Positions 1-64,000 of a DNA stretch of 64,000 nucleotides are shown here, one piece after another. Origin of the DNA: Patescibacteria group bacterium. Lineage in GTDB: Bacteria > Patescibacteriota > Patescibacteriia > Magasanikbacterales > GWA2-37-8. The notes beneath the pieces were generated by a model that saw only the letters and a program-made list of their open reading frames with translations, did no database searches and had not been told where the DNA came from. A program made the position numbers and the translations under genes. How positions within the stretch are numbered: the first letter of the stretch is position 1; each line of letters starts with the position of its first letter. The DNA lies in NCBI GenBank assembly GCA_004321885.1, contig SCQK01000013.1:96001-160000 (forward strand), written 5' to 3'.

Positions 1-2
1 TT

Positions 3-197
3 GTGTCCGCTAAAACCGTAAAGAATCATTGGTATTATGGCTGGGGAATCAAGGTGTGGTTTTGGCCCAAGATGTGGATTTACAATGTTTCCGGTTTTGA
101 CGCGATTGAAATAAAACTGAAAAATGGTAAAACGTACAGAATAGGCACGGATGAACCTGAAAAATTGGAGCAGACAATTTTTAATTCGATTAAATAA
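3..197 (+). CDS. C-terminal fragment of a small PH-domain-like protein (partial at window edge)
   Basis: ORF runs in from the window edge; GWGIKVWFWPKMW...YRIGT resembles bacterial PH-like membrane-associated domains; weak. Confidence 0.25.
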   Translation: MSAKTVKNHWYYGWGIKVWFWPKMWIYNVSGFDAIEIKLKNGKTYRIGTDEPEKLEQTIFNSIK

Positions 198-287
198 CGA
201 GGAACGGCAAAATTCTGAACTCAAGCGCCGCCACGCTCTCACTCCACAATACTTAGTTTCTATCTCTTGACAACATATAAACTAGAA

Positions 288-681
288 TGGGGGATAGTTT
301 ACATCTTCTTATCAACAATAACTCTATGGACGACATCGCCTTCTCTGCAATGACGGAAGAAAATGAGATTGACTTTTTGCGCGATAAATCATCTCACAAA
401 TACGTATACGACAAAACTACGATTGATTCGCTTAAAAAACGTTTCGCGTTAGAGGATAGTTAGAGAAATTCTTGTTGATCTGAATTTCCAAAAACAAGGT
501 TTCGGAAAGCAACTGATGAGTATGTGCGTAGAACACGCGAGGGATAAAGGGGCCGTGGGCGTGGTGACTGAAACGGCTTTTGACAATATTCCCATGCAAA
601 AACTGTGTGAAAAACTGGGTTTTAAAAAATGGGAAAATCCGCAATGGAAAAAAGGCATAACTTACAAATTAGTATTCAATT
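288..681 (+). pseudogene. GNAT-family N-acetyltransferase disrupted by a 1-nt frameshift (N-part 288-464, C-part 467-681)
   Basis: C-part VDLNFQKQGFGKQLM...CEKLGFKK is a GNAT motif A/B region; N-part MGDSLHLL... ends at TAG 462-464, and the frame resumes at +1. Confidence 0.4.
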
Positions 682-987
682 AGATATGCGTGAGTATGTT
701 TTCAGAAAATACATCCCTGAATATCGGGCTTTTTACGCTTCAGAAAAGAAAAAAATAATAAAAGCTCTTGGCCCAACAACAAAAATTGAACACGTAGGTT
801 CAACGGCTGTTCCCGATCTTGGGGGTAAAGGTATTCTTGATATTGTCGTGGGTATCCCAAAATCAAAAAAGAGGCGGTAAAAAAAGCCCTTGGCGATGGT
901 GAAAAATACAGAAAATATAAAGAGGAATTTATTCAAAATATTTTGAGGATGAAGCCAATCAACATATTCAACGGGAGTTCGAAATAA
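629..987 (+). pseudogene. GrpB/UPF0157-like nucleotidyltransferase remnant, frameshifted at an A-run near 860-880
   Basis: IEHVGSTAVPDLGGKGILDIVVGIP matches the GrpB core; the reading frame continues in +1 after aaaaaaga (KKEAVKKALGDGEKYRKYKEEF); too short for an intact GrpB. Confidence 0.4.
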
Positions 988-990
988 ATT

Positions 991-1683
991 ATGCCCGACC
1001 CATCCCAATTCACCGGCGACAAAAAAGTGGGGCAAAACTCACTGTTTAGCGCTCCGGAAAAAAAGTTCATAAACTGGGCCGCGCCAAAAGTGCCGGCTCG
1101 GATCAAAAGCCATCACCTCACCTACTCCACCATTGTTTGGAGTTTGGGTATAATTTTATTCGGCTATTTGGCGCAAGACGACCTCAACTGGCTGTGGGGA
1201 GCAAGCGCCATGATTTTATTGCAATGGCTCACGGATGTGCTGGACGGGGCGGTTGGCAGACGCAGAAACAAGGGGTTGGTCAAGTGGGGCTATTACATGG
1301 ACCATTTTCTGGACTATATTTTTCTCTGCTCGGTGCTTATCGGCTATTCGTTTTTCCTAAACGACTACTTGGACAATTCGCTGTTCTTTATTTTGGCGGT
1401 TTTCGGCGGCTTCATGGTCAATTCCTACTTGTCGTTCGCGGCCACAGGCGAATTCCGCATTACCTACCTCAAAATCGGCCCCACCGAGATGCGACTGGTG
1501 TTTATTATCGTCAACACCCTGCTTGTGATTTTCGGAAAAACTTACATGGCGCGCGCTCTTCCCTACGTGCTCGCTTTTTCCGCGGCCGGATTGTGGCTGG
1601 TGGTGTACAGAACCCAGAAAATGATTTGGAAAAAGGACATGGAAGCCAAAAATCCTAACGCAATTGAATCGTCTGGGCGGTGA
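991..1683 (+). CDS. CDP-alcohol phosphatidyltransferase family protein
   Basis: D(x)2DG(x)2AR(x)8G(x)3G(x)3D signature in DVLDGAVGRRRNKGLVKWGYYMDHFLDYI; multiple TM segments. Confidence 0.65.
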   Translation: MPDPSQFTGDKKVGQNSLFSAPEKKFINWAAPKVPARIKSHHLTYSTIVWSLGIILFGYLAQDDLNWLWGASAMILLQWLTDVLDGAVGRRRNKGLVKWGYYMDHFLDYIFLCSVLIGYSFFLNDYLDNSLFFILAVFGGFMVNSYLSFAATGEFRITYLKIGPTEMRLVFIIVNTLLVIFGKTYMARALPYVLAFSAAGLWLVVYRTQKMIWKKDMEAKNPNAIESSGR

Positions 1684-2071
1684 TACTGCCGTCCGAATTA
1701 GCCGCGCCGCCGGCCACGACATTCTCCCCCACCTTCAAATCATCAGCCGATCCGTCGGCTGATTTTGTTATTTGCGTGGAAGTGGAAAAAAATACTATTT
1801 TTGAACCGCCGTCGCGTAATTTAAGAGTAAGACTTTTGTCGTCTTTGGAGATAACTTCACCGGTCACGAAACCGGCGCCGCCGTCAAAACCCTGCCCTTG
1901 TCCGTTTCTTCTTGCCGCGCCTCCCTGGCCTTGCCCGCCTTGGACAAATCTCTGAAAATTATTTTGCCTGTTGGCGGCGACTTGGCTTTGGTTGAATTTC
2001 ATTCCGCCATAAAACGAACCGCCTCCGACCGCTATTAAAACGATGATAAATACCGGCAACATTTTTTTCAT
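1655..2071 (-). CDS. secreted/membrane-anchored hypothetical protein (DUF5666-like beta-rich domain), last gene of the efflux cluster
   Basis: N-terminal TM or signal peptide MKKMLPVFIIVLIAVGGG, G/Q-rich linker, C-terminal beta-strand-like repeats. Confidence 0.5.
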   Translation of the reverse strand: MKKMLPVFIIVLIAVGGGSFYGGMKFNQSQVAANRQNNFQRFVQGGQGQGGAARRNGQGQGFDGGAGFVTGEVISKDDKSLTLKLRDGGSKIVFFSTSTQITKSADGSADDLKVGENVVAGGAANSDGSITAQTIQLR

Positions 2072-2123
2072 ATAAATTAATTACCCCTCCTTAATCCTCC
2101 CCTTAATAAGGGGGGGGAAATTG

Positions 2124-3347
2124 TTATTCGTAACGCAAAGCGTCTATCGGGTTAAGGGCCGCCGCACGCCTGGCCGGATAATAGCCAAAGATTATGCCGA
2201 TGGCGGCGGAAACGCCGAAAGCCAACAAGATCGAAAACAGCGAAACTTTAGTCTGCAAAATACCCAGCCGGGTGACGCCGAATGAGATCAGCCAACCCAA
2301 AATTACGCCGATCAGACCGCCCAAAAAAGTAAGCGCCACGGCCTCGGTTAAAAACTGAAAATTTATCTCATTGCGCTTGGCGCCGATGGCTTTGCGCAAA
2401 CCGATTTCCCTGGTTCTTTCCGTTACCGTGGTTAACATCATATTCATAATGCCGATGCCTCCCACCACCAGCGAGATGCCGGCCACGGCGGCCAAAAGGA
2501 TCGTAAACGTCTGGGTAACGCTGGAAGCGGCGGCTACGATGTCGGCCTGGTTTAGGGTGTTGAAATCTGCCAATTGCGGATCGGAAATATTATGTCTGTT
2601 CAGCAACAAGCCGGTAATCTCTTGCTGTATTTCGGCCATTGATTGTGAATCTTTGGCTTGCACGCTGATGGTGGTAACGTAAGAATCACCGGCCAAAAAT
2701 TTTTGCGCCGTGCTGATGGGAATAAAAATCATGTCATCCTGACTGCCAAAACCGCCTCCGCCTTTTGTCCTGGTGATGCCGATAATCTTAAACTCTATGC
2801 CCCTGACGCGTATTACCTGTCCCACGGCCTGCACGCCCTCGCCAAACAAGTCATCGCGCGCCGTGGGCCCGAGCACCGCCACTTTGGACAGCCCGCGCAA
2901 GTGCTGTTCGGATATAAAATCTCCCTGGTCTATCTGTATATTTCGCACAGCCGGATAAGCGGGCACGGTGCCAACTACCGAGGTGTTGGTGTTCTTGCCT
3001 TTGGCCGTTACCTGATAACGGCCGGATATCTCGGGAGCGACCGCCTGGGCCAGGGTGATTTCTTTGATGATGGCGTCGGCATCGGCCTGGGTGAGAGTGC
3101 GGGCCGAGCCGCGCCCGGCGCTAACCTGAAAACCCGGCCCTCTCTGCGCCCCGGGCATTACCAAAATCAAATTGGAGCCGATTGATTGAATACTGTTTTG
3201 AATAGTGCCTTTGGCTCCTTCACCGATGGCGATCATGGCTATCACCGAGCTGATACCGATGACAATGCCCAGAATGGTCAAAAACGACCGCGCTTTGTTG
3301 GCGGAAAGGGCCATATATGTTTCCTGCATCATGTCGCTTGTTTTCAT
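2124..3347 (-). CDS. ABC transporter permease, MacB/FtsX family
   Basis: N-terminal TM, large periplasmic domain, C-terminal FtsX 3-TM domain; 4-nt overlap with the upstream ATPase gene. Confidence 0.85.
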   Translation of the reverse strand: MKTSDMMQETYMALSANKARSFLTILGIVIGISSVIAMIAIGEGAKGTIQNSIQSIGSNLILVMPGAQRGPGFQVSAGRGSARTLTQADADAIIKEITLAQAVAPEISGRYQVTAKGKNTNTSVVGTVPAYPAVRNIQIDQGDFISEQHLRGLSKVAVLGPTARDDLFGEGVQAVGQVIRVRGIEFKIIGITRTKGGGGFGSQDDMIFIPISTAQKFLAGDSYVTTISVQAKDSQSMAEIQQEITGLLLNRHNISDPQLADFNTLNQADIVAAASSVTQTFTILLAAVAGISLVVGGIGIMNMMLTTVTERTREIGLRKAIGAKRNEINFQFLTEAVALTFLGGLIGVILGWLISFGVTRLGILQTKVSLFSILLAFGVSAAIGIIFGYYPARRAAALNPIDALRYE

Positions 3348-4039
3348 ACTCGTGTTTTAGCGTCGTTCACCAATTCGCCGTCTCTGATGGAAATAACCCT
3401 GCCGGCGTGCTGCGCCACTTCTCGTTCATGGGTGATCAAAACGATAGTCCGACCCTGTTCTTGATTCAATTTTTGAAATGTTTCCAGAACGATTTTTCCG
3501 GTTTTGGTATCCAAATTGCCGGTGGGCTCATCGGCTAAAATCAAAACCGGATTGTTGACCAGGGCCCGGGCAATGGCCACGCGCTGTACCTGCCCGCCCG
3601 ACAATTGATTGGGGCGGTGTTCAAAACGGCTTTCTTCCAAACCGGCCGCTTTCAGAGCCAAAGTGGCGCGCTCCTCCCTTTCCTTCTCTTCCACTTCGGC
3701 GTAGACGAGCGGCAACATTACGTTTCTTATCACCGTGGCCCTGGGCAAAAGATTAAATTGCTGGAAGACAAAACCGATTTTATTTTTGCGCAAATCAGCC
3801 AGTTCATCCTCGGAAAAATCAGCCACGTTTTTGTCGTTAAAAAAATACGCGCCGGAAGTGGGGTTGTCCAAGGCCCCCAAAATATGCATAAGCGTGGACT
3901 TGCCCGAACCGGAAGGGCCCATAATAGCGACAAACTCGCCGTCTTCTATCTTGAAACTAACGCCTTTTAGAGCCTGAAATTGACCGCCATCGCCGCTAAT
4001 GTAGGTTTTTACGACATTCTTAACCTCTAACATAATCAA
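3344..4039 (-). CDS. ABC transporter ATP-binding protein (MacB/LolD-type)
   Basis: Walker [13 protein letters not shown] signature [15 protein letters not shown], Walker [12 protein letters not shown]. Confidence 0.9.
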
Positions 4040-5856
4040 CGGGTTTGCATCCGGAAAGTGCCGCCGCCCGCCCCTCCCGCGCCCCGATTGCCGCCTCCAC
4101 CAAACAAACTGGGGGCCTGCTGGCTTGGCGCGGCGGCCGTCTGGGTGATGGTTCTTGAAACCACCAAATCACCTTCCTTCAGTCCGCTTATAATTTCAAT
4201 GGAAGTATCGTTGGAAATGCCTGTCTCCACGTTTTGCCGGCGCGGCGGCGCAGCCGATATAACGCCCTGATTGCCGCCCGCCTGCGACACGCCGTCTAAA
4301 ATTTCCACGTAACTGGCATCGCCTTGCGTTTTTACGGCGGCCGAGGGAATTAGCAAAACATCTTGTTTCACGTCGGTGATTATGGAAGCCGAAACGCTCA
4401 TGCCCGGCTTGACTTGTTTGTCCTGCGTATCAAAAACGATTTTCACGTTATAGGTGACCACTCCCTGCGTTACCGTTCCAAGCGCATCAATTTCCGCAAC
4501 CTTGCCCGTCATATTCAAACCCTCTATGGCGTCAAACGTCAAAGTGGTTTTTTGACTCGGCTTGACTTTGGCCGCGTCAACCTCGTTTAAAGAAATCTCG
4601 GCCAGCTTCTGTTTGGTAATCAACGTGGCGGCCGCGACTCCGGCTGAAAGAGAATCGCCTTTTTTTACGGTCACCGAAGCCACCACCCCGTCAAACGGGG
4701 CGCGCACCGCGTAATCGGCCAGCTTTTCCCGGGCATCAGTCAAGGCATTCACGCGCTGGGCCACTGCCAGCTCCTGGGATTTTATATCCAACGGATCCGC
4801 CCCCCCCTTTAAGTCGGCCAGCGACAATGTCTTTTCCGTGATGGCGCGGTCGGCGCTGACAATACTATTTTTGGCGCTGTCTATGGCCTGCTTCGCCGAT
4901 AACAAATTCGCCAGCTGGTTGTTGACCTTGGCGGTGAAAGAATCAAGCGATGTCTGGTGGGTGGACACGGCCGCCGGAATCGTGATTCTAATCTGTGATT
5001 GGGCCTGTATCATGGCGTTTTGCGCCGCGTCCACAAAATCATTCATATTTTTCACCGCGTCGGCTATCAGCTTGGCTGTTTCATAAGTTTCAAAAATAAT
5101 ATTTTCCAAAGTGGAAGTGGAAGAGACGCGCGAAGACAATTTGTAGGCGTCAAAGGTAGTATTAAAATCAATGCGCGCCTTGTCATAAGAATTCACCGCG
5201 TCATTTTTATAGCTAACGTATTTGGGATAATTGGCATAATCGTATTGCGCCGACTGCTCCAGATACCAGTTTATGTTTGACTTGGTCGCGTCAAAAGTTT
5301 TGCCGTAAATCATGTCCTCCAATCCCGTCATTGTGGCGGGCAAATCCAAAAAAGCGGCGGCCACGTCATTGTAGCCGTCATCGTAAGACTTGTCTAAATC
5401 GCTTTGGGCCGTGACTTTCGCTTCCCTGGATTGTTCCAAGTCATTTTCCGCCTGCAAAACAGACAGCGGATCAGCCGCCTTTTTCAATTTATTCAAAGAC
5501 AATTTGGCCGAAGTTAGATTTGACTGGGCGTCACGCACGGCTTTCAAGGCGTCCTTGGCGTTAAGCGAAACCAAAATCGCGCCGGCCTTCACTTCTTGCC
5601 CCTGTTTTACCGCCACGTAAAGAACATCGCCCGATGCTTTTGCTTTGGCATCGGCCTGGTTGGACGCCGCTATCTGCCCGCTGCCGGTAATGGAATTTAT
5701 CAACGTTCCTCTTTCCGCGGCCGCCAAAACATATCTAATTTCCGTTTTACCGCCGGCCGCGGCTTTAATGATATAGTAACCTCCGAACGCGAGCGCGATT
5801 ATTATCAGCCCGAAAATTATTTTATGATTTTTCACGAATTGTAAAATTTTTCGCAT
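4036..5856 (-). CDS. HlyD/MacA-like periplasmic adaptor with a very long coiled coil and a Gly-rich C-terminal tail
   Basis: N-terminal TM; lipoyl-like half (LYVAVKQGQEVKAGAIL); roughly 300 aa of predicted coiled coil; beta-barrel half; C-terminal GGGGNRGAGGAGGG tail. Confidence 0.7.
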   Translation of the reverse strand: MRKILQFVKNHKIIFGLIIIALAFGGYYIIKAAAGGKTEIRYVLAAAERGTLINSITGSGQIAASNQADAKAKASGDVLYVAVKQGQEVKAGAILVSLNAKDALKAVRDAQSNLTSAKLSLNKLKKAADPLSVLQAENDLEQSREAKVTAQSDLDKSYDDGYNDVAAAFLDLPATMTGLEDMIYGKTFDATKSNINWYLEQSAQYDYANYPKYVSYKNDAVNSYDKARIDFNTTFDAYKLSSRVSSTSTLENIIFETYETAKLIADAVKNMNDFVDAAQNAMIQAQSQIRITIPAAVSTHQTSLDSFTAKVNNQLANLLSAKQAIDSAKNSIVSADRAITEKTLSLADLKGGADPLDIKSQELAVAQRVNALTDAREKLADYAVRAPFDGVVASVTVKKGDSLSAGVAAATLITKQKLAEISLNEVDAAKVKPSQKTTLTFDAIEGLNMTGKVAEIDALGTVTQGVVTYNVKIVFDTQDKQVKPGMSVSASIITDVKQDVLLIPSAAVKTQGDASYVEILDGVSQAGGNQGVISAAPPRRQNVETGISNDTSIEIISGLKEGDLVVSRTITQTAAAPSQQAPSLFGGGGNRGAGGAGGGTFRMQTR

Positions 5857-5857
5857 A

Positions 5858-6328
5858 CTAAGGCATAACCCTGATAAATTTCGCTTCTATCTGGCCAACG
5901 TCATTGGGCGAGCCGATGACCACGATATAACTGTCAACTTTCAAATCCCCGGGCTTGACCAAATCGCGAAAAAAACGGATGGCGGTGTTGTCTTTAAGCA
6001 AAACTATCTTTTCCATGCCTTCGCGACTTTTAATCACCAACTGCTTATCTTCAATTTTAATGATTTGCCCGAAAACGCCGTTGGCATTCATAAAATCTCG
6101 GCTTCCTATGACGTTCATCATGCCCATAAAGCCCGTTCTCGGACCGCCGAAATTGCGATGGTAATTATCGCTCCAGCGGTAAGAAAAGCCGGCTTTTCTG
6201 GCGCCGACAAACACGCCAGCTTGAAAAACAAAAAGCAGTAAAAGCAGGCAGCCGACGGACAAGACGGCGATGATAAACGATTTTGACGCCAAAAAGCTAC
6301 TTTTGATATTGATATTTTTGTTCTCCAT
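5858..6328 (-). CDS. hypothetical membrane-anchored extracytoplasmic protein
   Basis: single N-terminal TM; overlaps the upstream gene by 32 nt (translational coupling) in the sigma/efflux cluster. Confidence 0.45.
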   Translation of the reverse strand: MENKNINIKSSFLASKSFIIAVLSVGCLLLLLFVFQAGVFVGARKAGFSYRWSDNYHRNFGGPRTGFMGMMNVIGSRDFMNANGVFGQIIKIEDKQLVIKSREGMEKIVLLKDNTAIRFFRDLVKPGDLKVDSYIVVIGSPNDVGQIEAKFIRVMP

Positions 6329-6716
6329 AAATTATGATGCCGCGCACGAACAGCCTTAGCGATATTAAAAGCGCCAAAACCGCGGCGAGCAAAATTATTA
6401 AACCCATCACCGGCAATGATTCAAGCAAAGACCAGGCAAAATCCTGCCAATAGGCGTAGACCGAGCCAAAATCGGAAAATAACAGGGAAAAAAACTTAAA
6501 AAATCCGGATTCGGCAAAACCGCGCCCGGCCAGACGCAGGGCGCCCACCAGCGCGACCGCCGAACACAACGTACTGGCGAAAAAAATTACCAGTTTCCGC
6601 CTTAAAGCCAAAAATACCCGCTCTTTTTGAATGCGGTTCATTACTTTATCCAAAAGTTCCTCAGCCGGCCGGGGCGAACTTATATTGGTAAACAATTTTT
6701 CAAAATCTTGGCGCAT
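6297..6716 (-). CDS. putative anti-sigma factor (short cytoplasmic N-terminus plus TM segments)
   Basis: immediately downstream of an ECF sigma factor; roughly 35-aa cytoplasmic head then hydrophobic helices. Confidence 0.4.
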   Translation of the reverse strand: MRQDFEKLFTNISSPRPAEELLDKVMNRIQKERVFLALRRKLVIFFASTLCSAVALVGALRLAGRGFAESGFFKFFSLLFSDFGSVYAYWQDFAWSLLESLPVMGLIILLAAVLALLISLRLFVRGIIIYGEQKYQYQK

Positions 6717-6778
6717 ATTATTCGCCTTAAAAAAAGACCTCTGCTAACTAATACGCACGGGGTCCTTGTTTTGGTGCG

Positions 6779-7405
6779 CTAATCCGCCCGCAAAAGCTTT
6801 TTTAGGGCTACCAGCGCGCGCAAATGGCGGCTTTTTACGGTGTTAAGCGGTTCGTCCAAAGTTTCGGCGATTTCTTGAAAAGTAAGATGGTCGTTGTAAT
6901 GAAGAAACAGCACATCGCGGTAAGCCGGGGCCAATGAAGCCACGGCCCGGGCCAATTCCTCCGCTAAATTTTTCCGCTCGTACAGCTCCGCGGGCAATGG
7001 CGACGGATCGGCTAATGTCTCTTCAAACCTCTCCGCTTCTTCAGCGCCCGAGTCCAATTGAGAAAAAACCGGCATCTTTTTTTTGCGTAAAAAATCAACG
7101 GCCGTATTATGGGCGATTCTGAAAATCCACGGTTTGAAACTTTTTGTTTGGTCAAATTTCTTCAAATTGCGCCAACATTTGACAAAAGTTTCTTGGGCCG
7201 CGTCTTCGGCATCGGGCGCGTTGCCAAGCCGCCTGTATAAAAAAGCGTAAATCGGCCCCAGCCAGCGGGAAAACAAAAACTCCAGCGCCTTTTGGTCGCC
7301 GCTTAAATATTCGGCCACGAGTTGTGGGTCGGACAATTCTTGCACAAGATAAAGTATATCATTATTTTTGAAAATGTGGTATAATATTGTCGCTATGCCA
7401 GACAT
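6779..7405 (-). CDS. ECF-type RNA polymerase sigma-70 family factor (start moved to the internal Met; the ORF-track start 7588 gives an S/G-rich extension)
   Basis: region 2 (FLFSRWLGPIYAFLYRRLGNAPDAEDAAQETFVKCWRN, FKPWIFRIAHN) and region 4 HTH (LTFQEIAETLDEPLNTVKSRHLRA). Confidence 0.75.
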   Translation of the reverse strand: MSGIATILYHIFKNNDILYLVQELSDPQLVAEYLSGDQKALEFLFSRWLGPIYAFLYRRLGNAPDAEDAAQETFVKCWRNLKKFDQTKSFKPWIFRIAHNTAVDFLRKKKMPVFSQLDSGAEEAERFEETLADPSPLPAELYERKNLAEELARAVASLAPAYRDVLFLHYNDHLTFQEIAETLDEPLNTVKSRHLRALVALKKLLRAD

Positions 7406-7898
7406 AAGCGAGGAGAAACCGTTAGCGGCAGTTGAAGAGAAACCAGCCACTGAAAACGAAACCGAAACGCCCCAGGCGGACCCGGCCGTTGTTGAAGTTG
7501 AGCAAGCGCCGGAAACGGACGAAAAGAAGCCTGAAGCAGAGCCGGCAAGAACCGAGGCTGTCTCCAAGCCGCGTTTTTCGCCTTTCAAAAAACCCGCTCT
7601 GCATTTGCCTCAAAGCCGAGACGAGGTCACGATGAAGATTGAAAAAATTTTAGAGGACGGCTTGAATGAACCATACCAACGCCTGTCGCCCATCGCGCGC
7701 AAGGAATTCAAACTCAAAGGCGAGCAGACCGCGGCCAAAATCCGCGAGCTGATGAGAAGCGCGCGCGTGAAAGCGAAAAAAATCTTGCGCCTGATTTTGG
7801 AGTGGCTAAAAATGCTGCCCGGCATAAACAAATTTTTTCTGGAACAGGAAGCGAAGATAAAAACGGATAAGATAATGGCGCTCAAGAGGGTTTCTTAA
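7395..7898 (+). CDS. hypothetical protein with an acidic E/P/A-rich N-terminus and a conserved basic C-terminal domain; alternative start 7630
   Basis: ORF directly precedes the ATPase gene (3-nt gap); the N-terminal low-complexity part overlaps the divergent sigma gene, so the true start is uncertain. Confidence 0.4.
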   Translation: MPDISEEKPLAAVEEKPATENETETPQADPAVVEVEQAPETDEKKPEAEPARTEAVSKPRFSPFKKPALHLPQSRDEVTMKIEKILEDGLNEPYQRLSPIARKEFKLKGEQTAAKIRELMRSARVKAKKILRLILEWLKMLPGINKFFLEQEAKIKTDKIMALKRVS

Positions 7899-7900
7899 CT

Positions 7901-10447
7901 ATGTTTGAAGAACTCCGCCCCATTCTTGATTTCCTCTCCCAAAATAAAGCATTCATGCTTGTACTCCCCTACCTCGGCGGAGCGTTCGCGCTTTGGATTT
8001 TTTTGAAAATCCTACGTTCGGCATTTCACGCCGGCGGACAAAACAGCCGCGCCTATCACAAAGCCGTCCTTGTCATCAAAGTGCCCAAAGAAAAAAAACA
8101 CGAGGGCCAGCAAAACACCACGGCCGCCGAAGACAACATCACTCAAATCCGCGAGCAAATCGCCATTGCCGAAACACTCTTCTCGGCCATCGCCGGCCTG
8201 CGCCGCGAAAAAAGTTTTTTCCGCTGGCTAATCGGGCGCAACGACCACCTATCGTTTGAAATCGCGGTCATTGACAGCAAAATAAATTTCTACGTGGCCG
8301 TGCCCGAAAAATTAAAAAACTTCGCCGAACAGCAAATCCACGCCCAATACCCACACGCCGAAATATTGGAAGAGCCCGATTACAACATCTTTAAGCCGCA
8401 AAGCCATATTTTGGGCGCCAGCTTGTGGTTCAAATACCGCTCGGCTTTTCCGTTCAAGACCTACAAAAAAATTGACAGCGACCCCCTGCTTGCTTTGCTG
8501 AATCCGCTAAGTAAAATTTTGGACAACGAGGGCGCGCTTATCCAATACATCGTGCGGCCGGCCTCGCCCAAATGGCGACGCCAGGGCGTGCACATGATTC
8601 GCGACATTAAAGAGGGACAGAAATTTGAATACGTGGCCCGGCGCGGAAAAATTTTACGCTCCCTGATGCGTTGGAAAAAAGCGATTTTCCCCAAACGGCC
8701 AGACCCTTCCAAACAAACCAGCGTAGCCGAACCTTATCACTTGACTCAAATGGAAGAAGAGATGGTGAAGTCAATGGAAGAAAAGCTCTCCCACGGCGGG
8801 CTGGAGATTACGATTCGCGTCGTCAGCTCGGCCGACAATAAAGAAAAGGCCCAGCTCAATTTGGAAAATATCTTGAACGCGTACAGCCAATACAATATAT
8901 ATAGGTATGGCAACTCGTTTGGCGCGGCCGTGCCCCGCCGGCCCGGCGCCCTGATACGCGATTCCATTTTCCGCAACTTTGACGACAAGCGCTATATGGT
9001 GGCGGCCACTGATGAAATGGCCAGCTTTTGGCACTTGCCCAACCCGCACACCGAGACCCCGCACATCAACTGGCTGGGGGCGCGCAAGGCTCCGCCGCCG
9101 GTCAACATGCCGAAAGAAGGCGTAATACTGGGCCGGGCTGTTTACCGAACCGAGGAAACCATTGTGCGCAGCCAGCGAACCGACCGCCGCCGTCATCTGT
9201 ACACCATCGGCAAATCCGGCGTAGGCAAATCCAACCTGATACAAAATATGGCCGTTCAAGACGTGCAAAACGGGGAAGGTATCTGCATCATAGACCCGCA
9301 CGGGGATTTCGTGGAATACGTTTTACAACACGTACCCAAAGAACGCGCCGACGACGTGATATATTTTAATCCGGCAGATATTGAGCGTCCGATCGGTTTG
9401 AACATGCTGGAAGTGCGCACCGAAGAGCAAAAGGATTTCGCCACCCAGGAAATGATTTCTATTTTTTACAAATTAGTCACGGACCCGGCCATGATCGGCC
9501 CCATGTTTGAACATAACATGCGCAATGTGATGCTGACCCTGATGTCGGACCTGGAAAACCCGGGCACCATCGCCGAAATTCCGCGCATGTTCACCGACGA
9601 TGAATTCGTGAAGGGCTGGAAGAAAAAATTGACCGACCCCATGGTCTTGGCTTTTTGGGAAAAAGAAATGGCCAAGACCTCGGACTTTCACAAATCCGAA
9701 ATGCTCGGGTATTTAATTTCCAAAGTCGGCCGCTTTGTGGAAAATGCCATGATACGCAATATCATCGGCCAGTCGCATTCGGGTTTTAATTTCCGCGAAG
9801 TGATGGACAGTAAAAAAATTCTGCTGGTGAATTTATCCAAAGGTTTAGTGGGAGAAATAAACTCAAACCTTTTAGGTCTGATTATCGTATCCAAACTGCA
9901 AATGGCCGCTCTGGAGCGCGCCTCCATGCCCGAAGAACAGCGCCATGATTTTTACTTATATATGGACGAGTTTCAAAATTTTATTACCGATTCCATCGCC
10001 ACGATTTTGTCCGAAGCGCGAAAATACCGCCTGTGCCTGGTGATGGCGCACCAATATTTGAAACAGCTGGAAGACAACAAGGGCAAGACCGCGGTGCGCG
10101 ACGCGGTGCTGGGCAACGCCGGCACCATCGCCGCTTTCCGCATGGGCGTGGAAGATGCCGAGGTGCTGGTGAAAGAATTCACGCCGGTCTTTAACGCGTA
10201 CGACTTGGTAAATATAGAACAATACACGGCCTATGTAAAATTGCTTATTGACAACACGGCCGCGAAACCGTTTAATATGATGACCTACCCCCCCACCCCG
10301 GGCAACAAGGAACTGGCCGCGGCCATCAAAGAGCTGTCGCGCCTGAAATACGGCCGGCCGCGCGAAATAGTGGAAGCCGAGATAATTGAACGGGCACAAC
10401 TGTCCGCGATAGGGGGGAAAGCCGAGTTAAGCGAAGCGTCGCTCTAG
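7901..10447 (+). CDS. membrane-anchored TraD/VirD4/HerA-like (FtsK-HerA superfamily) P-loop ATPase with a roughly 415-aa N-terminal module
   Basis: Walker A YTIGKSGVGKSNL; IIDPHGDF box; DEFQNF and EARKYRLCLVMAHQYLKQL motifs typical of coupling-protein/HerA ATPases; N-terminal TM. Confidence 0.7.
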   Translation: MFEELRPILDFLSQNKAFMLVLPYLGGAFALWIFLKILRSAFHAGGQNSRAYHKAVLVIKVPKEKKHEGQQNTTAAEDNITQIREQIAIAETLFSAIAGLRREKSFFRWLIGRNDHLSFEIAVIDSKINFYVAVPEKLKNFAEQQIHAQYPHAEILEEPDYNIFKPQSHILGASLWFKYRSAFPFKTYKKIDSDPLLALLNPLSKILDNEGALIQYIVRPASPKWRRQGVHMIRDIKEGQKFEYVARRGKILRSLMRWKKAIFPKRPDPSKQTSVAEPYHLTQMEEEMVKSMEEKLSHGGLEITIRVVSSADNKEKAQLNLENILNAYSQYNIYRYGNSFGAAVPRRPGALIRDSIFRNFDDKRYMVAATDEMASFWHLPNPHTETPHINWLGARKAPPPVNMPKEGVILGRAVYRTEETIVRSQRTDRRRHLYTIGKSGVGKSNLIQNMAVQDVQNGEGICIIDPHGDFVEYVLQHVPKERADDVIYFNPADIERPIGLNMLEVRTEEQKDFATQEMISIFYKLVTDPAMIGPMFEHNMRNVMLTLMSDLENPGTIAEIPRMFTDDEFVKGWKKKLTDPMVLAFWEKEMAKTSDFHKSEMLGYLISKVGRFVENAMIRNIIGQSHSGFNFREVMDSKKILLVNLSKGLVGEINSNLLGLIIVSKLQMAALERASMPEEQRHDFYLYMDEFQNFITDSIATILSEARKYRLCLVMAHQYLKQLEDNKGKTAVRDAVLGNAGTIAAFRMGVEDAEVLVKEFTPVFNAYDLVNIEQYTAYVKLLIDNTAAKPFNMMTYPPTPGNKELAAAIKELSRLKYGRPREIVEAEIIERAQLSAIGGKAELSEASL

Positions 10448-10477
10448 TGTCATTCCGGCCCCCGAGCCGGAATCCAG
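10448..10477. repeat. family-A hairpin repeat GTCATTCCGG-N7-CCGGAATCCAG
   Basis: other copies 11562-11588 (inside dnaX), 21342-21368, 21505-21530, 50745-50773, 55957-55991, 61391-61419 (inverted), 63974-64000 (partial). Confidence 0.85.
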
Positions 10478-10481
10478 TAAC

Positions 10482-11987
10482 ATGTCCACCCTCTACCGCC
10501 TCTACCGCCCGCAGAAGTTCGCCGACGTGACGGGCCAAGAGCACATCATCCAAACCATAACCAACGAGATATGCGCCGCTAAAACGGCGCATGCTTATCT
10601 ATTCTCGGGCCCGCGCGGCACCGGCAAGACCACCCTGGCCCGTCTGCTGGCTAAGGCCGTGAACTGCCAAAACCGCAAAGATGGGGAATCTGAACCGTGC
10701 AATGAGTGCCCATCTTGCGCGGAAATTTCCGCCAGCCGCAATATAGACGTAATGGAAATAGACGCGGCCTCGCATACGGGCGTGGAAAATGTGCGCGAAA
10801 ATATCATAGACAGCGCGCAATTTCAGCCCACCAAATCCAAATACAAAATTTTCATCATAGACGAGGTGCACATGCTTTCCACTCCGGCTTTCAACGCCCT
10901 GCTCAAAACCCTGGAAGAGCCGCCGGCGCACGTGATTTTCGTGCTGGCCACCACCGAACTGCAAAAACTGCCGGCTACCATTGTATCGCGCTGTCAACGT
11001 TTTACCTTCAAAAAAATCGGCTTTGACCAGATGATGAGCAAACTTTTGAAAATCTGCAAAGACCAGGACGTAAAGGTGGACAAAAAAGTGCTGGAGCGGG
11101 TGATAAACAAAAGCGACGGCTGTATGCGCGACGCTGAATCCCTGCTTGGTCAAATTTTAACGTTGAATCAAAAAAATATCGGGCCCGAAGACGCGGAAAT
11201 GATTTTGCCCACGTCCAATGCGCGACAGATTTTGAATTTCGTGGATGCAATTTTGAACCGCGACGTTAAAAGCGCCGTGGCTCTGATAAACGAACTGGTT
11301 TCCGACGGCGTGAATCTGGAGCAATTCGCCTATGACGCGCTGGAAATTTTGCGCCTGCTGATGATTTTGCAATACGACCCAACCAAGGAAATTTTGGATT
11401 ACAGCGACGAAGACGCCAAACTGATTAAAAAAATGACCAAACAGGCGCCGGCCGAGCAGATTATAAAATTAACGGACGCGCTGATGGCGCGCCGAGCGCA
11501 AATTAAATCCGCGCCTATTCCCCAGCTGCCCCTGGAGCTCTTCGCCGTGGAATTCTCAAACTGTCATTCCGGACTTGATACGGAATCCATCGCCGCCAAC
11601 TGTCATTCTGAGGCCCCGCTTAGCGGGGACGGAGAATCCCTCTCGCCATCTATCACGCAAAAAATCAAAACCACTCTGGACGAAATTAAAAACAAGTGGC
11701 ACGATATAACTGCCGGCCTCACCGAACAAAATCACTCACTCGGCTTTATCCTGAAAATGGGCGAACCGGCCAGAATGGAAGGAAATGAACTGTATTTGCG
11801 CGTGCCATTTTCCCTGCACAAAGAAAAAATTGAAGAGCAAAAAACCAAAAAATTGATAGAGGGCGCGATGACAGACGCCTTTGGGGAAAAAATTTGCCTG
11901 ATTTGCGAGGTGACGCAGGCGCAAAATGATGATGGCGAAATCACCCAGCTCGCGAGTGAATTTGGGGGTGAAGTTGTCTCACTCTAA
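10482..11987 (+). CDS. dnaX: DNA polymerase III subunit gamma/tau
   Basis: YRPQKFADVTGQEHI, AHAYLFSGPRGTGKTT, Zn module CNECPSC, box IFIIDEVHML; carries an in-frame repeat insertion at 11555-11613. Confidence 0.9.
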   Translation: MSTLYRLYRPQKFADVTGQEHIIQTITNEICAAKTAHAYLFSGPRGTGKTTLARLLAKAVNCQNRKDGESEPCNECPSCAEISASRNIDVMEIDAASHTGVENVRENIIDSAQFQPTKSKYKIFIIDEVHMLSTPAFNALLKTLEEPPAHVIFVLATTELQKLPATIVSRCQRFTFKKIGFDQMMSKLLKICKDQDVKVDKKVLERVINKSDGCMRDAESLLGQILTLNQKNIGPEDAEMILPTSNARQILNFVDAILNRDVKSAVALINELVSDGVNLEQFAYDALEILRLLMILQYDPTKEILDYSDEDAKLIKKMTKQAPAEQIIKLTDALMARRAQIKSAPIPQLPLELFAVEFSNCHSGLDTESIAANCHSEAPLSGDGESLSPSITQKIKTTLDEIKNKWHDITAGLTEQNHSLGFILKMGEPARMEGNELYLRVPFSLHKEKIEEQKTKKLIEGAMTDAFGEKICLICEVTQAQNDDGEITQLASEFGGEVVSL

Positions 11988-11997
11988 CCATCCCCAC

Positions 11998-12831
11998 ATG
12001 AAAATAATTATAATATCTTTATTACTAATCCTTGCTCCGGTCGCAGTTTCGTCAAAAACTCTAGTCAACCTTAACGTGCCCTTTACTCCGGAAACACCGG
12101 ACAATGTTTGGACAGCGCCCTGGAAAGACGCCTGCGAAGAGGCCAGTATCGTGATGGTCAGCCAATATTATTTAGGCAAACAAAACGCGCTCATACCAAA
12201 AGCGGCCGCCAAGGCGCTGATGCAAAAATATTTTACGATAGAAAACAAAATTTTTGGCTGGAACGCCAACACCGACGCGGCGCATACGGCTAAACTCATA
12301 AACGAGCACTCAAAAATTTTTGCCGCGGAAATAAAAAACAATCCGACGTTGGCAGAAATTAAAGCCGAGGTACAGGCCGGCCGGCCGGTAATTGCCGCCT
12401 TAAACGCTCTTGCGTTGACAAAAATCAACGACCATTTGCGCTTCCGCCGCAACGGCTCGTATTATCACATGCTGGTCATAGTGGGCTATGACGATGAAAC
12501 GAACGAGTTTATCGTGAACGATAACGGCGATTACAGCGGACTTGACCATCGCTACAGTTATGATATTATAATGGACTCTTTGCGCGATTACAGCTACAAA
12601 ACGCACAAGGCGAACGGCCCGGCGCGGGCGTTATTTACTTATCGCAAAATGCTGGCCAAAACCGCGACCAGCAACCGAATTTATTGGATAGAAAAAAATG
12701 TGAAACAATACGTCACCCACCCGGCCGTATTCAAACAACGCGGTTGGAGATGGGCCAACGTGCAGGTGGTGGAAAAAAGTGTGTTGGATGGGTTGACCAG
12801 CGGCACGCCAATCGCGCCATTGTCATCCTGA
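11998..12831 (+). CDS. secreted papain-like (peptidase C39-like) domain protein
   Basis: signal peptide MKIIIISLLLILAPVAVSS; catalytic-Cys context WKDACEEASIVMVSQYY and His context HMLVIVGYDDETNEF. Confidence 0.55.
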   Translation: MKIIIISLLLILAPVAVSSKTLVNLNVPFTPETPDNVWTAPWKDACEEASIVMVSQYYLGKQNALIPKAAAKALMQKYFTIENKIFGWNANTDAAHTAKLINEHSKIFAAEIKNNPTLAEIKAEVQAGRPVIAALNALALTKINDHLRFRRNGSYYHMLVIVGYDDETNEFIVNDNGDYSGLDHRYSYDIIMDSLRDYSYKTHKANGPARALFTYRKMLAKTATSNRIYWIEKNVKQYVTHPAVFKQRGWRWANVQVVEKSVLDGLTSGTPIAPLSS

Positions 12832-12860
12832 ATTTATTTCAGGATCTCCAACCCGTAACC

Positions 12861-12930
12861 TCCGAGGTCGTCTAATGGCAGGACTCGAGACTCTGAATCT
12901 CGATATCTAGGTTCGAATCCTAGCCTCGGA
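12861..12930 (+). tRNA. tRNA-Gln (anticodon CTG), no encoded CCA
   Basis: acceptor TCCGAGG/CCTCGGA, anticodon stem CGAGA/TCTCG with loop CTCTGAA, T-arm CTAGG-TTCGAAT-CCTAG. Confidence 0.7.
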
Positions 12931-12933
12931 ACA

Positions 12934-13644
12934 ATGAAGATCGTCATTGTAATTCCCACATACAACGAAAGGAAGAACATCTCCAAACTAACCGAGAAAA
13001 TTTTTGCTTTGCGAATTGACGGGCTGGAAATGATCGTAGTGGACGACGGCTCGCCCGACGGAACCGGCGACAAGGTAAAAAAATTGGGCGAACGATTTCC
13101 GGTGACCCTGCTGGCGCGCGAAAAAAAACGCGGACTCGGTTCGGCTTACCTCGCCGGATTCAAGAAAGCCCTGGAAATGGGGGCTGATTTTATTTTTGAA
13201 ATGGACGCGGATTTGTCGCACGACCCCGACGACGTGCCAAGATTACTGGAGCCGTGCCTGGACGGCGCCGATTTGGCCATCGGCTCGCGCCGGGTGGCCG
13301 GCGGAAAGATTATCGGATGGGGCTGGGCGCGCAAATTCATGAGCGCCGGAGCCATGCGGCTGTCGCGCCTGATACTTCAATTAAAAAACAAAGACGTTAC
13401 CTCCGGCTTCAGATGTTGGCGCCGCGAAGCGCTTTTAAGAATTGACTTGGACAAAATCAAAAGCAACGGCTACGCTTTTCAGGAAGAAATACTCTGGCGC
13501 GCCCAGCAGGCGGGCCTGAAAATTGCCGAGGTACCGGTAATTTTTGTTGACCGCGAAGAAGGCAAATCCAAACTGGGCTGGAGAGAGGTATTGGAATTTT
13601 TTAAAGTAATGCTGTCATTGCGAGCGAAGCGAAGCAATCCCTAA
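12934..13644 (+). CDS. GT2 family dolichyl/polyprenyl-phosphate mannose (or glucose) synthase-like glycosyltransferase
   Basis: VVIPTYNE, VVDDGSPDGT, DAD motif, Dpm1-like fold; the C-terminal 11 aa are read from a family-B repeat. Confidence 0.8.
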   Translation: MKIVIVIPTYNERKNISKLTEKIFALRIDGLEMIVVDDGSPDGTGDKVKKLGERFPVTLLAREKKRGLGSAYLAGFKKALEMGADFIFEMDADLSHDPDDVPRLLEPCLDGADLAIGSRRVAGGKIIGWGWARKFMSAGAMRLSRLILQLKNKDVTSGFRCWRREALLRIDLDKIKSNGYAFQEEILWRAQQAGLKIAEVPVIFVDREEGKSKLGWREVLEFFKVMLSLRAKRSNP

Positions 13645-13693
13645 CACAAATGATTGGGATTGCTTCGGCGCTATGCGCCGCCTCGCAATGACA
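13613..13693. repeat. family-B nested palindrome GTCATTGCGAGCG..AAGCAATCCC..GGGATTGCTTCG..CTCGCAATGAC
   Basis: other copies 13859-13940, 19249-19298 (half), 21854-21937, 63753-63846. Confidence 0.85.
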
Positions 13694-14648
13694 ATAACAA
13701 CTCGTCAAAGGTTTTCACCCTCATTAATTTCATTTTTAATTCCTTCACTCCGGGAACGCCTTTGAAATAATAGGCGAGGTGTTTGCGAAAAGTTACCATA
13801 CTTCCTTCGCCGTAGCGCTCTAAATGCAGTTGCGCATGGCGGAGAATGACGTTTAAAATGTCATCGCGAGGAGACTGCAGGCCGACGAAGCAATCCCCTG
13901 CTTTATCAGATGGGGTTGCTTCGCTACGCTCGCAATGACAACGGAAAATCCACGGGTTGCCAAGCGCCCCGCGGCCTATCATCACGCCGTCCGCGCCAGT
14001 AATTTCCAAACACCGGCGGATGTCTTCGGACGAATTTATATCACCATTGGCCAGCGCCGGAATCTTTAACAACTTTTTCACGCGGCCAATCATTTCCCAG
14101 TTCGCTTTGCCGCTGTAGCCCTGCGTCTTGGTGCGGCCGTGAATCGTGAGTAAATCAGCGCCGGCCGCTTCCAATTTAGGCGCGAACTCCAAAATTTCTT
14201 CCTCTCTCCCCCACCCCAGCCGCGTCTTCACGGAAATCGGCGCGCCCAAATCCGCTTTTTTTAATTCTGCCACGATTTTTACCGCTCGCTCGTGGTCTTT
14301 CATCAAAGCCGCGCCCGAATTGACTTTGCCGGTTAATTTCGGCACCGGACAGCCCATATTAATGTCAATCCCGTCGGGTTTAAATTTTTCAACTAAAATC
14401 TCCGCGGCCTGACGCACTTGTTTGGGCTCGGCGCCGAACAATTGCAAAACAATCGGCCTTTCAATCGCGTCAAACTCGCACATTTTCAAGGTCTTGGCGT
14501 TGCCGCGGCAAATCGCCTCGGCGCTCACCATTTCCCGAAAAATCACGAAATCCGGGCCTGAAACCTCGCGGCAAACGCGACAAAACGGCCCGTCGGTCAT
14601 ATCGGCCATGGGCGCGAGCGCGACAATAGATCGTTCATCCATCCACAT
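13671..14648 (-). CDS. dusB: tRNA-dihydrouridine synthase (start moved to the internal Met; ORF-track start 14876)
   Basis: LAPMADMTDGPFCRVCRE, GIDINMGCP, TIHGRT, MIGRGALGNPWIF; contains an in-frame repeat at 13859-13940, and the C-terminus runs into a repeat at 13613-13693. Confidence 0.8.
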   Translation of the reverse strand: MWMDERSIVALAPMADMTDGPFCRVCREVSGPDFVIFREMVSAEAICRGNAKTLKMCEFDAIERPIVLQLFGAEPKQVRQAAEILVEKFKPDGIDINMGCPVPKLTGKVNSGAALMKDHERAVKIVAELKKADLGAPISVKTRLGWGREEEILEFAPKLEAAGADLLTIHGRTKTQGYSGKANWEMIGRVKKLLKIPALANGDINSSEDIRRCLEITGADGVMIGRGALGNPWIFRCHCERSEATPSDKAGDCFVGLQSPRDDILNVILRHAQLHLERYGEGSMVTFRKHLAYYFKGVPGVKELKMKLMRVKTFDELLLSLRGGA

Positions 14649-14709
14649 AGTAAAAATTAAGGGCCTCCGCGAAGACGCGAGGAGGCCCATCTTGCGTCGA
14701 CGCGCCTCC

Positions 14710-15312
14710 TCATCGCGCCGACGAGAACTGATAAACCAAACCCGGATTCTGATACTTCCCCGACGGGTCGCGGTAGCCGAGCTCGCTCCGGCCAGCCTTG
14801 GCGAGCGTCTCGGCAAAGAGATCGACGACAACCTCCTCGCCGCCCTCACCGGCAACCACCACCCAGGTGTAGCCAAATCCGAGGCCCGGCAGCATCTTGC
14901 CGCACGCCCTGGCCTGCAACCCCGCCTCCATCAGCAAGACAAACAGATAGGCGTGATAGTACCGGCAGCACGCTATGGCATGGCTGAGCGCGAATGACAG
15001 TTTGGCCTGCTCCGGCGAGGGCGAGAACACGAATCTGTGATACGTCTGGCGCGCATCCTCGTCCAGCTTCGTGTCGTTAGCCAGAACCACCGCGTTATGC
15101 GGCAACGCGGCGAGCACGAGGGTCTTTACCGCCGCAAGTCGCGCGCCGATGCCCTGCGGAGAGCTGGCTTGTTCCCGCGCCAGCCGCAGATGACATCCTA
15201 TGAAGCGGTACTCGTCATCCATCTGCACGTCGAAGATGTTCTCTCCCACCCACTGTCGCCTCGCCTCAACGACCTGGGGCTTCCCGTTGTCTGCCTGCCC
15301 GTTGTCTGACAT
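14710..15312 (-). CDS. hypothetical protein in a GC-rich (about 60%) island
   Basis: 200-aa ORF with high third-position GC, unlike its neighbours; no recognisable domain. Confidence 0.35.
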   Translation of the reverse strand: MSDNGQADNGKPQVVEARRQWVGENIFDVQMDDEYRFIGCHLRLAREQASSPQGIGARLAAVKTLVLAALPHNAVVLANDTKLDEDARQTYHRFVFSPSPEQAKLSFALSHAIACCRYYHAYLFVLLMEAGLQARACGKMLPGLGFGYTWVVVAGEGGEEVVVDLFAETLAKAGRSELGYRDPSGKYQNPGLVYQFSSAR

Positions 15313-15373
15313 GTTCTCTCTCTCCTGTTTTTGCTAACAAAATAATGCCCAAAAAATCGTTTTCTGTCAACAA

Positions 15374-15402
15374 TTGCGTAATTTCATTTCTCGGGTTATA
15401 AT
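15374..15402 (+). promoter_or_regulatory. sigma70-like promoter (TTGCGT-17-TATAAT) for the downstream gene
   Basis: hexamers with a 17-nt spacer about 50 nt upstream of ATG 15455. Confidence 0.4.
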
Positions 15403-15454
15403 ATCCGAAAGATTTGACATAAGCAAGCTATCCGCCTTGCGCCATTAAACCAAT

Positions 15455-16030
15455 ATGAAAAAAATCATCGCCGTAGCCGCAGTCATCATAGTCGCCGCCG
15501 GCCTCTGGTACGGTTTTACACTTAACAGTAAGAAGCAAACCAACAGTTCCAACGACTATCAAAAATACGAAAACACCGCTTACGGTTTTAGTTTGGAATA
15601 CCCGAAAACCTGGCACGCGACCGGAGCAAGCGCCACTTCCACGGTTATCAGTTTCAACGACACGGCGCCCAGCGAACCTGTGGAGGGCGCAGAGACGACC
15701 TCATCAGCCGTGATAGACATCATGATAATAGAAAACTACGACAACATCAGCTTGGGGGAATGGACTGACTTGTCTTTGGGGCTGGGGCCGGAACTGAACA
15801 TTTTGAGCGAAGAAACAATTGAAGCAAACAATACAAAATTTTTGGTGAAAACTTTTACGCCCCTGAAATTGCCCGAGGCCGCGCCGACCGCGGCGGCTTT
15901 TACCGCCTTGAATGATGAAAAATATTTCGCGCAAATTAACTACATGGGCGAAGAGCCGAATTTTACCGCCGGCATGAAACATTTCAAGCATTTACTGTCC
16001 AGTTTTCAGTTGACTTCGGCCGCGCCGTAG
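15455..16030 (+). CDS. membrane-anchored or secreted hypothetical protein
   Basis: N-terminal signal or TM MKKIIAVAAVIIVAAGLW; no catalytic motifs. Confidence 0.55.
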   Translation: MKKIIAVAAVIIVAAGLWYGFTLNSKKQTNSSNDYQKYENTAYGFSLEYPKTWHATGASATSTVISFNDTAPSEPVEGAETTSSAVIDIMIIENYDNISLGEWTDLSLGLGPELNILSEETIEANNTKFLVKTFTPLKLPEAAPTAAAFTALNDEKYFAQINYMGEEPNFTAGMKHFKHLLSSFQLTSAAP

Positions 16031-16061
16031 GATATAATGCAATAACTAAAAAATTTCAGAT

Positions 16062-16697
16062 ATGCGAACTTCCCTTCCATTTACCCATCGCCAGCTCTCC
16101 CCTTCGCCGCCTTCGCGGCATGAGAAAGGGGAGAGGGGGACGACTGCAATATTGCCAGCTATATTGCTCATCGCGTTTGGCATTGCGGCGAGATTTTTGC
16201 CCCATCCGGCGAACTTTACTCCCATCGGCGCCATTGCTATTTTTGGCGGACTGTATCTGCCCAAAAAACTTTCTGTTTGGCTGCCTCTCTCGGCCATGCT
16301 TATCAGCGATATTTTTATCGGCTTTTATTCATTGCCGATTATGGCCAGCGTGTACGTCGGCTTTATGTTCGCCAATCTGCTATCCTTGACAGCGCGGGGC
16401 AAACTCGCATATACAAAAACCGCCTTTGGGCGGTTTGGGACTATTGCCGGCGCCACGGCGCTAAGTTCAGCCATTTTTTACCTCTTGACAAACGCGGCGG
16501 TTTGGGCATTCGGCTCTATGTATCCGCACAATTTCACCGGCCTTTTGGAATCATACTACCTGGCTCTCCCCTTCTTCCGAAACAGCCTGGCGGGCGACGT
16601 TTTCTTCACTTTCGTTTTAGTAGGCGGGATGGAGTTGCTAAAACATACGTTAAGGGATTCCTCCGCTCTCCGCCGGCTGGCGAATCGATCGGAATGA
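16062..16697 (+). CDS. polytopic membrane protein (ECF-transporter S-component-like); the N-terminal 28 aa are read through a family-D repeat
   Basis: 5-6 predicted TM helices; possible alternative TTG start near 16150. Confidence 0.5.
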   Translation: MRTSLPFTHRQLSPSPPSRHEKGERGTTAILPAILLIAFGIAARFLPHPANFTPIGAIAIFGGLYLPKKLSVWLPLSAMLISDIFIGFYSLPIMASVYVGFMFANLLSLTARGKLAYTKTAFGRFGTIAGATALSSAIFYLLTNAAVWAFGSMYPHNFTGLLESYYLALPFFRNSLAGDVFFTFVLVGGMELLKHTLRDSSALRRLANRSE

Positions 16698-16699
16698 CA

Positions 16700-18118
16700 T
16701 TATCCATACGGTAACTCCTCTGGCTCTGGCGGTTCTTCTTTTCTCTCTTCTTCCACAGCAGGCCCGACAGGCAAATCCAAATCAATGGGCAAGCCAAACG
16801 GCGGCTCCGAGCGCTTGGTGGCGGATTTCTGCAACAACGGGGTCTTCACACTCGGCAACGGGAAGTGCCACAAAGTGGCCAGCTCTTCTATGTTCAAAAT
16901 ATAGGGCGTGCCGTACACTTTAATCTTGCGCTTCTTAAACGCGTTCACGAATTTGCGTTTTTTCCAAACCACTATAAGCTTCTTAAACGCGTAGTAGGCC
17001 TTGGTCACCACGTAGGGCGTGAGCTGGTTGCGGTTGACCATGCTAAATTGCTTTAGCGAGCCGACATAGCCGTCCAAGCACCGCGAGGGATTGAAAACTT
17101 CCTTGCGCGCCACATACAGGGCGCGTATTTTTGTCTTAAAGCCGACCTTGGCGATTTTGTCTTCCACGGCCTGCACCGTATTTTTCAGGCCCGGCGGCAA
17201 TTCGCTCACTTTGCCGGCCACGACCTCTTCCCTTTTGACTTCTTTTTCCTTTGGTTCAAAGTTCCAATTCCACACGTCCATGAGCATCTCAAACAGCTTG
17301 GCCGGCAAACCCAAAATGCCGCCCAGAATGCCGGCCTTGGCCGGGGCTTTTTTTTGCGCGATGATTTCCTTTACCAGACTGATGCCGGCGGCCTGCCAGG
17401 TATCGGCCACTGGCTCAATCACGATTTGCGTGAAAAAATTCTCGCCCGCCCCGAGTCGCGTGAAATTTTCCAGCACCGCGGCCATAGGGTCGTTGAACAT
17501 GGCGTCTTTGGTCACGCTGTGCTCAAACTCGGGATAGGTGCGGATGGGGTAGGCATTGTGGCCGGCTAAAGTGAATTCCACGCCGAAGACGTCTTCCGCG
17601 TCATTGGGAAATTTTGTCGGAATGACGCCGACATAATCCTCTATTTCCGTGATTTCGGCCGTCGGGTATTGGGCGTAAATGGCCGCTTCCACCACGTCGC
17701 GAAATTCTTGCTCGGTATAAATTAAAAATTGAATATAGCCGGCCATGGAAATAATCTCAAAGCTGAACCACTTTTGTTTTTTGCCCAGCCAAAATTTTTC
17801 GCCGACATTGGGCCCGACCAGCGCGCCCGACAGGTGCGAAAAAAGCTGTTCCACGGCCTTGGGGCTTTGAATCACCTCTTGCGGAATCTCAATGGCCAGC
17901 ACGAGCCATTTCCATTTGCTTGTGTAAAGCCCCTGCCGATACCACAGCCACAGCTCCTGCCCCATGTAGAAAAAAATTAAGAGCAAAATAGCCCAGCCGA
18001 TGATGCCAAACAGGGCCAAAATTATTTTTCCGCTGGACCACGTAAGCAATTGGTCCCAAAACGAAAAATTTAGATTGAATGAGACTCCGCCAAAAGGCGA
18101 CTCCATGCCAGTGGGCAT
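16700..18118 (-). CDS. ATPase-less paralogue of the N-terminal module of the 848-aa ATPase (7901-10447)
   Basis: shared blocks: LVLAIEIPQE/VLVIKVPKE, EQLFSHLSGAL/ETLFSAIAGL, FSFEI...AAIYAQYPTAEITE/SFEI...QQIHAQYPHAEILE, ELATLWHFPLP/EMASFWHLPNP; N-terminal TM; no P-loop. Confidence 0.65.
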   Translation of the reverse strand: MPTGMESPFGGVSFNLNFSFWDQLLTWSSGKIILALFGIIGWAILLLIFFYMGQELWLWYRQGLYTSKWKWLVLAIEIPQEVIQSPKAVEQLFSHLSGALVGPNVGEKFWLGKKQKWFSFEIISMAGYIQFLIYTEQEFRDVVEAAIYAQYPTAEITEIEDYVGVIPTKFPNDAEDVFGVEFTLAGHNAYPIRTYPEFEHSVTKDAMFNDPMAAVLENFTRLGAGENFFTQIVIEPVADTWQAAGISLVKEIIAQKKAPAKAGILGGILGLPAKLFEMLMDVWNWNFEPKEKEVKREEVVAGKVSELPPGLKNTVQAVEDKIAKVGFKTKIRALYVARKEVFNPSRCLDGYVGSLKQFSMVNRNQLTPYVVTKAYYAFKKLIVVWKKRKFVNAFKKRKIKVYGTPYILNIEELATLWHFPLPSVKTPLLQKSATKRSEPPFGLPIDLDLPVGPAVEEERKEEPPEPEELPYG

Positions 18119-18119
18119 A

Positions 18120-18281
18120 TCATTTATTTATAAACCGGTACACGCCGCCATAGATAATCAAAACCCCTAACACTGTCCACCACCAGCCAAACAAACCCGA
18201 AACATAGCCGGCGTAATAGGCAATAACGCAAATGATGGTGGCAATAGCCGCCACCATGTGACGCACGAGATTATCGGTCAT
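18120..18281 (-). CDS. 53-aa hydrophobic peptide (MTDNLVRHMVAAIATIICVIAYYAGYVSGLFGWWWTVLGVLIIYGGVYRFINK), absent from the ORF track
   Basis: two predicted TM helices; the stop lies 1 nt before the start of the 472-aa paralogue on the same strand. Confidence 0.4.
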   Translation of the reverse strand: MTDNLVRHMVAAIATIICVIAYYAGYVSGLFGWWWTVLGVLIIYGGVYRFINK

Positions 18282-18306
18282 AGATAATAATTACCACGTT
18301 AGTATA

Positions 18307-19221
18307 TCACACAACCGCCCGCCTTTGCCATTTTTCCGCCAGCACCAGCAGAGGGGCGGCGATAAAAATGGAAGAATACGCCCCGCTGGCAAAACCAATA
18401 AGCAGGGCCAGGGCGAAGTAATGGATAGAAGCGCCGCCAAAGAGATAAAGGGCGATAAGGGCGAACAAAGTGGTAACGGTCGTGTTGATAGAGCGCATTA
18501 AAGTCTGGTTCAGACCGTTGTTAACCACCTCGGCAAAGTCTTCGTTGCGCCGGCGCAATAAATTTTCCCTGATGCGGTCGTAGACCACGATGGTGTCGTG
18601 CACGGAAAAACCCAGCACGGTTAAGAGAGCCACCACGAAAGCAATATCCACCTCCACGCCCCAGCCATGCCCCAAAACCGAAAAAATACCCATCACCAAA
18701 AAGACGTCATGCACCACCGCGATTATGGCCAACAGGCCGTATTTCCAGCTGGCCACGGGCCGCGACACCTTGCGAAAGGCATAGGCGATATACAATATAA
18801 TGCCCAGGTTGACGAAGATAATGGCCCACACCGCCCGCGTGCGCAATTGCTTGCTTACGGCCGAGCCGATTGTTTCAAAACTAATTTCCTTCACCGTGTT
18901 TTCTTTGGTCTGAAAATTTTGCGTCAAGCGCTTTAGCGCCTCCTGATGTTTTTCTTCGCTCAAAAATTCGGTGCGGATAATAATGCTGTCTTCGCCGACG
19001 TTTTGAACTTGAACATTTTTCAAATCCACTTCGGCAAAAACTTTTTGCACATCAGCGGCCGGCGGCCGGTTGCGGCTAAACGATATTTCCAACAGAGAAC
19101 CGCCGGTAAAGTCAATGCCCGGCTTTAGCCCCCACATAAATATCAAAACAAAGGCGGCCACAGTTACCAGTCCGCTGAAACTAAGCAGTACCTTGGAATA
19201 CTTTATGAATGGTATGGTCAT
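18307..19221 (-). CDS. secF: protein translocase subunit SecF
   Basis: SecF signature KPGIDFTGGSLLEI plus a 6-TM core. Confidence 0.85.
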   Translation of the reverse strand: MTIPFIKYSKVLLSFSGLVTVAAFVLIFMWGLKPGIDFTGGSLLEISFSRNRPPAADVQKVFAEVDLKNVQVQNVGEDSIIIRTEFLSEEKHQEALKRLTQNFQTKENTVKEISFETIGSAVSKQLRTRAVWAIIFVNLGIILYIAYAFRKVSRPVASWKYGLLAIIAVVHDVFLVMGIFSVLGHGWGVEVDIAFVVALLTVLGFSVHDTIVVYDRIRENLLRRRNEDFAEVVNNGLNQTLMRSINTTVTTLFALIALYLFGGASIHYFALALLIGFASGAYSSIFIAAPLLVLAEKWQRRAVV

Positions 19222-19230
19222 AGTGAAAAA

Positions 19231-21333
19231 TTATGTATGGGATTGCTTCCCGCCAGAGGCGGGCAGGCGCTCTTCGCTCGCAATGACATTTTTTTTATGC
19301 CCCAAAAACATCCAATTGCCATACTCATTGAACCAGCGGAAAACAATGCGGATATTGATGCGGGTAACGGTAATGGCCGTAAACATGGAGACCAACGTGC
19401 CGATGGCCAACGTGACGGCAAAGCCCTGCACAAACCCGGTGCCAAACCATATAAGGAATCCGCAACTGATAAGGGTGGTGATATTGCTGTCGCGAATGGA
19501 CGGCCAGGCGCGCGCGAACGACTCCTCGGCCGCCGACAGCAAACTGCGGCCATTGCGTAATTCTTCTTTCATGCGCTCAAACACCAGCACATTGGCGTCT
19601 ACGGCCATACCGATAGACAAAATAAAGCCGGCAATGCCCGACAAGGTTAAAGTTACTCCGATAATCTTAAAGATGGCCAAACTTAAAAGGGCGTAGACGA
19701 GCAGAGAAACATTGGCCAACAAGCCGGGAAAGCGATAATAGCCAATCATGAAAAGCAAAACTAAAATCAAACCAACAATGCCGGCGAAAAAACTTTTACG
19801 CAGATACTCGGAACCCAAAGTGGCGTCCACTTTCTGCTGGCTGATGAGGTCTACGGCCACGGGCAAAGCGCCGGCGTTGAGGCGCTGGGACAAAAGCCGC
19901 GCTTCGCCGAGCGTGAAACTGCCCGAGATGACGGCCGAGCCGCTGGTGATGGCTTCGTTCACGCGCGGAATGCTAATGGGCTCACCGTCCAAAAATATGG
20001 CCACGTTCTTGCCCACATTGCGCGTGGTGATATCGCCGAACAATTTTGTGCCTTCTTCGTTGAATTGCAGATTGACCTGCACTTGTCCGGACTGATTATC
20101 CTGGGTTACCTCGGCGCGCTTGAGCTGCTTGCCCGACAAGCCCGAGCTTTTCCATTCCTCGGCCGGCGGCACGACATCGGAAGCCTGTTTAGTCTTCACG
20201 TACACGCGGGCCACCTCATATTCCCTGGACGGCTTTTCATCTTTTTTGTAAATAATGTGAAAACCGAATTTTGTTTCCACCGCATTGGACACAGCGCCCT
20301 TGGGCATCGCGCCCGCCGCCTCTTCAAACTCCGGCACCATTTGGCCCTTCTTAAACCAGCCCAGCTCTTCGCCGCGCACTTCCAATTTTTTATCCGGAGA
20401 ATATTGCTGTACCAACTGGGCAAAATTGGCGGGCGACGCCTGGGCTTTTATTTCACCGGCTCTTTGGCGGGCCTGGTCTTTGTTCAATTTGCTTTCACAC
20501 CCTTCGGCGCCGGCATAACAAACCAACAAGTGCGACGCGTTTATCATTTTTTCGCCGTCGCGGCCGGAGAGCCGTTTTACCACGTTCAAGCCGTCAAAAC
20601 TTTTCACCAGGGTTTTGCCCGCCTGGCCGTCTTTGGCTTTCTCGGCCCAAGCAAAAATTTCCGGATAAATTTCTTTGGTAATAAATCCCAGATTGCCGCC
20701 CTTGTCTTTGCTGGCCTGGTCTTCGGAATATTGGGCCGCGATTTTGCCGAAATCGGCCCCGGGTTTTAGGGCCGCGGTTAGAGCTGTTTTGGCTTTTTTA
20801 TCGGCCGCGCTGTTAAAAACGTCCAGGTCTTTTTTTTCTTGGGGTGTCAAATCGCGGGCCGGGTCGTGATTTTCTTCCTTAAATTCCAGTATCGGAGTTT
20901 CGCCAATCATTTTGATGGCCTGATTGACATCGGTAACGCCGGGCAATTCCACAATCACGCGATAATCGCCGCCGACCTTGGTGGTTTGCACCAATGGCTC
21001 GGCCACGCCCAGGCCCCCGCGCACGCGCCGCTCTATCACGTCGCGCACGCCTTCCACGGCGTCGCCGCGGTCGCCTTCGGGAATGGTTTCTGTTTTGGCC
21101 TGATAAACCAAATGCGCGCCGCCCTGCAAATCCAGGCCCAGATTAAAGCCCTTATCCGGCAAGCGGGGCAAACCGATGTTGGCCGCGTTGTTGAGCCAGT
21201 CTATGCCGCGGTTGGCGAACGCCGGCAAAACAATAAGCAGGGTGGCAATGGCCAAAGCGACCACGCCGGCCGCGTGCCATTTTAATTTTTTCGCCGACGA
21301 AACCTTGTTGGAAATTTTTACTGCCATAAACAC
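19231..21333 (-). CDS. secD: protein translocase subunit SecD with inserted parvulin-type PPIase domain(s)
   Basis: SecD motifs LGLDLQGG and GGLGVAEPLVQ plus the TM core; inserted segment ASHLLV...GEELGWFKKGQMVPEFEEAA...FGFHIIYK matches PpiC/parvulin; a second partial parvulin-like segment GADFGKIAAQYSED...GGNLGF. Confidence 0.85.
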   Translation of the reverse strand: MFMAVKISNKVSSAKKLKWHAAGVVALAIATLLIVLPAFANRGIDWLNNAANIGLPRLPDKGFNLGLDLQGGAHLVYQAKTETIPEGDRGDAVEGVRDVIERRVRGGLGVAEPLVQTTKVGGDYRVIVELPGVTDVNQAIKMIGETPILEFKEENHDPARDLTPQEKKDLDVFNSAADKKAKTALTAALKPGADFGKIAAQYSEDQASKDKGGNLGFITKEIYPEIFAWAEKAKDGQAGKTLVKSFDGLNVVKRLSGRDGEKMINASHLLVCYAGAEGCESKLNKDQARQRAGEIKAQASPANFAQLVQQYSPDKKLEVRGEELGWFKKGQMVPEFEEAAGAMPKGAVSNAVETKFGFHIIYKKDEKPSREYEVARVYVKTKQASDVVPPAEEWKSSGLSGKQLKRAEVTQDNQSGQVQVNLQFNEEGTKLFGDITTRNVGKNVAIFLDGEPISIPRVNEAITSGSAVISGSFTLGEARLLSQRLNAGALPVAVDLISQQKVDATLGSEYLRKSFFAGIVGLILVLLFMIGYYRFPGLLANVSLLVYALLSLAIFKIIGVTLTLSGIAGFILSIGMAVDANVLVFERMKEELRNGRSLLSAAEESFARAWPSIRDSNITTLISCGFLIWFGTGFVQGFAVTLAIGTLVSMFTAITVTRINIRIVFRWFNEYGNWMFLGHKKNVIASEERLPASGGKQSHT

Positions 21334-21377
21334 AATTATTATGTCATTCCGGGCTTGACCCGGAATCTATTTCCGTG

Positions 21378-21450
21378 TGGACGGTGCAGGACTCGGACCT
21401 GCGGCCCTTGCGATGTAAACGCAATGCTCTACCAACTGAGCTAACCGTCC
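21378..21450 (-). tRNA. tRNA-Val (anticodon TAC), no encoded CCA
   Basis: GGACGGTTAGCTCAGTTGGTAGAGC..TTGCG-TTTACAT-CGCAA..GCAGG-TCCGAGT-CCTGC-ACCGTCC-A. Confidence 0.8.
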
Positions 21451-21537
21451 GTCCGCATCTCGGCTATGATTTTACCCCTTTTTGCCTTTTTTGGCAAGAA
21501 CCATTGTCATTCCTGCGCAAGTAGGAATCCACAATCA

Positions 21538-21840
21538 TTACGATTCGTCCAAAATTATCTTTTCTTTGAATCCTCCCCTGTCTTCGGCCTTGGTGGCGCG
21601 TATTTTTTCCAGCTCAACGGCGTCATAACCCTTGAAATCGCGCATGGAATTGAGAACTTCGTAAAGGTCGCCCAAATCATGTGGCGATTCCGAGGAAAAA
21701 AACTCTCCCAGCTCCTCCAGCAGTTTTTCCTTCAACTTTTTCCAGTATTCCTCACTGCCGGCGATATGGTACACCGCCTGTCCGCCTTTGGCTTTGATGA
21801 TTTCGGGAATCTTGTCCCGCACGAGTTTATTGTATTTCAT
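21538..21840 (-). CDS. all-alpha NTP pyrophosphohydrolase (MazG/HisE-like) family protein
   Basis: MKYNKLVRDKIPEII N-terminus and E-rich helices typical of small MazG-like NTP-PPases. Confidence 0.5.
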   Translation of the reverse strand: MKYNKLVRDKIPEIIKAKGGQAVYHIAGSEEYWKKLKEKLLEELGEFFSSESPHDLGDLYEVLNSMRDFKGYDAVELEKIRATKAEDRGGFKEKIILDES

Positions 21841-21967
21841 ATAATCTAATCGCTGTCATTGCGAGCGAGCCACAAGCGAGCGCGGCAATCCCTTCCGTGT
21901 TTGGGATTGCTTCGCCCCTTCGGGGCTCGCAATGACATTTAAGTTTCAAAATAATTTTTACCTGTTT

Positions 21968-22195
21968 TTATCGCTTCCAACATGAAACGAACTTCAAATT
22001 TCCTATTTCAACGCCCAGTTCCTCCGTCGCTTCTCGTTTCACCGTTTCCATGGGGCTTTCTCCAAACTCCACGTGTCCGCCGATGGAACCATAACAACCG
22101 TCCGCGTGCGCGCCCTTGCGTTTGGCGAGCAAGGTCTTGCCATCTTTTATTATCACCGCCCCGGCGCCCACTTTGATTATTTTATCTTCCGACAT
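21968..22195 (-). CDS. NUDIX hydrolase, apparently truncated after the Nudix box by a family-B repeat
   Basis: Nudix box GGHVEFGESPMETVKREATEELG; the ORF stops about 25 aa after the box, directly abutting repeat 21854-21937. Confidence 0.5.
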   Translation of the reverse strand: MSEDKIIKVGAGAVIIKDGKTLLAKRKGAHADGCYGSIGGHVEFGESPMETVKREATEELGVEIGNLKFVSCWKR

Positions 22196-22257
22196 AATTG
22201 AAACTTCGAACTTCTGATTATTTGACTTAAAAATATGATTATGGTAGGGTGTTTTTG

Positions 22258-22505
22258 CCGTCAGAGAGTGCTCGAAGGCCCTACTCCGGAAGACGTCCCG
22301 GAGCCAGGAGGAGAAGCCGTCCCACCATTCCATGCCGCCGGCCACAGTCCGGCCGCGAGGTGCGCGCGCTCCGCTTCCAAAGGGGCATCTCGAAAACTGT
22401 GCCGGGGTGGTTTGGCGTCTTTGCGCCAGATTGCACCCCACATGGACAGCGTCCTCCTACGGGGAGGACTATGGTTGCTTAGCGCCATCAACCCTCTCTG
22501 ACGGC
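22258..22505 (+). other. GC-rich roughly 250-nt element closed by a perfect 12-bp inverted repeat (GCCGTCAGAGAG ... CTCTCTGACGGC) followed by a T-run; candidate structured ncRNA or MITE
   Basis: about 65% GC against an AT-richer background; terminal stem plus T9; internal hairpin CTCCGG-AAGACGTC-CCGGAG. Confidence 0.3.
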
Positions 22506-22514
22506 GCTTTTTTT

Positions 22515-22733
22515 TTATTTGTATTTCTTCAACAACTCATCTAATTTTTTCATGATTGGCGCGCGCCAGTCGTCAATCATTTGCGTCCTGATAAATTTTA
22601 CCATTTTTTTGTCTTCCGCCGTCATCTTTTTACTCTCAAGTTCGTAAATTTTTCCCAAAATAAAATAATCTCTATCTTCCTTCAAAACATAACGTTTTTT
22701 GTCAATCGGACGAATTTTTGGTAATTTGTTCAT
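22515..22733 (-). CDS. hypothetical small basic protein (start moved to the internal Met; upstream ORF-track residues derive from a family-C repeat)
   Basis: MNKLPKIRPIDKKRYVLKEDRDYF...; no known domain. Confidence 0.4.
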   Translation of the reverse strand: MNKLPKIRPIDKKRYVLKEDRDYFILGKIYELESKKMTAEDKKMVKFIRTQMIDDWRAPIMKKLDELLKKYK

Positions 22734-22760
22734 ACTACACAATTCGTTGTGGCAACAATC

Positions 22761-22846
22761 GTCATCCTGAACTTGTTTCAGGATCCCCACTGTCCAATTC
22801 GCCGACTCGCTCGATCGGAGATGCCGAAACAAGTTCGGCATGACAG
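22761..22846. repeat. family-C composite hairpins GTCATCCTGAACTTGTTTCAGGAT ... ATGCCGAAACAAGTTCGGCATGAC
   Basis: related copies 23161-23203 (ATGCTGAAATAAATTCAGCAT) and 46141-46157 (CCTGAAACAAGTTCAGG). Confidence 0.7.
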
Positions 22847-22865
22847 TGACGCGGCTGGAAACTTA

Positions 22866-23159
22866 TCACTCCCATTCGTCGCTCAAGTCTTTCAAAGTGG
22901 GATTAAGTCCTTTTACTAAATTTATTTTCCACTGACGATGCCAATTTTTGATTTGTTTCTCTCTGTTAATTGCGTCACGTGGATCCAAAAAAACTTCGTA
23001 ATAAACTAACTTTTTCAGATTATACTGTTTTGTAAATCCCTCATTGATTCCATTTTTATGTTCTTCAAGCCGACGTTCTAGATTGTTCGTTATACCTACA
23101 TATAAAACCGTGTTGATGATGTTTGTTAAAATATACACATAAAATGTTTTCCCCTCCAT
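22866..23159 (-). CDS. GIY-YIG nuclease superfamily protein (UPF0213-like)
   Basis: YVYIL...LYVGITNNLERRLEEH matches the GIY-YIG motif. Confidence 0.85.
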   Translation of the reverse strand: MEGKTFYVYILTNIINTVLYVGITNNLERRLEEHKNGINEGFTKQYNLKKLVYYEVFLDPRDAINREKQIKNWHRQWKINLVKGLNPTLKDLSDEWE

Positions 23160-23201
23160 ACGATTTGCGATTGGAGATGCTGAAATAAATTCAGCATGAC
23201 A

Positions 23202-26156
23202 TTACTGGCCGTGACAGCGCTTGTATTTCTTCCCGCTGCCGCAAGGGCAAGGGTCGTTGCGGCCCACCACTTTGCCGGCCTCGTCGCGCACTTTTTTCCC
23301 GGCCGGCGCGGCGCCGTTGTCGCTGGTCTTGCTGGCCCCGCTAAACATCAGATTCCCCGCCTGCATCACCGACGGCGCTATCTGTATTCCCAAATTTACT
23401 TTATAAACCAAATACACCACTTCTTTTTGAATGTAATTAAGCAGTTCGTTGAACATCCGGTAGGTTTCTTTTTTGTATTCCACCAGCGGGTCGTGCTGGG
23501 CATAGCCGCGCAGGCCAATGCCGGTGCGCAAATAATCCACGGCCACCAAATGTTCCACCCACAGATTGTCTATGGCGCGCAGCAATACTTGTTTTTCTAT
23601 CTCGGCCATCATCTCGGGCGGGGCTTGTTTGACCAGCAGTTCCTCGTATTTATACTTGGCCGTTTCTATCAAAAATTCTATGAGTTGCGTCCTAATCGTA
23701 ACATCATCAACCCGCCCGCCCACCGGCGGGGCGCCAAATTCTCCGATTTTTTTCTTTTCATCGTCAGACAGCGGGAAAATGGTCGTCATTGTTTCGGCAA
23801 TTTCTTTCACATTCCAGTCACTGCGGTCTTCGGCGTTGGTATGGAACGAAACCACCTCTTCAATTTCCTGTTCTATCATTTCCAAAATCATGACGCGCAA
23901 ATTTTTTACCCCCTCTTTCGTCTCCCCCTTATCAAGGGGGAGAGAAGCGGTGGACGTCTCCGCCATATCACGAGAGAGAGAAGCGGTTGATTCAAAAGCG
24001 CGCAATACCTCGCGCCGTTTGCCGTAAATCACCTCGCGGTGCTTGTTGAGCACGTCATCGTACTCCAGCAAATGTTTGCGCGTGTCAAAATGCAAACCCT
24101 CCACTTTGCGCTGGGCGCTTTCTATAATGCGCGTAATCATCCCCTGCTCTATGGGCATGTCATCTGGCACTTTAAGGGCGTTCATTACCCCGCGTATTCT
24201 GTCGCCGGCAAAAATACGCATCAGGTCGTCTTCGGTGGAAAGGAAAAATTGCGACTGCCCCGGGTCGCCCTGGCGCCCGCTGCGGCCGCGCAACTGGTTG
24301 TCTATACGCCGGCTCTCGTGGCGCTCGGTGCCCAGCACAAACAAACCGCCGGCCGCGCGCACGCGCCCGGCTTCTTCGGGTACAGGCGGATTACCGCCCA
24401 AAATTATATCCACTCCCCTGCCGGCCATGTTGGTGGCCAGGGTCACGCGCCCGGGCTGGCCGGCCTGCGCGATTATCTCGCCCTCGCGCTCATGATTCTT
24501 GGCGTTTAGAATTTCATGCGCTATTCCCTCTCTTTGCAAATGCAAACTCAAGGCCTCGTTTTTCTCCACTGATACCGTGCCTATCAAAACCGGCTGGCCC
24601 TTGGCCTGTAATTCTTTTACCATCTGGGCGATGGCCTTGTGCTTGGCCTCTTCGGTTTTATAAATCCTGTCCGGAAAATTCGTGCGCTGGCTGGGTTTGT
24701 TCGGCGGAATTACCACCACTTCCAGTTTGTAAATTTTGCCGAACTCTTCGGCCTCGGTGACGGCCGTGCCGGTCATGCCCGACAGCTTTTCGTACAAACG
24801 GAAATAATTTTGAAAAGTAACCGTGGCCATGGTCTGACTTTCATGTTGAATGACCACGTTTTCTTTGGCTTCTATGGCCTGATGCAAGCCCTCGCTATAG
24901 CGGCGGCCCGGCATTTTGCGGCCGGTAAATTCGTCCACTATGAGCACCTCGCTGTTTTCCACGATATAGTCGCGGTCGCGCAAGAAAAGCGTCTGCGCCC
25001 GCAAAGCCTGCTCCACGTGGTGCACGGTACGCACCCCGCCCTCGGCGTAAATATTGTCCACGCCCAGCCATTTTTCCATTTTAGCGATGCCGGCTTCGGA
25101 AAGCGTGGCCGAGCGCATTTTTTCGTCTATGTTAAAGTCCTCGTTTTCTTTCAAGCGGCGCACCAGCTCGGCGAATTTGTAATACATGTCGGCCGCTTTT
25201 TCGGCCGGCGCGGAAATAATCAAGGGGGTGCGGGCTTCGTCTATTAAAATGGAGTCAACCTCGTCCACGATGGCGTAAAAAAACGGCCGCTGTACCATCT
25301 CGCTCAAATTTTGCACCATGTTGTCGCGCAAATAATCAAAGCCATATTCGTTGTTGGTGCCATAAGTGACGTCGCAGCCGTAGGCCTCTTGGCGCGAGCA
25401 GGGTTCCAAAAATTCCGTTTCCACTTTGTACATTCCTTTGGCGTCGCGTTCTTTGTCTGCTTCACTGCCCTCCTGTAACCCCACCCCCTGCCACCACACC
25501 AAAGATTTTGGTGTGGTGGCCTGCCCATCCCCTAATAGGGGAGGGGTTTTTGCGTAGCGAAAAGAAACACCAAGCTGTTGAATCACGCCCACGCTCAATC
25601 CCAAAGCATCATATATCTGCCCCATCCACACAGCGTCGCGTTTGGCCAAATAATCATTCACAGTCACCACGTGCACTCCCCTGCCGGCCAAGCCGTTTAG
25701 ATACACAGGCAAGGTAGCCACCAGGGTTTTGCCCTCGCCAGTGCCCATCTCAGCGATAGCGCCGCTATGCAAAGCCATGCCGCCCTTTAGCTGGACGTCA
25801 AAATGGCGCATACCAGTCAAACGTTTTGATGTTTCGCGCACCACGGCAAACGCCTCGGGCAAAATATCGTCCAGGGTGGCGCCGTCGGCCAAACGCTTTT
25901 TGAACTCATCGGTTTTGCCCCGCAACTGTTCCAAACTCAAAGACGCCATCCCGCTTTCCAGGGCATTGATTCTTTCCACGAGCGGCTTGTATCCGGCAAT
26001 CACTTTCGCATTCGGGTCGCCAAAAATTCTGCTAAAAAAAGACATAGAACCACTAATCTTTTTCGCTAATCTCACTAATCGCGAACGCCGTAATTCTATC
26101 ATATTTACGCGGAAAAGCAAGGGGTCGCGCGGTACACTGGCTCGCGCGATGAACAA
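23202..26156 (-). CDS. secA: preprotein translocase ATPase SecA
   Basis: DEAD motor motifs, TYGTNNEYGFDYLRDNM, C-terminal Zn finger CPCGSGKKYKRCHG; carries two in-frame repeat-derived insertions (23908-23986, 25468-25538). Confidence 0.95.
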   Translation of the reverse strand: MFIARASVPRDPLLFRVNMIELRRSRLVRLAKKISGSMSFFSRIFGDPNAKVIAGYKPLVERINALESGMASLSLEQLRGKTDEFKKRLADGATLDDILPEAFAVVRETSKRLTGMRHFDVQLKGGMALHSGAIAEMGTGEGKTLVATLPVYLNGLAGRGVHVVTVNDYLAKRDAVWMGQIYDALGLSVGVIQQLGVSFRYAKTPPLLGDGQATTPKSLVWWQGVGLQEGSEADKERDAKGMYKVETEFLEPCSRQEAYGCDVTYGTNNEYGFDYLRDNMVQNLSEMVQRPFFYAIVDEVDSILIDEARTPLIISAPAEKAADMYYKFAELVRRLKENEDFNIDEKMRSATLSEAGIAKMEKWLGVDNIYAEGGVRTVHHVEQALRAQTLFLRDRDYIVENSEVLIVDEFTGRKMPGRRYSEGLHQAIEAKENVVIQHESQTMATVTFQNYFRLYEKLSGMTGTAVTEAEEFGKIYKLEVVVIPPNKPSQRTNFPDRIYKTEEAKHKAIAQMVKELQAKGQPVLIGTVSVEKNEALSLHLQREGIAHEILNAKNHEREGEIIAQAGQPGRVTLATNMAGRGVDIILGGNPPVPEEAGRVRAAGGLFVLGTERHESRRIDNQLRGRSGRQGDPGQSQFFLSTEDDLMRIFAGDRIRGVMNALKVPDDMPIEQGMITRIIESAQRKVEGLHFDTRKHLLEYDDVLNKHREVIYGKRREVLRAFESTASLSRDMAETSTASLPLDKGETKEGVKNLRVMILEMIEQEIEEVVSFHTNAEDRSDWNVKEIAETMTTIFPLSDDEKKKIGEFGAPPVGGRVDDVTIRTQLIEFLIETAKYKYEELLVKQAPPEMMAEIEKQVLLRAIDNLWVEHLVAVDYLRTGIGLRGYAQHDPLVEYKKETYRMFNELLNYIQKEVVYLVYKVNLGIQIAPSVMQAGNLMFSGASKTSDNGAAPAGKKVRDEAGKVVGRNDPCPCGSGKKYKRCHGQ
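25468..25538. repeat. family-D CCCCTCCC...GGGAGGGG element with a CCACCACACCAAA-N-TTTGGTGTGGTGG core
   Basis: near-identical copy at 46641-46706; long copy 33832-33952; shorter CCCCTCC..GGAGGGG copies 2084-2120, 16096-16143, 23908-23986, 32401-32436, 39687-39733, 40690-40723, 47323-47364, 51559-51597, 57288-57324, 58103-58140. Confidence 0.85.
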
Positions 26157-26176
26157 ATTTATGCTATAATATCCCC

Positions 26177-27898
26177 ATGGCCGAAAACATCTTTTTGCAA
26201 ATAAGCCTGCTGTTGGCCCTCACGGTGGGCGCGGCTTTCATTCTGCGCCTCCTGCGCCAGCCCCTGATTATCGCTTACCTGGCCGTGGGCGTGCTGGCCG
26301 GCCCCATGTTTTTCAATCTGCTCAAAGGCGGGGCAAATGTTTACGACGCGTTCGCCAAAATCGGCGTGGTGCTTTTGCTGTTTGTCGTGGGCCTCAATCT
26401 CAATCTCGGCTATCTCAAAAAAATCGGCAAAGTGGCCATCATCACCGGCCTGGCCCAGGTTACGCTCACCGCTCTCATCGGCATGGCCATCTTGCAGGCG
26501 CTCAAATTTTCCCTGCTCTCTTCCATCTATCTGGCCGTCGCCATCACCTTTTCTTCCACCATCATCATCACCAAGCTGCTCAATGAAAAAAAACACACTG
26601 AAAGCATGTACGGCCGCTATGTCATCGGCCTGATGCTGATGCAGGATTTTGTCGCCATTATTATAATGATGATTCTGGGCATCACCCGCCAGCAGGCCGA
26701 ATTTTCCGCCGGCGCGCCCCTGGCCCTGAAAATTATTTTTCTGGCTGGCTTTATTCTGGCTCTAACAAAATACATTGCCCCCGCCATCTTAAAACGCGTG
26801 GCCGACTCCGGGGAATTTTTGTTTGTCTTTACCCTGGCCTGGTGCCTGGGCATCGCCAGCATCACCTATTGGCTGGGCTTTCCGGTGGAAGTCGGGGCCA
26901 TCATCGCCGGCCTCACCCTGGGCTCAACGCCCTATCAGCCAGAAATTTCCAGCCGCGTCAAACCATTGCGCGATTTTTTCATTGTTTTGTTTTTCATCAT
27001 TCTGGGCGGCAGTTTGGAGCTAAACAATTTGCGCGCTTCCCTCGCGCCCGGCCTCATTCTTTCGCTTTATATCCTCATTGGCAACCCGCTCATTCTTTAC
27101 ATCCTTTATCGCCTGCACAAATTCAACCGTCGCAACAGCTTTTTATCGGCCCTTACCGCGGCCCAGGTGAGCGAGTTCGGCTTTATATTGCTTTACACCG
27201 GCGCCGGCATCGGCCACCTGGGGAAAAACGAGATTCCTGTTTTTACTCTGGTTGCCTTAATCACAATCTTCATTTCTTCCTACCTTATTACTTACAATGA
27301 AAGAATTTATCATTTTTTGAAGCCGTTTTTTGCCCTGTTCGGCAAAGACAACCGAACGCAAAAAGAAGACGATGCCGCCTCTTATGATGTCTGGGTCTTC
27401 GGCTATCATCGCATCGGCTGGAAGGTTTGCGAAGCATTGATTGAAAAAAAGATTAAATTCGCGGTGGTGGATTACAATCCGGAAATTATTTCCAAATTAA
27501 AAAAACGCGGGGTGCCCAGTTATTTCGGCGATGCCTCGGATATAGAATTTTTAGACGCCTTGCCTCTGGGCGAGGCTAAACTTATTATTTCCACTTTGCC
27601 CACGGTAGAAGACCAGCGCGCCCTGATAGCGCATGTAAAGCACAACGGCAAAATTAGACGCGGGCGGGCGCGCCAGGCCCCGTTTTTCATCGCCAGCTTG
27701 TACGACGACGCCTACCTACAGGAGCTGTATGAAATGGGCGCGGATTATGTGATGATGCCGCATCTGCTGGGCGGCCAGCGCATTTACGATGTTTTGAAAC
27801 GCGGGCATTGGGCCAAAGAAGGCTTGAAAAAATTAAGGCAGTACCAAAAAGACGAGCATAATTCGCGCTTTGAGGCGCTGGGCGCCCGCCATTGTTAA
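26177..27898 (+). CDS. CPA2-family cation:proton antiporter (KefB/KefC-like) with a C-terminal TrkA-N/RCK domain
   Basis: 12-13 TM Na/H-exchanger core followed by a Rossmann-like VWVFGYHRIGWKVCEAL...VVDYNPE segment. Confidence 0.8.
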   Translation: MAENIFLQISLLLALTVGAAFILRLLRQPLIIAYLAVGVLAGPMFFNLLKGGANVYDAFAKIGVVLLLFVVGLNLNLGYLKKIGKVAIITGLAQVTLTALIGMAILQALKFSLLSSIYLAVAITFSSTIIITKLLNEKKHTESMYGRYVIGLMLMQDFVAIIIMMILGITRQQAEFSAGAPLALKIIFLAGFILALTKYIAPAILKRVADSGEFLFVFTLAWCLGIASITYWLGFPVEVGAIIAGLTLGSTPYQPEISSRVKPLRDFFIVLFFIILGGSLELNNLRASLAPGLILSLYILIGNPLILYILYRLHKFNRRNSFLSALTAAQVSEFGFILLYTGAGIGHLGKNEIPVFTLVALITIFISSYLITYNERIYHFLKPFFALFGKDNRTQKEDDAASYDVWVFGYHRIGWKVCEALIEKKIKFAVVDYNPEIISKLKKRGVPSYFGDASDIEFLDALPLGEAKLIISTLPTVEDQRALIAHVKHNGKIRRGRARQAPFFIASLYDDAYLQELYEMGADYVMMPHLLGGQRIYDVLKRGHWAKEGLKKLRQYQKDEHNSRFEALGARHC

Positions 27899-27958
27899 GT
27901 TTTGAATATTAAAAACTCGCACACGAAAACATAGAAAAAGATATCCACAGCCCCGCGC

Positions 27959-27987
27959 TTGACACTAAGCGGGGTGTAAAGTATCAT
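27959..27987 (+). promoter_or_regulatory. consensus sigma70 promoter TTGACA-17-TATCAT
   Basis: near-perfect hexamers with a 17-nt spacer about 110 nt upstream of the 28102 ORF, followed by a structured leader. Confidence 0.5.
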
Positions 27988-28101
27988 ATACCGGCTTCGG
28001 AAAGTGGTAACGGGCCCATCCGTCGGTTGACGGAGAATTAGGGCTACGTGCCAATCCTCTAAAGCCCTCGCATGAGCGAGGCAACGAACAAGGAGAGACG
28101 G

Positions 28102-28485
28102 ATGGAAACCAAGACGCAGAAGGGGAACCTCGCCGTGCCCGTCATCGCCCCCGACACGGACCAGCTCCAAAAGGCAATCTTCACGCACGAGCCCACCCCG
28201 ATCGTCTACAAGAACGAGAAGGGCGAGCTGGTGCGCTGCTGGGCGGCCTTCAACGCCGTCCACGCCGAGACCGCCGACAAGAGCGTGTTCGTGCTGCGGG
28301 GCAAGATCGTGGCCGGCGACGCGAACTTCCTGCGCGCGCACGAGAACGCGGTGCGCCGGAACTACGAGGCGTCCCTCATCTACAAGCTCGGGCAGGACTA
28401 CGCCCAGCTGGAGATGTGGGACAAGTCCGGCAAGGACGAGATCCCGCCGGGCACGTTCTCGAGCGACGACCACCGCGCGCGATAG
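28102..28485 (+). CDS. hypothetical protein in a GC-rich (about 62%) cassette (start chosen at METKT after AAGGAGAGACGG; ORF-track start 28072)
   Basis: strong SD 7 nt upstream; high GC3 codon usage unlike the rest of the window. Confidence 0.45.
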   Translation: METKTQKGNLAVPVIAPDTDQLQKAIFTHEPTPIVYKNEKGELVRCWAAFNAVHAETADKSVFVLRGKIVAGDANFLRAHENAVRRNYEASLIYKLGQDYAQLEMWDKSGKDEIPPGTFSSDDHRAR

Positions 28486-28637
28486 CGCCACCGACAGAAC
28501 CACGGCGCTAACCGCAACCGCACATTCCCACCAGTCGTCCCCTCCCCAATTCGGGACGCATCTCACAGTAGACTGTGAACCCCATCGCGACACGCGTCGC
28601 GGTAGCGCGGTTCCCTCTGCGAGACACAACACAAGAG

Positions 28638-28670
28638 GCCCGACCCAGCAACAGCAGGTCGGTCTTTTTC
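28638..28670 (+). terminator. intrinsic terminator (GCCCGACC-CAGCAACAGCA-GGTCGG-TCTTTTT)
   Basis: GC-rich stem followed by a T-run about 150 nt after the 28485 stop. Confidence 0.6.
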
Positions 28671-28735
28671 GTTTACAAAAAACCCCGCTCATTGCGGGGT
28701 CTATAGCTTTATAACTTGATAACTTTCTACTTCAA

Positions 28736-29377
28736 TCACGGTTCCACCAAAATCTGCGCCGCGCCGCCGCCATCGCACGTGATGAAGAACTTGCCCACAT
28801 ACTTGGCCGTGGCAATGGCGAAACCGTATTTGGGCACATAGTACGACTGCTTGCCGAAAGCAACGGTGTGCGCCTTGGCATCGCGGTTGTCCAGCATAAA
28901 CTGCTTGCCTTTTTTCATGGTCAAAGACCCGGGCGTGCCTTTGCATTTATAAAACTGATAATAATACCCGGATTTGCGATAGATACTTAAAGCCTTAGTG
29001 TAACTTAATGTGGCCGAAGGGCTGACGCCTGTTTTAGCGCCAGTACCCGTAACACCACCTGTGCCTGGCACCGTGGATGCGGCGGTAGTGGCGGTAGTGG
29101 CGGTTTTATCCGTGGACGGCTGTTCCCCTGCCTCGGTAGTGGTCGCGGTCTGCTCTTCGCCCGGCGCCGGACTGACGGCCGGTTTCTTGCCCCATTTATT
29201 CCAGGCCAGCAAAGCCACCACAATCGCCACAATCACGATAATTGTGGGCAGATTGCCTTTTTTGTCCGCCGGCGGCGCTTCGGGCGCCGACTGCCCGCCT
29301 GTTGGCGGGTTTCCCGCTCCGCCAACTGGCGGATTGGTATTTTGGTTGTCCATAAAGTCAAAAATTACATTACTCAC
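28736..29377 (-). CDS. membrane-anchored secreted hypothetical protein with a P/T/G-rich linker
   Basis: N-terminal TM IIVIVAIVVALLAW, low-complexity linker, C-terminal roughly 100-aa globular domain. Confidence 0.5.
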   Translation of the reverse strand: MSNVIFDFMDNQNTNPPVGGAGNPPTGGQSAPEAPPADKKGNLPTIIVIVAIVVALLAWNKWGKKPAVSPAPGEEQTATTTEAGEQPSTDKTATTATTAASTVPGTGGVTGTGAKTGVSPSATLSYTKALSIYRKSGYYYQFYKCKGTPGSLTMKKGKQFMLDNRDAKAHTVAFGKQSYYVPKYGFAIATAKYVGKFFITCDGGGAAQILVEP

Positions 29378-29453
29378 ACTTTCCCTCCGCTATCATCAAT
29401 ATACCCCAACCCGCTCAAAAAGTCAACGATTGCGGGATCCCCGCCGCGTTTAC

Positions 29454-29479
29454 AAAAAATCCCCGACTTAGCCGGGAAT
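29454..29479 (-). terminator. hairpin plus U-run downstream of tRNA-Trp (family-E CCCGACTTAGCCGGG hairpin)
   Basis: minus-strand RNA TCCCG-GCTAAGT-CGGGA-TTTTTT. Confidence 0.45.
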
Positions 29480-29489
29480 TTTTTACTTG

Positions 29490-29560
29490 CAGGGGCTGAG
29501 GGAATCGGACCCCCAACTTCTCTTTTGGAGAGAGGTGTTATACCACTTAACTAAGCCCCC
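29490..29560 (-). tRNA. tRNA-Trp (anticodon CCA)
   Basis: GGGGGCT..GTTA-AGTGGTA-TAAC..CCTCT-CTCCAAA-AGAGA..GGGGG-TCCGATT-CCCTC-AGCCCCT-G; discriminator G73 and a wobble 1:72 pair as in E. coli tRNA-Trp. Confidence 0.8.
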
Positions 29561-29577
29561 GAGAGGGGCGGCTCTTA

Positions 29578-29733
29578 TTATTTCGTCTCTTTGTGCATGG
29601 TATGTTTTTTGCAATGCCGGCAGAATTTTTTCATCTCCAAGCGGTTTTTGAGAGTTTTTTTGTTGCGGGTGCTGAAATAATTCGCGCGCTTGCATTGCGA
29701 GCATTCCAACTTGGCCAAATTATCTTGAGACAT
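29578..29733 (-). CDS. rpmG: 50S ribosomal protein L33 (missed by the ORF track, under 60 aa)
   Basis: [51 protein letters not shown]: Zn-ribbon CxxC...CxxC and the L33 consensus. Confidence 0.85.
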
Positions 29734-29755
29734 AATAAAATATTAGGCTTGGTGG

Positions 29756-29784
29756 AGTGTAGCACACTTCACGCGAATTGTCAA
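29756..29784 (-). promoter_or_regulatory. sigma70-like promoter TTGACA-17-TACACT upstream of rpmG
   Basis: minus-strand hexamers with a 17-nt spacer about 20 nt upstream of the rpmG ATG. Confidence 0.5.
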
Positions 29785-30022
29785 AATTATTTCCCTCTTG
29801 ACAACTCATACACAGGAGGTATGATAAAAGTAGACGAACCTTTTATTTCATACTGTATGGGGACGCGAAAGTGCGGGCGCGCCTAGGCTAACCGAGGCGC
29901 CTCTTTACAAGGAACCGCTGGCTGAAAAACAACCGGTTCGGGGCAAGAGTCCCGAAACAAGCGCTTGGCGCACGGATTGTTTTTCAACCCCAGGTCGGCT
30001 GGGTCTGCCCGCAGTGTAGAGT

Positions 30023-30051
30023 TAAAAACAGTCCCGACTTAGTCGGGACTG
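30023..30051 (-). terminator. intrinsic terminator after tRNA-Thr(GGU) (CAGTCCCGA-CTAAG-TCGGGACTG-TTTTT)
   Basis: perfect 9-bp stem plus a U-run immediately 3' of the tRNA. Confidence 0.5.
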
Positions 30052-30061
30052 TTTTGGCGCG

Positions 30062-30323
30062 AGCCGATGAGCGGATTTGAACCGCTGACCACCTCCTTCG
30101 CTTATACTTTATATTGCTATAAAGACTAGACTGTATCTTTGGCTTATCCTTTACCGGACTTAGCCACCCTTGTCAGTCGTTCGCCCGCGATTAGCGGGAC
30201 GGTCTTGTCCCAATTTATTTAGGGATATTAACCGTTATTCGGGATTCACCACGATGTTTCCATCGTGATGGGCGAGGCTTGCGGCTCACCATGGAGGTGC
30301 TCTACCAACTGAGCTACATCGGC
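30062..30323 (-). tRNA. tRNA-Thr (anticodon GGT) interrupted between nt 36/37 by a 189-nt intron (exons 30288-30323 and 30062-30098)
   Basis: joined exons give GCCGATGTAGCTCAGTTGGTAGAGCACCTCCATGGT|AAGGAGGTGGTCAGCGGTTCAAATCCGCTCATCGGCT, a canonical cloverleaf very close to E. coli tRNA-Thr(GGU). Confidence 0.75.
30099..30287 (-). ncRNA. group I-like self-splicing intron in the tRNA-Thr(GGU) anticodon loop
   Basis: 5' exon ends in U, intron ends in G; P1 can form with a U-G wobble (AUGGU|GAG with CUCGCC(C)AU); P2 hairpin CACGAUG-GAAA-CAUCGUG; internal ACAAGACCGUC resembles the Tetrahymena P3/P4 segment GCAAGACCGUC; ACAGUCUAGUC is a P7-like element. Confidence 0.6.
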
Positions 30324-30328
30324 ATTTT

Positions 30329-30988
30329 CTAATTTTTTTTATTTTCCAAAATCCTCATTAATTCATCTCTCATTTTTTTATTATGGTAATAAACTGTTAA
30401 AACTCCATGTCTACTTTTTTCGCGATAAGTACCTTTTCTAACAGACATTGTTATCGTGCTTTTGTAAAATTGATTTTTATTTACCTTTATTTGCCCCTTC
30501 CAAAACCTTAGCGCTTCAGTCACTGAAATGTCATTGAATAACTGAAGGCTAAACTTAAGGTCTTTTCTTCTAATGGAAAAAAATTTAACTAAAAAGTCAA
30601 TAAATTTCTTGACCAATCTTGGGTCAGTATTTCCCAACCTAACTGTGCATTTATCCGCTTTTGTTCCCTCCCCCCAGTATAACCCAAGTCCAAAACCATA
30701 TAAAATTCCCTCTTTTAATGTATGTGGATACTTTATGACAAATGGATCACCGTTTGGGTTATTTTTTTTGTAAATAGCTTCACTGATAGATCTACACGTA
30801 ATCGAATATTTTTCCATCCAATAACGTATTTTATTTACTGAACATTCGAAAATATTGGCAATTTCTTGTGCCGACTTTCCCTGATTTTGATATAATTTTT
30901 GCAAAACACCTTTGCTTATCATATCACAAATTATATCATAGCCGACTGAATAGTACAAGTAACCCCAAGTAGATAATATGGTTGTCAA
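30329..30988 (-). CDS. HTH-containing protein with a degenerate LAGLIDADG-like motif; putative free-standing homing endonuclease between two intron-containing tRNA genes (TTG start)
   Basis: N-terminal HTH (SAQEIANIFECSVNKIRYWMEKY); ILYGFGLGLYWGEGTKADKCTVRLGNTD resembles the single-motif LAGLIDADG core; the ORF opens inside the tRNA-Tyr 3' exon and ends 6 nt before tRNA-Thr. Confidence 0.4.
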   Translation of the reverse strand: MTTILSTWGYLYYSVGYDIICDMISKGVLQKLYQNQGKSAQEIANIFECSVNKIRYWMEKYSITCRSISEAIYKKNNPNGDPFVIKYPHTLKEGILYGFGLGLYWGEGTKADKCTVRLGNTDPRLVKKFIDFLVKFFSIRRKDLKFSLQLFNDISVTEALRFWKGQIKVNKNQFYKSTITMSVRKGTYREKSRHGVLTVYYHNKKMRDELMRILENKKN

Positions 30989-30997
30989 TGAACCTTG

Positions 30998-31291
30998 TGG
31001 GTGGAGTAGGATTCGAACCTACGAAGGCAGAGCCAGCAGATTTCATTTATCCAAAAGTTTCCTTCTAGCATGGACTATATCTTTATCCTATCCGCCAATC
31101 TGGCCGATAGGATACTCTGGTATCTAGTCTCTACGGCGCCCCCGACTTTGCCGGGGTTCCCACGGTATTAGCATGCCCGCCAGTTGGCGGATTTAGCTTT
31201 CACCGTTATCCCAGAGAGTTCATCCTAAAGTTACCTTTAGGAGCTGCGTTTCAACACAGTCTGCTCCAGTTGACCACTTTGGTATCCACCC
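30998..31291 (-). tRNA. tRNA-Tyr (anticodon GTA) interrupted between nt 35/36 by a 212-nt group I intron (exons 31256-31291 and 30998-31043)
   Basis: joined exons GGGTGGATACCAAAGTGGTCAACTGGAGCAGACTGT|AAATCTGCTGGCTCTGCCTTCGTAGGTTCGAATCCTACTCCACCCA: type-II tRNA with a long variable arm and an anticodon loop CUGUAAA identical to E. coli tRNA-Tyr. Confidence 0.8.
31044..31255 (-). ncRNA. group I intron (IC3-like, Azoarcus/cyanobacterial tRNA-intron type) in the tRNA-Tyr anticodon loop
   Basis: contains GUAGAGACUAGA, identical to the P7/P3 core of the Azoarcus tRNA-Ile intron; P3-like GCUAAAUCCGCC; 5' exon ends in U and the intron ends in G. Confidence 0.7.
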
Positions 31292-31310
31292 ATCTTCTTA
31301 AATTTTCTTG

Positions 31311-31382
31311 AGCCGCCTCAGGGATTCGGACCCTGGACCTACGGTTTACAAAACCGTTGCTCTACCGCTGAGCTAAGGCGGC
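31311..31382 (-). tRNA. tRNA-Thr (anticodon TGT)
   Basis: GCCGCCT-TA-GCTC-AGCGGTA-GAGC-A-ACGGT-TTTGTAA-ACCGT-AGGTC-CAGGG-TCCGAAT-CCCTG-AGGCGGC-T. Confidence 0.85.
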
Positions 31383-31443
31383 AATTATACCGCTGCCTGC
31401 CCGCCTTTGGCGGGAGCTAAGGCGGTGTCTGCGCGCGTTTGAC

Positions 31444-32382
31444 TCAAGCGGCTACTGCCCTAGTCACCTCTGGCGACCGCACTTCCATTTTTTTTATTCT
31501 TTCCCTAAAACCATCCAATTTGTTGTTGTCGGGATTGACCATCCGCAAACCATTCATTCCCTTCTCAGCCAGCTCTTTGTCGCCGCATATTATAGCAATT
31601 TCCGTCATTAAGTCAAGGTACTTGGGGTTTTGCGGTTCCAATTCCGCGGCCGCCACTATGGCCTCGCGCGCGGTTTTGGGCTGATTCACTCGCAAGAGCA
31701 GTTCGGCGATGTGGTAATAGCGCGGGGAAAAAGAATCATTAAGCAAAACCGCCTGCTGATAATACCCAATCGCTTCTTCCAAATCACCCTGGCTCTCGGC
31801 GATTTCGGCCAGCTTCACCAAAACGCTGTCATCATCAGGCTCCAGTTGAAGCAAAAAGCGATATGTCTGCCGCGCCTCCTCCAAAGAATTCTTAGCCGCG
31901 TAAGTGTCGCCCAATCCTCGGTAAGCGGAGGCGGCTTTGGGGTCAACTTTAACCGCGGAAATAAACAAATTTTCCGCTTTTTCAAAATCTCCTAATTTTA
32001 AGTACTGCTCAGCCTCCTGCACCAGATGGCTCAATTTGATTTCGCGCTCCTGCGGGTCTTGGTCTGCGCGCTGTTCTCTCGCCTTTACGCTTTGCTCGTG
32101 CCGCAACAGTGTTTCCACCTTGGCGAAATACGAACGAAAGCGCGTCTGCGCGTCGCCCCAGACGCGCCCCAGGGGCCGCAGGGTCTTTTTTACGTTCTCG
32201 CGCAAACGATTGCCGCGCTCTTCCACTCGCTTTATAATTATTTCTTTTTTCTTTTGCAAAATTTTTTCTTCTGATAAATTATTCACGTCCAAATTGGCCA
32301 CTCGCGGAAATTTACGCCCCAAAATTACCGCTATAACGGCCGCGCAAACTACAATAATGACAAGCGGTATTATATAGAGCAT
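31444..32382 (-). CDS. TPR-repeat membrane protein (start moved to the internal Met at the TM segment)
   Basis: N-terminal TM MLYIIPLVIIVVCAAV; several TPR-like helices (AYRGLGDTYAAKNSLEEA...). Confidence 0.7.
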   Translation of the reverse strand: MLYIIPLVIIVVCAAVIAVILGRKFPRVANLDVNNLSEEKILQKKKEIIIKRVEERGNRLRENVKKTLRPLGRVWGDAQTRFRSYFAKVETLLRHEQSVKAREQRADQDPQEREIKLSHLVQEAEQYLKLGDFEKAENLFISAVKVDPKAASAYRGLGDTYAAKNSLEEARQTYRFLLQLEPDDDSVLVKLAEIAESQGDLEEAIGYYQQAVLLNDSFSPRYYHIAELLLRVNQPKTAREAIVAAAELEPQNPKYLDLMTEIAIICGDKELAEKGMNGLRMVNPDNNKLDGFRERIKKMEVRSPEVTRAVAA

Positions 32383-32393
32383 AACAAAGTACT

Positions 32394-33194
32394 TTACTTT
32401 TCCCTCCCTTTTATAAGGGGAGGGGCAGGGAGGGGTAGAACAGCATTCTTCGCGATGTCCAGCCATGTTTCCAGCTTGGCCGAAGCGCCCCCCACCAGCA
32501 CGCCGGAAACGTTCTCGCATTTCAGGTAGCCGGCGATGTTTTCCGGCCGCACGCTGCCGCCGTACAAAATTATTACAGCAGCCGCAGGCAAAAGTTCAAC
32601 GGCCAATTTATCTATAAAATTGTGCGCCACGGCGCAGGCCTCCGTATCATCGCAAGCGTTGCCGGTGCCAATGGCCCATACCGGTTCGTAGGCGATAAAA
32701 AGCGGCCTTTCGTCTTCTTTCGGCCAGGCCAAATTTTGCAAAGCGGCCCGAAGTTGGATTTCCAAAACTTCCTCTGTCTTACCCTCTTCTCTTTCCTTGG
32801 CTGTCTCGCCCACACACAGCACGGGCGTGAGTCCGGCTGCCAAAATCGCTTCCAATTTTTGCCTCACTTCATGATTGCTTTCGCCAAATTGATGCCGGCG
32901 CTCGGAGTGGCCGACCAGCGCGTATTCGCAACCGGCCGCCTGAAACATCTGGGCCGAAACTTCGCCGGTGTAGCCGCCCTTGTCCACCCAATAAACGTTT
33001 TGCGCGCCCACGCCGATGCCGGCGTCGCGCAGTACCTGGCCAGCGCTGTATAAAGAAAGCGCGCTTGGAAAAACAGTCATTTTCACGTTCGTCGGAAATT
33101 TTTCCGCCTCGCCGGCCAAAGCGTTGGCCAAAATATTGCTCTCGTCAAAATCCAAATACATTTTCCAGTTGGCGAAAAGATAAATTTGTTTCAT
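32394..33194 (-). CDS. tpiA: triosephosphate isomerase
   Basis: FANWKMY, VGHSERR, AYEPVWAIGTG, GGS...N; the C-terminal tail PLPAPPLIKGREK is encoded by a family-D repeat. Confidence 0.9.
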   Translation of the reverse strand: MKQIYLFANWKMYLDFDESNILANALAGEAEKFPTNVKMTVFPSALSLYSAGQVLRDAGIGVGAQNVYWVDKGGYTGEVSAQMFQAAGCEYALVGHSERRHQFGESNHEVRQKLEAILAAGLTPVLCVGETAKEREEGKTEEVLEIQLRAALQNLAWPKEDERPLFIAYEPVWAIGTGNACDDTEACAVAHNFIDKLAVELLPAAAVIILYGGSVRPENIAGYLKCENVSGVLVGGASAKLETWLDIAKNAVLPLPAPPLIKGREK

Positions 33195-34579
33195 ACGAGT
33201 AATTTCAAAATTTCTTCTTTTGATTTCGGCCCGATTACCGCCAACCGCATTCGCTTCCAATCAAAAAATCTTCGTGCCGCGCCACGCACCTGCCCGGCCG
33301 TAACGCGCTCTATTTTTTCCAACTGCTGTTCCGGCGTCTCTATTTTATCAGCGAACCAGTGCTGGCGCGCGAACCACTCGGCCACGGCGCTGGAATTTTC
33401 CATGGATAGCGCCATGCGGCCCGAAATGTTTGTTTTGGCGTCGTCTAATTCTTTTTTGCTGATGCCTTTATCCGCAATTTTTTTCAGTTCGCTTTTAATT
33501 ACCGAAAGCGCTTCGCCCAGCCGGTTGGAATCCAAACCAGCGTTAATGGTGATAACGCCGGTTTCGTTGTGGCTGACCCCGCCGGCGTGAATCATATAGG
33601 CCAATCCCCTTTTCTCGCGCACCTCCACGAACAAACGTGAACTCATGCCGGAGCCGAGCACGGTAAGCAATACCGCGTTCGCGTACCTGATAGGATCGTT
33701 GTAGGCGAAACCCGCGAACCCCATCACAACGTGCGACTGATCTATTTTTCTCTGTTCAACGCTAACCCGTTTTTCCAACGGCAATTCGCCCGCCGGCCAG
33801 CTGAATTTTATAAAATTTTCTTTGTTGAAATACCCCTCCTTCCCGCTCCCCTTTATAAGGGGAGGGAAACTATCGGCAGTTCCTCCCCCTTGATAAGGGG
33901 GAGGCTCGCCACCACACCAAATGCTTTGGTGTGGTGGCGAGGAGGGGGTATTCGCGAAATACTTCGCGGCCAACTTTTTTATTTTTTCCCGCGGCGCGTT
34001 GCCCGACACCGCCAGCGCCATATTCGCGGGCGTGTAAGCATTTTTGTAATACGCGAACAGCTCGTCCCGCGTAATATTTTTTACTGTCTCGGCCGTGCCG
34101 GCCACATCCCGCCCCAGTGGATTGCCGCCAAACACCGTGCGGTCAAAAACCAGCTCCACGGCCATGCTCGGATTATCTTCATACATCTTTATTTCTTCGG
34201 CAATCACTCCCCGCTCTTTGGTGATTTCTTTTTCGTCAAAAGTGGAATCAAAGAGCATGTCCGCCAAAATATCAAAAGCCAATTCCACCCGCCGGCCGTC
34301 TATTTTAATATAATAGCCGGTATAATCCTTGTAGGTAAAGGCGTTATAATCCGCGCCCACCGCGTCCAACTCGCGCGAAATATGCTGGGCCGTGGGACGT
34401 TTTTTTGTTCCTTTGAACATCAGATGCTCCACAAAGTGCGAAGCCCCGGAAATTTTCGCTGTCTCATAGCGCGAACCCACCGGCAATAAAACCATCACCG
34501 TGACGGCTTTGGTGCCGCCCGTCGGCGCCGTGATTAGCGACAAGCCATTTTTTAATTTTGATAGCCGATGCATAATCAC
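33191..34579 (-). CDS. M16 family zinc metallopeptidase (insulinase-like)
   Basis: HxxEH inverzincin motif HFVEHLMFKGT; two-domain M16 fold; carries a roughly 35-aa in-frame repeat insertion (33832-33952). Confidence 0.8.
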   Translation of the reverse strand: MIMHRLSKLKNGLSLITAPTGGTKAVTVMVLLPVGSRYETAKISGASHFVEHLMFKGTKKRPTAQHISRELDAVGADYNAFTYKDYTGYYIKIDGRRVELAFDILADMLFDSTFDEKEITKERGVIAEEIKMYEDNPSMAVELVFDRTVFGGNPLGRDVAGTAETVKNITRDELFAYYKNAYTPANMALAVSGNAPREKIKKLAAKYFANTPSSPPHQSIWCGGEPPPYQGGGTADSFPPLIKGSGKEGYFNKENFIKFSWPAGELPLEKRVSVEQRKIDQSHVVMGFAGFAYNDPIRYANAVLLTVLGSGMSSRLFVEVREKRGLAYMIHAGGVSHNETGVITINAGLDSNRLGEALSVIKSELKKIADKGISKKELDDAKTNISGRMALSMENSSAVAEWFARQHWFADKIETPEQQLEKIERVTAGQVRGAARRFFDWKRMRLAVIGPKSKEEILKLLV

Positions 34580-34809
34580 TCAACACCCAACAGCTTGCGT
34601 AAATTTTTATTGGCAAACTCAAGTTTTCTGATTTGCCAATCTTCCAGATTGTTTCCGCCGGCAACTTCAATTGACTTAGTTTCGGCGTTCCAGTCAGCGT
34701 CTATGCCGTCATCCTTCAAGCTCCTTAAAACCACCGCTATATTGCCTTTATATACGGTTTCTTCTTTCTCTAACATCCCAAACCTCTGCCTTGGCACGTC
34801 GTTGGTCAT
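34576..34809 (-). CDS. hypothetical 77-aa protein
   Basis: 4-nt overlaps with both neighbours (proS and the M16 gene), suggesting co-translation; no known domain. Confidence 0.4.
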   Translation of the reverse strand: MTNDVPRQRFGMLEKEETVYKGNIAVVLRSLKDDGIDADWNAETKSIEVAGGNNLEDWQIRKLEFANKNLRKLLGVE

Positions 34810-36131
34810 ACAAATTTTTCTTTTAAGTAATTACTTAAATCTTTTATTGCCACCCTGTTTTGCTTCATGGTATCACGGTCGCGCACGGTGATTTTTTTGT
34901 CTTCCAGCGAATCAAAGTCCACTGTCACGCAATACGGGGTGCCGATTTCATCCTGCCGGCGATAGCGCTTGCCGATGCTTTGGGTGTCGTCGTAATCTAC
35001 CGCGAAATCAGCGCGCAAAGCCGCGGCCACCTCTTTAGCTACCTTAGCCAGATTTTCTTTTTTAGACAAGGGCAAAACAGCGACCTGTACCGGCGCCAAA
35101 TGTTTGGGAAATTTCATCACCACGCGCGTTTCGGTTTCGCCTTTTTCCGCCGTGGGGGCCTGTTCTTCGTGATACGCTTCCAACAAACACACCAGCAACG
35201 TGCGGTCTATGCCAAAGGTTGGCTCTATCACGTGCGGCAAAAACTTTTCGCCGGTTTCCGGGTCAGTATAATGCAAATCCTGCCCGCTCACAGCCTCGTG
35301 GCGCGACAAATCAAAATCCGTGCGATAGGCAATGCCGTGCAACTCTTGCGTTCCAAACGGGTATTTGTATTCAATATCCACCGTGCGCTTGCTGTAGTGG
35401 GCGCGCTCGTTGTCCGGTATTTCGCGCCAGACCAGATTATCCGTGTTTACTTGCATGGCATCTTTCCACCAGCGCTTGATTTCACTAAGCCACATTTCAA
35501 AAACTTTTTCCCATTCATCGGGCTTGATAAAATATTCCAGCTCGCCGATTTCAAATTCGCGCGTGCGGAAAATAAAATTGCCGGGCGTAATTTCATTGCG
35601 GAAACATTTGCCGATTTGGGCGATACCGAAAGGCAAACGGCGGCGAGTAGTGTTGACGATGTTTTTGAAATTGACGAACATGCCGCCGGCGGTCTCCGGG
35701 CGCAAATAAGCCGTGGTGGCGGTGTCTTCGGTGGTGCCCAAAAACGTCTTGAACATCAAATTAAAACTTTTTGGCGCGGTCAGCGCGCCGCCGCAGTCCG
35801 AACATTTTTTCCTTTTGGGGAGCTGGTCGCTGCGAAAACGATGATGGCACTTTTTACACTCCACCAGCTCATCGGAAAAATTTTGCAAATGCCCCGAGGC
35901 CTCCCAGGCCTTGGGGTTCATGATGATGGCGCTATCCAGCGGCACCATATCCTCGCGCTCTTGCACGAAAAATTTCCACCACAGTGATTTGATATTTTGT
36001 TTTAGCAAATGCCCGAGCGGGCCATAATCCCAGCTGTTAGCCAGTCCGCCGTAAATCTCACTGCCCGGGAACACAAACCCGCGCCGTTTGCACAGCGACA
36101 CGATTTTATCCATCAGGTCATTTTCTGGCAT
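34806..36131 (-). CDS. proS: proline--tRNA ligase (archaeal/eukaryote-type class II)
   Basis: class II motifs 2 and 3 (FRNEITPGNFIFRTREFEIGELEYF, GIAYRT...), C-terminal Zn-binding/anticodon-binding domain of the archaeal type. Confidence 0.9.
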   Translation of the reverse strand: MPENDLMDKIVSLCKRRGFVFPGSEIYGGLANSWDYGPLGHLLKQNIKSLWWKFFVQEREDMVPLDSAIIMNPKAWEASGHLQNFSDELVECKKCHHRFRSDQLPKRKKCSDCGGALTAPKSFNLMFKTFLGTTEDTATTAYLRPETAGGMFVNFKNIVNTTRRRLPFGIAQIGKCFRNEITPGNFIFRTREFEIGELEYFIKPDEWEKVFEMWLSEIKRWWKDAMQVNTDNLVWREIPDNERAHYSKRTVDIEYKYPFGTQELHGIAYRTDFDLSRHEAVSGQDLHYTDPETGEKFLPHVIEPTFGIDRTLLVCLLEAYHEEQAPTAEKGETETRVVMKFPKHLAPVQVAVLPLSKKENLAKVAKEVAAALRADFAVDYDDTQSIGKRYRRQDEIGTPYCVTVDFDSLEDKKITVRDRDTMKQNRVAIKDLSNYLKEKFV

Positions 36132-36310
36132 AAAATTTCAAATATTAATTCCATCAAACCCTTGACAAATGACGATTATGTGTTACACTATAATCAAATG
36201 TTAGCTGAACACTGACCGTATGGCAGGTGTCCCGGGGCGACTTGGGAATAGGCTATTCCCCCTTAAATGGGGGTTTTATTTTTTTATAATTCTAACACAA
36301 AAATCATTTT

Positions 36311-37234
36311 TTATAATACAATCTTATCTATTTGCTTGCTTAAATTTTTTCCACTAGACATAAACTTTAACGTTGCGAGCAAATCTGTTTGTGTTTGTGA
36401 CAACTTTTCACCTAAAATTTTATCTTGTTTGAATTTACCCGTATTTTCGCCATTTTTTTTCCGTTCTTTAAATGTTTTTGAGACGAAATGTTTGCCTAAT
36501 TCCTCCAATAACGTCGCTCTTTCATTCTCACAATTTTTTATCCTTTCTTCGGCCATTGAATTATAATCCTCCGAAATTTCTATTCCTAAATAATCGCAAC
36601 CCAATAATTTAGCCGCAACTAAAGTTGAACCGCTTCCCGAATATGGATCCAAGACAACCCCTCTTTTTCCGTCTAAAACCGAAAAAATTGCTCTTGCCGG
36701 CAGAATCATCGGAAATGGCGCGGGATGATTCACACATCGTTCCGGTGGAAATCGCCAAATAGACGTTAGTAAAGCATGTCTTGAGGCCAACTCCTCACCA
36801 ATTTTATTACCTGCGGGCTTATGCAACCAGTAAATACGTTCATCTACCTGCCAGAATCGCCATCCTCTGATATTGGCTGCTATCATTCTATCCCAAATTA
36901 TTTCCTGGCGCATGGTCCAATCCGATTTAGATAGCCAACTAATTGGATGTATCATCTCACCTTTTTCCCATCTCACTTTATGATTATAAAAAAAAGATCC
37001 GCCCGGTTTCGTTATACGAAAAATTTCGTTTAAAATTTCAACCTGTTCGTTTTGATACTCTTCTTCATTCTTGGCGTCACTAATCGCATTATACAAAACA
37101 TTTTTTACAAGCCAACCCTTATTTTTTTCCTTTTTATTATAAGGGGGTGAAGTAACGCAAACATCTATGATATTTGAATCAATCGTCTTTAAAATATCTA
37201 ATGTATTACCTTGTAAAATCTGATTGACTCTCAT
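36311..37234 (-). CDS. beta-class N4-cytosine/N6-adenine DNA methyltransferase
   Basis: motif IV SPPY near the N-terminus and motif I VVLDPYSGSGST near the C-terminus (circularly permuted beta class); AT-rich gene. Confidence 0.85.
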   Translation of the reverse strand: MRVNQILQGNTLDILKTIDSNIIDVCVTSPPYNKKEKNKGWLVKNVLYNAISDAKNEEEYQNEQVEILNEIFRITKPGGSFFYNHKVRWEKGEMIHPISWLSKSDWTMRQEIIWDRMIAANIRGWRFWQVDERIYWLHKPAGNKIGEELASRHALLTSIWRFPPERCVNHPAPFPMILPARAIFSVLDGKRGVVLDPYSGSGSTLVAAKLLGCDYLGIEISEDYNSMAEERIKNCENERATLLEELGKHFVSKTFKERKKNGENTGKFKQDKILGEKLSQTQTDLLATLKFMSSGKNLSKQIDKIVL

Positions 37235-37908
37235 TTTGCCTTTTCGGTTAAAAAATTATAAAATTTTCCGTTAAAATTGGAACGATTATCTTTTAGAGCC
37301 TTTACGTTAATATAAACGATTTTTAATTTTTTGCAATTTTGATAATCCCGAAAACCAAAGGAAGCACTTCGTAAAAAAGTCCCCTTCTCTCGACTCTTAT
37401 TTTTGAATCTTTTCTTTAATTTAAGCTTCAAACAGCTTGTAAATCCCTCGTTACAAAAAGGAAATTCCAAAATATAAATTAATTGCCCGTCAATAAAACC
37501 GCTAACCAAAATGTTTAGATTTGCCGCTAAATCTTTTTTAAGCCGCTCCGGTGTATAATCAGTGAAATTGCCACCTCCGTCAAGTTTTCTCGGCGTCTTA
37601 CGATTATTATTATCGCCGGTACAAATATTTCTCGGTTTTGCTTCACAAGCAATAAATTCACCGCCGATACTCACACTTTGTTTAAAACCATTGTAACCTA
37701 TTTTTTTGTTGCTGTGCGTATAGCCAGCCAAAGTTATCGTAATGAATTCTCTAATAGTAGAAGAATTTTTATCATTTATATAAATGGTAAGCAAATCATT
37801 AAATAACGATATTAAATCATCTTTAGATTTATCCAACAAAAGAGCATTCAACTCCTTATGCGGTTTGGTGGCGTATGTAATTAAAATATCAGATAACGCG
37901 TTATTCAT
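37231..37908 (-). CDS. putative type II restriction endonuclease (PD-(D/E)xK-like) cognate to the adjacent methyltransferase
   Basis: 4-nt overlap with the MTase gene; very AT-rich; candidate E-x-K in GGEFIACEAKP; no similarity to housekeeping proteins. Confidence 0.5.
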   Translation of the reverse strand: MNNALSDILITYATKPHKELNALLLDKSKDDLISLFNDLLTIYINDKNSSTIREFITITLAGYTHSNKKIGYNGFKQSVSIGGEFIACEAKPRNICTGDNNNRKTPRKLDGGGNFTDYTPERLKKDLAANLNILVSGFIDGQLIYILEFPFCNEGFTSCLKLKLKKRFKNKSREKGTFLRSASFGFRDYQNCKKLKIVYINVKALKDNRSNFNGKFYNFLTEKAK

Positions 37909-37919
37909 AAGCAGAAAAT

Positions 37920-38468
37920 TTACACCGTATTTATCTCCCCCTCTTTTTTCTCCCCCACTTCCTCAATTTTCTCGTTAAATTCTTTCACCATCTTGTCCAG
38001 CTCCTCCTGCAAGCGAAATTTTTCGTCTTCGCCGATTTCCTTGTCCGCCTCGGCCTGTTTCACCATCTCTTTGATTTCCTCGCGTGTCTTGCGCACGGAA
38101 ATGCGCGCCTGCTCTAATTTTTGGTGTAAAACTTTTATCAACTCGGCGCGGCGCTCGGTGGTGAGCTCGGGTAAAAATATGCGCACCGAATTGCCGTTGT
38201 TGACCGGATTTAACCCCAGCCCGCTGTCGCGCACCGCTTTTTCAATCGCGGCCAGCACGCTCTTATCCCACGGTTCTATGTTCACCGTCTTCTGGTCGGG
38301 CACAGTAATGGACGCCATTGCTTTTACCGGCTGTTTCACGCCATAAGCCTCTACCTGAATATCTTCCACGATAGCCGTGGAGGCGCGGCCCGTGCGCAAG
38401 CCAGACACGTCTTTTTTCAGGAACTCCACTATCTGGTCAAAGTCCGATTTGAAGTCATTGATGTTCAT
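37920..38468 (-). CDS. frr: ribosome recycling factor
   Basis: full-length RRF consensus (VSGLRTGRAS, VEAYG, ITVPDQ). Confidence 0.9.
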   Translation of the reverse strand: MNINDFKSDFDQIVEFLKKDVSGLRTGRASTAIVEDIQVEAYGVKQPVKAMASITVPDQKTVNIEPWDKSVLAAIEKAVRDSGLGLNPVNNGNSVRIFLPELTTERRAELIKVLHQKLEQARISVRKTREEIKEMVKQAEADKEIGEDEKFRLQEELDKMVKEFNEKIEEVGEKKEGEINTV

Positions 38469-38596
38469 AAATGAAATGTAACATTAATTTTACGAATGCG
38501 GCCGAATATGTTCGTAGCGCCTTGTGCTGTCAAAGCGGCACGGCCGAGGCCTCGCGGCCGAGGAAAGCGAGAACATATCCGGCCGCATGAGTTATA

Positions 38597-39679
38597 TTAT
38601 TTGTCAGCGGTGGTAAACCCTAAAAACAACGTATTGCCGGATTTCTTGTGCGCCAGCATATCCACCGGAATGGTATTGGTCGGCAACTTGCGCGTCACCC
38701 AATTCTTGCCCCCGTCCACGGACTTGTAAAACGTGGAACGCGCGTTCGCTCCACCCTCGCCCAATATCGTGCCGGTGTAATAGAGCTCGGACTGATTCTG
38801 CGGATTGACGGCGAACGCGTAAATGTTCACGCTTCCCGGCGGGGTAAGCAGTTTCAAATCAACCCATGTTTCGCCCGAGTCGTCGGAGCGCAAAATGCCG
38901 TATTTGGAAATCCAAAACAAGCTGTTGGCCTGGGCCGGATTCAAAATCAGTTTATAAAAATCCTTGCTGCCGCTGAAATTTTCCAGCGGCTTGCTCATGT
39001 CCTGCCAGCTGTTGCCATTGTCATCGGACCGAAACAGCCCGCTCCCCAGCGTGGCCGCGTACAAACGCCCGGGTTTGGCCGGGTCGGCCAAAAGATACCG
39101 CGTGTCAACTCCAAACCGGTGCACGATTCTCCAGCTCGCCCCGCTGTCGCGGCTGCGCAAGACGTCCCCGCCCAATTCCGCGCCGTAAATCGTTTTTGAA
39201 TCCCCGGCGTCCACGGCCACCGCGGCCAAGCGCTGGTCCGGCCTTTCTTCGGTAAACACCATTTTCCAGGTGCGCGCGCAGTCGTCTGTTTTATAAATAT
39301 GCCCTCCGTCGCTGGCGTAGATATTGCACTTGTCTCTCGGGTCCACGGCCAGCGCGTAAATAAATTTGCCCTGCATGTCCTTGGCCAGTTGCCAGGTCTG
39401 CCCGTTGTTGTAGGAATAAAAAAGCCCCTGCCCGCGCGAGCCCAAGTACAAAGCGTTTGGGTCGCTCGGGTCTGTAAAAAATTTGTACGCCTTCACCAGG
39501 CCGATGCTTTTTATCCCCTGGTCCGTAAGCAGGGTAAAAGCCGGCTGCCACGACTCGCCCTTATCGCCCGAACGAAATACGCCCATGGCCCCGCTGCCCT
39601 TTTTGCTAAAACTCACGCACCCCTGGCCGGCGAGCAATAAAAAAGCCGCCAGGCCGATTAAAATTTTCTTTTTTAACAT
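38597..39679 (-). CDS. BNR/Asp-box repeat beta-propeller lipoprotein (Ycf48/sialidase-like)
   Basis: lipobox LLAGQGC; at least 7 Asp-box repeats SxDxGxxW (SGDKGESW, SYNNGQTW, SRDSGASW, SDDNGNSW, SDDSGETW, SVDGGKNW). Confidence 0.75.
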   Translation of the reverse strand: MLKKKILIGLAAFLLLAGQGCVSFSKKGSGAMGVFRSGDKGESWQPAFTLLTDQGIKSIGLVKAYKFFTDPSDPNALYLGSRGQGLFYSYNNGQTWQLAKDMQGKFIYALAVDPRDKCNIYASDGGHIYKTDDCARTWKMVFTEERPDQRLAAVAVDAGDSKTIYGAELGGDVLRSRDSGASWRIVHRFGVDTRYLLADPAKPGRLYAATLGSGLFRSDDNGNSWQDMSKPLENFSGSKDFYKLILNPAQANSLFWISKYGILRSDDSGETWVDLKLLTPPGSVNIYAFAVNPQNQSELYYTGTILGEGGANARSTFYKSVDGGKNWVTRKLPTNTIPVDMLAHKKSGNTLFLGFTTADK

Positions 39680-39740
39680 ACTATTTACCCTTACCTCCCT
39701 CCCCCTTAAAAAAGGAGAGGACAGGAGGGGGTATTCAATT

Positions 39741-40637
39741 TTACCAATTTAACAAAAGTTGCTCCACGGCCAAGCGCTGATTTACGTTTTGCCGCAAGAG
39801 CGCTCTGGTCTGGCCGATGCTGTCTATAATTGCGGCCGCCTGACAAGCCGCCGGGCCCGGTCTTTTCCCCAACATCACCTCGCGCCACAATGTCTGCCAT
39901 ATTTCCAAAACCTCATTCATCCGGTCTTTGTTAAGTCCCTTCTCGTCTTTCTCCAATAAATTTTCCATTTTTTTCATGCGCTCGTAAACCGGCCGGCCGA
40001 TGATTTCCTCCCAGCGCTTTACCTCGCCGAGCCATCCATTCAGGCGCTCTTCGTTCTCGGCCAAGTCAATCGCCAGCCCTGGTTTGCCCAACGCCAGCTT
40101 GGCCGCCATGGCCGCGCGCTCGCCATAGCCCGCTTCCGCCAAACCAGCGCGTATTTCTTCTGCGGGCGCTGGCGCGAAGTAAAAAACCTGACAGCGCGAG
40201 CGGATGGTCGGCAACAAGCCCGTGTCATCCGCGGTCAAAAGAAAAAAAACGCTTCTTCCGGCCGATTCTTCCAAAACTCTAAGCAGGGCATTGCCCGATT
40301 CTTTGTTTAGCTTCTCGGCTTCGTCTATGATGCCTACTTTGTACCCACCCATCCAGGCACGCCGGTTGGCAAACTCTTTGAACTGCCGCGCCTGGGCCAC
40401 GGAAATATCCTGATTTAGTTTGCCGGTTTTTTCGTTTACCTGCCGCTCTACATAATAATAATCCGTGTGCGAAGATAGTTTTGCCGCCTCCACCGCCAGC
40501 AATTTAGCCGCGACATAATTCGCCATTGTCCTCTTGCCCGTCTGGTCGCGCCCCACAAAGCAATACGCGTGCGCCAAATTGCCGTTTTTTATACAGTTTT
40601 CAAAAAAAGACAACGCTTTTTGGTGGCCGATTAACAT
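39741..40637 (-). CDS. holB: DNA polymerase III subunit delta-prime
   Basis: AHAYCFVGRDQTGKRT P-loop-like motif, SRC motif TIRSRCQ, clamp-loader fold. Confidence 0.8.
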   Translation of the reverse strand: MLIGHQKALSFFENCIKNGNLAHAYCFVGRDQTGKRTMANYVAAKLLAVEAAKLSSHTDYYYVERQVNEKTGKLNQDISVAQARQFKEFANRRAWMGGYKVGIIDEAEKLNKESGNALLRVLEESAGRSVFFLLTADDTGLLPTIRSRCQVFYFAPAPAEEIRAGLAEAGYGERAAMAAKLALGKPGLAIDLAENEERLNGWLGEVKRWEEIIGRPVYERMKKMENLLEKDEKGLNKDRMNEVLEIWQTLWREVMLGKRPGPAACQAAAIIDSIGQTRALLRQNVNQRLAVEQLLLNW

Positions 40638-40732
40638 ATAAACATTTTACCAAAAAAACACAGAACTGGCAATGACAGCGACATTGCTACCCCTCCCAAC
40701 CCTCCCCTTATCAAAGGGAGGGATTATAGGGA

Positions 40733-41770
40733 TTATTTGGTTGCCAAAATACTGCGCTTATAATTATCCAAATTGTCCAGCGCGATGCCCGTACCTTTTG
40801 ATACGCACAAAAGCGGCTCTTCGGCCACATAGGTGGACACGCCAGTGGCCTGGGCAATCAGCTCGTCCAGATTGCGCAACATGGCCGAGCCGCCGGATAA
40901 AATAATGCCCTTGTCTATCACATCAGCCGCCAGCTCGGGCGGAGTCTTGTGCAAAACCTCTTTCACGGCTTCTATTAAGTGCTCTAAATCCGTGCGCAGG
41001 GCCTCGGTGGTGTCGTCCGAGGTTGCAGTCAGGGTGCGCGGCAAGCCGCTAATCATATCCAACCCTTTTATCTCCATGGAAATTGGCTTGTCCATAAACA
41101 TGGCCGAACCCACTTTTATTTTCATTTCTTCGGCCATGCGTTCGCCAATAGCCAGATTGTATTTGTGGCGCACGTAATCCACGATGGCTTTGTCAAATTT
41201 ATTGCCGCCAATGCGCGCCGAGCCCCACGATACAATGCCGCCCAAGGAAATGACCGCGATTTCGGCGGTGCCGCCGCCAATGTCTATAATCATGTGCCCC
41301 GAAGCCGCGCCAATGGGAATGTCGGCGCCGATGGCCGCCACTATCGGTTCCTTTATTATATATGCGGCGCGCGCTCCGGCCGCGATGGTGGCGTCTATCA
41401 CCGCGCGCCTCTCGGTGGAAGTGATGCCGGCCGGCACCGACACCATCACCTCGGGCCGAAACAAATGCACCCCGCCCAGCGCCTTGTTGATAAAGTATCT
41501 TAACATCGCCTCGGTGGTGTGGTAGTTGGCGATTACGCCGTCTTTGAGCGGACGCTCGGCGATAATACTGTCCGGCGCGCGGCCAATCATGTCTTTGGCT
41601 TCCAGCCCGACAGCCAAAACTTTGCCATCGGCTTTGGAAATGGCCACCACGCTGGGCTCGTTCACCACAATGCCTTTTTTGGGAACATAAACAAGCACGT
41701 TGGTGGTGCCGAGGTCAATGCCGATTTTTTTGATGAACATATTTTGAAAATTCCAATTACCAATATCCAA
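40733..41770 (-). CDS. mreB: rod shape-determining protein MreB
   Basis: actin-fold motifs IGIDLGTTN, DIGGGTAE, full-length MreB consensus. Confidence 0.95.
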   Translation of the reverse strand: MDIGNWNFQNMFIKKIGIDLGTTNVLVYVPKKGIVVNEPSVVAISKADGKVLAVGLEAKDMIGRAPDSIIAERPLKDGVIANYHTTEAMLRYFINKALGGVHLFRPEVMVSVPAGITSTERRAVIDATIAAGARAAYIIKEPIVAAIGADIPIGAASGHMIIDIGGGTAEIAVISLGGIVSWGSARIGGNKFDKAIVDYVRHKYNLAIGERMAEEMKIKVGSAMFMDKPISMEIKGLDMISGLPRTLTATSDDTTEALRTDLEHLIEAVKEVLHKTPPELAADVIDKGIILSGGSAMLRNLDELIAQATGVSTYVAEEPLLCVSKGTGIALDNLDNYKRSILATK

Positions 41771-41856
41771 TGACCAATTATTTCGCTTCGCTCAATGAAT
41801 ACAAATGTCAAATTTTGACATTTGGATTTTGAAATTGATTTGACATTGGAAATTTG
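41771..41856. promoter_or_regulatory. array of CCAATGTC/CAAATGTCAAA direct repeats upstream of mreB; a similar array at 43315-43410 upstream of the DUF4012 gene
   Basis: shared 14-mer TCCCAATTACCAAT/TTCCAATTACCAAT and CCAATGACCAATT in both intergenic regions; at least 3 iteron-like copies each. Confidence 0.35.
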
Positions 41857-43314
41857 TCATTTGAACTTTACAACTATCTCCCTGTCCTCTCGCAGATCAG
41901 TGACTAAATCATAACGCGTGTCTCCGTGCTTGGCGCTCGGTTCTCCGGGCGCCGCGAATACCACACTTTTACCAAAATCCAGGCCCAGAGTCAATCCAGG
42001 CGCCACGGTGCCAATTTGTTTTTGTACCAGCAAATCATAAGCGCCGGTTTTAATCTGGCCGGCTATTTCCGGTGCGACCGCGTACCTAAATTCCAATCCG
42101 CCGGTCCCACCCGGCTCCACGGAAATAAACGCGCCAAACCACTGACGCCCGTTTTCCAGGCCCTGGTCCGCGGACGCGGTTTTCTTTTTACCCTCGGGCA
42201 TGGCGCCGGAAACCGCGATAATTTTACTGCCCGCCGGCACATATATACGCGCGTAATCGCGATAGCGCGTGGTGCGCCAGTCAAATTTGCCGTTGTGCTT
42301 GAATTTCATTTTGGCCGTGGCGATAAAACTGCCTTTGCCGTCGGGCGCCAGGGAATACGACAGCTCACGCGTGATGCTGGCGTCGGTTTTCAGCGCGGCT
42401 AAATTGGCGTCGGCCCACAGCAAATAATCGCCGCTGGTCTGGCGCATCTGGCCGGAAATTTTTTTCAGCGCCAAAACCGGCTGGACCGCGGGCGACGGCG
42501 AAAAAACAACGATTTGCTTTTCACGCAACAATTTTTCCACCAAAGTTAGATACTTGGGCCAACGCAAGAGCACGCGCGTTTTCAAATCGTCTATGAACGC
42601 GCGCGTCAATTCGCCGAGCAGGCGCTTGCGCTCGTCAAAACTGATTCCCTTTTTGGCATAGCCATACTCCACTTCATATTCCAGCTTTTCGGTAAAATTT
42701 TCCGCGGTAAATTCCAGGCCGCCGGCTTTCACCGGCCCGCTTAAGCGCAAAATTTCTTCAATCACGGTGGGTGTAATTCCGATGACCGCGTCTATGACAT
42801 CGGCCGCTTCTCCCCTTTCCAATTTATACAATTCCAGGGCCTTGGCCGAAGACAAGGCGAAATCCGGCGACCAATTGCTGTCGCGAAACTCCCAGCGCTT
42901 GATGCCCAAATATTTTGAGAGGGGCTCGGGCGGCTCGGCCGCGAAATCATTGGGCGAAGAGTTATCCAAAATCTCGGTGCCTTCCACTTTCAAAACCTGG
43001 GGCACGGCTTTATCCATCCGCACCACCGCGTAAGTGCCGATAAAACCCCCGCCCGGACGCAATTCCGTGTTGTTCAAAAACAACAGCAGATAAGTGCGCG
43101 GCCCGGTGTAGCCCAAAATTTCCTGCATCGGATTGCCCGCAGGCAAATTGAGTTTCTGGCTGATTTTTTCTCCGGCCTTTTCCACCAGCGCGTCTTTCAG
43201 GCCGAAATACTTAAACCAAACCCATAAGGCGAGCACACTTGAAGCCAATAACACAAAAAAGATAACAATCACTAATTTAAATTTTGACATAATAGCGATA
43301 GCCTTAAATCCCAA
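41857..43314 (-). CDS. membrane-anchored DUF4012-like extracytoplasmic protein
   Basis: N-terminal TM; LLLFLNNTELRPGGGFIGTYAVV motif characteristic of DUF4012. Confidence 0.55.
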   Translation of the reverse strand: MGFKAIAIMSKFKLVIVIFFVLLASSVLALWVWFKYFGLKDALVEKAGEKISQKLNLPAGNPMQEILGYTGPRTYLLLFLNNTELRPGGGFIGTYAVVRMDKAVPQVLKVEGTEILDNSSPNDFAAEPPEPLSKYLGIKRWEFRDSNWSPDFALSSAKALELYKLERGEAADVIDAVIGITPTVIEEILRLSGPVKAGGLEFTAENFTEKLEYEVEYGYAKKGISFDERKRLLGELTRAFIDDLKTRVLLRWPKYLTLVEKLLREKQIVVFSPSPAVQPVLALKKISGQMRQTSGDYLLWADANLAALKTDASITRELSYSLAPDGKGSFIATAKMKFKHNGKFDWRTTRYRDYARIYVPAGSKIIAVSGAMPEGKKKTASADQGLENGRQWFGAFISVEPGGTGGLEFRYAVAPEIAGQIKTGAYDLLVQKQIGTVAPGLTLGLDFGKSVVFAAPGEPSAKHGDTRYDLVTDLREDREIVVKFK

Positions 43315-43417
43315 TTACCAATTAATGACCAAACCCCCCAATGACCAATTCGCGAATTGGACATTTGAACATTGGAACTTGATTGGGCATTGGACATTGG
43401 GATTTGAAATTTTTTAT

Positions 43418-44902
43418 TCACGTCCTCTGTTTGGCCGACACATTAAACCCCAAATACTTTCCAAACATCAGATGCGTGACCGCGTCTATACATGGAAAAG
43501 CCGAGAAAAAAATGAGCGACACGGGCAGCAGCAGCCATTGCAAAATCATGTACAGGTATTTGTGCGGCGAGTGCGCCTGGGGACGGCGCGGCAAAATCAG
43601 CAGGCTCATCAGCATAGAAACCAACAGCCCCAGCATGGCAATGCTCATCAGAATTTCCAAAATGTTCGGGGTATTGAAAAACAGCGCGCTTTGACGGACA
43701 TCGTTTCCGGCCACCCACAGCGGCAGGCGCCCGACCACAGTGATTAAAATCGCCACCACGGCCCAGCTCCATTTGCCTTCCCACTCGTGGAAAAGCGCCA
43801 CGAATTTTTTTGTCCAGGGCACCATTTTGTTTTTGCGCAAATTCCACAGCAAATACGGAATATGCTCGGCGCCCCAGGCCCAGCGCCTCTGCTGAAAATA
43901 CAAATTTTTCAAACTCTGCCACCAATTTTCCGCGCGCGCCGTATCCATGGATACCGGAATATACAACGGGGTCACTTCGTAATCGCCGTTGTATTTCAGC
44001 CAGCATTGAAAAAATATGCGCGAATCCTCGCTGACAATGTCTTTGGCGTGGCCCCCGCAGTCCATCACCGCCTTAAAACTCATGCTGTGGGAAGAAAAAG
44101 TAACCAGGTTGTCCAAACGCGCCAGGGAAAACAGCATCCAAAAACTGGTGCCAAAGGCCATGATGCGCAAGACCGAGGGCGACTCCCACAAATTGTTATT
44201 GTACAAAGTGATGGGTTGGAAAGAACTGCGCTCGGGACGCGGATGCAACGAGTACATATAAGTAAGATGGCTGAAAAACTGCGGGTGCACCACTGTGTCC
44301 ACGTCCAACACTGAAATAATTATGTCTTCATAACGCCAGCCTTTGGCATCGGCGTATTTTTTGAACTGCCATTCGGCGTAGTTGACATTGGAACCCTTGC
44401 CCGGAATTTCATCGGGCAAATCCTGGGGGTGCGTGTAGAGCAAAATGTCGGCAAACTTGCCGGCGTAATTTTTTTTGATTTCATTTTGAATTTCCTGCCA
44501 GTGCGTTAGCTGGCGCGCCTCGCCCGAGACCACCAGATAAAGTTTTTCCGGCGGATAGGTGGACTCAGCAATGCCTTTGAGGGTGCAATTCACGACACCC
44601 CAACTTTCATTATACAATGGCAAAAAAATTACATTCTTCTTTTCTTCCCAATTTGGGAATTCCTTTTTGAGTCGTGCCAGCCAGTCCACTTTGATGGCGC
44701 GGCGAAACCGGCGCCAGGAAAGAAACAGATAAAAAGAAAAATACGCCACCCGAATCACCCAATAGATGTCAAAGATTATTATAAAGTATATCATCCAAAG
44801 CGGTTTTACGAAAGAGACGACAATGCCGGCGATAAGCGTCGCCCAAATACTGGCCCCGGGCAAAATTTCGTAGATGCGATAGCGAGTAAAATCCGAGAGC
44901 AT
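43418..44902 (-). CDS. processive GT2 glycosyltransferase (cellulose/chitin/hyaluronan-synthase-like) with multiple TM helices
   Basis: D, DxD, and QxxRW motif (QQRRWAWG) plus flanking TM bundles. Confidence 0.8.
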   Translation of the reverse strand: MLSDFTRYRIYEILPGASIWATLIAGIVVSFVKPLWMIYFIIIFDIYWVIRVAYFSFYLFLSWRRFRRAIKVDWLARLKKEFPNWEEKKNVIFLPLYNESWGVVNCTLKGIAESTYPPEKLYLVVSGEARQLTHWQEIQNEIKKNYAGKFADILLYTHPQDLPDEIPGKGSNVNYAEWQFKKYADAKGWRYEDIIISVLDVDTVVHPQFFSHLTYMYSLHPRPERSSFQPITLYNNNLWESPSVLRIMAFGTSFWMLFSLARLDNLVTFSSHSMSFKAVMDCGGHAKDIVSEDSRIFFQCWLKYNGDYEVTPLYIPVSMDTARAENWWQSLKNLYFQQRRWAWGAEHIPYLLWNLRKNKMVPWTKKFVALFHEWEGKWSWAVVAILITVVGRLPLWVAGNDVRQSALFFNTPNILEILMSIAMLGLLVSMLMSLLILPRRPQAHSPHKYLYMILQWLLLPVSLIFFSAFPCIDAVTHLMFGKYLGFNVSAKQRT

Positions 44903-45055
44903 ACTACTTGTTTAATTTCCTCACAACCCCTCTTTCCGCCCCGTCATTCGACGGGGCTTCGCGCGGTCAATGTATTTTCCTTACTATTCCGCGCTCCGCG
45001 TCCACCCCGCACCAAAACTCTCTTCGCTCATTTGGTGCGGGGCATGCTTCCACCA

Positions 45056-46114
45056 TTACTGTTCTATTCTCTTCACTATACCCTTGTTCGCATCAACTTC
45101 AACGAGGTCGCCGTCTTTAAAAACTTTGGTGGCTATTTCGGTTCCAATGATGCATGGCTTTTTCAGTTCACGCGCCACAATGGCGGCATGTGAAAGCAGA
45201 CCACCCGCGTCGGTTACAAACGCCGCCGACATCTTCATTAAAGATAAATACTCTGGCCGCGTCATCCCCGCCACCAAAACATCACCCGGCTTAAAATCAG
45301 TATCCGCTTTAGGATCAAAAACCACGCGTACGCGGCCGCGCGCCATCCCTTTGTATGCGACCATACCTTTTATTTCAGAACCTGGCAGTCCAGCCACTAT
45401 CCCCTCCATTATTTTCTTAAATTCCTCACCTTTATACAGATTAAATTTACCGTCGGCATCGTATAAAATCGCGCAACCACGATACCTCTCGGTCAACTCT
45501 TCCGCATCCGGTAAATTACCATTCAAAAAATATTCACGGATTTCTTCTTTAAGAAGCACAGAAATTTCTTGAGTGGAAAATCTTTTCCCGATTAAAAAAT
45601 CCAAAATTTTCTGGAATATCCGCTCTGTTTCATTATAAATTGGTTCGCAATGAAGCCGCGCGCGTCTGAACGTATCTAAATATTTTTCCATTAATTCTTG
45701 CGGCAAAAAATTAATTACTTGTTTTATAGAAAAATTCGCGCTCGTCATTGCCAATAGTAAATCCTGAAATTTAAAAAAATCCGCCGGCGAAAAAGTATTT
45801 CTTGAGTCTAATTCTCGGATAAACTCATAAATTTTATCCGCGCCCATTGTCAGCTGGCTGGCCCATTGACCAGGCTTTACGGAATCCTTTATTATTATTG
45901 AAACCAAAAGCTGGCAGTAAGCGCTCAATTCACTACGAACCAGATAATTTGAACTGGTTCCAGATTCAAAAACGATCAGATTGTGCGCCAAGCCTTGGCC
46001 AGCCAATTCTTTGATACTTCTCGCATAAAAATCGCCGTACAGACTGACAAAAGGCAGGCCCCACTGACCCGACCAATTTTTTGTCCAAATTTCATTGGTA
46101 AAAATTTTATTCAT
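45056..46114 (-). CDS. PEP-utilising-enzyme mobile-domain protein (PEP synthase/rifampin-phosphotransferase-like C-terminus)
   Basis: C-terminal GDVLVAGMTRPEYLSLMKMSAAFVTDAGGLLSHAAIVARELKKPCIIG; start moved past a repeat-derived N-terminal extension (ORF-track start 46150). Confidence 0.6.
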   Translation of the reverse strand: MNKIFTNEIWTKNWSGQWGLPFVSLYGDFYARSIKELAGQGLAHNLIVFESGTSSNYLVRSELSAYCQLLVSIIIKDSVKPGQWASQLTMGADKIYEFIRELDSRNTFSPADFFKFQDLLLAMTSANFSIKQVINFLPQELMEKYLDTFRRARLHCEPIYNETERIFQKILDFLIGKRFSTQEISVLLKEEIREYFLNGNLPDAEELTERYRGCAILYDADGKFNLYKGEEFKKIMEGIVAGLPGSEIKGMVAYKGMARGRVRVVFDPKADTDFKPGDVLVAGMTRPEYLSLMKMSAAFVTDAGGLLSHAAIVARELKKPCIIGTEIATKVFKDGDLVEVDANKGIVKRIEQ

Positions 46115-46152
46115 AATAATTACCCCTCCCTCACCCTCCTCCTGAAACAAGT

Positions 46153-46632
46153 TCAGGACAGGCTCTTAAAAAGGGGCGGGCTGGATGGGGTCACCCGCGC
46201 TTCGCCGCTGTATTGGGGGGCGATGTAGCGGCCGGGTTTAGCTCTTTTGAAACGCGCCAGCGCCTGGGCCGGAGTCCAGCCGGGTTCCAGAGAGATTACC
46301 GGGATTTTCAGGGCGTAGGCCATGGTGTTGCCGAACGTAGCGGCCAGACGACTGGCGGTAAAACTCTCGGCGCCGCTCACCACCCCGATGCCTTTAATTT
46401 TTTTCAGCGGCAATTTTTGTTTTTTCAGGAATTTGTCAAATGCTTCCACGATGGATGTCCTATTACCACTAGATTCCCCCGTACTTAGTCGGGGGAATGA
46501 CAATCGGGCTCCACAGGCCTTCGGCACTATGGAGCCAGCGATAATTCCACAGGCCTTCGGCACTATGGAGCCAGCGATAATTCCGGAAACGCAAATAGCC
46601 CCTTCTTGGTTATTATCTACAATAAGAAACAT
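46153..46632 (-). CDS. TsaB/YeaZ-like (Kae1-associated) N-terminal domain protein, short, with a tandem-repeat-encoded duplication
   Basis: KKIKGIGVVSGAESFTASRLAATFGNTMAYALKIPVI resembles TsaB; GIIAGSIVPKAC x2 is encoded by a 39-bp tandem repeat. Confidence 0.45.
   Translation of the reverse strand: MFLIVDNNQEGAICVSGIIAGSIVPKACGIIAGSIVPKACGARLSFPRLSTGESSGNRTSIVEAFDKFLKKQKLPLKKIKGIGVVSGAESFTASRLAATFGNTMAYALKIPVISLEPGWTPAQALARFKRAKPGRYIAPQYSGEARVTPSSPPLFKSLS
46505..46582. repeat. 39-bp tandem direct repeat x2 (GGCTCCACAGGCCTTCGGCACTATGGAGCCAGCGATAATTCC), family F, preceded by a family-E hairpin at 46475-46500
   Basis: related single copy 61421-61463 (GGGCTCCACAG-CCCCGACTGAGTCGGGG-ACTATGGAGCC) and a partial copy at the window end 63983-64000. 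Confidence 0.75.
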
Positions 46633-46713
46633 AAAAAAAACCCACCCCCTGCCACCACACCAAAATCTTTGGTGTGGTGGCCTGCCCCTCCCCTAATAGG
46701 GGAGGGTAGCTCG

Positions 46714-47322
46714 CTATGTTAGCTCATCAATCACTGTCGTATGCTTGCCCTCAAACACGCTATACAAAAACTTATCACCTATTTCTCGCCTTTCACTAAA
46801 CTCTTTCTCGCTTAACGTAGTGTACCTAATAGGCTTTCCCAGATATTTTTCATATGCCGCGATGGTCTTGGCCACCACCAGCGGCTTCAAATTGCCCACT
46901 AAAAGCACATCAGTCACATTTTCCGAACCGGTAAAAAGTCCGGTCAGCATAAAAAGCTTCAAACGGCCGGCTTTTGTTTTTAAGTCCTCAATCAATTTTT
47001 GCTCTTTAATCAGATTCTCTTTGGCCAAAAGCGACTTTAATTCAAAAAACAGGGTGCAGTCGGTTTGCAGACGGTAGTATTTGGAGCGCGTGGTGCCGGC
47101 GTTGTCCGGGTCCTTGGCTATTTTTTCCAAGGATGAAACCGGCGCGAGCAAACCGATGTCTTCCAAATTGGCCAGCTCGCGGCGCACCGCGTTCATCTGC
47201 CCCTCTATTTCGCGCACTATTTCGCGCACGTAAAACGACCTCTGCGGGTGCTTAAAAAGCAGGCTCAAAATCTTGATTCTGGTCTTTGAACCAAAAAGTT
47301 GTTCAAGCATATAATGTACCAA
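46714..47322 (-). CDS. winged-HTH transcriptional regulator-like protein
   Basis: N-terminal GSKTRIKILSLLFKHPQRSFYVREIVREI wHTH; C-terminal domain unknown. Confidence 0.5.
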   Translation of the reverse strand: MVHYMLEQLFGSKTRIKILSLLFKHPQRSFYVREIVREIEGQMNAVRRELANLEDIGLLAPVSSLEKIAKDPDNAGTTRSKYYRLQTDCTLFFELKSLLAKENLIKEQKLIEDLKTKAGRLKLFMLTGLFTGSENVTDVLLVGNLKPLVVAKTIAAYEKYLGKPIRYTTLSEKEFSERREIGDKFLYSVFEGKHTTVIDELT

Positions 47323-47434
47323 TCTCCCCCTCTCCTTTTAGAAGGGGAGGGACAGGGAGGGGTAAATTATCAATTGCGCTATTCTTTAATACATAGTATA
47401 ATAATTACACTTCAAAAAGTAAAGATGCGCCAAT

Positions 47435-49666
47435 ATGCGGCCGGTTTTGCAATTACACGAATTTTTTGTGGAAGGCAACGACCCTTTCGCCTCGCACGTC
47501 CTGCTAAACATCACCGAACCATCCACTCCCGAAGAAATGGACAAGGGGTATTTTTTCGCGGTCTGCGAGATTAGCGGCGGAGACAACAAATACATCAGCC
47601 GTGCCCAGGAAATGGTGGATGAAATTGAAAACAGCTATTACGAAACCGGAGACGAAGCCGACAGAAACTCGCTGGAAATAATCCTGGACAAAATCAACCA
47701 GCAGTTCATGGCTATCGCCAAAAAGGATTCTCCGCTCAACTGCGCGCTGGGAGCCATCCGGCAGGGCGATGTTATCTTCAGCTTTTGCGGCCAGCCGCAA
47801 ATGCTTTTGTTTTACAAGCACCGCGACCAGTACGACAAAATGGACCTTATCGCCGAAAATACCGGCGATGAAAACCCGGAAGACAGGCAACTGTTTTCGC
47901 AAATCGTGCAGGGCAAAATCAGCGCCAATGATTTTTTCTATGTCAGCACCTCGCGCGTGGCCGATTACTTCAGCCACGACCGCCTGCAAAAAATTATTTC
48001 CTCGCGTCCACCGCGCCAAAGCGCCGAACATCTGCAGAAAGTGCTATCTGAACTGAAAAATAATTTGTCTTTCGGCGGCATTATCATTCATCGCGAGTCC
48101 GAGGGCGACGAGGGCGTAATGCCGAAAATCAGCCTGCCCAAAAAAGGCTCGGTAAAATCTTTGGCCAACTTGTTTCATACCGAGCAAAACACGGCGCGCA
48201 TTTTGTCCCCGTCCATATTCCCGCGCCTGCCGGATAAAGCGCCGCCCGGCGAAGAGCGGGCCTTGCCCGCGCGCCCGGCCCCTGCCCGCCTGGCCCATTT
48301 GCGCCAGCACGCGTCCAGAACCGCGCCAGCCAAACGAATTGATTACAGCGCCGCCTTGCGCGCGCTTGCCCGCGGAGCCGCGGCCTTTCTCCGGTTTCTC
48401 ACAAACGCTCTAATCTGGCTGGCCAAGTTTTTCATCGCTGTTTTTGCCGGCATCGGCAAGGGTCTTGGCTTAATATTCATCGTCGCGATAAATTATCAGA
48501 ACAGGCGCGGACTGGTGCTAGGGCACTACGGCCGCCAGTGGCGGGCGTACAAAGATTTCATCAAGCGCATGCCGCTTCTCACTAAAATTTTAATCGCAAC
48601 CGGATTTTTGGCGGCCATTGGACTGGTCGCCGGGGTCAGTTATTTAAAAATGAAACAAAAACAAGATAACGAGGAACGCGCCGCCAAAAGCGCGATAGAA
48701 ACAATCAGGGGCCAGCTCACTTCGGCCGAAAGCGCGCTCATTTACAACAACTCGGCCGCCGCGCTCGGGCAATTAACCGAAGCCGAAGCGCTTTTGCAAA
48801 AATTAAACTGCGAGAAAAAACCCGGCGAATGCGGCGAATTAAAATCCCAGTTGGACGCCCTTTTTGCCAAAACCAGAAAAGAAACCCGCGCCCGGGCCGA
48901 GATGCTGGCTGATTGGAGCGCGCTGTCCCCGGGCCTGGCATTAAAGCTCGTGGCGATGAATAAAGAAATTTTCGGCTACGGCCCCACTACCAGTCTTTTG
49001 TATTACAACTTCGTCAGCAAAGAAAGCGCGCTTGTCCCCGGTTCGCTGGCCGTGAACGGATTCGCGCGAGCCGCGGCGCCAAAAGAAAACGATTTTATCG
49101 CGCTGTTAAATGATGACTTAAAAAACTTGTCCGTATTCAAACCCAAAGACCGCGCCTGGCAAAGCATTGACATAGAGCATCCTTCCGCCGGAGCGGCTAC
49201 TCTCGCCATTTCCGTGTATAACCGCCGGATGTACACGGTTTCGGACAAACAAATTTACCGCCACGACGGTATCCGCGCCGGCTATGGCCGGGGCAAAGAG
49301 TGGCTAAGCGAGCCGGCGGAACTATCTGATACCATAGACCTGGTCATAGACGGAGATTTGTGGACTCTTTCCAAAACCGGCCGCTTGCAAAAATTTACCG
49401 GCGGCAAAAAGCAGGCCTTTGAAATTACCGGGCTTAATCCGGCGCTTGATTCGGCCGATGATATTTGGACCTACACGGACCTGAACTACTTGTATATTTT
49501 AGACGGCGCGCGCGAGCGCATTGTGCTCCTAGGCAAAGACGGCCAACTGCAAAGGCAAATCACGGCGCTCGAGCTGAAAGGCGCCACGGGCATGGCGGTG
49601 GATGAAACAAATATGAGCGCGATTTTTGTCAGCCAAGGGAAGTTGTACCAAATTTCACTAAAATAA
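47435..49666 (+). CDS. PP2C/SpoIIE-like phosphatase-domain membrane protein with a Pro/Ala-rich linker and a C-terminal extracytoplasmic domain
   Basis: PPM-like motifs YFFAVCEISGGDNKYISRAQEMV and GDVIFSFCGQPQMLLF; 2-3 central TM helices. Confidence 0.5.
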   Translation: MRPVLQLHEFFVEGNDPFASHVLLNITEPSTPEEMDKGYFFAVCEISGGDNKYISRAQEMVDEIENSYYETGDEADRNSLEIILDKINQQFMAIAKKDSPLNCALGAIRQGDVIFSFCGQPQMLLFYKHRDQYDKMDLIAENTGDENPEDRQLFSQIVQGKISANDFFYVSTSRVADYFSHDRLQKIISSRPPRQSAEHLQKVLSELKNNLSFGGIIIHRESEGDEGVMPKISLPKKGSVKSLANLFHTEQNTARILSPSIFPRLPDKAPPGEERALPARPAPARLAHLRQHASRTAPAKRIDYSAALRALARGAAAFLRFLTNALIWLAKFFIAVFAGIGKGLGLIFIVAINYQNRRGLVLGHYGRQWRAYKDFIKRMPLLTKILIATGFLAAIGLVAGVSYLKMKQKQDNEERAAKSAIETIRGQLTSAESALIYNNSAAALGQLTEAEALLQKLNCEKKPGECGELKSQLDALFAKTRKETRARAEMLADWSALSPGLALKLVAMNKEIFGYGPTTSLLYYNFVSKESALVPGSLAVNGFARAAAPKENDFIALLNDDLKNLSVFKPKDRAWQSIDIEHPSAGAATLAISVYNRRMYTVSDKQIYRHDGIRAGYGRGKEWLSEPAELSDTIDLVIDGDLWTLSKTGRLQKFTGGKKQAFEITGLNPALDSADDIWTYTDLNYLYILDGARERIVLLGKDGQLQRQITALELKGATGMAVDETNMSAIFVSQGKLYQISLK

Positions 49667-49671
49667 CTTCG

Positions 49672-50076
49672 TTATTTTAACGCCGCCTTCCCACCCGCTT
49701 CTTCTATTTTTTTCTTCATGGCTTCGGCTTCTTCTTTTTTCACGCCTTCTTTTATCACCTTGGGCGCGCCATCCACCAGCGCTTTGGCGTCGGCCAAACC
49801 CAGACCGGTGATTTCTTTTATCACCTTGATAACATTGATTTTGCTCGCGCCGGCTTCGGTGAGTTCAACGTTGAACTCAGTTTTTTCCTCCGCGGCCGGG
49901 GCCGCGCCGGCAGCTGGAGCAGCCATCATCATAGCCGGAGCCGCGGCGGATACGCCGAATTTGTCTTCCAGAATTTTGACCAGCTCGGCCAAATCCAGCA
50001 CGGACATTTTTTCTACTTGTTCCACGAGGTCTTTGAATTTGGCCGGGACCTCTACGGCCTTTTTTTCTTCGGACAT
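49672..50076 (-). CDS. rplL: 50S ribosomal protein L7/L12
   Basis: full-length consensus with an Ala/Pro hinge and C-terminal [22 protein letters not shown]. Confidence 0.9.
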
Positions 50077-50080
50077 ATGT

Positions 50081-50602
50081 TTAGGCTTGCGCCTTTGATA
50101 TATTACTTAACACTGAAACGAAATTGCGCAACGTTCCGGCCAGCACATTGACGAAACCGGAAATCGGGGCCTGCAAAGAACCAACCATCTGACCGAGCAA
50201 TTCAGTCTTGCCGGGCAAAAGAGCCAAGCTCTTTACCGTCGCCTCGTCTATAAACTTGCCTTCCAGCACGCCGCCGAAAAGTTTCACCACTTCGTGGGTC
50301 TTGGCAAAGTTGAAAACCAGCTTGGCCGGAGCCACTTCATCGGCGCCGAAAAAGCTGGCCACGCCGCCCGCGAAAACTTCCGGATTGATATTGTCAAGAG
50401 CCGCCTCTTGACAGGCGCGCTTGAGCAATGTTTTCTTGGCGGCCAAAACTTTAATGCCTTCCTTGCGGCAGGTCTTGCGCAATTCCTCGGCTTCAGAAAC
50501 CTTCAGCCCCTGGAAATTGGCAAAAACAGCCGACTTGGACTGTTTCAGCCCTTCGGTCAGCGAGCTAATCGTTGCTTGCTTTTGCTGTTTTGTCTTTGGC
50601 AT
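50081..50602 (-). CDS. rplJ: 50S ribosomal protein L10
   Basis: L10 consensus ([24 protein letters not shown]...); 4-nt gap to rplL. Confidence 0.9.
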
Positions 50603-50679
50603 ACTATGAATATAATCTCATTCGCTCAGAACTGAATTAATAAATTAATTCAGTTCGCTCGCTCATTTCGATTATAAAC

Positions 50680-50704
50680 AAAAAATCTGTGTTTCCACAG
50701 ACTA
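50680..50704 (-). promoter_or_regulatory. candidate attenuator hairpin plus U-run inside the long rplJ leader
   Basis: minus-strand TCTGTGG-AAAC-ACAGA-TTTTTT about 80 nt upstream of the rplJ ATG; the leader is about 235 nt. Confidence 0.35.
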
Positions 50705-50837
50705 ATCCCGCCAAAGGCGGGCAAGAGCGCAAATCGACCTATACTGTCATTCCGGCTTCCGAGCCGGAATCCAGTTCTTTTTTGCACCTCGGCAGGTAAT
50801 TAAGCCCTTTCGGACACCTGCTGTCTATGGTGACAAT

Positions 50838-50866
50838 AATATACAGGAAGCATAAAAAAATGTCAA
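50838..50866 (-). promoter_or_regulatory. sigma70-like promoter TTGACA-17-TATATT for the rplJL operon
   Basis: consensus -35, 17-nt spacer, near-consensus -10. Confidence 0.4.
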
Positions 50867-50870
50867 GAAT

Positions 50871-51554
50871 CTAATAGATTATTGTGCCTCTAATTTGTTC
50901 TTGACCGATGGCCCTCCCCAATTCCTCCAAATCAGTGCCTTTGACAAATAATACTTTCAATTTTAATTTCTGCGCTTCTTGGGCGGCCAGCGGGTCAAAA
51001 GGCAGATTAGCTCCGGGCGACCACTTGCTCCCCACTATTTTTCGCAGTTCAGCCCAGGTCATTTTTTCTATTGGCTTGGCCTGCTTGTCAATTTTCGGGT
51101 CGGCCGTATAAACATAGTCAACATTGGAAGCGTTGAGCACTTCTTTGGCGCCGTAGGTTTTGGCCAGCCAGACCGCGTCTCTGTCCGTGGAACACCCGGG
51201 CTTCCAGCCGCCGGCGACAATAATCGGCTTATTAGTTTTTATTTTCTTGGTCGGGTCAACGACAATTTCCGCGTGCGCAAATTTGCCAAAAAGCAAACGG
51301 ATAAAATGCGCGTTCAGATGCGTGGCGTGAATGCCCAGCCAATCCAAATCCGCTTTGCTGGCGCCGTGTGCCTGGCCCAAAGCGCGCTGATACTGGCGGC
51401 ATGTCGCCCCGCCGCCGATAACCAAAATGAACCTCTCCCCTTTTTTGACGCGCTCAATAATTAAATTTTTGAAACGTTTCAAAAATTGTATGTCAAAACC
51501 CTCTTTGGGAATCACGATGGAACCGCCCAGAGAAATTATTTTAAGCAAGCTCAT
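50871..51554 (-). CDS. amino-acid-kinase-family UMP kinase (archaeal-type PyrH-like)
   Basis: KIISLGGS, VIGGGATCRQY, AGG glycine-rich loops of the carbamate/UMP kinase fold. Confidence 0.6.
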   Translation of the reverse strand: MSLLKIISLGGSIVIPKEGFDIQFLKRFKNLIIERVKKGERFILVIGGGATCRQYQRALGQAHGASKADLDWLGIHATHLNAHFIRLLFGKFAHAEIVVDPTKKIKTNKPIIVAGGWKPGCSTDRDAVWLAKTYGAKEVLNASNVDYVYTADPKIDKQAKPIEKMTWAELRKIVGSKWSPGANLPFDPLAAQEAQKLKLKVLFVKGTDLEELGRAIGQEQIRGTIIY

Positions 51555-51732
51555 AATACCCCCCTCCTCGCCTCCCCCCTAAGAGGGTGGAGAGAGTTAG
51601 ATGGACCATTATGAGGAAGATTTTGACGGGAATGCTTTATTTGTTCCGGCCTGTTCGCTTTCCAGCGGCTCGGCGTGCGATAGGCTGTCTTGCCTTTTTG
51701 CGCCCGGTTGGATGAATAATTTTTCACACCTA

Positions 51733-51954
51733 TTACAATTTATTTTTTAATTCTTTAATTTTATTTTCCATCGCGCCCAGATATTCTTTCATCCCCTTCA
51801 CCAACTTTATCCCCTCTTCAAACTTTTTTATCCCCTCCTCTAAATCAATATCTTCTTTCTCAAACCAGCCAACTATTCCTTGCAGCTCCTGATACGATTT
51901 AGCGAAATTAAATTTTTTCTCTGGCATATCATTAATTAGCGAAAAATACATCAA
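51733..51954 (-). CDS. xseB: exodeoxyribonuclease VII small subunit
   Basis: 73-aa helical protein FNFAKSYQELQGIVGWFEKEDIDLEEGIKKFEEGIKL, directly downstream of xseA. Confidence 0.65.
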   Translation of the reverse strand: MMYFSLINDMPEKKFNFAKSYQELQGIVGWFEKEDIDLEEGIKKFEEGIKLVKGMKEYLGAMENKIKELKNKL

Positions 51955-51960
51955 AAATCC

Positions 51961-53169
51961 TTAAACAAACAGCGCGGCCTGACCGGCTTTTTTAGCGCCC
52001 GTCCTTACTACCCTGCTCTCTATACTCCCCTTGCTTAATTCTATCATAATCTCGTCGCCCGCGTCCACCGTTGCCGCGTCGCGTAAAATTCGTCCGCTTT
52101 TGTCGCGCGCTATGCCATAGCCGCGACGCAGAACCCTTTTTGGGTCAACATTTTTAAACAGTCGCTCGGACGACAAAACAAATTCGTTTTTGCGCTGCCG
52201 GCTGTTTTCCAGCGCGGAAAATAAACCAAAAAATTTATCGGCCAGCGCCCGGCCGCGGGCCAGCGGAGCCTCAAAATCAGCGGTCAAAGCGGAAAACGCC
52301 GAATCGGTTTGCCAGCGCAGTTTAAGCGCCCGATGGGACAACGACTCGCTGAAATTATTCAGTTCAAAATCCAGCCGCGACCCGAACTCCCGCTTGTCCG
52401 GCACCAGTATTTCCACGGCGTTGGACGGCGTGGAGGCGCGGACATCGGCCGCGAAATCAGATAAAGACTCGTCGCGCTCATGTCCCACGCCGCAGATGAC
52501 CGGAATTTTACTGCCATACACGGCGCGCGCCACTGCTTCGCTGTTGAAAGCGGCCAAGTCCTCCAGTGAGCCGCCGCCGCGAATCAGCGCCAGCGCTTCC
52601 GGCCTGTCGTCGTCGGCCAGCGCGTTAAACTCCGCGAAAGCCGAAACAATATCTTCCACCGCCCCTTCGCCCTGCACCAAGGCATGTCGCAAAATTAACT
52701 CCGTTCCGCCCCAGCGGTTGTTCAAAATCCGTTTGAAATCGCCGAAAGCGGCGCTGTCGCGCGAAGCAATCACGCCGATTTTTTGCGGCAAATACGGCAG
52801 GGGTCTCTTGCGGCTTTGAGCAAACAGCCCCTCGGCTTCTAATTTTTGTTTCAATAACAAATACGCGCGTTTAAGAGAACCCTCGCCCACCAGTTCCACG
52901 GCCTGCGCCACCAGGCTGAACTTGCCGGTCTTTTCATAAATATTCGGGTAGCCGGTAACGCGAATTTTCATGCCGTCTGTTAGCTGGACGCGCAATCGCC
53001 CCAGGGCCGCGAAACAATTTAACGTCGCCTTTTCGTCTTTCAAACTAAAAAAAACCCAGCGGCCCTGTGAAACCTGATATTGCGACACCTCGCCCTCCAC
53101 GATGAACTCGCCGGCGACAAGGCCGTTGATTTGCGCGATAAATTCGGAAACAGTGAGGGTTTTTATCAC
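51961..53169 (-). CDS. xseA: exodeoxyribonuclease VII large subunit
   Basis: N-terminal OB fold (VSGEVSQYQVSQGRWVFFSLKDE), catalytic core GRGGGS, C-terminal helical region. Confidence 0.85.
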   Translation of the reverse strand: MIKTLTVSEFIAQINGLVAGEFIVEGEVSQYQVSQGRWVFFSLKDEKATLNCFAALGRLRVQLTDGMKIRVTGYPNIYEKTGKFSLVAQAVELVGEGSLKRAYLLLKQKLEAEGLFAQSRKRPLPYLPQKIGVIASRDSAAFGDFKRILNNRWGGTELILRHALVQGEGAVEDIVSAFAEFNALADDDRPEALALIRGGGSLEDLAAFNSEAVARAVYGSKIPVICGVGHERDESLSDFAADVRASTPSNAVEILVPDKREFGSRLDFELNNFSESLSHRALKLRWQTDSAFSALTADFEAPLARGRALADKFFGLFSALENSRQRKNEFVLSSERLFKNVDPKRVLRRGYGIARDKSGRILRDAATVDAGDEIMIELSKGSIESRVVRTGAKKAGQAALFV

Positions 53170-53777
53170 AAAATTATACTGCCGCCGACCAGCCAGCTGA
53201 AAATCGCGCCAATGATGGGCGAAATCAATTCAAACAGAAAAAAAATAAAAATCAGCAGGATAAAAAATCCGTAGCGCTCCAAAAATATTTTTATACTTGA
53301 AGCCGAGTCCGGCAAAATAGCGTACAAAATCTTGGAGCCGTCCAAGGGCGGAATGGGCACCAGATTAAACACCAAAAGCATGACATTGGCGTAAACAATG
53401 ATGGCCAAAAAACCGACCAGCTCGCGGCCAACGGGAGCGAAGCGGATGACGGCCGCAAAAGCCGCGGCCAGCAAAAAATTGGCCATTGGCCCGGCCAAGG
53501 CCACCAGGGCCGGCCCCCATTTTTGGTTGCGCAAATTGTACGGATTATAGGGCACGGGCTTGGCATAGGCGAACAAAAATTGGCCCCGCGTCATTACGAA
53601 AAGCATTAAAGGTAAAAGAATGGTGCCCCACAGGTCAATGTGGGCCTTGGGGTTTAGGGTAAGCCGGCCGGCGTAGCGCGCCGTGGGATCGCCCATGGCA
53701 TCGGCGGCCCAGCCATGCGCGTATTCGTGGATAATGGCCGAGGGAATAATGATGAGGAAATAAAAAATGAAATTCAT
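53166..53777 (-). CDS. site-2-protease-family (M50) zinc metalloprotease
   Basis: HExxH in a TM helix (IIHEYAHGWAA), LDGS motif (PPLDGSKIL), polytopic. Confidence 0.8.
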   Translation of the reverse strand: MNFIFYFLIIIPSAIIHEYAHGWAADAMGDPTARYAGRLTLNPKAHIDLWGTILLPLMLFVMTRGQFLFAYAKPVPYNPYNLRNQKWGPALVALAGPMANFLLAAAFAAVIRFAPVGRELVGFLAIIVYANVMLLVFNLVPIPPLDGSKILYAILPDSASSIKIFLERYGFFILLIFIFFLFELISPIIGAIFSWLVGGSIIL

Positions 53778-53781
53778 AGGG

Positions 53782-55008
53782 CTACGACGCGGGCGCGGGT
53801 TTGGGATTTTTGGTGGATGTTTCCGGTTTTATATTCTCGTTCACTTTTTTTATCAACGAGCGATAAAACGGTTCCCCAAGCACGTTTTCGTTTTCGCCGA
53901 GCATTTTCTTGAAAACAGCGGCCAAGGCCGGATTGTTTTGCACGCGCAACACCGAATTATGCGCCGGGTCGTCATCATTTTCCCATGATTCATTCCACCA
54001 GGCAAAACCGATAACCCGAGGCCACCGGCCGAAAAACAGTTCCGTGAGAGCGTCTTTGGCCCAATCTTCCTGCTTGACTGCCGGATGCCCGTTTGTAAAT
54101 CCCAATTCCAAAATCACTACCGGTTTTGTCTTGCTTAATTTGGCCAAGCGCGGATAAACCGCGTCCATCATTTCACGCATGGTCTCGGCCTCGGCCATTG
54201 GCGTGCCTGCTCCGTAGATGCTCACTCCCAGCCAATCTATCCACTTGTCGCCGGGGTAATAATTTTCAAATTTATTCCAGGCTGTATTTGGAACATCGTC
54301 GCTGTTGATATGAAACGCCCATAAAATATTGCTGGCGCCCTCCTCGCGCGACAAACGGATAATTCTTCGGTACGCGTCCTTAAATCTTTCCGGGCCGTCA
54401 AATTGTTTTTTATCGCCATAACCAAGCTTGGCCCCGCCGCCGTTCCATTTCCCGTTCCAGGCAAACCATTCGCCGTTTACTTCGGTGCCGAATTCCGCCA
54501 GCAGGGGTGTGCCGAATGTTTTGGCGCCGCGCGCCCAGGCGCGCAGGTCTTTGTCAAAATCTCCCCTGATGATTCGCGCCAAAGTATATTTCGGCTCTTT
54601 CACGTTTTGTTCTTCGCTGGAGCGCAACATCAGGCGAATAAACGGAACACTGCCATTGTCGCGAATCCAGCTCGCGGTTTTGACCGGAAACGGCTTGCCC
54701 TTAAACCAGTTGTGCGTGAAATAAACCCAGACTGCTTTTTTGCCCACCGCCTCCTGATAACTCGCCAACTCTTCTTTTTTTATCTGGTCTTCTTCGGCAA
54801 ATTCTCCGCCCGGAAAAACCCCGTGATAATATTTGCCGGCCCCGGGCGTCGCCACCACCTGCCCTTTGGCCGTGATTCCGTTTAGGGTGGAATTTTGCTG
54901 TGAAACGGCTTTGGAGCCGAAATAAAACCTAAACAAAGCCAAACCGCCTAAAAAAAGAACAACTAAACCCGCCACCGCGAAGGCCAAATATTTTTGCGCT
55001 TTGGGCAT
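53782..55008 (-). CDS. membrane-anchored GH26-like glycoside hydrolase (beta-mannanase/endoglucanase-H family)
   Basis: N-terminal TM; WAFHINSDD, WLGVSIYG, VVILELG blocks of the GH26 (beta/alpha)8 fold. Confidence 0.6.
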   Translation of the reverse strand: MPKAQKYLAFAVAGLVVLFLGGLALFRFYFGSKAVSQQNSTLNGITAKGQVVATPGAGKYYHGVFPGGEFAEEDQIKKEELASYQEAVGKKAVWVYFTHNWFKGKPFPVKTASWIRDNGSVPFIRLMLRSSEEQNVKEPKYTLARIIRGDFDKDLRAWARGAKTFGTPLLAEFGTEVNGEWFAWNGKWNGGGAKLGYGDKKQFDGPERFKDAYRRIIRLSREEGASNILWAFHINSDDVPNTAWNKFENYYPGDKWIDWLGVSIYGAGTPMAEAETMREMMDAVYPRLAKLSKTKPVVILELGFTNGHPAVKQEDWAKDALTELFFGRWPRVIGFAWWNESWENDDDPAHNSVLRVQNNPALAAVFKKMLGENENVLGEPFYRSLIKKVNENIKPETSTKNPKPAPAS

Positions 55009-55134
55009 ATATTATGTTATAAAAATATATCGGTATTTTACACCAAAACGCGCAAATATGCCAGTCCGCAATCCAGTTGTTGACAATGCGCGGCGCGGTG
55101 TTATATGATAAAAACATACCATATAAGTATAAAT

Positions 55135-55533
55135 ATGAGCAAGGCAACCCTAACGACAATCATCGCGATTTTGGCCGCCGCGCTCGCCGGCTATATTATC
55201 TGGGCCGCCACCCGGCCCCAGCTTCTGCCAGCCGGCGGACCGGAACAACCGTCGCCAACCGGCACGGCGACTGCCGCCAAGCCGCAGACATACGGGGTGG
55301 AAATAAAAAATTTCACTTTCGCGCCGGCGAATCTGCGGATAAAAAGCGGCGACACGGTAAAGTGGGAAAATTTTGATTCAGTGCGCCACTCGGTATCTTC
55401 CACTTTCTCGGACCTTAATTCCGAGCTTCTGTCCGTAGGCGAAACGTTTAAATACACCTTCAAAAACGCCGGCGCCTACGACTATGATTGCGGCCCGCAC
55501 CCGAACATGAAGGGAAAAATCATCGTGGAATAG
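55135..55533 (+). CDS. cupredoxin (plastocyanin/amicyanin-like blue copper protein), secreted
   Basis: signal peptide; Cu ligands H (VRHSV), C-x2-H-x4-M (YDCGPHPNMKG). Confidence 0.8.
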   Translation: MSKATLTTIIAILAAALAGYIIWAATRPQLLPAGGPEQPSPTGTATAAKPQTYGVEIKNFTFAPANLRIKSGDTVKWENFDSVRHSVSSTFSDLNSELLSVGETFKYTFKNAGAYDYDCGPHPNMKGKIIVE

Positions 55534-55547
55534 CGCGGCGAAAACAG

Positions 55548-55946
55548 CTACTCCGTGGTCTGGCCGTCAAATTCGGCCTCGTTGGCCGTGGCCTCTTCTT
55601 TTGTTTGCCGCACTATGCCGTCTTTGTGGTGGGCCGGGGAATAAATCGTATATAGTTTGAGGTCTTCTGTTTCGGAAGTGTTAATGACATTGTGCTGGGC
55701 GCCGGCCGGCACCACAATCACCGCGCCGTCGCCGATTTCATACTCGTTGCCGTCAATTATACATTTGCCTTGCCCTTGTTCAAAGCGAAAAAACTGGTCG
55801 TTGCCCGGGTGCACTTCCATGCCGATTTCTTCCTTTGGTTTTAAGCTCATCAGCACCAGCTGGCTGTGTTTGCCCGTATAAAGCACCTTGCGAAAATTGT
55901 TGTTTTCCAAGGCGTCTTTTTCCATATTGGTAAAAAATCCTCGCAT
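55548..55946 (-). CDS. cupin-domain protein
   Basis: HxH...E...H-like cupin motifs (MEVHPGNDQFFRFEQGQGKCII...GAQHNVIN). Confidence 0.7.
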   Translation of the reverse strand: MRGFFTNMEKDALENNNFRKVLYTGKHSQLVLMSLKPKEEIGMEVHPGNDQFFRFEQGQGKCIIDGNEYEIGDGAVIVVPAGAQHNVINTSETEDLKLYTIYSPAHHKDGIVRQTKEEATANEAEFDGQTTE

Positions 55947-56009
55947 ATTTTTTAACTGTCATCCCGGTCGCCGCAGACAACCGGAATCCAGTGTTAAGAA
56001 TAATTTTTT

Positions 56010-57014
56010 TTATAAACCGGCCGGGGCGTTTTCTTTTCTGCTTTTCCACGCCAAGACAAATAATACAAGAGCCGCGATGAACAAAACAACACTGGCATTT
56101 TTTACGCCCCGGAATAATTCGTCCAGTCCGGTTTGCAGAAGGTTCATGATAAACGCGCGCGCCGCCTCGGGCGTGGGCGACAGATGAACCGCGTCGAGCA
56201 GGCGCGTTTTGATCTGGGCGGCATTGGCGAAAAACCATAACGAGCTCGCGGCCAAAGGCGCGGCCAGCCAGGCCAGGAGCGCCTTTTTGTTTTTCTTGTG
56301 GATGAGGGCGATGACGGCTAAAAGCGCGAGTGCGACAACCGCCGCAACGCCCGCGCCCTGTTTGGCGCGAGCCGCGTAAGCCCGCGCCAGGGCGAGCTCG
56401 GATTGTTTTGGCGCCAGCGCCTCTCCCACATCCACTGTATCGGGAATCTGTTTCAAAAAAATCTTCAATTCAGCGTCAAAATCCCGCATGGCCTTTTCCT
56501 CGCTCATCGCGGGGTTCCGGCAGGTTACCGCCGGGTTCTCTCCCCTCTGCGCCCGCAGTTGGAAATCTATAATTTCCATGGGCGAACAAACAGGTAAGGC
56601 ATTGTAATTTTTTCTGACCAGAGCGGATAAATTTTTCGCCGCGGCCGCTTTTTGGTCTTTGACGCTGACTGTGAAATCAATGGACGGCTCGGTACCGTTC
56701 AAGTAACCCACTACCTGGTCTATGGCTTTGTCTGAATTGGTCTCCAGCCACTGGGCTGAAAAAATATCCGCCAAAGCGCCGGCAATGTCTGCTTCGGACA
56801 AAGACACCGCCGCTTTATTTTCTTTAATCAGCTGACTGTAAATAATCCCGGGCGCGAGGCGAAGCGCCTGATTGTAGGCGTCCGCTTTTTTGAGCGTTGT
56901 TTTGTAAAACTGCGGCGCCAGCAAATTTTTGGAAAGCGTGAGCGCTCCCACCGTCGCGATGATGAGCGGCGCCAGGAACAAAACGATGACGAACGAAACG
57001 ATGTGTCTGGGCAT
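56010..57014 (-). CDS. hypothetical membrane protein (N-terminal TM plus a C-terminal TM pair)
   Basis: hydrophobic termini, Ala-rich helical middle; no known domain. Confidence 0.45.
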   Translation of the reverse strand: MPRHIVSFVIVLFLAPLIIATVGALTLSKNLLAPQFYKTTLKKADAYNQALRLAPGIIYSQLIKENKAAVSLSEADIAGALADIFSAQWLETNSDKAIDQVVGYLNGTEPSIDFTVSVKDQKAAAAKNLSALVRKNYNALPVCSPMEIIDFQLRAQRGENPAVTCRNPAMSEEKAMRDFDAELKIFLKQIPDTVDVGEALAPKQSELALARAYAARAKQGAGVAAVVALALLAVIALIHKKNKKALLAWLAAPLAASSLWFFANAAQIKTRLLDAVHLSPTPEAARAFIMNLLQTGLDELFRGVKNASVVLFIAALVLFVLAWKSRKENAPAGL

Positions 57015-57185
57015 ATAATTATAAACTATCTAAATTAGTCCCATTTTTTCAAACCAATATCTCCACAGACCGGCTCCAAATTCAAATTTTTAGAAAAAAA
57101 ATTACAAATCATATTTCAAAAACAGCATTAACTGTACCAATCAAAAGTGTTCATGAGGTGCGTTAGATATTACACACACAGACTC

Positions 57186-57274
57186 TGGCGGAAGGAGAGG
57201 GATTCGAACCCTCGATGGCTTACGCCAAACCGCCTTTCCAGAGCGGCGCCATAGACCAACTAGGCGATCCTTCC
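57186..57274 (-). tRNA. tRNA-Ser (anticodon GGA) with an encoded CCA
   Basis: GGAAGGA...CCGCT-CTGGAAA-GGCGG, long variable arm, GAGGG-TTCGAAT-CCCTC, TCCTTCC-G-CCA. Confidence 0.85.
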
Positions 57275-57283
57275 AACTCTTTT

Positions 57284-58099
57284 CTAAACCCCACCCTTTG
57301 TCTCCCCCCTTACAGAGGAGGGATGTGATGTTTGCCCCAATTTACCCCAAAACAGCGCGAAAGTCAATCCGGCGATGAGCGCCAGCATGCCCCACTGGGC
57401 CGGGGTAAAATAAAAATAGCGCGCGTCGCTGACCGGCAAATCAGTGGCGCGTAAAAAATCAAAAAAGAACCGGACCGCCGCGTAAGACAAAACCGAATAA
57501 AGCGCGACCAATCCCCAGCGCTTTTTTATGAGGCGAGTAAATAATAGATAAAAAACAGCAAATAACGTAAATCCTAAAATAGATTCCAGCAAGCCCAAAT
57601 CAAAACGCGCGCCGTCTGGTAAATTCACGGCCAGAAAAAAATTTGACAGCCTCCCGGGATGCAAATGCGTGAAAAAACAACCCAAACGCCCAACCCCCCA
57701 CCCCAACCATAAACTTAAAGCGCCGATGTCCAAATACGGCTTGATTTCCCGACAAGTAAATTTTTTTATTTTTACAAACAAATACAGGGCAACGCCGGCG
57801 CCGAAAAATCCGCCCAGCGAAGACGCCCCGCCCTGCCAAAATTTCAAAATATCGCCCGGGTTCTGCGCGTAATACGCGCTGTCGTAAAAAATCACGTGAA
57901 AAACACGCGCCATAATCAACGCGCCAATGAGCATCCAGACCCCCATATCCAAAATCACTTCGCCGGACAAAAAATATTTCTTCGCCAGCTTGTAGCCGAA
58001 TAAAACCGCGGCCAAAATTCCCAGCGAGACGAAAAGACCCCAAACATGAATAGTGAGAGGGCCTAAGGAAAAAGATTCAAAGTGAAAGTATGGAAGCAT
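57284..58099 (-). CDS. lgt: prolipoprotein diacylglyceryl transferase
   Basis: Lgt signature region GRLGCFFTHLHPGRLS and a polytopic topology; the C-terminal tail is read from a family-D repeat. Confidence 0.7.
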   Translation of the reverse strand: MLPYFHFESFSLGPLTIHVWGLFVSLGILAAVLFGYKLAKKYFLSGEVILDMGVWMLIGALIMARVFHVIFYDSAYYAQNPGDILKFWQGGASSLGGFFGAGVALYLFVKIKKFTCREIKPYLDIGALSLWLGWGVGRLGCFFTHLHPGRLSNFFLAVNLPDGARFDLGLLESILGFTLFAVFYLLFTRLIKKRWGLVALYSVLSYAAVRFFFDFLRATDLPVSDARYFYFTPAQWGMLALIAGLTFALFWGKLGQTSHPSSVRGETKGGV

Positions 58100-58171
58100 A
58101 ATACCCCCTCCTCTATCCTCCCCCTAAAAGGGGGAGGAAGTGTTAAAGCCCACCCCCCTTAGATGGAAATT

Positions 58172-59512
58172 TTACAGATATTTCAGCGCTTCGCCGGGTT
58201 TGTTTATCACGCGCACGTAATTCTCGTCCAAATGGCCGATGGTTTTGTGCTTGTCCGCCAACTGATGAATGAAGTCCAAAAGCGGCTGCCAAAAGTCCTG
58301 GTCGTAAAGCAAAGTCGGGAGCGGCGTGATTTTTTTCGTCTCTTGCAAAGTAAGCAGTTCAAACAACTGATGCATGGTGCCGAGCCCGCCCGGGAAAAAT
58401 ACAAACGCCTTTGACGGCGAAGTGATTATCAGCTTGCGCACGAAAGGAAAAAAGAATCCGAGCGATTTAGTGACGTAACTGTTTACCCGTTCGCCGCCCT
58501 CAAACCGCATATTCAGACCGATACTGGCGCCACGCGCTTCAAACGCCCCTTTGTTGGCCGCTTCCATGATGCCAGGGCCGCCGCCGGTGATAGTGGTGAA
58601 CTTGTTCTTGGCCAAAATTTTGCCGAGCTCATAAGCCGCTTTGTAATACGGACTGTCGGCGGCGATGCTTTTGGTGCCAAGCACCGTCACATCATCTTTG
58701 ATGCTGGTCAAAAATTCAAAACCGTCCACCAGTTCGGCCATGATTCTGAACACGCTCCAGTCCAAGCCGCCCTGGCAATGAGGATTTGAAGAACCAACTT
58801 CGCAAACATTCGGCCTGTCCACGGCGCCGACTTTGATGCGCGCCAGCGCCTCTTCGGCCGTCTCAACCACATGCCACTTGTCAACGTATGACTCCGGAAT
58901 GCAACCGGTTTCGCGCGCCGACTTCTGACGCAAAAAATTTATCACCGGCTGCCAAAAATCCTTGCCCACCAGAATTATCGGAACGTTGACCATCTGCCCC
59001 AGCTCAATATTGTCCACCACTTCAAAAAATTCGTCCAAGGTGCCAAAACCGCCCGGGAAAAATACGAAAGCGTTGGCCGGCGAAGTAAGCATCACCTTAC
59101 GCGTGAAGAAGTAGTAAAAACCGATGGCCTTGTTGACGTAAGGATTGATGCGCTGTTCGGTCGGGAGCTGGATGTTCAAACCCACCGACTCGCCGCCGGC
59201 TTCGTGGGCGCCCTTGTTGGCCGCTTCCATAATACCCGGCCCGCCGCCGGTAAGAGTGGTAAAACCGTTTTTCGCCAACAATCGTCCGAGCTCTAACGCG
59301 ATTTTGTAATATTTATTGTTGGCCGGCAAACGCGCCGAACCCAAAATAGTAACCTCATTTTTGAGGGTGGATAAAAACTGATACCCTTCCACGAACTCGG
59401 TGATGATGCGAAAAATTCTCCAGCTGTCGCGGTAGTTGACCACTTCACCGGCGGTGACGAGCGGCCTGTCTTTCATGAGTGATTTTAAGGCAAGCGTAGC
59501 GTTTTTAGGCAT
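58172..59512 (-). CDS. tandem-duplicated LOG-family (TIGR00730, cytokinin riboside 5'-monophosphate phosphoribohydrolase-like) protein
   Basis: two copies of GGGxGxMEA ... PGGxGTxxE (PGGFGTLDEFFE and PGGLGTMHQLFE). Confidence 0.8.
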   Translation of the reverse strand: MPKNATLALKSLMKDRPLVTAGEVVNYRDSWRIFRIITEFVEGYQFLSTLKNEVTILGSARLPANNKYYKIALELGRLLAKNGFTTLTGGGPGIMEAANKGAHEAGGESVGLNIQLPTEQRINPYVNKAIGFYYFFTRKVMLTSPANAFVFFPGGFGTLDEFFEVVDNIELGQMVNVPIILVGKDFWQPVINFLRQKSARETGCIPESYVDKWHVVETAEEALARIKVGAVDRPNVCEVGSSNPHCQGGLDWSVFRIMAELVDGFEFLTSIKDDVTVLGTKSIAADSPYYKAAYELGKILAKNKFTTITGGGPGIMEAANKGAFEARGASIGLNMRFEGGERVNSYVTKSLGFFFPFVRKLIITSPSKAFVFFPGGLGTMHQLFELLTLQETKKITPLPTLLYDQDFWQPLLDFIHQLADKHKTIGHLDENYVRVINKPGEALKYL

Positions 59513-59569
59513 ATATTCTGGATTCCCGCTCCCCGCCTTCGCGGGGACAAGCTTCGTGGGAATGATAAT

Positions 59570-61006
59570 TTAGGTTAATTTGTTTCCTACTTGTAAAACA
59601 GCTTCTTCGCCCAGGCGCGGGCCGATAATCTGCGCGCCGATGGGCAGGCCTTTTTTATTGTTCCCTACCGGCACCGACAGCGCGGGCATGCCAGCCACAG
59701 CCGCCGGGGCAACCATCACGTCGGCCATGTACATGGCCAGCGGGTCATCGGCCTTTTCGCCGAGGCCGAAGGCCGGAAACGGCGAGGTGGGCGTGAGCAG
59801 GACGTCAACATCTTTGAAAACATTTTCAAAATCATTTTTTATCAGCGTGCGCACTTTTTGCGCTTTCTTGTAATAGGCGTCATAGTAGCCGGCCGACAGG
59901 GCGTAGGTGCCGATGAGTATGCGGCGCTTCACTTCTTCGGGAAAGCCCTGCGCGCGCGATTTGGCGTAAAGGTCATATAAATTTTTCGCGTCGGCGCGTA
60001 CGCCATAACGCACGCCGTCCAGCCGCCCCAGATTGGAGCTATCCTCACTGGGCACGATAATATAGTAGACGGCGATGGCATACTTGGTAAAAGGCAAACT
60101 GACTTTTTTTATCTCGCACCCGGCCTCTTTTAATTTTTCCGCTTGCGCCAAAATAATTTCCCGCGTTTCTTTGTCCATTCCCTCCACATCCAAATATTCT
60201 TTAGGCAAACCCACTGTCAGGCCTTTGACGCTTTTGCTTATCGCCTTCGTGTATTTGGGAACTTTGTCGGCCACGGTCGTGGCGTCCAGCTTATCTTGTC
60301 CGGCCATTATTTCCATCAGCAGAGCGACGTCTTCTGCGGTCTTGGCCAGGGGGCCGACGGTATCAAGCGAGGAGGCCATTGGCATGATGCCAAAGCGTGA
60401 ATTACGGCCATAACTGGGGCGCAGACCAACGATACCGCAGAAAGCGGCTGGCTGGCGGATAGAGCCGCCTGTGTCTTCGGCAATGGCGTAAATACACATG
60501 TTATCGGCCACCGCCGCGGCCGAGCCCCCCGATGAACCGCCCGCCACTTTGCCGGTGTCGCGCGGATTGCGCACCGGGCCGTACATGCTATTTTCATTAC
60601 TGGCGCCGTGGCCGAAAGTGTCGCAATTATTTTTTCCCACAAGCACTCCGCCTTGCTGACGGATTTTTCTAATTACCGTGGCGTCAAACGGCGGAGTGTA
60701 GTTGTCCAAAATTTTTGCCGCGCCGGTGGAACGGATGCCGGCCGTGCAAATGGCGTCTTTGACCGCGAAAGGAACCCCCGTGAGGACATCACCTTTACCG
60801 GACGCCAGTATTTTATCCGCCGCCTTGGCCTCGGCCAAAGCCGAATCTTCGCAGACAGTAATAAAAGCGTTTATTTCTTTGTTGCGTTTTTTTATTCTAT
60901 CCAAACAAACCCTGGTAATTTCCACGGAGGTAAATTCTTTTTTCTTCAGTCCCTCGGCCGCTTGTTTAATTGTCAGTTCGTTTAATTCCATACTACTCTT
61001 CGCCAT
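59570..61006 (-). CDS. gatA: Asp-tRNA(Asn)/Glu-tRNA(Gln) amidotransferase subunit A
   Basis: amidase signature GGSSGGSAAAVA, Ser-cisSer-Lys triad context. Confidence 0.9.
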   Translation of the reverse strand: MAKSSMELNELTIKQAAEGLKKKEFTSVEITRVCLDRIKKRNKEINAFITVCEDSALAEAKAADKILASGKGDVLTGVPFAVKDAICTAGIRSTGAAKILDNYTPPFDATVIRKIRQQGGVLVGKNNCDTFGHGASNENSMYGPVRNPRDTGKVAGGSSGGSAAAVADNMCIYAIAEDTGGSIRQPAAFCGIVGLRPSYGRNSRFGIMPMASSLDTVGPLAKTAEDVALLMEIMAGQDKLDATTVADKVPKYTKAISKSVKGLTVGLPKEYLDVEGMDKETREIILAQAEKLKEAGCEIKKVSLPFTKYAIAVYYIIVPSEDSSNLGRLDGVRYGVRADAKNLYDLYAKSRAQGFPEEVKRRILIGTYALSAGYYDAYYKKAQKVRTLIKNDFENVFKDVDVLLTPTSPFPAFGLGEKADDPLAMYMADVMVAPAAVAGMPALSVPVGNNKKGLPIGAQIIGPRLGEEAVLQVGNKLT

Positions 61007-61286
61007 TAAAAACTCCGGGGACGACCAGCTCGTTGTCTGATACTTTCGGCATCTGGGTCAGTAATTCTTTTTTCGTGGCGCAATCACGCGGCGCGTCTTC
61101 GCGAGTCACGTCGGACAAACCGGTAACCTGTGAGGTCGGCTCAATATTTTCCGTATCCACTTCGTTCAAAATCTTCATGTAATCCAAAACCGCCGAAATC
61201 GTTTCGGCGTGGCGTTTTTCTTCCGCCGGAGTGAGTTCTATCCGCGCCAGTTTAGCGATATTTTTTACTTCTTCAATGGTGAGCAT
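60993..61286 (-). CDS. gatC: Asp-tRNA(Asn)/Glu-tRNA(Gln) amidotransferase subunit C
   Basis: MLTIEEVKNIAKLARIELT...; overlaps gatA by 14 nt. Confidence 0.8.
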   Translation of the reverse strand: MLTIEEVKNIAKLARIELTPAEEKRHAETISAVLDYMKILNEVDTENIEPTSQVTGLSDVTREDAPRDCATKKELLTQMPKVSDNELVVPGVFNGEE

Positions 61287-61472
61287 AGTGTTTTTTTGCA
61301 ACAGTAATATTTCTACAATTTTTCAAACATTGTGGAAAATATTAAGCCGGACAGAGATTCCTCGGCTTCGCCTCGGAATAACAATCTACTGGATTCCGGC
61401 TCGTGGGCCGGAATGACAGCTGGGCTCCACAGCCCCGACTGAGTCGGGGACTATGGAGCCAGCAATTGACAA

Positions 61473-62846
61473 TTACCAGCCAAACGTTTTTGCCACATCA
61501 TCAAGCGTTTCTCGCCGGCGGATAATTTTTATTTCCCCGTTCTGCGCCAAAAGTTTGACCGGCGAAGAAAGCAGGCAATGGTGCGAAGCCAAGGCGTCTT
61601 GATACGCGCCGGTGTCAAAAATCGCCAGATACAAGCTGTCGTCTTTTTCCAAATCATCCAAACGCGGCAAAGAAATGTAGCTCCCCTGCCCAGTGTATTT
61701 ATCGTCGGCGTCGCAAGTCATGCCGGCCAGCCAGCTCTGGGTTTTATTTTTGCTGTTCAGATAATTCACCGGCACCACATGCCACTTTTGGTGCAAGGCC
61801 CAGGTGTCAAGCAAATCGTTCATGAAACTGCCATCCACCACGTACCACTTGCGATTCTTGCCCTGCTGGATGTCTTTTTCGCACAATACTTTGTAAATCG
61901 TCACCTGGGCCGGCGACACCACATAGCGCCCCCACTCGCAAACGATATTGGGCGGCGCGATTTGATTTTTCTCACAAAACTCCTTCAAAAATTTTATCAG
62001 GTTTTCTATCAAGCTGTCTATACTGTAGCGGAATTTGCGGTCGTAGGGAATGGGCATGCCGCCGCCGATGTCAAGCGTGTCCAGCGAGGGATTTATCTGC
62101 TTTAATTTCAAATACACTTCCATGGCTTTGCGCACGGGCCGCAAAATATCCTTAAGCAATTCTATCTGCGAGCCGATATGGTAATGCAAGATTTTTAGGT
62201 TCTTAATTTTCCCCAAACGGCTGATTTCTTTTTCCGTCAATCCATACCTGTCCACCTTGTGATTCCAGTGCGAACTCACCTTCACGTCCACGGACAAGCG
62301 GATGCCCACATTGCCGCGATACGATTTCAGATACGCCAGCTCGTTCAAATCCTCTATTATCGGAATGATGTCCAAATTTTTCGTTTTCAGCTCGCCGATG
62401 AGGTCTAAATATTCTTTGGTCTTTGGCCCGTTGCAAATCACTTTAATTTTATTGTTCAAACTGCCGGTGCTCCACATTTTTTTCACCAGCTTCAGCTCGT
62501 TGGCCGAGCCGGTCTCCAGATTGGCGCCTTCGGTTACCAGTGGCAAAATAAATTCTTTGTTCTGGTTCACCTTCATCGGGTAGTGATAAAAAAACTTGGC
62601 CGGATAGCGGTAAATCTTGACGTAGGAATTAAACAAATCAATCAGCTCATCCACGCGCTCTTCCAAAATGAACGGAAAAACTATCTCCAGAGGCGTGCCA
62701 TATTTTTTCACGATGTTCATCAGGTCATACTGGTAATTGCCTTCTTTGGCCACCAGATGATTAGCGCTGTTAATATCAAAATACTGGGTGTTGAAATTCT
62801 TCACTCCCAGCTTCCAATATTTGCGCAGGTTTTGCAGTTTTGGCAT
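61473..62846 (-). CDS. fold-type III PLP decarboxylase, biosynthetic arginine decarboxylase (SpeA)-like (start moved to the internal Met; ORF-track start 62999)
   Basis: YPMKVNQN, EAGSANELKLV, GGGMPIPYD, CEWGRYVVSPA blocks. Confidence 0.65.
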   Translation of the reverse strand: MPKLQNLRKYWKLGVKNFNTQYFDINSANHLVAKEGNYQYDLMNIVKKYGTPLEIVFPFILEERVDELIDLFNSYVKIYRYPAKFFYHYPMKVNQNKEFILPLVTEGANLETGSANELKLVKKMWSTGSLNNKIKVICNGPKTKEYLDLIGELKTKNLDIIPIIEDLNELAYLKSYRGNVGIRLSVDVKVSSHWNHKVDRYGLTEKEISRLGKIKNLKILHYHIGSQIELLKDILRPVRKAMEVYLKLKQINPSLDTLDIGGGMPIPYDRKFRYSIDSLIENLIKFLKEFCEKNQIAPPNIVCEWGRYVVSPAQVTIYKVLCEKDIQQGKNRKWYVVDGSFMNDLLDTWALHQKWHVVPVNYLNSKNKTQSWLAGMTCDADDKYTGQGSYISLPRLDDLEKDDSLYLAIFDTGAYQDALASHHCLLSSPVKLLAQNGEIKIIRRRETLDDVAKTFGW

Positions 62847-63008
62847 ATTGGTAGCCCGTACGGGAATCGCACCCGTCTTTTCGCCGTGAGAGGGCGATGT
62901 CCTAGCTGATAGACGAACGGGCCATCGTTCGCGCCCGTTCCGAAACGAACGCGCCATTTTTAGCGAAAATATTGTACCAACAAAAAACGTAAAAGTCAAT
63001 TTGAATGG

Positions 63009-63758
63009 CTATTTTTTCATCAATTTCTCAATCACCTCCACGTCATTATTTTTCGCGAACGCTCCGTAAATCGCTTTCAATTCCTTTTGATTAAACCCGT
63101 AACCCAATTCAAGCGCTTGCTTGGCCGAGCCGTACGCTTTATCCAAATCATTCTTGTTTAGATAAATCAACGCCAGCATCCAGTGCGATTCGGCAATGCC
63201 CGGCGCCAAGTCAATGGCTTCCTGCGCCAGCTTGATCGCCTCGTCATTCTTGCCTTGCAACATCTTGGCGCGCGCCAAACCCCAGATAATTGTTTGCCGG
63301 CGCGGACTGTAGGGCAGAATTTTTTTATACTGCTCCACGGCCGCTTCCAAGTAACCGGGGTTTAGCCAAAAATCATAACCGTCTTGATAGGCCCTGGCCA
63401 AAATCGCGCCGGCGCGCGCGTCGGCCGGATATTTTTCCAAATAAAATTTCATGGCGCCCTCTCCCACCGAATACATATCCGCGGCCAATTTTCGGTAATC
63501 GGAAAAAGCAAAATCCGGGTGCTGGGCCAGCCATACCAAGAAAAATTGTCCGAATTCAAAAGAGATGTCGTAGGCGTACGGATTTGGTTTTATTTTTATC
63601 GCCTCTTTGTGCAGTTTGATGGCCGAGCCGAAGTCGGTCATCGCTTTTCTGATGGCCAGGGCCGAAATATGGTCGGCCTTGGCCGGAATAATGGAAAAGC
63701 GGTTGATGAGAATGAAGGCGGCGAAAAAAATAAGCAAGATGGCGAGGAGGCGTGTCAT
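63009..63758 (-). CDS. TPR-repeat membrane protein (start moved past a repeat-derived N-terminal extension)
   Basis: N-terminal TM LLAILLIFFAAFILI; TPR-like helices. Confidence 0.6.
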   Translation of the reverse strand: MTRLLAILLIFFAAFILINRFSIIPAKADHISALAIRKAMTDFGSAIKLHKEAIKIKPNPYAYDISFEFGQFFLVWLAQHPDFAFSDYRKLAADMYSVGEGAMKFYLEKYPADARAGAILARAYQDGYDFWLNPGYLEAAVEQYKKILPYSPRRQTIIWGLARAKMLQGKNDEAIKLAQEAIDLAPGIAESHWMLALIYLNKNDLDKAYGSAKQALELGYGFNQKELKAIYGAFAKNNDVEVIEKLMKK

Positions 63759-64000
63759 TGCGAGAAGCCCCGACGTAACGTCGGGGCGACGCGGCAATCT
63801 CTCATTTGCCTGGGATTGCTTCGGCCTTTCACGCCTCGCAATGACATCCACCCCGGCCAAAAGATAGAAAAAAAATAAATACGATGACTCGTTTTCAAAA
63901 ACAAACAAATTTTGAACCAGGTGCGCGGTAAAAAAAGCGCCCAGGCCAATGGCTAAAATCCAATCACGATTATCTGGATTCCGAGCCCGAAGGGCTCCAT

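What the first reader, a model, noticed from the sequence alone, without database searches (positions are those of the whole stretch)
13613..13940. Dihydrouridine synthase gene bracketed and penetrated by family-B repeats; M16 peptidase and tpiA show the same
Dus (13671-14648) contains an in-frame copy (13859-13940, read as ..CHCERSEATPSDKAGDCFVGLQSPRDD..), and its stop lies within another copy (13613-13693) that also supplies the last 11 codons of the upstream DPM-synthase gene. Likewise the M16 peptidase has a 120-nt family-D insert (33832-33952, ..GGEPPPYQGGGTADSFPPLIKGSGKEGY..) and tpiA ends in a repeat-encoded PLPAPPLIKGREK tail (32401-32436). The elements are being exapted as coding sequence.
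Basis: seen in the sequence. Interest (0 to 1): 0.5.

Follow-up and report, generated by a model that had tools for sequence, protein, structure and literature searches.

The report
Hairpin repeats translated inside housekeeping genes
A small-genome Patescibacteria bacterium carries short palindromic "selfish" DNA hairpins of the same kind as the Neisseria dRS3 and Rickettsia RPE repeats. Several sit in frame inside essential genes, where they are probably read through as floppy surface loops or tails, and this looks like a tolerated passenger rather than a new function.

Summary
Dus (13671-14648, minus strand) carries an 82-nt palindromic element (13859-13940) in frame. It encodes residues 237-263, which lie in the linker between the TIM barrel and the helical domain. 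A second copy (13613-13693) spans the junction of the convergent GT2 and Dus genes and gives both genes their last codons and stop codons. The M16 peptidase insert and the TpiA tail are also confirmed.

Family B is not a private repeat. Each half reads TGTC + ATTGC...GCAAT + CC, which is a variant of the "CGTC-tagged REP" / NTS / SRM hairpin superfamily (Neisseria dRS3, Rickettsia RPE-4/6). In-frame intragenic copies of that superfamily are already described. The exact B termini occur in many bacterial phyla.

The window also encodes a 97-aa single-domain GIY-YIG nuclease (22866-23159). It is flanked on both sides by family-C hairpins, matching the published repeat-ssn-repeat layout.

Of 120 Dus orthologues, 38 carry inserts, and these fall in four loops. 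Closely related proteins have a B-type insert, a D-type insert or no insert at the same linker.

My verdict is tolerated passenger insertions filtered by selection, not demonstrated exaptation. This is a new member (Patescibacteria) of a known kind.

The parts
13859..13940 (.). Family-B element (inverted pair of TGTC-tagged hairpin units), in frame inside Dus. It encodes residues 237-263.
   Evidence: One arm carries a T>C change, and the fold is weaker than in the other copies (-34.6 against about -46 kcal/mol).
13613..13693 (.). Family-B element at the junction of two convergent genes. It supplies the last codons and the stop codon of both GT2 (+) and Dus (-).
   Evidence: (z = -7.1). In relatives the two genes abut or overlap with no element between them.
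13671..14648 (-). tRNA-dihydrouridine synthase (DusB-like), 325 aa.
   Evidence: Pfam 6.5e-80. AF2 model pLDDT 89.5. Foldseek matches 1vhn and 6ei9 with TM 0.80-0.88.
12934..13644 (+). GT2-family glycosyltransferase whose C-terminal SLRAKRSNP* is encoded by the element.
   Evidence: Pfam PF00535, 4.7e-30; sequence.
22866..23159 (-). Single-domain GIY-YIG nuclease, 97 aa, of the Ssn type.
   Evidence: Pfam PF01541, 1.2e-19. Tyr9/Tyr20/Glu67 sit at a constant +3 offset from the Y6/Y17/E64 mutated in N. meningitidis SsnA. Thousands of homologues of about 96 aa.
23171..23201 (-). Family-C hairpin (TGTCATGCTGAATTTATTTCAGCATCTCC) just upstream of the GIY-YIG gene.
22760..22844 (.). Family-C inverted pair just downstream of the GIY-YIG gene.
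   Evidence: Homologous GIY-YIG genes in three other Patescibacteria have the same hairpin directly upstream.
21854..21937 (.). Family-B element, intergenic.
63753..63846 (.). Family-B element at the 5' end of a TPR-protein gene. Its terminal CAATGACA probably provides the ATG of MTRLLAILL...
   Evidence: The choice of start codon is inferred.
19240..19288 (-). Single family-B half that supplies the tail (..VIASEERLPASGGKQSHT*) of the gene at 19231-21333, which I read as SecDF-like from its sequence.
11561..11640 (+). Two tandem family-A hairpins (TGTCATTCCGG..GGAATCC) in frame in dnaX.
33829..33952 (.). Composite family-D/E element (three hairpins inside an outer stem), in frame in the M16 peptidase interdomain linker.
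   Evidence: (z = -10.3).
33191..34579 (-). M16 (pitrilysin-family) peptidase, 462 aa.
32397..32438 (.). Family-D hairpin that encodes the TpiA tail LPLPAPPLIKGREK and its stop codon.
32394..33194 (-). Triosephosphate isomerase.
   Evidence: Pfam 9.7e-77; PDB alignments.
25477..25545 (.). Family-D/E element in frame in SecA. It lies within the extra segment, residues 155-218.
23904..23990 (.). Family-D units in frame in SecA. They lie within the extra segment, residues 682-715.
10448..10479 (+). Family-A hairpin that fills the whole gap between the upstream gene and dnaX. Similar single units lie at 12821-12850, 21342-21375, 21505-21530, 46469-46502, 50744-50775 and 61388-61419.
   Evidence: 17 GTCA-hairpin-TC sites against 1.7 +/- 1.3 in shuffles.

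Best explanation
**What the repeats are.** Families A, B and C of this window are TGTC/CGTC-tagged hairpin repeats. Each unit is a tag, a stem that starts with AT, a loop, and a C-rich tail. They occur singly or as inverted pairs with the tags facing outward. This matches the described 'CGTC-tagged REP' superfamily (Neisseria dRS3/NTS, Rickettsia RPE-4 and RPE-6, the 'SRM' motifs). Family B is a variant in which the stem ATTGC/GCAAT encloses a variable mini-hairpin, often GCGAAGC.

**The protein partner.** The published partner of this superfamily is Ssn, a roughly 94-aa GIY-YIG nuclease. It binds the hairpin only as single-stranded DNA and cuts a few bases upstream of it. One such gene lies in the window, flanked by family-C hairpins.

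**How copies end up in genes.**
- Shown: the repeats have multiplied.
- Inferred: they multiply by an ssDNA-based mechanism that involves the nuclease.
- About 93% of the window is covered by my greedy ORF map. The copies that survive are therefore those in the tiny intergenic gaps, those that overrun gene ends (donating the last codons and a stop, or a start), and those that landed in frame and free of stops in permissive loops.
- In Dus the pair sits in the barrel-to-helical-domain linker and is translated as a disordered 27-residue loop. Its last codons (PRDD) continue into the next helix.
- The family-D/E insert in M16 and the TpiA tail show the same outcome for a second, G/C-tract hairpin family that is not classified.

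**Role of the peptides.** They are passengers. No new function is needed to explain them.
For: **Repeat identity**
- The conserved tag, stem and tail are seen in families A, B and C.
- They fit the published definition: tag CGTC or TGTC, stem of 8-9 bp starting with AT, loop of 4-5, tail CCA, frequent dimers, and intragenic in-frame dimers encoding 20-30 aa (PMC3733652).
- NTS is CGTCATTCCCGCGMAVGCGGGAATCYRG. Its binding and cleavage determinants are the bases just upstream of the palindrome and the C just after it (PMC11893778).

**Spread of family B**
- The scan was stopped at 120 loci, which come from Bacteroidota, Chloroflexota, Cyanobacteria, Planctomycetota, Pseudomonadota, Nitrospirota, Patescibacteria and others.
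- In 251 of 264 halves, GCAATC follows a variable spacer of 7-21 nt.

**Nuclease link**
- The window GIY-YIG gene is flanked by C hairpins on both sides.
- All three closer homologues examined have the C hairpin directly upstream.
- The only three GIY-YIG homologues found in 867 kb of B-element loci are each immediately flanked by B-type units.

**Insertion and tolerance**
- Orthologue alignment shows the insert is an addition.
- In the AF2 model, residues 244-258 are the only segment with pLDDT below 50.
- 38 of 120 orthologues have inserts of at least 8 aa, and these fall in four loops.
- Empty, D-type and B-type states occur among near relatives.
- B-element lengths show no preference for multiples of three: 51, 45 and 36 elements fall in the three remainder classes. 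In-frame copies are therefore a selected subset.
Against: - Nothing here shows that the insert is present in the mature protein.
- Ssn has been shown to cut ssDNA and to modulate transformation in Neisseria. It has not been shown to move repeats.
- The strict published SRM search pattern matches only one site in the window, 46469-46502, so families B and C fall outside that narrow definition.
- No B-associated GIY-YIG gene is present in the 64-kb window.
- The family-D/E elements (M16, TpiA, SecA) carry no TGTC tag and have no known partner.
- Different families sit at exactly the same Dus site in proteins at an alignment distance of about 0.10 (roughly 90% similar), each preceded by TCGTC. 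This hints at site or hairpin targeting, which a pure selection filter does not explain.
Confidence: 0.75

Rival explanations
1. True exaptation: the repeat-encoded loops and tails have acquired a function, such as a new interaction surface or a change in tRNA or substrate handling, and are kept for that reason.
For: - The inserts lie at domain boundaries in enzymes that act on macromolecules: the Dus linker, the M16 interdomain linker and SecA.
- The 3' codons of the Dus insert (PRDD) are modelled as part of the next helix.
- Di Nocera et al. noted that intragenic REPs are enriched in nucleic-acid enzymes.
Against: - The core of the insert is disordered.
- The same loop holds unrelated families, or nothing, in close relatives.
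- The peptide sequence is dictated by the palindrome, and the frame used differs between lineages: CHCE..RDD here, VIAR..RND elsewhere.
Confidence: 0.1
2. The elements exist for an RNA- or DNA-level host function, such as 3'-end stabiliser or terminator hairpins between convergent genes, or marks that restrict incoming ssDNA during natural transformation as in Neisseria. Coding overlap would then be a by-product of a compact genome.
For: - The junction copy sits exactly between convergent genes. Most CGTC and GTAG REPs lie close behind 3' ends.
- The hairpins are very stable.
- In N. meningitidis, NTS together with SsnA lowers transformation by NTS-bearing DNA.
- This reading can coexist with the selfish one.
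Against: - No U-tract terminator is found at 13300-14200.
- Copies also sit inside ORFs and inside an L10 leader, where such a role is implausible.
- Rapid gain, loss and replacement between relatives does not look like conserved regulation.
Confidence: 0.15
3. Artefact or decay: the inserts are assembly or sequencing errors, or Dus, M16 and the other genes are pseudogenes on the way to being lost.
For: The exact Dus and M16 proteins are known from only one contig. The organism is a metagenome-assembled genome (MAG), and repeats are known to attract misassemblies.
Against: - The reading frames are intact through every insert.
- Catalytic domains score at full length.
- Independent assemblies of relatives carry full B-type or D-type elements at the same Dus site.
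- Essential genes (secA, dnaX) are affected as well.
Confidence: 0.03
4. The elements are not translated. They would be removed from the mRNA or skipped by the ribosome, as with introns or the bypass elements of T4 gene 60 and yeast mitochondria.
For: The elements form strong local structure within the mRNA. The same window holds a genuine group I intron, showing that intervening sequences occur in this genome.
Against: - Every internal copy in the window is in frame and free of stop codons. Removal or bypass would not require that.
- There is no Rfam intron match at the elements.
- Rickettsia proteins that carry RPE-1 are reported to be expressed with the insert (cited in PMC3733652).
Confidence: 0.02

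Closest known systems
CGTC-tagged REPs (Di Nocera, De Gregorio & Rocco 2013, PMC3733652), which include Neisseria dRS3 and Rickettsia conorii RPE-4/RPE-6
   Same: - The tag is TGTC or CGTC, the stem starts with AT, and the tail is C-rich.
- Inverted dimers are frequent.
- Copies sit behind 3' ends and between convergent genes.
- Intragenic in-frame dimers encode 20-30 aa.
- Families A and C fit the definition closely.
   Different: - Patescibacteria is not among the five phyla listed in that paper.
- Family B has a short 5-bp basal stem that encloses a variable insert of 7-21 nt, rather than an 8-9-bp stem with a 4-5-nt loop.
- The density in coding sequence is far higher here.
NTS / SRM repeats and the Ssn GIY-YIG ssDNA nucleases (Chenal et al. 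2025, PMC11893778)
   Same: - The motif is a GTCA-hairpin-TC.
- The nuclease gene is a single-domain GIY-YIG of about 94-97 aa, flanked by the hairpins on both sides.
- Different nuclease lineages are paired with different hairpin variants.
   Different: - That paper reports NTS as rarely intragenic (2% in N. meningitidis).
- In the main text I searched, it mentions neither Patescibacteria nor RPEs nor coding insertions.
- Its strict SRM pattern matches only one site in this window.
- The enzyme activity of the window protein is untested.
Rickettsia palindromic elements (Ogata et al. 2000, 2002; summarised in PMC10969869)
   Same: Palindromic selfish repeats are inserted in frame into unrelated housekeeping genes of a reduced genome, at positions compatible with the fold.
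   Different: - RPE-1 is longer (about 100-150 bp) and specific to Rickettsia.
- I did not test sequence similarity to RPEs directly. The link rests on the assignment of RPE-4/6 to the CGTC families by Di Nocera et al.
GTAG REPs / REPINs with RAYT transposases, and BIMEs of enterobacteria
   Same: Short hairpin units form inverted pairs, a small dedicated gene is flanked by its own repeats, and some copies provide stop codons to neighbouring ORFs.
   Different: The tag differs (GTAG) and the enzyme differs (HUH tyrosine transposase of the IS200/IS605 family). No such gene was seen next to the repeats examined here.

Membership tests
CGTC-tagged REP superfamily | Unpaired CGTC (or TGTC/CCTC) tag at one end of the unit | tested here: met
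   TGTC is present in all B, A and C units, and CGTC at 22760.
CGTC-tagged REP superfamily | Stem of 8-9 bp that begins with complementary A-T and T-A pairs, with a loop of 4-5 nt | tested here: inconclusive
   Families A (ATTCCGGC/GCCGGAAT) and C (ATCCTGAA/TTCAGGAT) meet it. Family B has only ATTGC/GCAAT around a variable insert of 7-21 nt.
CGTC-tagged REP superfamily | Short unpaired C-rich tail (consensus CCA) | tested here: met
   The tail is CCA(G) in family A, CTCC or CCCC in family C, and CCC or CTC in family B.
CGTC-tagged REP superfamily | Frequent inverted dimers that can fold as one long hairpin | tested here: met
   Four B pairs and one C pair are present, with fold z-scores from -3.4 to -7.7.
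Ssn nuclease family (cd10448) | Single-domain GIY-YIG protein of about 94 aa | tested here: met
   The protein is 97 aa and Pfam GIY-YIG covers residues 6-80 at 1.2e-19. Homologues are 92-118 aa.
Ssn nuclease family (cd10448) | Assignment to CDD cd10448, or close similarity to N. meningitidis SsnA | not testable with these tools
   No CDD library and no SsnA sequence were available. The only indirect support is that Tyr9/Tyr20/Glu67 lie at a constant offset from Y6/Y17/E64.
Ssn nuclease family (cd10448) | Gene flanked by its cognate hairpin repeats on both sides | tested here: met
   C hairpins lie at 23171-23201 and 22760-22844. The same arrangement is seen in homologues.
Ssn nuclease family (cd10448) | Flanking repeats match the published degenerate SRM search pattern | tested here: not met
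   The strict pattern matches only 46469-46502 in the window, against 0.18 expected. The flanking C hairpins do not match it.
Ssn nuclease family (cd10448) | Site-specific cleavage of single-stranded DNA next to the hairpin | not testable with these tools
   This needs a biochemical assay.
Rickettsia palindromic elements (RPE) | In-frame insertion into conserved protein genes at structurally permissive sites | tested here: met
   This holds for Dus, M16, SecA and DnaX.
Rickettsia palindromic elements (RPE) | Sequence similarity to an RPE family consensus | not tested
   No RPE sequences were available. The relation rests on PMC3733652.

The most novel reading that the evidence does not exclude
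Ssn-type GIY-YIG nucleases would be the long-missing mobilising enzymes of the CGTC-tagged REP / RPE superfamily. Nuclease lineages would be matched to hairpin variants: the KNWHRxWKxNL type with family C, and the KAGSRQKKIxL type with family B. In Patescibacteria these elements would insert preferentially at pre-existing hairpin or TCGTC sites, so the same protein loops are hit and overwritten again and again. That would make them a major source of protein-length variation across the phylum.
Probability: 0.25. Interest if true: 0.7.

Novelty: new member of a known kind. Interest (0 to 1): 0.45.

Why it matters
**Annotation of Patescibacteria proteins.** Patescibacteria have tiny, gene-dense genomes, and many of their proteins show unexplained length differences. 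In this 64-kb window at least eight conserved genes carry repeat-derived codons:
- Dus, GT2, DnaX, SecA (twice), a SecDF-like gene, TpiA and the M16 peptidase.
- A TPR-protein gene probably takes its start codon from a repeat.

A third of Dus orthologues also carry such inserts. Recognising these segments prevents them from being read as novel domains or motifs, and it explains recurrent 'hypothetical peptide' matches such as VIARS.., CHCE.., ..LAMT and PPLIKGG.

**Connecting three literatures.** The window links RPEs in coding genes (2000), CGTC-tagged REPs 'without a transposase' (2013) and Ssn nucleases (2025) in a single locus. It offers a tractable test case: one small nuclease gene with its hairpins beside many solo copies.

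Tried and rejected
- **Rfam.** No family matches the elements at either the gathering or the E-value threshold. The only hit was a chance mir-204 match at E = 4.2.
- **Published SRM pattern.** Applied literally, it found only one site. I replaced it with a generic GTCA-stem-loop-stem-TC scan, which found 17 sites against 1.7 expected.
- **Plasmid BLAST with the B element.** It gave two weak hits, in Aulosira and Novosphingobium, and nothing informative.
- **NCBIfam and PDB sequence searches for the GIY-YIG protein.** These returned only sub-threshold or distant hits: a group I intron endonuclease model below its cutoff, and 1zg2 (UPF0213) at 7e-4.
- **Missing sources.** Ogata 2002 (PMC186582) is not held, and the Ssn paper has no text supplements held. 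I therefore could not compare directly with RPE consensus sequences or with the SsnA sequence.
- **Intrinsic terminator scan at the junction copy.** It found none.
- **Literature search.** I found no paper describing these repeats in Patescibacteria or the Candidate Phyla Radiation. The library is incomplete, so this is not proof of absence.
- **Intrinsic 3n length periodicity of B elements.** Rejected: the three remainder classes hold 51, 45 and 36 elements.
Full report

Yes. The 12-mer TGTCATTGCGAG (up to 1 mismatch) occurs 10 times in the window, against 0.25 expected from shuffles. These occurrences form:
- four inverted pairs, at 13613-13693, 13859-13940, 21854-21937 and 63753-63846;
- one half unit, at 19240-19288.

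Each full copy folds as a long outer stem around an inner stem (GCAATCCC/GGGATTGC) and variable side hairpins. Folding z-scores range from -3.5 to -7.7 as RNA or DNA.

The ORF at 13671-14648(-) is a full-length Dus:
- Pfam PF01207 scores 6.5e-80.
- An identical protein is annotated in a 'Patescibacteria group bacterium' contig of 175,928 bp.

The internal copy is in frame and encodes CHCERSEATPSDKAGDCFVGLQSPRDD, residues 237-263.

The junction copy ends both convergent genes. GT2 reads ..MLSLRAKRSNP* and Dus reads ..LLSLRGGA*. Because the element is palindromic, both genes enter it through the same TGTCATTGCGAG and read (L)SLR.

**2.

I aligned 120 Dus homologues with 57-69% identity, mostly from Magasanikbacteria and other Patescibacteria.
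- The segment between GNPWIF (end of the TIM barrel) and VVLRHAxLH (start of the helical domain) is only about 8-15 residues in most of them.
- The window protein has 27 extra residues at that point.

An AlphaFold2 model built with 72 sequences has mean pLDDT 89.5 and pTM 0.88.
- The only stretch below pLDDT 50 is residues 244-258, the middle of the insert.
- The two ends of the insert extend the flanking helices.
- The model superposes on solved Dus structures of 305-318 residues (1vhn, E. coli DusB 6ei9) with TM 0.80-0.88.

The insert is therefore a disordered addition to an interdomain linker.

**3. M16 and TpiA**
- Against PDB 3hdi, M16 residues 212-270 face only residues 209-224 of the solved chain.
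- Among 119 orthologues the corresponding segment is 43-49 aa in most and 78 aa here. A few relatives have smaller Pro/Gly-rich inserts at the same place.
- The inserted DNA (33829-33952) is a composite of three hairpins closed by an outer stem, with z = -10.3.
- The TIM domain of TpiA ends near residue 250 of 266. The tail LPLPAPPLIKGREK and the stop codon come from the hairpin at 32397-32438.

**4. The same thing elsewhere in the window**
- SecA has two extra segments, residues 155-218 and 682-715, that coincide with D/E-type repeats at 25477-25545 and 23904-23990.
- DnaX carries two tandem family-A hairpins in frame at 11561-11640.
- The gene at 19231-21333, which I read as SecDF-like, ends in a single B half.
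- The gene at 11926-12831 takes its stop codon from a family-C hairpin.
- The TPR-protein gene probably takes its ATG from the CAATGACA end of the fourth B copy.
- A family-A hairpin is even inserted in the L10 leader RNA.

A greedy ORF map covers about 93% of the window. A generic scan for GTCA-stem-loop-stem-TC finds 17 sites, against 1.7 +/- 1.3 in shuffles.

**5. What the elements are**

Families A (TGTC ATTCCGGC .. GCCGGAAT CCA), C (TGTC ATCCTGAA .. TTCAGGAT CTCC) and each half of B (TGTC ATTGC .. GCAAT CCC) share a tag, a stem starting with AT, and a C-rich tail.

A full-text search for the end sequences led to Chenal et al. 2025 (PMC11893778). That paper reports:
- The Neisseria NTS repeat, CGTCATTCCCGCGMAVGCGGGAATCYRG, contains dRS3.
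- Its relatives (SRMs) are bound as single-stranded DNA by Ssn, a 94-aa single-domain GIY-YIG nuclease, which cuts a few nucleotides upstream.
- The bases just before the palindrome and the C just after it are the key determinants.
- ssn genes are typically flanked by their repeats.
- Rickettsia, Wolbachia and Neisseria carry hundreds of copies.

Di Nocera et al. 2013 (PMC3733652) had already defined the 'CGTC-tagged REP' superfamily:
- The tag is CGTC or TGTC, the stem is 8-9 bp starting with AT, the loop is 4-5 nt, the tail is CCA, and most units form dimers.
- dRS3 and R. conorii RPE-4/RPE-6 were assigned to it.
- Copies often abut the 3' ends of convergent genes.
- Intragenic in-frame copies were reported, with dimers encoding 20-30 aa.
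- The authors concluded that these repeats 'apparently lack a dedicated transposase'.

Families A and C fit this definition. Family B is a variant with a 5-bp basal stem around a variable insert.

**6. Family B is pan-bacterial**

The hosts include:
- Mucilaginibacter and Flavobacterium
- many Chloroflexota
- Planctomycetota
- Nostoc and Microcoleus
- Alpha-, Beta-, Gamma- and Deltaproteobacteria
- Nitrospirota, Verrucomicrobiota, Gemmatimonadota, Omnitrophota and Clostridia
- several Patescibacteria

Across 132 elements:
- In 251 of 264 halves, GCAATC follows a variable spacer of 7-21 nt. The commonest spacer is CGAAGCGAA, which contains GCGAAGC. From my own knowledge, this is a very stable DNA mini-hairpin.
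- Lengths run from 71 to 99 nt with no preference for multiples of three: 51, 45 and 36 elements fall in the three remainder classes.

**7. The nuclease in the window**

ORF 22866-23159(-) is a 97-aa protein that consists of a GIY-YIG domain only (Pfam 1.2e-19).
- A family-C hairpin lies directly upstream (23171-23201), and a family-C inverted pair lies directly downstream (22760-22844).
- Tyr9, Tyr20 and Glu67 lie at a constant +3 offset from the Y6, Y17 and E64 that were mutated in SsnA.
- The three closer homologues whose loci I fetched (Buchananbacteria, Levybacteria and a JGI metagenome contig, 64-67% identity) all have GTCATCCTGAACTTGTTTCAGGATC just upstream.
- Conversely, in 867 kb of DNA around B elements from other phyla, tblastn found three homologues with 55-61% identity, in Woesebacteria, Nostoc and Dehalococcoidales. 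Each is immediately bracketed by B-type units.
- C-flanked proteins share KNWHRxWKxNL, whereas B-flanked proteins have KAGSRQKKIxL. With four against three sequences, this is only a hint of matched specificities.

I could not run CDD or obtain the SsnA sequence, so formal membership of cd10448 is untested.

**8. Hot spots and turnover**
- 38 of 120 Dus orthologues have at least one internal insert of 8 aa or more.
- These fall at four places: after residues about 30-33, about 86-90, about 107, and about 244. All four are loops in the model.
- The inserts come from different repeat families, with peptide signatures such as CHPELVSGS, VIPAKAGIH..AGMT, PLLRGEG, PPLIRGG and VIAR..RND.

At the linker, DNA from relatives shows several states:
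- a full B-type pair in P0106, P0048 and P0011;
- a D-type pair in P0003 and P0094;
- an empty site in P0013.

On a tree built from the 305 well-aligned columns:
- The four B carriers are not monophyletic.
- P0106 (B-type) and P0094 (D-type) are at distance 0.10.
- P0003 (D-type) and P0013 (empty) are at distance 0.076.

The window copy enters the element in a different codon phase (CHCE..) from the other B carriers (VIAR..), with the entry point shifted by 2 nt.

There have therefore been several independent gains, losses or replacements at one loop. Both filled types are preceded by TCGTC or TCGTT, which I cannot explain. It may indicate targeting.

**9. Mechanism: what is shown and what is inferred**

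Shown:
- The repeats are multi-copy, structured and phylogenetically widespread.
- They belong by sequence architecture to the CGTC-REP / NTS class.
- A GIY-YIG gene of the right type is flanked by them.
- Internal copies are in frame and sit in disordered loops.
- Occupancy of these loops changes quickly between relatives.

Inferred:
- The elements spread through a single-stranded DNA intermediate that involves the nuclease. This mirrors the authors' own IS-like hypothesis, which remains untested.
- The coding copies are the survivors of selection for frame, absence of stop codons and structural tolerance.
- The peptides have no function of their own.

Not explained:
- How the family-D/E hairpins move.
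- Why different families occupy an identical site.

**10. Comparison with what is known, and novelty**

In-frame palindromic repeats in housekeeping genes have been known since the Rickettsia RPEs (summarised in PMC10969869). Intragenic CGTC REPs and their habit of donating gene ends are also described. The Ssn association was published in 2025.

What seems new:
- the host phylum, since my searches found no paper on these repeats in Patescibacteria;
- the density of coding copies;
- the recurrent-loop turnover;
- the family-B architecture and its breadth;
- the co-occurrence of solo coding copies and a repeat-flanked nuclease gene in a single window.

I rate this as a new member of a known kind and of moderate interest.

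**11.

The interpretation 'being exapted' is only partly supported: the repeats are co-opted into reading frames, but there is no evidence that they have been co-opted into function.

Noticed in passing
window 30997-31291 (-): A tRNA-Tyr(GTA) gene is interrupted in the anticodon loop by a 212-nt group I intron. Rfam Intron_gpI matches 31051-31263 at 61.7 bits, and ARAGORN finds the tRNA only when introns are allowed.
   Followed up: partly
window 50671-50848 (-), hairpin at 50744-50775: The ribosomal protein L10 leader (RF00557) contains a family-A TGTC hairpin as an insertion in its variable region. The repeats therefore also colonise a cis-regulatory RNA.
   Followed up: partly
window 23202-26048 (-): 25477-25545 and 23904-23990: SecA carries two repeat-derived in-frame segments, residues 155-218 and 682-715, that are absent from solved SecA structures.
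   Followed up: partly
window 11561-11640 (+): DnaX carries two tandem, same-orientation family-A hairpins in frame (..NCHSGLDTESIAANCHSEAPLSGDGESLS..). The second has a nested extra hairpin.
   Followed up: partly
window 63753-63846 and ORF 63009-63908 (-): The fourth B copy sits at the 5' end of a TPR-protein gene. The ATG in its terminal CAATGACA is the likely start codon (MTRLLAILLIFF.., a predicted membrane helix).
   Followed up: no
L128, L131-L134 (Dus loci of relatives) versus window 13859-13940: At the same Dus linker, proteins that are 87-92% similar have a B-type pair, a D-type pair or no insert. Both filled types are preceded by TCGTC or TCGTT. This suggests replacement or targeting at one site and remains unexplained.
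   Followed up: partly
window 22866-23159; L038, L079, L111, L123, L124, L126: GIY-YIG genes flanked by C-type hairpins share KNWHRxWKxNL near the C-terminus. Those flanked by B-type hairpins have KAGSRQKKIxL. This may be a specificity determinant, but the sample is only four against three.
   Followed up: partly
window 46469-46581, inside ORF 46153-46632 (-): An NTS-like hairpin at 46469-46502 is the only strict SRM-pattern match in the window. It is followed by an exact 36-nt tandem duplication of another hairpin (46510-46545 and 46546-46581). All of this lies inside an ORF that has a weak TsaD-family match.
   Followed up: no
window 21342-21937: A 100-aa ORF of unknown family (21538-21840, minus strand) is bracketed by an A-type hairpin (21505-21530) and a B pair (21854-21937). 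tRNA-Val lies between two A-type hairpins. The small intergenic gaps here consist almost entirely of repeats.
   Followed up: no
window 2079-2120, 39695-39735, 40687-40723, 46118-46192, 46638-46711, 47328-47364, 58100-58141: Further copies of the G/C-tract 'family D/E' hairpins (CCCCTCCCC..GGGGAGGG, GCCACCACACCAAA..TTTGGTGTGGTGGC) lie mostly in intergenic gaps. A similar element lies next to the GIY-YIG gene in a Nostoc locus (L079). Their mobilising factor is unknown.
   Followed up: no

Follow-up and report, generated by a model that had tools for sequence, protein, structure and literature searches.

Canonical SecDF, as represented by the Thermus thermophilus structures PDB 3AQP, 5XAN and 5YHF, is built from TM1, a P1 base, a P1 head and TM2-6 with an Asp/Asn/Arg motif, and secD adjoins secF. 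SecD is the proton-driven motor believed to draw secreted proteins out through the Sec channel. Several parvulin-type chaperones work at or near this motor as separate proteins. PrsA of Bacillus, Staphylococcus and Listeria is a lipoprotein foldase that acts outside the membrane of single-membrane cells and handles Sec substrates; it forms dimers, and its parvulin lies as an insertion within an N/C chaperone domain. SurA of E. coli is soluble, serves outer-membrane proteins and carries, next to its N/C core domain, the tandem parvulins P1 and P2, of which the first is inactive-like and the second active. It binds the holo-translocon non-covalently, and in AlphaFold models its two parvulins, P1+P2, sit on the SecDF P1 head (PMC9987972). 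PpiD, which works with YfgM, is an inactive parvulin chaperone that is tethered to the membrane by a TM anchor of its own and has a large chaperone domain. Photo-crosslinking connects it to the SecD P1 head, and it cooperates with SecDF in the late stages of translocation (PMC7793623; PMC9643414). In Mycoplasma pneumoniae the PrsA-like proteins Mdp436, Mdp444 and Mdp489 form a dome on SecYEG-SecDF, a non-covalent chamber of large lipoproteins with SurA-like domains; the catalytic residues survive in one subunit, and the rest are degenerate (bioRxiv 10.1101/2025.04.25.650208; 10.1101/2024.09.05.611430). From three recent lines of evidence, the crosslinks of PpiD to SecD, the binding of SurA to the holotranslocon and the Mycoplasma dome, comes the proposal that parvulin chaperones meet their substrates at the SecD P1 head.

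Here we describe a secD gene in which parvulins are part of SecD itself. It lies in a 64-kb stretch of DNA, referred to below as the window, and its product shares all the listed parts of canonical SecDF but carries a double-parvulin module of about 240 aa, absent from the canonical protein, in the loop that leads from the base strand LEFKE to the first strand of the head. The module is nested in the manner of a Russian doll: an inner, canonical parvulin sits at the tip of the beta4/beta1' hairpin of an outer, circularly permuted one. The features are collected in Table 1. A literature search, with most subscription-journal papers outside its reach, found no paper on a SecD-parvulin fusion and none on a circularly permuted parvulin; an earlier note on this DNA had likewise known of no characterisation of the fusion.

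Table 1. Features of the secD-secF locus in window coordinates; residue numbers refer to the 700-aa SecD
Feature	Position	Strand	Description and basis
secD ORF	19231..21333	(-)	700 aa from GTG; stop codon 19231-19233
P1 base, N-terminal part	20866..21156	(-)	residues 60-156; Sec_GG motif PF07549 60-81, SecD_1st PF21760 94-155
Inserted module	20146..20865	(-)	residues 157-396; two nested parvulin domains between an entry and an exit linker
Outer parvulin-like domain, alpha1-to-beta4 part	20566..20844	(-)	residues 164-256; PpiD and SurA matches, AlphaFold
Inner canonical parvulin (PPIase) domain	20239..20547	(-)	residues 263-365; Pfam 253-364
beta1' strand YEVARVYVK	20194..20220	(-)	residues 372-380; completes the outer domain; AlphaFold and covariation
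P1 head subdomain, intact	19858..20145	(-)	residues 397-492; PF22599 and AlphaFold
P1 base C-terminal part and TM2-6	19294..19857	(-)	residues 493-680; PF02355 494-656
secF	18307..19221	(-)	304 aa; directly downstream of secD, same operon; TIGR00966 294 bits (cutoff 160)

The reading frame was found as the earlier note had given it. The NCBI record (P0001, titled 'protein translocase subunit SecD [Patescibacteria group bacterium]') starts two codons later, at Met3 (21327), which gives 698 aa, and is otherwise identical. Membership in the SecD family is clear from TIGR01129 (374.1 bits against a cutoff of 244.4, residues 65-659), from the presence of both P1 base and P1 head, from the membrane Asp and Arg of the proton path and from the adjoining SecF, whose adjacency to SecD is kept in nearly all related loci. 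The N-terminal part of the base (PF21760, 53 bits, cutoff 27) ends in the strand ILEFKEE, a strand in the AlphaFold model at residues 148-154. In the membrane part, Asp579, Asn581 and Arg587 sit in the conserved motif GMAVDANVL(V/I)FER and are kept in all 199 sequences aligned at those columns, a further three having gaps; D579 we take to be the functional Asp of Thermus and E. coli SecD. The best Foldseek matches are canonical SecDF structures (5yhf, 3aqp); the isolated P1 domain 3aqo and SurA are matched as well. The motor is otherwise complete, and this SecD, from a Magasanikbacteria-like member of the Parcubacteria group, is probably functional.

That note had also proposed that the parvulin segment, which it placed at 20076-20886 (residues ~150-419) and sized at roughly 270 aa, replaces the P1 head. 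The head is intact: PF22599 (SecDF_P1_head) matches over profile positions 19-114 of 114 (E=1.7e-28, 99 bits, cutoff 27), the AlphaFold model holds the full set of head strands and helices over 394-502, and column conservation across the head is 0.74, equal to that of the base. When the 221-aa Thermus P1 domain 3aqo is aligned by Foldseek, it extends over 431 columns with a gap of about 210 columns. A domain search, which the note had named as the test that could refute its proposal, bore out one half of it, the insert being parvulin and not P1-head fold, and overturned the other, the real head following immediately after the insert.

The module lies inside the extracytoplasmic P1 domain and occupies the loop joining the last strand of the P1 base to the first strand of the head, a loop of only about 18 residues in the insert-free relative P0213. 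Its boundaries were set from the clean indel of about 118 aa that separates the one-domain relative P0142 from P0213, the two being 81% identical. The insert measures about 240 aa, short of the roughly 270 aa given earlier. Two parvulin units and their linkers account for it wholly, and the entry linker (158-160) co-varies with the exit linker (386-389). AlphaFold pLDDT is 88-94 across the insert, while a pTM of 0.40 leaves the mutual orientation of the domains uncertain. Pfam Rotamase_3 (PF13616) matches with E=2.1e-32 (112.5 bits, cutoff 22.5) and Rotamase (PF00639) with E=6.2e-30 (104.5 bits, cutoff 21.7), the best-scoring stretch, residues 253-364, covering profile positions 5-113 of 116. 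Among PDB sequences, PrsA 6vj6 is matched at 5.5e-14 and SurA P1+P2, in the same order, at 5.7e-13. These matches place the assignment of the insert to the parvulins far beyond chance and agree with the fusion first proposed in the note. All the motifs quoted there were recovered: ASHLLV (266-271), GEELGWFKKGQMVPEFEEAA (321-340), FGFHIIYK (356-363), GADFGKIAAQYSED (192-205) and GGNLGFITK (212-220). A regex search of the window found no second parvulin elsewhere in it.

The segment upstream of the inner domain, which had been described as a partial parvulin, is a complete domain with its first strand displaced to the far side of the inner one. NCBIfam matches over this region are to PpiD (147-252) and SurA (179-367), and the AlphaFold elements run from H164-188 to E248-. 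Several kinds of evidence show the outer domain to be a circularly permuted parvulin wrapped around the inner one. In one-domain relatives the sequence reads FGFHIIKK, linker, KASHILIKT, with KASHILIKT standing at the place of beta1'; the AlphaFold model of such a protein has a beta4(222-234)-turn-beta1(237-248) hairpin with pLDDT 87-96. In its native order the one-domain module aligns its beta1 out of order, to PrsA positions 3-15, whereas with beta1 placed first its whole length aligns to Pin1 53-163 and to S. aureus PrsA 8-109, at better E-values; the one-domain form matches 6xd8 (PrsA) at 1e-17. The clean P0142/P0213 indel is a further line of evidence. In the window protein AlphaFold builds two continuous 24-residue strands, 248-271 and 357-380. 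Of the 156 pairs between beta4 of the outer domain and beta1', 10 exceed the 99th percentile of covariation, whereas the hairpin alternatives reach 1 of 143 and 0 of 156; covariation also favours pairing of the inner beta1 with beta4' over hairpins.

In the outer domain, and in the single domain of one-domain relatives, beta1 thus comes after beta4, and the canonical parvulin order is not found. Two other topologies were considered and set aside. That the SecD strand LEFKE supplies beta1 of the first domain was rejected, since in one-domain relatives beta4 is followed by an explicit beta1, ASHIL, and since beta4 co-varies with 372-380; a simple, non-nested hairpin arrangement of the two-domain protein was rejected on the continuous model strands and the covariation.

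The two domains differ in their active sites. The inner one has the canonical strand order beta1-alpha1-3-beta2-alpha4-beta3-beta4 and the expected elements: beta1 with His268, a Cys272/Cys279 pair, an acidic residue at 314, Met332, Phe336, and beta4 with His359. Both His268 and His359 are His in 197 of 202 relatives, and each of the positions H268, D314, M332, F336 and H359 is kept in 180-200 of the 202. The cysteines occur together (180/202) or not at all (22/202) and never singly, and such strict co-variation makes a disulfide probable. From its residues the inner domain looks catalytically competent. It has been argued, however, that the parvulin His pair serves the structure and is not strictly catalytic, and its conservation here is therefore no proof of activity. 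The outer domain is catalytically degenerate, with Asn250 at the beta4 His position and Arg376 at the other; position 250 is N in 122 of 202 sequences and never His-dominated, and nearly all the sequences aligned lack the His pair in this domain.

A survey for the same fusion, which the earlier note had suggested, returned a conserved architecture. At least 351 GTDB species representatives have inserts of one to three units, in proteins annotated simply as "SecD", and the carriers with informative GTDB names all belong to the Parcubacteria group of the Patescibacteria (Magasanik-, Falkow-, Uhr-, Buchanan- and Kuenenbacteria). All 120 of the matches listed for the window SecD are fused, as are 69 of the best 150 representatives at 50% identity, and the uninterrupted architecture is present on hundreds of independent contigs (NCBI, JGI, ENA, Logan). 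Record titles reading 'uncultured Gammaproteobacteria' and 'Binatia' would extend the range beyond the Patescibacteria; we rejected them as generic mislabelling, by the synteny of the 'Gammaproteobacteria'-titled loci that were compared, which show the order secA…secD-secF-ORF472 and whose proteins are 50-70% identical to those of the window and of Magasanikbacteria-titled loci.

Variation within the group is considerable. In the one-domain class both His are kept in at least 90%. Some lineages (P0175, P0136, P0152) have no catalytic His left in any unit, the Rotamase domain of P0136 falling below Pfam detection, and in the close relatives P0213, P0312 and P0364 the module is deleted altogether; both catalysis and the module itself can therefore be dispensed with. 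A class of about 780-830 aa (P0162, P0175 and others), read by eye, is laid out in the same way, with additional degenerate parvulin-like units that end in a trailing beta1-like strand; on that reading, we dropped the explanation that a complete PrsA-like protein, N/C domain included, had been inserted independently in this class. The likeliest origin of the module is tandem duplication of a one-domain permuted insert, still present in sister lineages.

Among the described chaperones, PrsA gives the best sequence matches for the parvulin of the module. Both are parvulins of the non-phospho-specific type, in which an acidic residue takes the position of Pin1 Cys113. The module differs from PrsA in that it has neither N/C domain nor lipobox, is hosted by SecD and has a permuted outer unit, and the NCBIfam PrsA models score only 68-77 bits against cutoffs of 343-361 (NF002827 76.6/343; NF002846 75.3/361). 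To SurA it is alike in the order of a degenerate and a competent-looking domain, aligned over SurA 172-364, although the SurA parvulins are neither permuted nor nested; NF008038 gives 66.6 bits against a cutoff of 394, the P1-P2 region alone aligning. Likewise, only the parvulin region of PpiD aligns, with residues 147-252 (NF008054, 59.4 bits against 493), and whereas PpiD is inactive and anchored by its own helix, the tether in the window is the SecD polypeptide and one domain looks competent. With the Mycoplasma dome the window case shares the placing of parvulins at SecDF outside the cell of a genome-reduced, wall-less or single-membrane bacterium and the mix of units with and without the catalytic residues, but it is a single small insert within SecD. 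The fusion is likely to be a covalent version of the PpiD–SecD, SurA–SecDF and Mdp–SecDF contacts made elsewhere by separate proteins.

By analogy with these systems, the module likely functions as a cis-tethered foldase-holdase of the PrsA/PpiD/SurA kind at the translocon exit, and we regard as reasonably probable the full reading in which such a foldase-holdase is spliced into a complete SecD as nested permuted and canonical parvulins. The module would lie next to the substrate-binding P1 head on the outer side of the membrane, the proton-driven head being thought to bind chains leaving SecYEG. The outer domain could then hold the emerging chains and the inner one isomerise their prolyl bonds, and holding and isomerisation together may reduce back-sliding and speed folding at the exit site. 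Counted against this reading are the lack of the N/C chaperone domain, to which PrsA, SurA and PpiD owe most of their chaperone activity, together with the uncertain domain orientation, the loss of all His in some lineages and the deletion of the module in close relatives. The module might instead be a non-catalytic clamp, its parvulin folds enlarging the binding surface of the P1 head as a holdase against back-sliding while isomerase activity is irrelevant, as in the SurA and PpiD parvulins. The His-less outer domain fits this well, as do lineages such as those of P0175 and P0136 that are His-less in every unit, and the role of PpiD with SecD has been described as capture and hand-over, not catalysis (PMC7793623). 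Retention of the inner His pair with the acidic residue, Met332 and Phe336, and of both His throughout most of the one-domain class, would not be expected if a generic binding surface alone mattered, and we consider the clamp unlikely, though a serious alternative.

Still less probable is a structural or regulatory role without substrate contact, in which the module tunes the swing of the head between its known conformations or docks SecDF to another envelope component. It would suit an insertion at the base-to-head connection, the hinge of head rotation, with linkers that co-vary as a two-stranded stalk, and the fact that close relatives do without it; nothing points to a specific partner, however, substrate-handling foldases have this fold and these conserved active-site residues, and in three independent systems parvulin chaperones have been put at the SecD head for substrate handling. 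A foldase standing in for a lost substrate-binding head has next to no probability given the intact, base-like conserved head described above, and we give equally little credence to a chimeric contig or frameshift fusing a PrsA-like gene into secD, as the architecture recurs across the independent contigs and species genomes surveyed with conserved secA…secD-secF synteny.

Returning to the foldase-holdase reading, a larger version of it is tentative and to our minds doubtful: that a large clade of Patescibacteria has its foldase built into SecDF, each proton-driven swing of the P1 head handing the chain to the attached parvulin in place of a stand-alone PrsA or PpiD, and that this is apparently the first circularly permuted parvulin, with its one-, two- and three-unit stages of duplication alive in sister lineages. 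If true, the clade would possess a translocation-folding machine in one polypeptide. The contacts between parvulin chaperones and SecD seen elsewhere are transient and hard to study; a natural fusion in hundreds of species is independent 'Rosetta-stone' evidence for their functional pairing and offers a stable construct for structural and biochemical study of how translocation and folding are coupled. Relatives with one, two and three units, together with the recent clean deletions, form a natural series for circular permutation by duplication. The fusion also suggests a way in which extracytoplasmic folding may be organised in single-membrane bacteria with very small genomes.

The window SecD (residues numbered on its 700-aa ORF) carries a parvulin module at residues 157-396, between the P1 base and the P1 head. 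The sequence motifs quoted in the earlier note were all found in place, and its parvulin reading of the insert was borne out by a Pfam domain search (Rotamase_3, 112.5 bits, E=2.1e-32; Rotamase, 104.5 bits), the best PPIC-type PPIase stretch being residues 253-364. The claim that this domain replaces the P1 head did not hold, as the SecDF P1-head subdomain was found at residues 397-492 (99 bits, E=1.7e-28, profile positions 19-114 of 114). With the Pfam SecD_1st match at residues 94-155 and a TIGR01129 (secD) score of 374 against a cutoff of 244, these matches show that the protein is a SecD family member containing a genuine parvulin domain, and that the module is an insertion that leaves the head in place. 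Residues 146-400, used as query, matched PrsA parvulin domains (6vj6, E=5.5e-14) and were collinear with both SurA parvulin domains (1m5y residues 172-364, E=5.7e-13). Among NCBIfam models, window residues 179-367 aligned to SurA 196-384 and residues 147-252 to the PpiD parvulin region; the PrsA, SurA and PpiD family models all scored far under their cutoffs, and the protein lies outside these three families.

The NCBI record of this protein (P0001, 'protein translocase subunit SecD [Patescibacteria group bacterium]') begins at Met3 of the window ORF and is otherwise identical. A tRNA-Val lies just upstream of secD, with secA 2 kb further upstream. The 472-aa ORF 3' of secF (ORF472) has an apparent N-terminal membrane segment, read by eye. 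It recurs at this position in most related loci (32-58% identity) and may therefore be a partner of the secDF operon that is specific to this clade.

Features of the window and predicted structural elements of its SecD
Feature	Position	Strand	Remarks
ORF472	16700-18118	minus	472 aa; no Pfam family; directly downstream of secF
secF	18307..19221	minus	TIGR00966, 294 bits; directly after secD
secD ORF	19231..21333	minus	700 aa; GTG start
Cys272-Cys279 segment	20497-20520	minus	SecD residues 272-279
GIY-YIG nuclease-domain ORF, small, stand-alone	22866-23159	minus	97 aa; PF01541, E=1e-19; between secA and secD
219-aa ORF	30329-30988	minus	no Pfam match; group I intron 5' of ORF
Group I intron	31051-31263	minus	Rfam RF00028, 61.7 bits, full model
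tRNA-Thr	31310-31382	minus	group I intron just 3' of tRNA
ORFs in GC dip	36311-37234 and 37231-37908	minus	
Base strand	residues 148-154		ILEFKEE; AlphaFold2 model; precedes insert elements
Outer part	helices 164-188, 195-202, 206-209; strand 214-218; helix 224-232; strand 243-245		AlphaFold2
First continuous strand	residues 248-271		AlphaFold2
Inner part	helices 285-298, 304-311; strand 319-327; helix 334-342; strand 352-354		AlphaFold2
Second continuous strand	residues 357-380		AlphaFold2
P1 head start	strand 394-400 onward		AlphaFold2

An AlphaFold2 model of the window protein was built on a 64-sequence alignment, with a mean pLDDT of 79 for the whole chain and 88-94 within the insert; its pTM was only 0.40, so that the relative domain orientation is uncertain. 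All three-dimensional statements are based on DSSP strings, pLDDT, fold-search scores and covariation. Two 24-residue strands spanning both domains point to a nested topology, in which the inner domain is predicted to be canonical (beta1 at 263-271 with His268, alpha1 to beta4 at 285-365 with His359) and the outer domain to combine alpha1 to beta4 (164-256) with a beta1 strand that comes from further downstream (beta1', 372-380). The top Foldseek matches in the PDB were the SecDF structures 5yhf, 5xan and 3aqp; the isolated Thermus P1 domain 3aqo (221 aa) spanned 431 columns, which implies a gap of ~210 columns, and SurA was matched over ~250 columns at 25% identity.

Covariation was calculated as APC-corrected mutual information over 202 two-domain sequences (effective number 156). 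Above the 99th percentile were 10 of 156 pairs between outer beta4 and beta1' and 8 of 143 between inner beta1 and beta4, against 1 of 143 and 0 of 156 for the hairpin-alternative pairings; mutual information is confounded by phylogeny, and this contrast between alternative pairings serves as the internal control. The top pairs (250-376, 256-373, 258-371 and 259-370) follow an antiparallel register. The entry linker (158-160) covaries with the exit linker (386-389), and we infer that a stalk of two strands joins the module to the base-to-head connection.

A search of 1.84 billion representative proteins (50% identity), with the top 150 classified using sub-domain HMMs from the window family, found a parvulin between base and head in 69 of these 150. 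They fall into size classes of ~560-590 aa (one domain), ~670-700 aa (two domains; ~1000-1100 aa if fused to SecF) and ~775-940 aa. The one-domain proteins have the order LEFKE – linker – alpha1 … FG(F/Y/W)HIIKK – ~12 aa – (K)ASHIL(I/F)KT – linker – head, so the His-bearing beta1 strand comes after beta4, and the Pfam Rotamase match begins only at profile position 10-13. The module-less relative P0213 (446 aa) shares 81% identity with the one-domain P0142 and lacks exactly ~118 residues, a clean deletion running from just past LEFKEQNPxPE to just past ASHILIKTKSK; the module thus starts with alpha1 and ends with beta1. The AlphaFold model of P0142 (pLDDT 85 overall, 87-96 over the domain) has the order alpha1-alpha2-alpha3-beta2-alpha4-beta3, followed by beta4 (222-234), which a two-residue turn joins to beta1 (237-248).

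When the one-domain module was searched with phmmer in native order, canonical parvulins aligned only from alpha1 on (Pin1 from residue 75), and the trailing KEVKASHILIKTK aligned out of order to PrsA positions 3-15. With beta1 moved to the front, the alignments extended from one end of the module to the other (Pin1 53-163, S. aureus PrsA 8-109, Ess1 59-168) and E-values improved: that of the Pin1 match went from 1.4e-7 to 8.9e-10 and that of S. aureus PrsA from 8.2e-12 to 3.1e-16. The inner-domain HMM of the window family also matched the one-domain proteins out of order. The domain order, the P0213 indel, the P0142 model, the reordered alignments and these HMM matches all argue that the outer domain of the window SecD is a circularly permuted parvulin. 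Tandem duplication of a permuted unit (alpha1…beta4, beta1) would be the simplest origin, since it yields exactly the window order alpha1…beta4, beta1, alpha1…beta4, beta1.

Of the 202 two-domain sequences, 197 have His at both 268 and 359, and 192 have an acidic residue (Glu or Asp) at position 314, which corresponds to Pin1-Cys113. Gly357 is invariant in the 202, Phe336 is found in 199 and Met332 in 180. In the outer domain Asn250 and Arg376 occupy the two His positions, a combination present in 117 sequences. The beta1-alpha1 loop of the inner domain contains Cys272 and Cys279; 180 sequences have both, 22 have neither and none has just one, a pattern that suggests a disulfide in an extracytoplasmic domain, stapling the loop. 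In Pin1-type parvulins this loop binds phosphate. One-domain relatives cannot have such a disulfide, because the permutation cuts the loop; at least 90% of the 55 sequences of that class retain both His. The motor residues Asp579, Asn581 and Arg587 occur in every aligned sequence, and mean column conservation was 0.75 in the base, 0.74 in the head, 0.71 in the TM region, 0.64 in the inner parvulin and 0.51 in the outer.

Larger SecD relatives (P0162, P0175, P0164, P0203 and others, 775-940 aa) have inserts of 340-470 aa in which extra degenerate parvulin-like units, read by eye, precede one canonical parvulin; by the same reading, the ~780-aa class is the window plan plus an extra degenerate unit. 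P0164 has an apparent additional hydrophobic segment after the head start. His is absent from every unit of P0175, and the relative P0136 is degenerate to the point where Pfam detects no Rotamase domain. The whole module is missing from P0213, P0312 and P0364, which are 58-81% identical to P0142 in their alignment (A2); P0312 and P0364 have a short unrelated linker in its place, and in P0213 a loop of ~18 residues connects base to head. These close relatives show that the module can be lost, which has apparently happened more than once.

All 120 matches listed for the window protein (61-67% identity) have the same Pfam domain set, and the named ones are SecD of Magasanikbacteria or Patescibacteria. 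A one-domain-seeded search added Kuenenbacteria, Buchananbacteria and Parcubacteria (one-domain form) and Falkowbacteria (two-domain form). Scanning GTDB with a single genome for each species showed that at least 351 genomes encode a relative of the insert; in the best 80 of these the match spans the full 286-residue query at 35-57% identity. Record titles name Magasanik-, Falkow-, Uhr- and Buchananbacteria and the Parcubacteria/Patescibacteria group; NCBI taxonomy places the named groups within the Patescibacteria group, Parcubacteria group. About 30 insert loci are titled 'uncultured Gammaproteobacteria' (L001, L005-L007, L010, L013 and ~25 more; TPA_asm co-assemblies, species-representative MAGs) and one (L021) 'Binatia'. 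Both the Magasanikbacteria-titled loci and those 'Gammaproteobacteria'-titled loci that were compared show the window's gene order, secA…secD–secF–ORF472, with proteins 50-70% identical to those of the window. Because of this Patescibacteria-type synteny and identity, we read the titles as generic or mislabelled taxonomy and reject a spread to Gammaproteobacteria or Binatia.

Elsewhere in the window, the group I intron has no obvious host gene. GC content dips to 0.36 at 36001-38000, against ~0.50 elsewhere, and the ORF at 36311-37234 has, by eye, an SPPY motif, typical of DNA methyltransferases. This sharp dip and the motif suggest that the region may be an acquired restriction-modification island.

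By SecD homology, the P1 domain would lie on the extracytoplasmic side of the membrane. The P1 head binds translocon-engaged substrate and swings with proton flow, and PpiD photo-crosslinks to it and acts with SecDF in late translocation (PMC7793623). SurA binds the holo-translocon, with its P1 and P2 parvulin domains placed on the SecDF P1 head in all AlphaFold models (PMC9987972). PrsA-like lipoproteins of M. pneumoniae assemble into a dome on SecYEG–SecDF, in which one subunit is catalytically competent and is contacted by substrate density (bioRxiv 10.1101/2025.04.25.650208; 10.1101/2024.09.05.611430). Three independent studies have located parvulin chaperones, as separate proteins, at this part of SecDF; the window SecD is the covalent form of this pairing.

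The sequences are public, with automatic SecD annotation and precomputed Pfam domain lists; a literature search, with most subscription-journal papers outside its coverage, found no paper on parvulin domains fused to SecD or on circular permutation in a parvulin. A clamp function with no catalysis at all seems rather unlikely, and a role in structure or regulation improbable. By analogy with the separate chaperones, we infer that the module probably functions as a cis-tethered holdase and prolyl isomerase at the translocon exit.

Follow-up and report, generated by a model that had tools for sequence, protein, structure and literature searches.

We tentatively read a GC-rich element of about 250 bp, here called E1, as a stand-alone sRNA gene on the plus strand of an accessory, hypervariable secA–secDF island; judged from its sequence, this may well be what it is. 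E1 was found in what we call the window, the whole 64,000-nt (64-kb) stretch of Magasanikbacterales DNA that was analysed. The plus-strand RNA reading is the best one available because a GC-rich non-coding island, a promoter-like site, a closing helix and a U-tail terminator come together there. A preliminary description had also proposed a structured plus-strand RNA; these four features partly support it, whilst homologues and covariation lend it no support. Overall, the evidence for E1 as an RNA unit is moderate.

The gap between secA and secDF (window 21334–23201, 1.87 kb) contains a GIY-YIG gene, orf72, E1, a NUDIX fragment, a REP-like palindrome, a MazG-like gene and tRNA-Val. As previously described, E1 itself sits between a truncated NUDIX gene (NUDIX') and a small minus-strand ORF. 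The latter is orf72 (locus tag EPN28_03535), which encodes a 72-aa protein (22515–22733, minus strand) publicly annotated as hypothetical. All of the genes in the gap are on the secA (minus) strand except E1, the only unit that runs against the direction secA, GIY-YIG, orf72, NUDIX', MazG-like, tRNA-Val, secDF.

E1 is bounded by a perfect 12-bp inverted repeat, with GCCGTCAGAGAG at 22257–22268 and its complement CTCTCTGACGGC at 22494–22505; the 5' arm begins one nucleotide before position 22258, where it had been placed earlier. The arms enclose 225 bp and are the sole two copies of these sequences within the 64-kb window. The GC content of 22257–22505 is 64.5%, in agreement with the 65% or so first estimated, compared with 50% for the window and 33–48% for the flanks. 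The nine-T run and the internal hairpin CTCCGG-AAGACGTC-CCGGAG of the preliminary description were likewise recovered, at 22508–22516 and 22284–22303, respectively. The features that we assign to E1 are as follows.

22222–22250, plus strand: sigma-70-like promoter candidate, weak, as read from the sequence.
22256–22268, plus strand: 5' arm of the closing helix P1 (U GCCGUCAGAGAG); perfect 12-bp inverted repeat, predicted helix of 13 bp, pair probability 0.96.
22272–22393, plus strand: domain A, predicted by minimum-free-energy and partition-function folding, with helix probabilities mostly 0.8–0.99.
22397–22449, plus strand: domain B, a predicted long hairpin with a CUUU loop.
22451–22469, plus strand: hairpin C, GUCCUCCU-ACG-GGGAGGAC, predicted with a probability of 0.97.
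22471–22488, plus strand: hairpin D (AUGGU..GCCAU), predicted.
22494–22506, plus strand: 3' arm of the closing helix P1 (CUCUCUGACGGC G), from the inverted repeat and the predicted fold.
22481–22516, plus strand: putative intrinsic terminator, hairpin AGCGCCAUCA / UGACGGCGCU followed by U9.

In the predicted fold, an RNA of about 250 nt is ~71% base-paired. The closing helix P1 (22256–22268 with 22494–22506) has 13 bp, including one U-G pair, at a partition-function pair probability of 0.96, and closes a four-way junction made up of domains A and B and hairpins C and D. Domain A is predicted to have a basal helix (UCGA/UCGA and GCCCU/GGGGC) that encloses both the hairpin CUCCGG-AAGACGUC-CCGGAG (22284–22303) and a long irregular arm (22307–22378) capped by GCCGG/CCGGC. 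Domain B would be formed by the helices CUGU/ACAG, GGGGUG/CACCCC and GUUUGGCGU/GCGCCAGAU. The sequence ACUGUG (22396–22401) is complementary to the loop CACAGU (22343–22348), which could allow a pseudoknot or an alternative pairing. Hairpin D and the local terminator hairpin are alternatives, since the former shares bases with the 5' arm of the latter. The predicted helices of E1 contain few or no mismatches, and their pair probabilities are high.

To gauge how far these features exceed chance, we considered the inverted repeat and the fold separately. Perfect 12-bp inverted repeats at a spacing of 50–400 nt were found at four loci in the window, two of which are REP-like palindromes, compared with a mean of 3 pairs in shuffled sequences. 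However, the closing inverted repeat of E1 coincides exactly with both boundaries of the GC island and abuts U9. There are 90 runs of seven or more T on the two strands, and that of E1 alone abuts a long-range perfect complement of >8 bp; given a random-position rate of ~7e-4, about 0.06 such cases would be expected over the 90 runs, and the conjunction of repeat and T-run is put at about 0.03–0.06 overall. With dinucleotide shuffles as the reference, the fold of the whole of E1 had a z of -4.1 to -4.5, against a background for the window of -0.8 +/- 1.5. Three of the 81 sampled segments were at least as extreme, and these contain a tRNA or REP-like palindromes. With the closing helix removed, the interior of E1 is unremarkable (z = -1.9), i.e. 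the closing helix provides most of the fold signal. Nine protein-coding GC-rich cassettes taken from the same gap in relatives had weaker values than E1 (z from +0.35 to -2.5), whilst the values for two RNA-like cassettes, E2 and E3 (see below), were similar to that of E1 (z from -2.5 to -5.2). The E1 signal is thus partly beyond chance.

These figures bear directly on whether E1 is instead a non-functional relic, i.e. a decayed fragment of a horizontally acquired GC-rich cassette in which the terminator was kept and the inverted repeat and hairpins are fortuitous for such a composition. We consider this rather unlikely. It is nonetheless plausible because the neighbourhood is decaying, as seen from the truncated NUDIX gene and the REP-like palindromes. 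An interior z of only -1.9, an expectation of about three 12-bp inverted repeats per window, a weak -10 and the lack of conservation in any search would all suit a relic, as would the GC-rich cassettes, including small-ORF ones, that occupy the gap in relatives. Against this, the coincidence of the inverted repeat with both GC boundaries and the U-tract would rarely arise by accident, the predicted helices are regular and have high pair probabilities, and neither a leftover coding signal nor any protein similarity was found in any frame.

The REP-like palindromes of the window are of three types: GTCATTGCGAGC...GCTCGCAATGAC; GTCATCCTGAAC.../...GTTCGGCATGAC; and CCCCTCC...GGAGGGG hairpins. Their sites are 13613–13695, 13860–13945 and 21854–21937; 22770–22850 and 23170–23200; and 33830–33945. 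The last of these clusters falls within a 462-aa ORF (33191–34579, minus strand) and has the strongest fold z in the window (-6.0).

Upstream of E1 on the plus strand there is a promoter-like site, with a -35 TTGACT (22222–22227), a 17-nt spacer and TAGGGT (22245–22250). The latter matches the -10 consensus at three of six positions, and a consensus scan called no promoter there. From this spacing, transcription is predicted to start on or near G22257, which is also the first base of the closing helix. At the other end, the hairpin AGCGCCAUCA / UGACGGCGCU (-12.9 kcal/mol, one mismatch, 8-nt loop) is followed by U9 (22508–22516), so that E1 has the G+C-rich hairpin and U-tract characteristic of a Rho-independent sRNA terminator. 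A simple terminator scan did not list it, probably owing to the mismatch in the stem. The loop and 3' arm of the terminator hairpin comprise the same bases as the 3' arm of P1, and the 13-bp P1 ends 1 nt ahead of U9. Two nucleotides of the U-run are shared with the stop codon of orf72, which is convergent with E1.

The fold itself is uninformative as to strand: the predicted energies are equally favourable (-121.7 kcal/mol for plus and -124.9 kcal/mol for minus), and a comparison of the G-U pair counts and energies of the two strands did not distinguish between them. Since the strands fold equally well, our strand assignment relies on the promoter-like site and on the canonical terminator, which is present on the plus strand only.

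Function on the minus strand would make E1 a structured intercistronic element, or the 5' leader of the NUDIX gene, within a long secA-to-secDF operon transcript, where it might serve as a processing or stabilising structure. The flanking genes all lie on the minus strand, this strand of E1 folds as stably as the plus strand (z = -4.2), and orf72 has no minus-strand terminator, making read-through likely. Nevertheless, we regard this explanation as decidedly improbable: neither a terminator nor an expression platform follows E1 in this direction, the A9 run and hairpin would lie on the 5' side, where no role is known for them, only a fragment of a NUDIX gene lies downstream, and the promoter-like and terminator signals suit the plus strand. 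We also discarded a riboswitch or other cis-acting leader: past the terminator the plus strand has only spurious antisense ORFs, and the minus strand lacks an expression platform and leads into the truncated NUDIX gene.

If E1 is a plus-strand sRNA gene, we infer the following scheme for its transcription, fold and function. Transcription, driven by TTGACT-17-TAGGGT, would run from about G22257 to the U9 tract. Either of the two terminator pairings puts a stable stem against the U-tract, and termination is therefore expected to be constitutive. The product would be an RNA of ~250 nt with its ends locked in the 13-bp G+C-rich helix that closes the four-way junction (two long arms and two hairpins); in the finished RNA both ends would be buried, as in stable RNAs. 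Within the island, its role would probably be that of a stable RNA that either binds protein or works as an antisense RNA. As to the second of these modes, E1 opposes the direction of the genes in the gap, and is therefore fully complementary to a read-through mRNA of orf72-NUDIX'. The promoter candidate is also back-to-back with the start of NUDIX'. Alternatively, E1 could work by cis-antisense or transcription interference on read-through from orf72 into NUDIX', tRNA-Val and secDF.

To determine whether E1 might be coding, we used codon-usage log-odds trained on the 27 long ORFs of the window. All six frames of E1 are largely open, as expected at its GC content. They scored -0.13 to -0.39 per codon, compared with +0.27 +/- 0.11 for native in-frame windows of at least 57% GC and -0.35 +/- 0.28 for off-frame controls. 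All six frames thus score like non-coding sequence, and the plus-strand ORFs are spurious, as had been supposed at the outset. A Pfam profile search of E1 gave no match. An 82-aa minus-strand frame matched, among 1.84 billion representative proteins, only TAN33045.1, the MAG's own protein. This is a public 125-aa 'NUDIX hydrolase' on the minus strand (window 21968–22345, start GTG at 22345), and the first 50 of its residues stem from a start placed spuriously far upstream, inside E1. The NUDIX ORF proper (21968–22195, minus) covers only positions 4–70 of the 134 in the Pfam profile, and because the match stops at position 70 the gene is truncated at its 3' end. The public annotation can accordingly be corrected: the TAN33045.1 gene is really a 3'-truncated NUDIX fragment.

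A small protein could in principle be made from a 70-aa ORF (22332–22544) or an 88-aa ORF (22235–22501), both on the plus strand. Besides the open frames, there is an AGGAGG upstream of the ATG at 22332, and relatives hold small-protein cassettes in the secA–secDF gap. However, the AGGAGG is 20 nt from this ATG, the 70-aa ORF runs through the terminator and U-tract, and the log-odds are negative in every frame. The 88-aa ORF, the one of the two that was searched, had no homologue among 5.8 billion proteins. Translation of E1 is therefore an extremely unlikely explanation.

We compared E1 with known RNA families, as the preliminary description had suggested. Rfam 15, whose families include 6S, SRP, RNase P, tmRNA, riboswitches, group I/II introns and ribozymes, gave no match at the gathering thresholds and, in the interval 22150–22600 at E<=10, only chance matches to the terminator region, the best at 21 bits against a threshold of 39. 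ARAGORN found neither a tRNA nor a tmRNA in E1. The same Rfam search detected a group I intron at 31051–31263 and, at a relaxed threshold, a second at ~30100–30300. Because these tRNA-associated introns were detected, the search is not blind to divergent CPR RNAs. We also rejected a group I intron as a reading of E1 itself, as the Intron_gpI model that finds both of these had no match on it.

The same searches revealed other RNA features of the window. The intron at 31051–31263 (minus; 61.7 bits) adjoins tRNA-Thr (31311–31382) and presumably lies within a further tRNA gene, the exons of which were not called. A split tRNA gene at ~30047–30325 (minus), missed by ARAGORN, has a ~190-nt insert in the anticodon loop between a 5' half GCCGATGTAGCTCAGTTGGTAGAGCACCTCC and a 3' half GGAGGTGGTCAGCGGTTCAAATCCGCTCATCGGC; there is a weak Rfam group I intron match at 30107–30454 (26.9 bits, E = 2e-4). 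A ribosomal protein L10 leader lies at 50671–50848 (minus; 53.6 bits), as expected upstream of rplJ.

As a candidate terminator-bounded structured sRNA, E1 would be of a familiar kind. The suggestion in the preliminary description that it may be 6S-like was not supported. Like 6S RNA (SsrS, RF00013), E1 would be stand-alone, stable and highly paired, ending in a long closing helix and then a U-tail. However, it is 250 nt rather than ~185 nt; 6S RNA is a rod with a central bubble, whereas E1 is predicted to form a four-way junction; and the E1 locus is accessory and hypervariable and E1 is not conserved in relatives. A divergent housekeeping RNA, 6S or similar, that is beyond the reach of the Rfam models in a CPR lineage is on these grounds very unlikely. 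The paired ends and U-tail, a size within a factor of 1.4 of 6S RNA and the availability of a rod-like fold (-101.6 kcal/mol, z = -3.0) are what such an RNA might show. Yet the branched fold (-121.7 kcal/mol) is ~20 kcal/mol better than the best rod, Rfam is silent even at E<=10, and a housekeeping RNA should be conserved, whilst none of the 172 loci examined from relatives (see below) carries E1.

Type I antitoxin sRNAs can be convergent with their toxin gene, as for RatA/txpA and SR4/bsrG. E1 would similarly be a structured RNA of the ~200-nt class that is convergent with a small ORF and shares a common terminator region with it. However, type I toxins are short and hydrophobic, whereas orf72 encodes a hydrophilic, lysine-rich protein of 72 aa; barring read-through of the mRNA, E1 and orf72 share only 2 nt; and an orf72 homologue on locus L088 has no E1-like neighbour. 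We rejected this assignment because orf72 is hydrophilic. Retron msr-msd RNAs, structured and ~200 nt in length, have their two ends joined by the long-range inverted repeats a1/a2, and the ends of E1 would likewise be paired by such repeats. A retron was rejected since no reverse-transcriptase ORF is present on either strand between 19 and 26 kb in the window and the genes downstream are on the minus strand only. A DGR template was discarded as there is no similar repeat in the window, and a TIGR or CRISPR-like array as there are no tandem units.

To look for homologues of E1, we assembled 172 loci (2.1 Mb): 80 secA loci each from species-representative genomes and from metagenomes, 10 obtained through exact-protein look-ups of SecA relatives, one through orf72 and one through a viral scan. 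Neither blastn, nhmmer and tblastx nor a single-sequence covariance model of E1 (R1) found a homologue in these loci. There was also no copy of E1 in phage and plasmid collections searched with blastn. When three 19–22-mers from the interior of E1 were matched exactly against viral contigs, a single chance match resulted, inside a GC-rich coding region. By its SecA, the genome belongs to Candidatus Magasanikbacteria (CPR). The window's SecA is a singleton MAG protein, and its closest relative among 5.8 billion proteins is only 76% identical. For orf72 there are two homologues, and L088, the one contig of these with readable DNA, shows no E1-like neighbour. As far as the searched sequence extends, E1 is thus an orphan.

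The same results bear on whether the 12-bp terminal inverted repeats make E1 an element at the level of DNA, namely a MITE or an invertible segment (inverton). E1 has in common with MITEs a length of ~250 bp, the lack of a coding function and perfect 12-bp terminal repeats, here flanking 225 bp, and the preliminary description had raised this alternative. The test by its termini went against it: E1 is single-copy within the 64 kb, it lacks a target-site duplication (...GTTTTT borders it on the left and GCTTTT... on the right), and scans of metagenome and viral contigs for both arms returned zero matches, so that the arms were not found together elsewhere. An inverton is further disfavoured by the absence of a recombinase gene nearby and of any AT-rich promoter inside the segment that inversion could switch. 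Either kind of DNA element is most improbable.

The order of secA and secDF is syntenic across the group, and in the 55 loci that contain the two genes (L003–L080) the gap between them can be as short as 45 nt or as long as 4.6 kb. In relatives it holds different genes, and antisense-oriented cassettes with a consensus promoter and terminator are frequent. Small-protein cassettes were seen in L020, L063, L081, L170, L171, L052, L023, L058, L050, L038 and L018. The types of cassette include small Cys-rich proteins and GC-rich Pro-rich ORFs, and there are also house-cleaning genes (NUDIX, MazG-like and DUF1653). The secA–secDF gap therefore looks like an insertion hot spot.

Other cassettes in this gap look like RNA genes, among them E2 and E3. 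E2 is present in L035 (13413–13610, minus) and L011 (11468–11650, minus), with a length of ~190 nt and an nhmmer E of ~1e-17 between the two copies. It has six pairs with compensatory changes, a strong consensus promoter and an intrinsic terminator, and no match in Rfam; from this comparison, E2 is a conserved structured RNA in two Magasanikbacteria. Its conserved stretch reads GCTCCCGANGTARATCGGTC. Like E1, E2 lies antisense in the secA–secDF gap and is GC-rich relative to its flanks. It carries a promoter and a terminator, to which the weak promoter candidate and the putative terminator of E1 correspond, and the copy in L035 is oriented divergently to a NUDIX gene in just the way that E1 is. 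It differs from E1 in its architecture, in its strong consensus promoters and in its six compensatory pairs, comparative support of a kind that E1 does not have. No relationship between the two was detectable in sequence or structure model: nhmmer and the E2 covariance model (R2) miss the window, and R1 misses E2. E3 (L011 11216–11420, minus) is a further promoter-plus-terminator, RNA-like cassette in tandem with E2, with a fold z of -5.2, no Rfam match and no homologue among the loci.

Going further, E1 could be the first member seen of an undescribed class of four-way-junction RNAs closed by an end-to-end helix. Together with the unrelated E2 and E3 it would then belong to an unnoticed set of RNA cassettes, inserted antisense with their own promoter and terminator in the secA–secDF hot spot of Magasanikbacteria. 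We regard this as speculative and quite unlikely; if true, it would define an accessory 'RNA cassette' locus in minimal CPR genomes.

In a literature search we found no described CPR sRNA that fits E1 and no paper on the non-coding RNAs of CPR/Patescibacteria, which appear to be little explored. E1 is a single-sequence candidate and its value is as a lead. A GC-rich stretch of 250 nt that is non-coding stands out in genomes as tiny as those of the CPR. Should the transcription and folding of E1 be as predicted, a lineage that is known from metagenomes only would gain an orphan structured RNA, and the secA–secDF gap would be marked as a place where small promoter-plus-terminator cassettes, encoding both RNAs and small proteins, are swapped.
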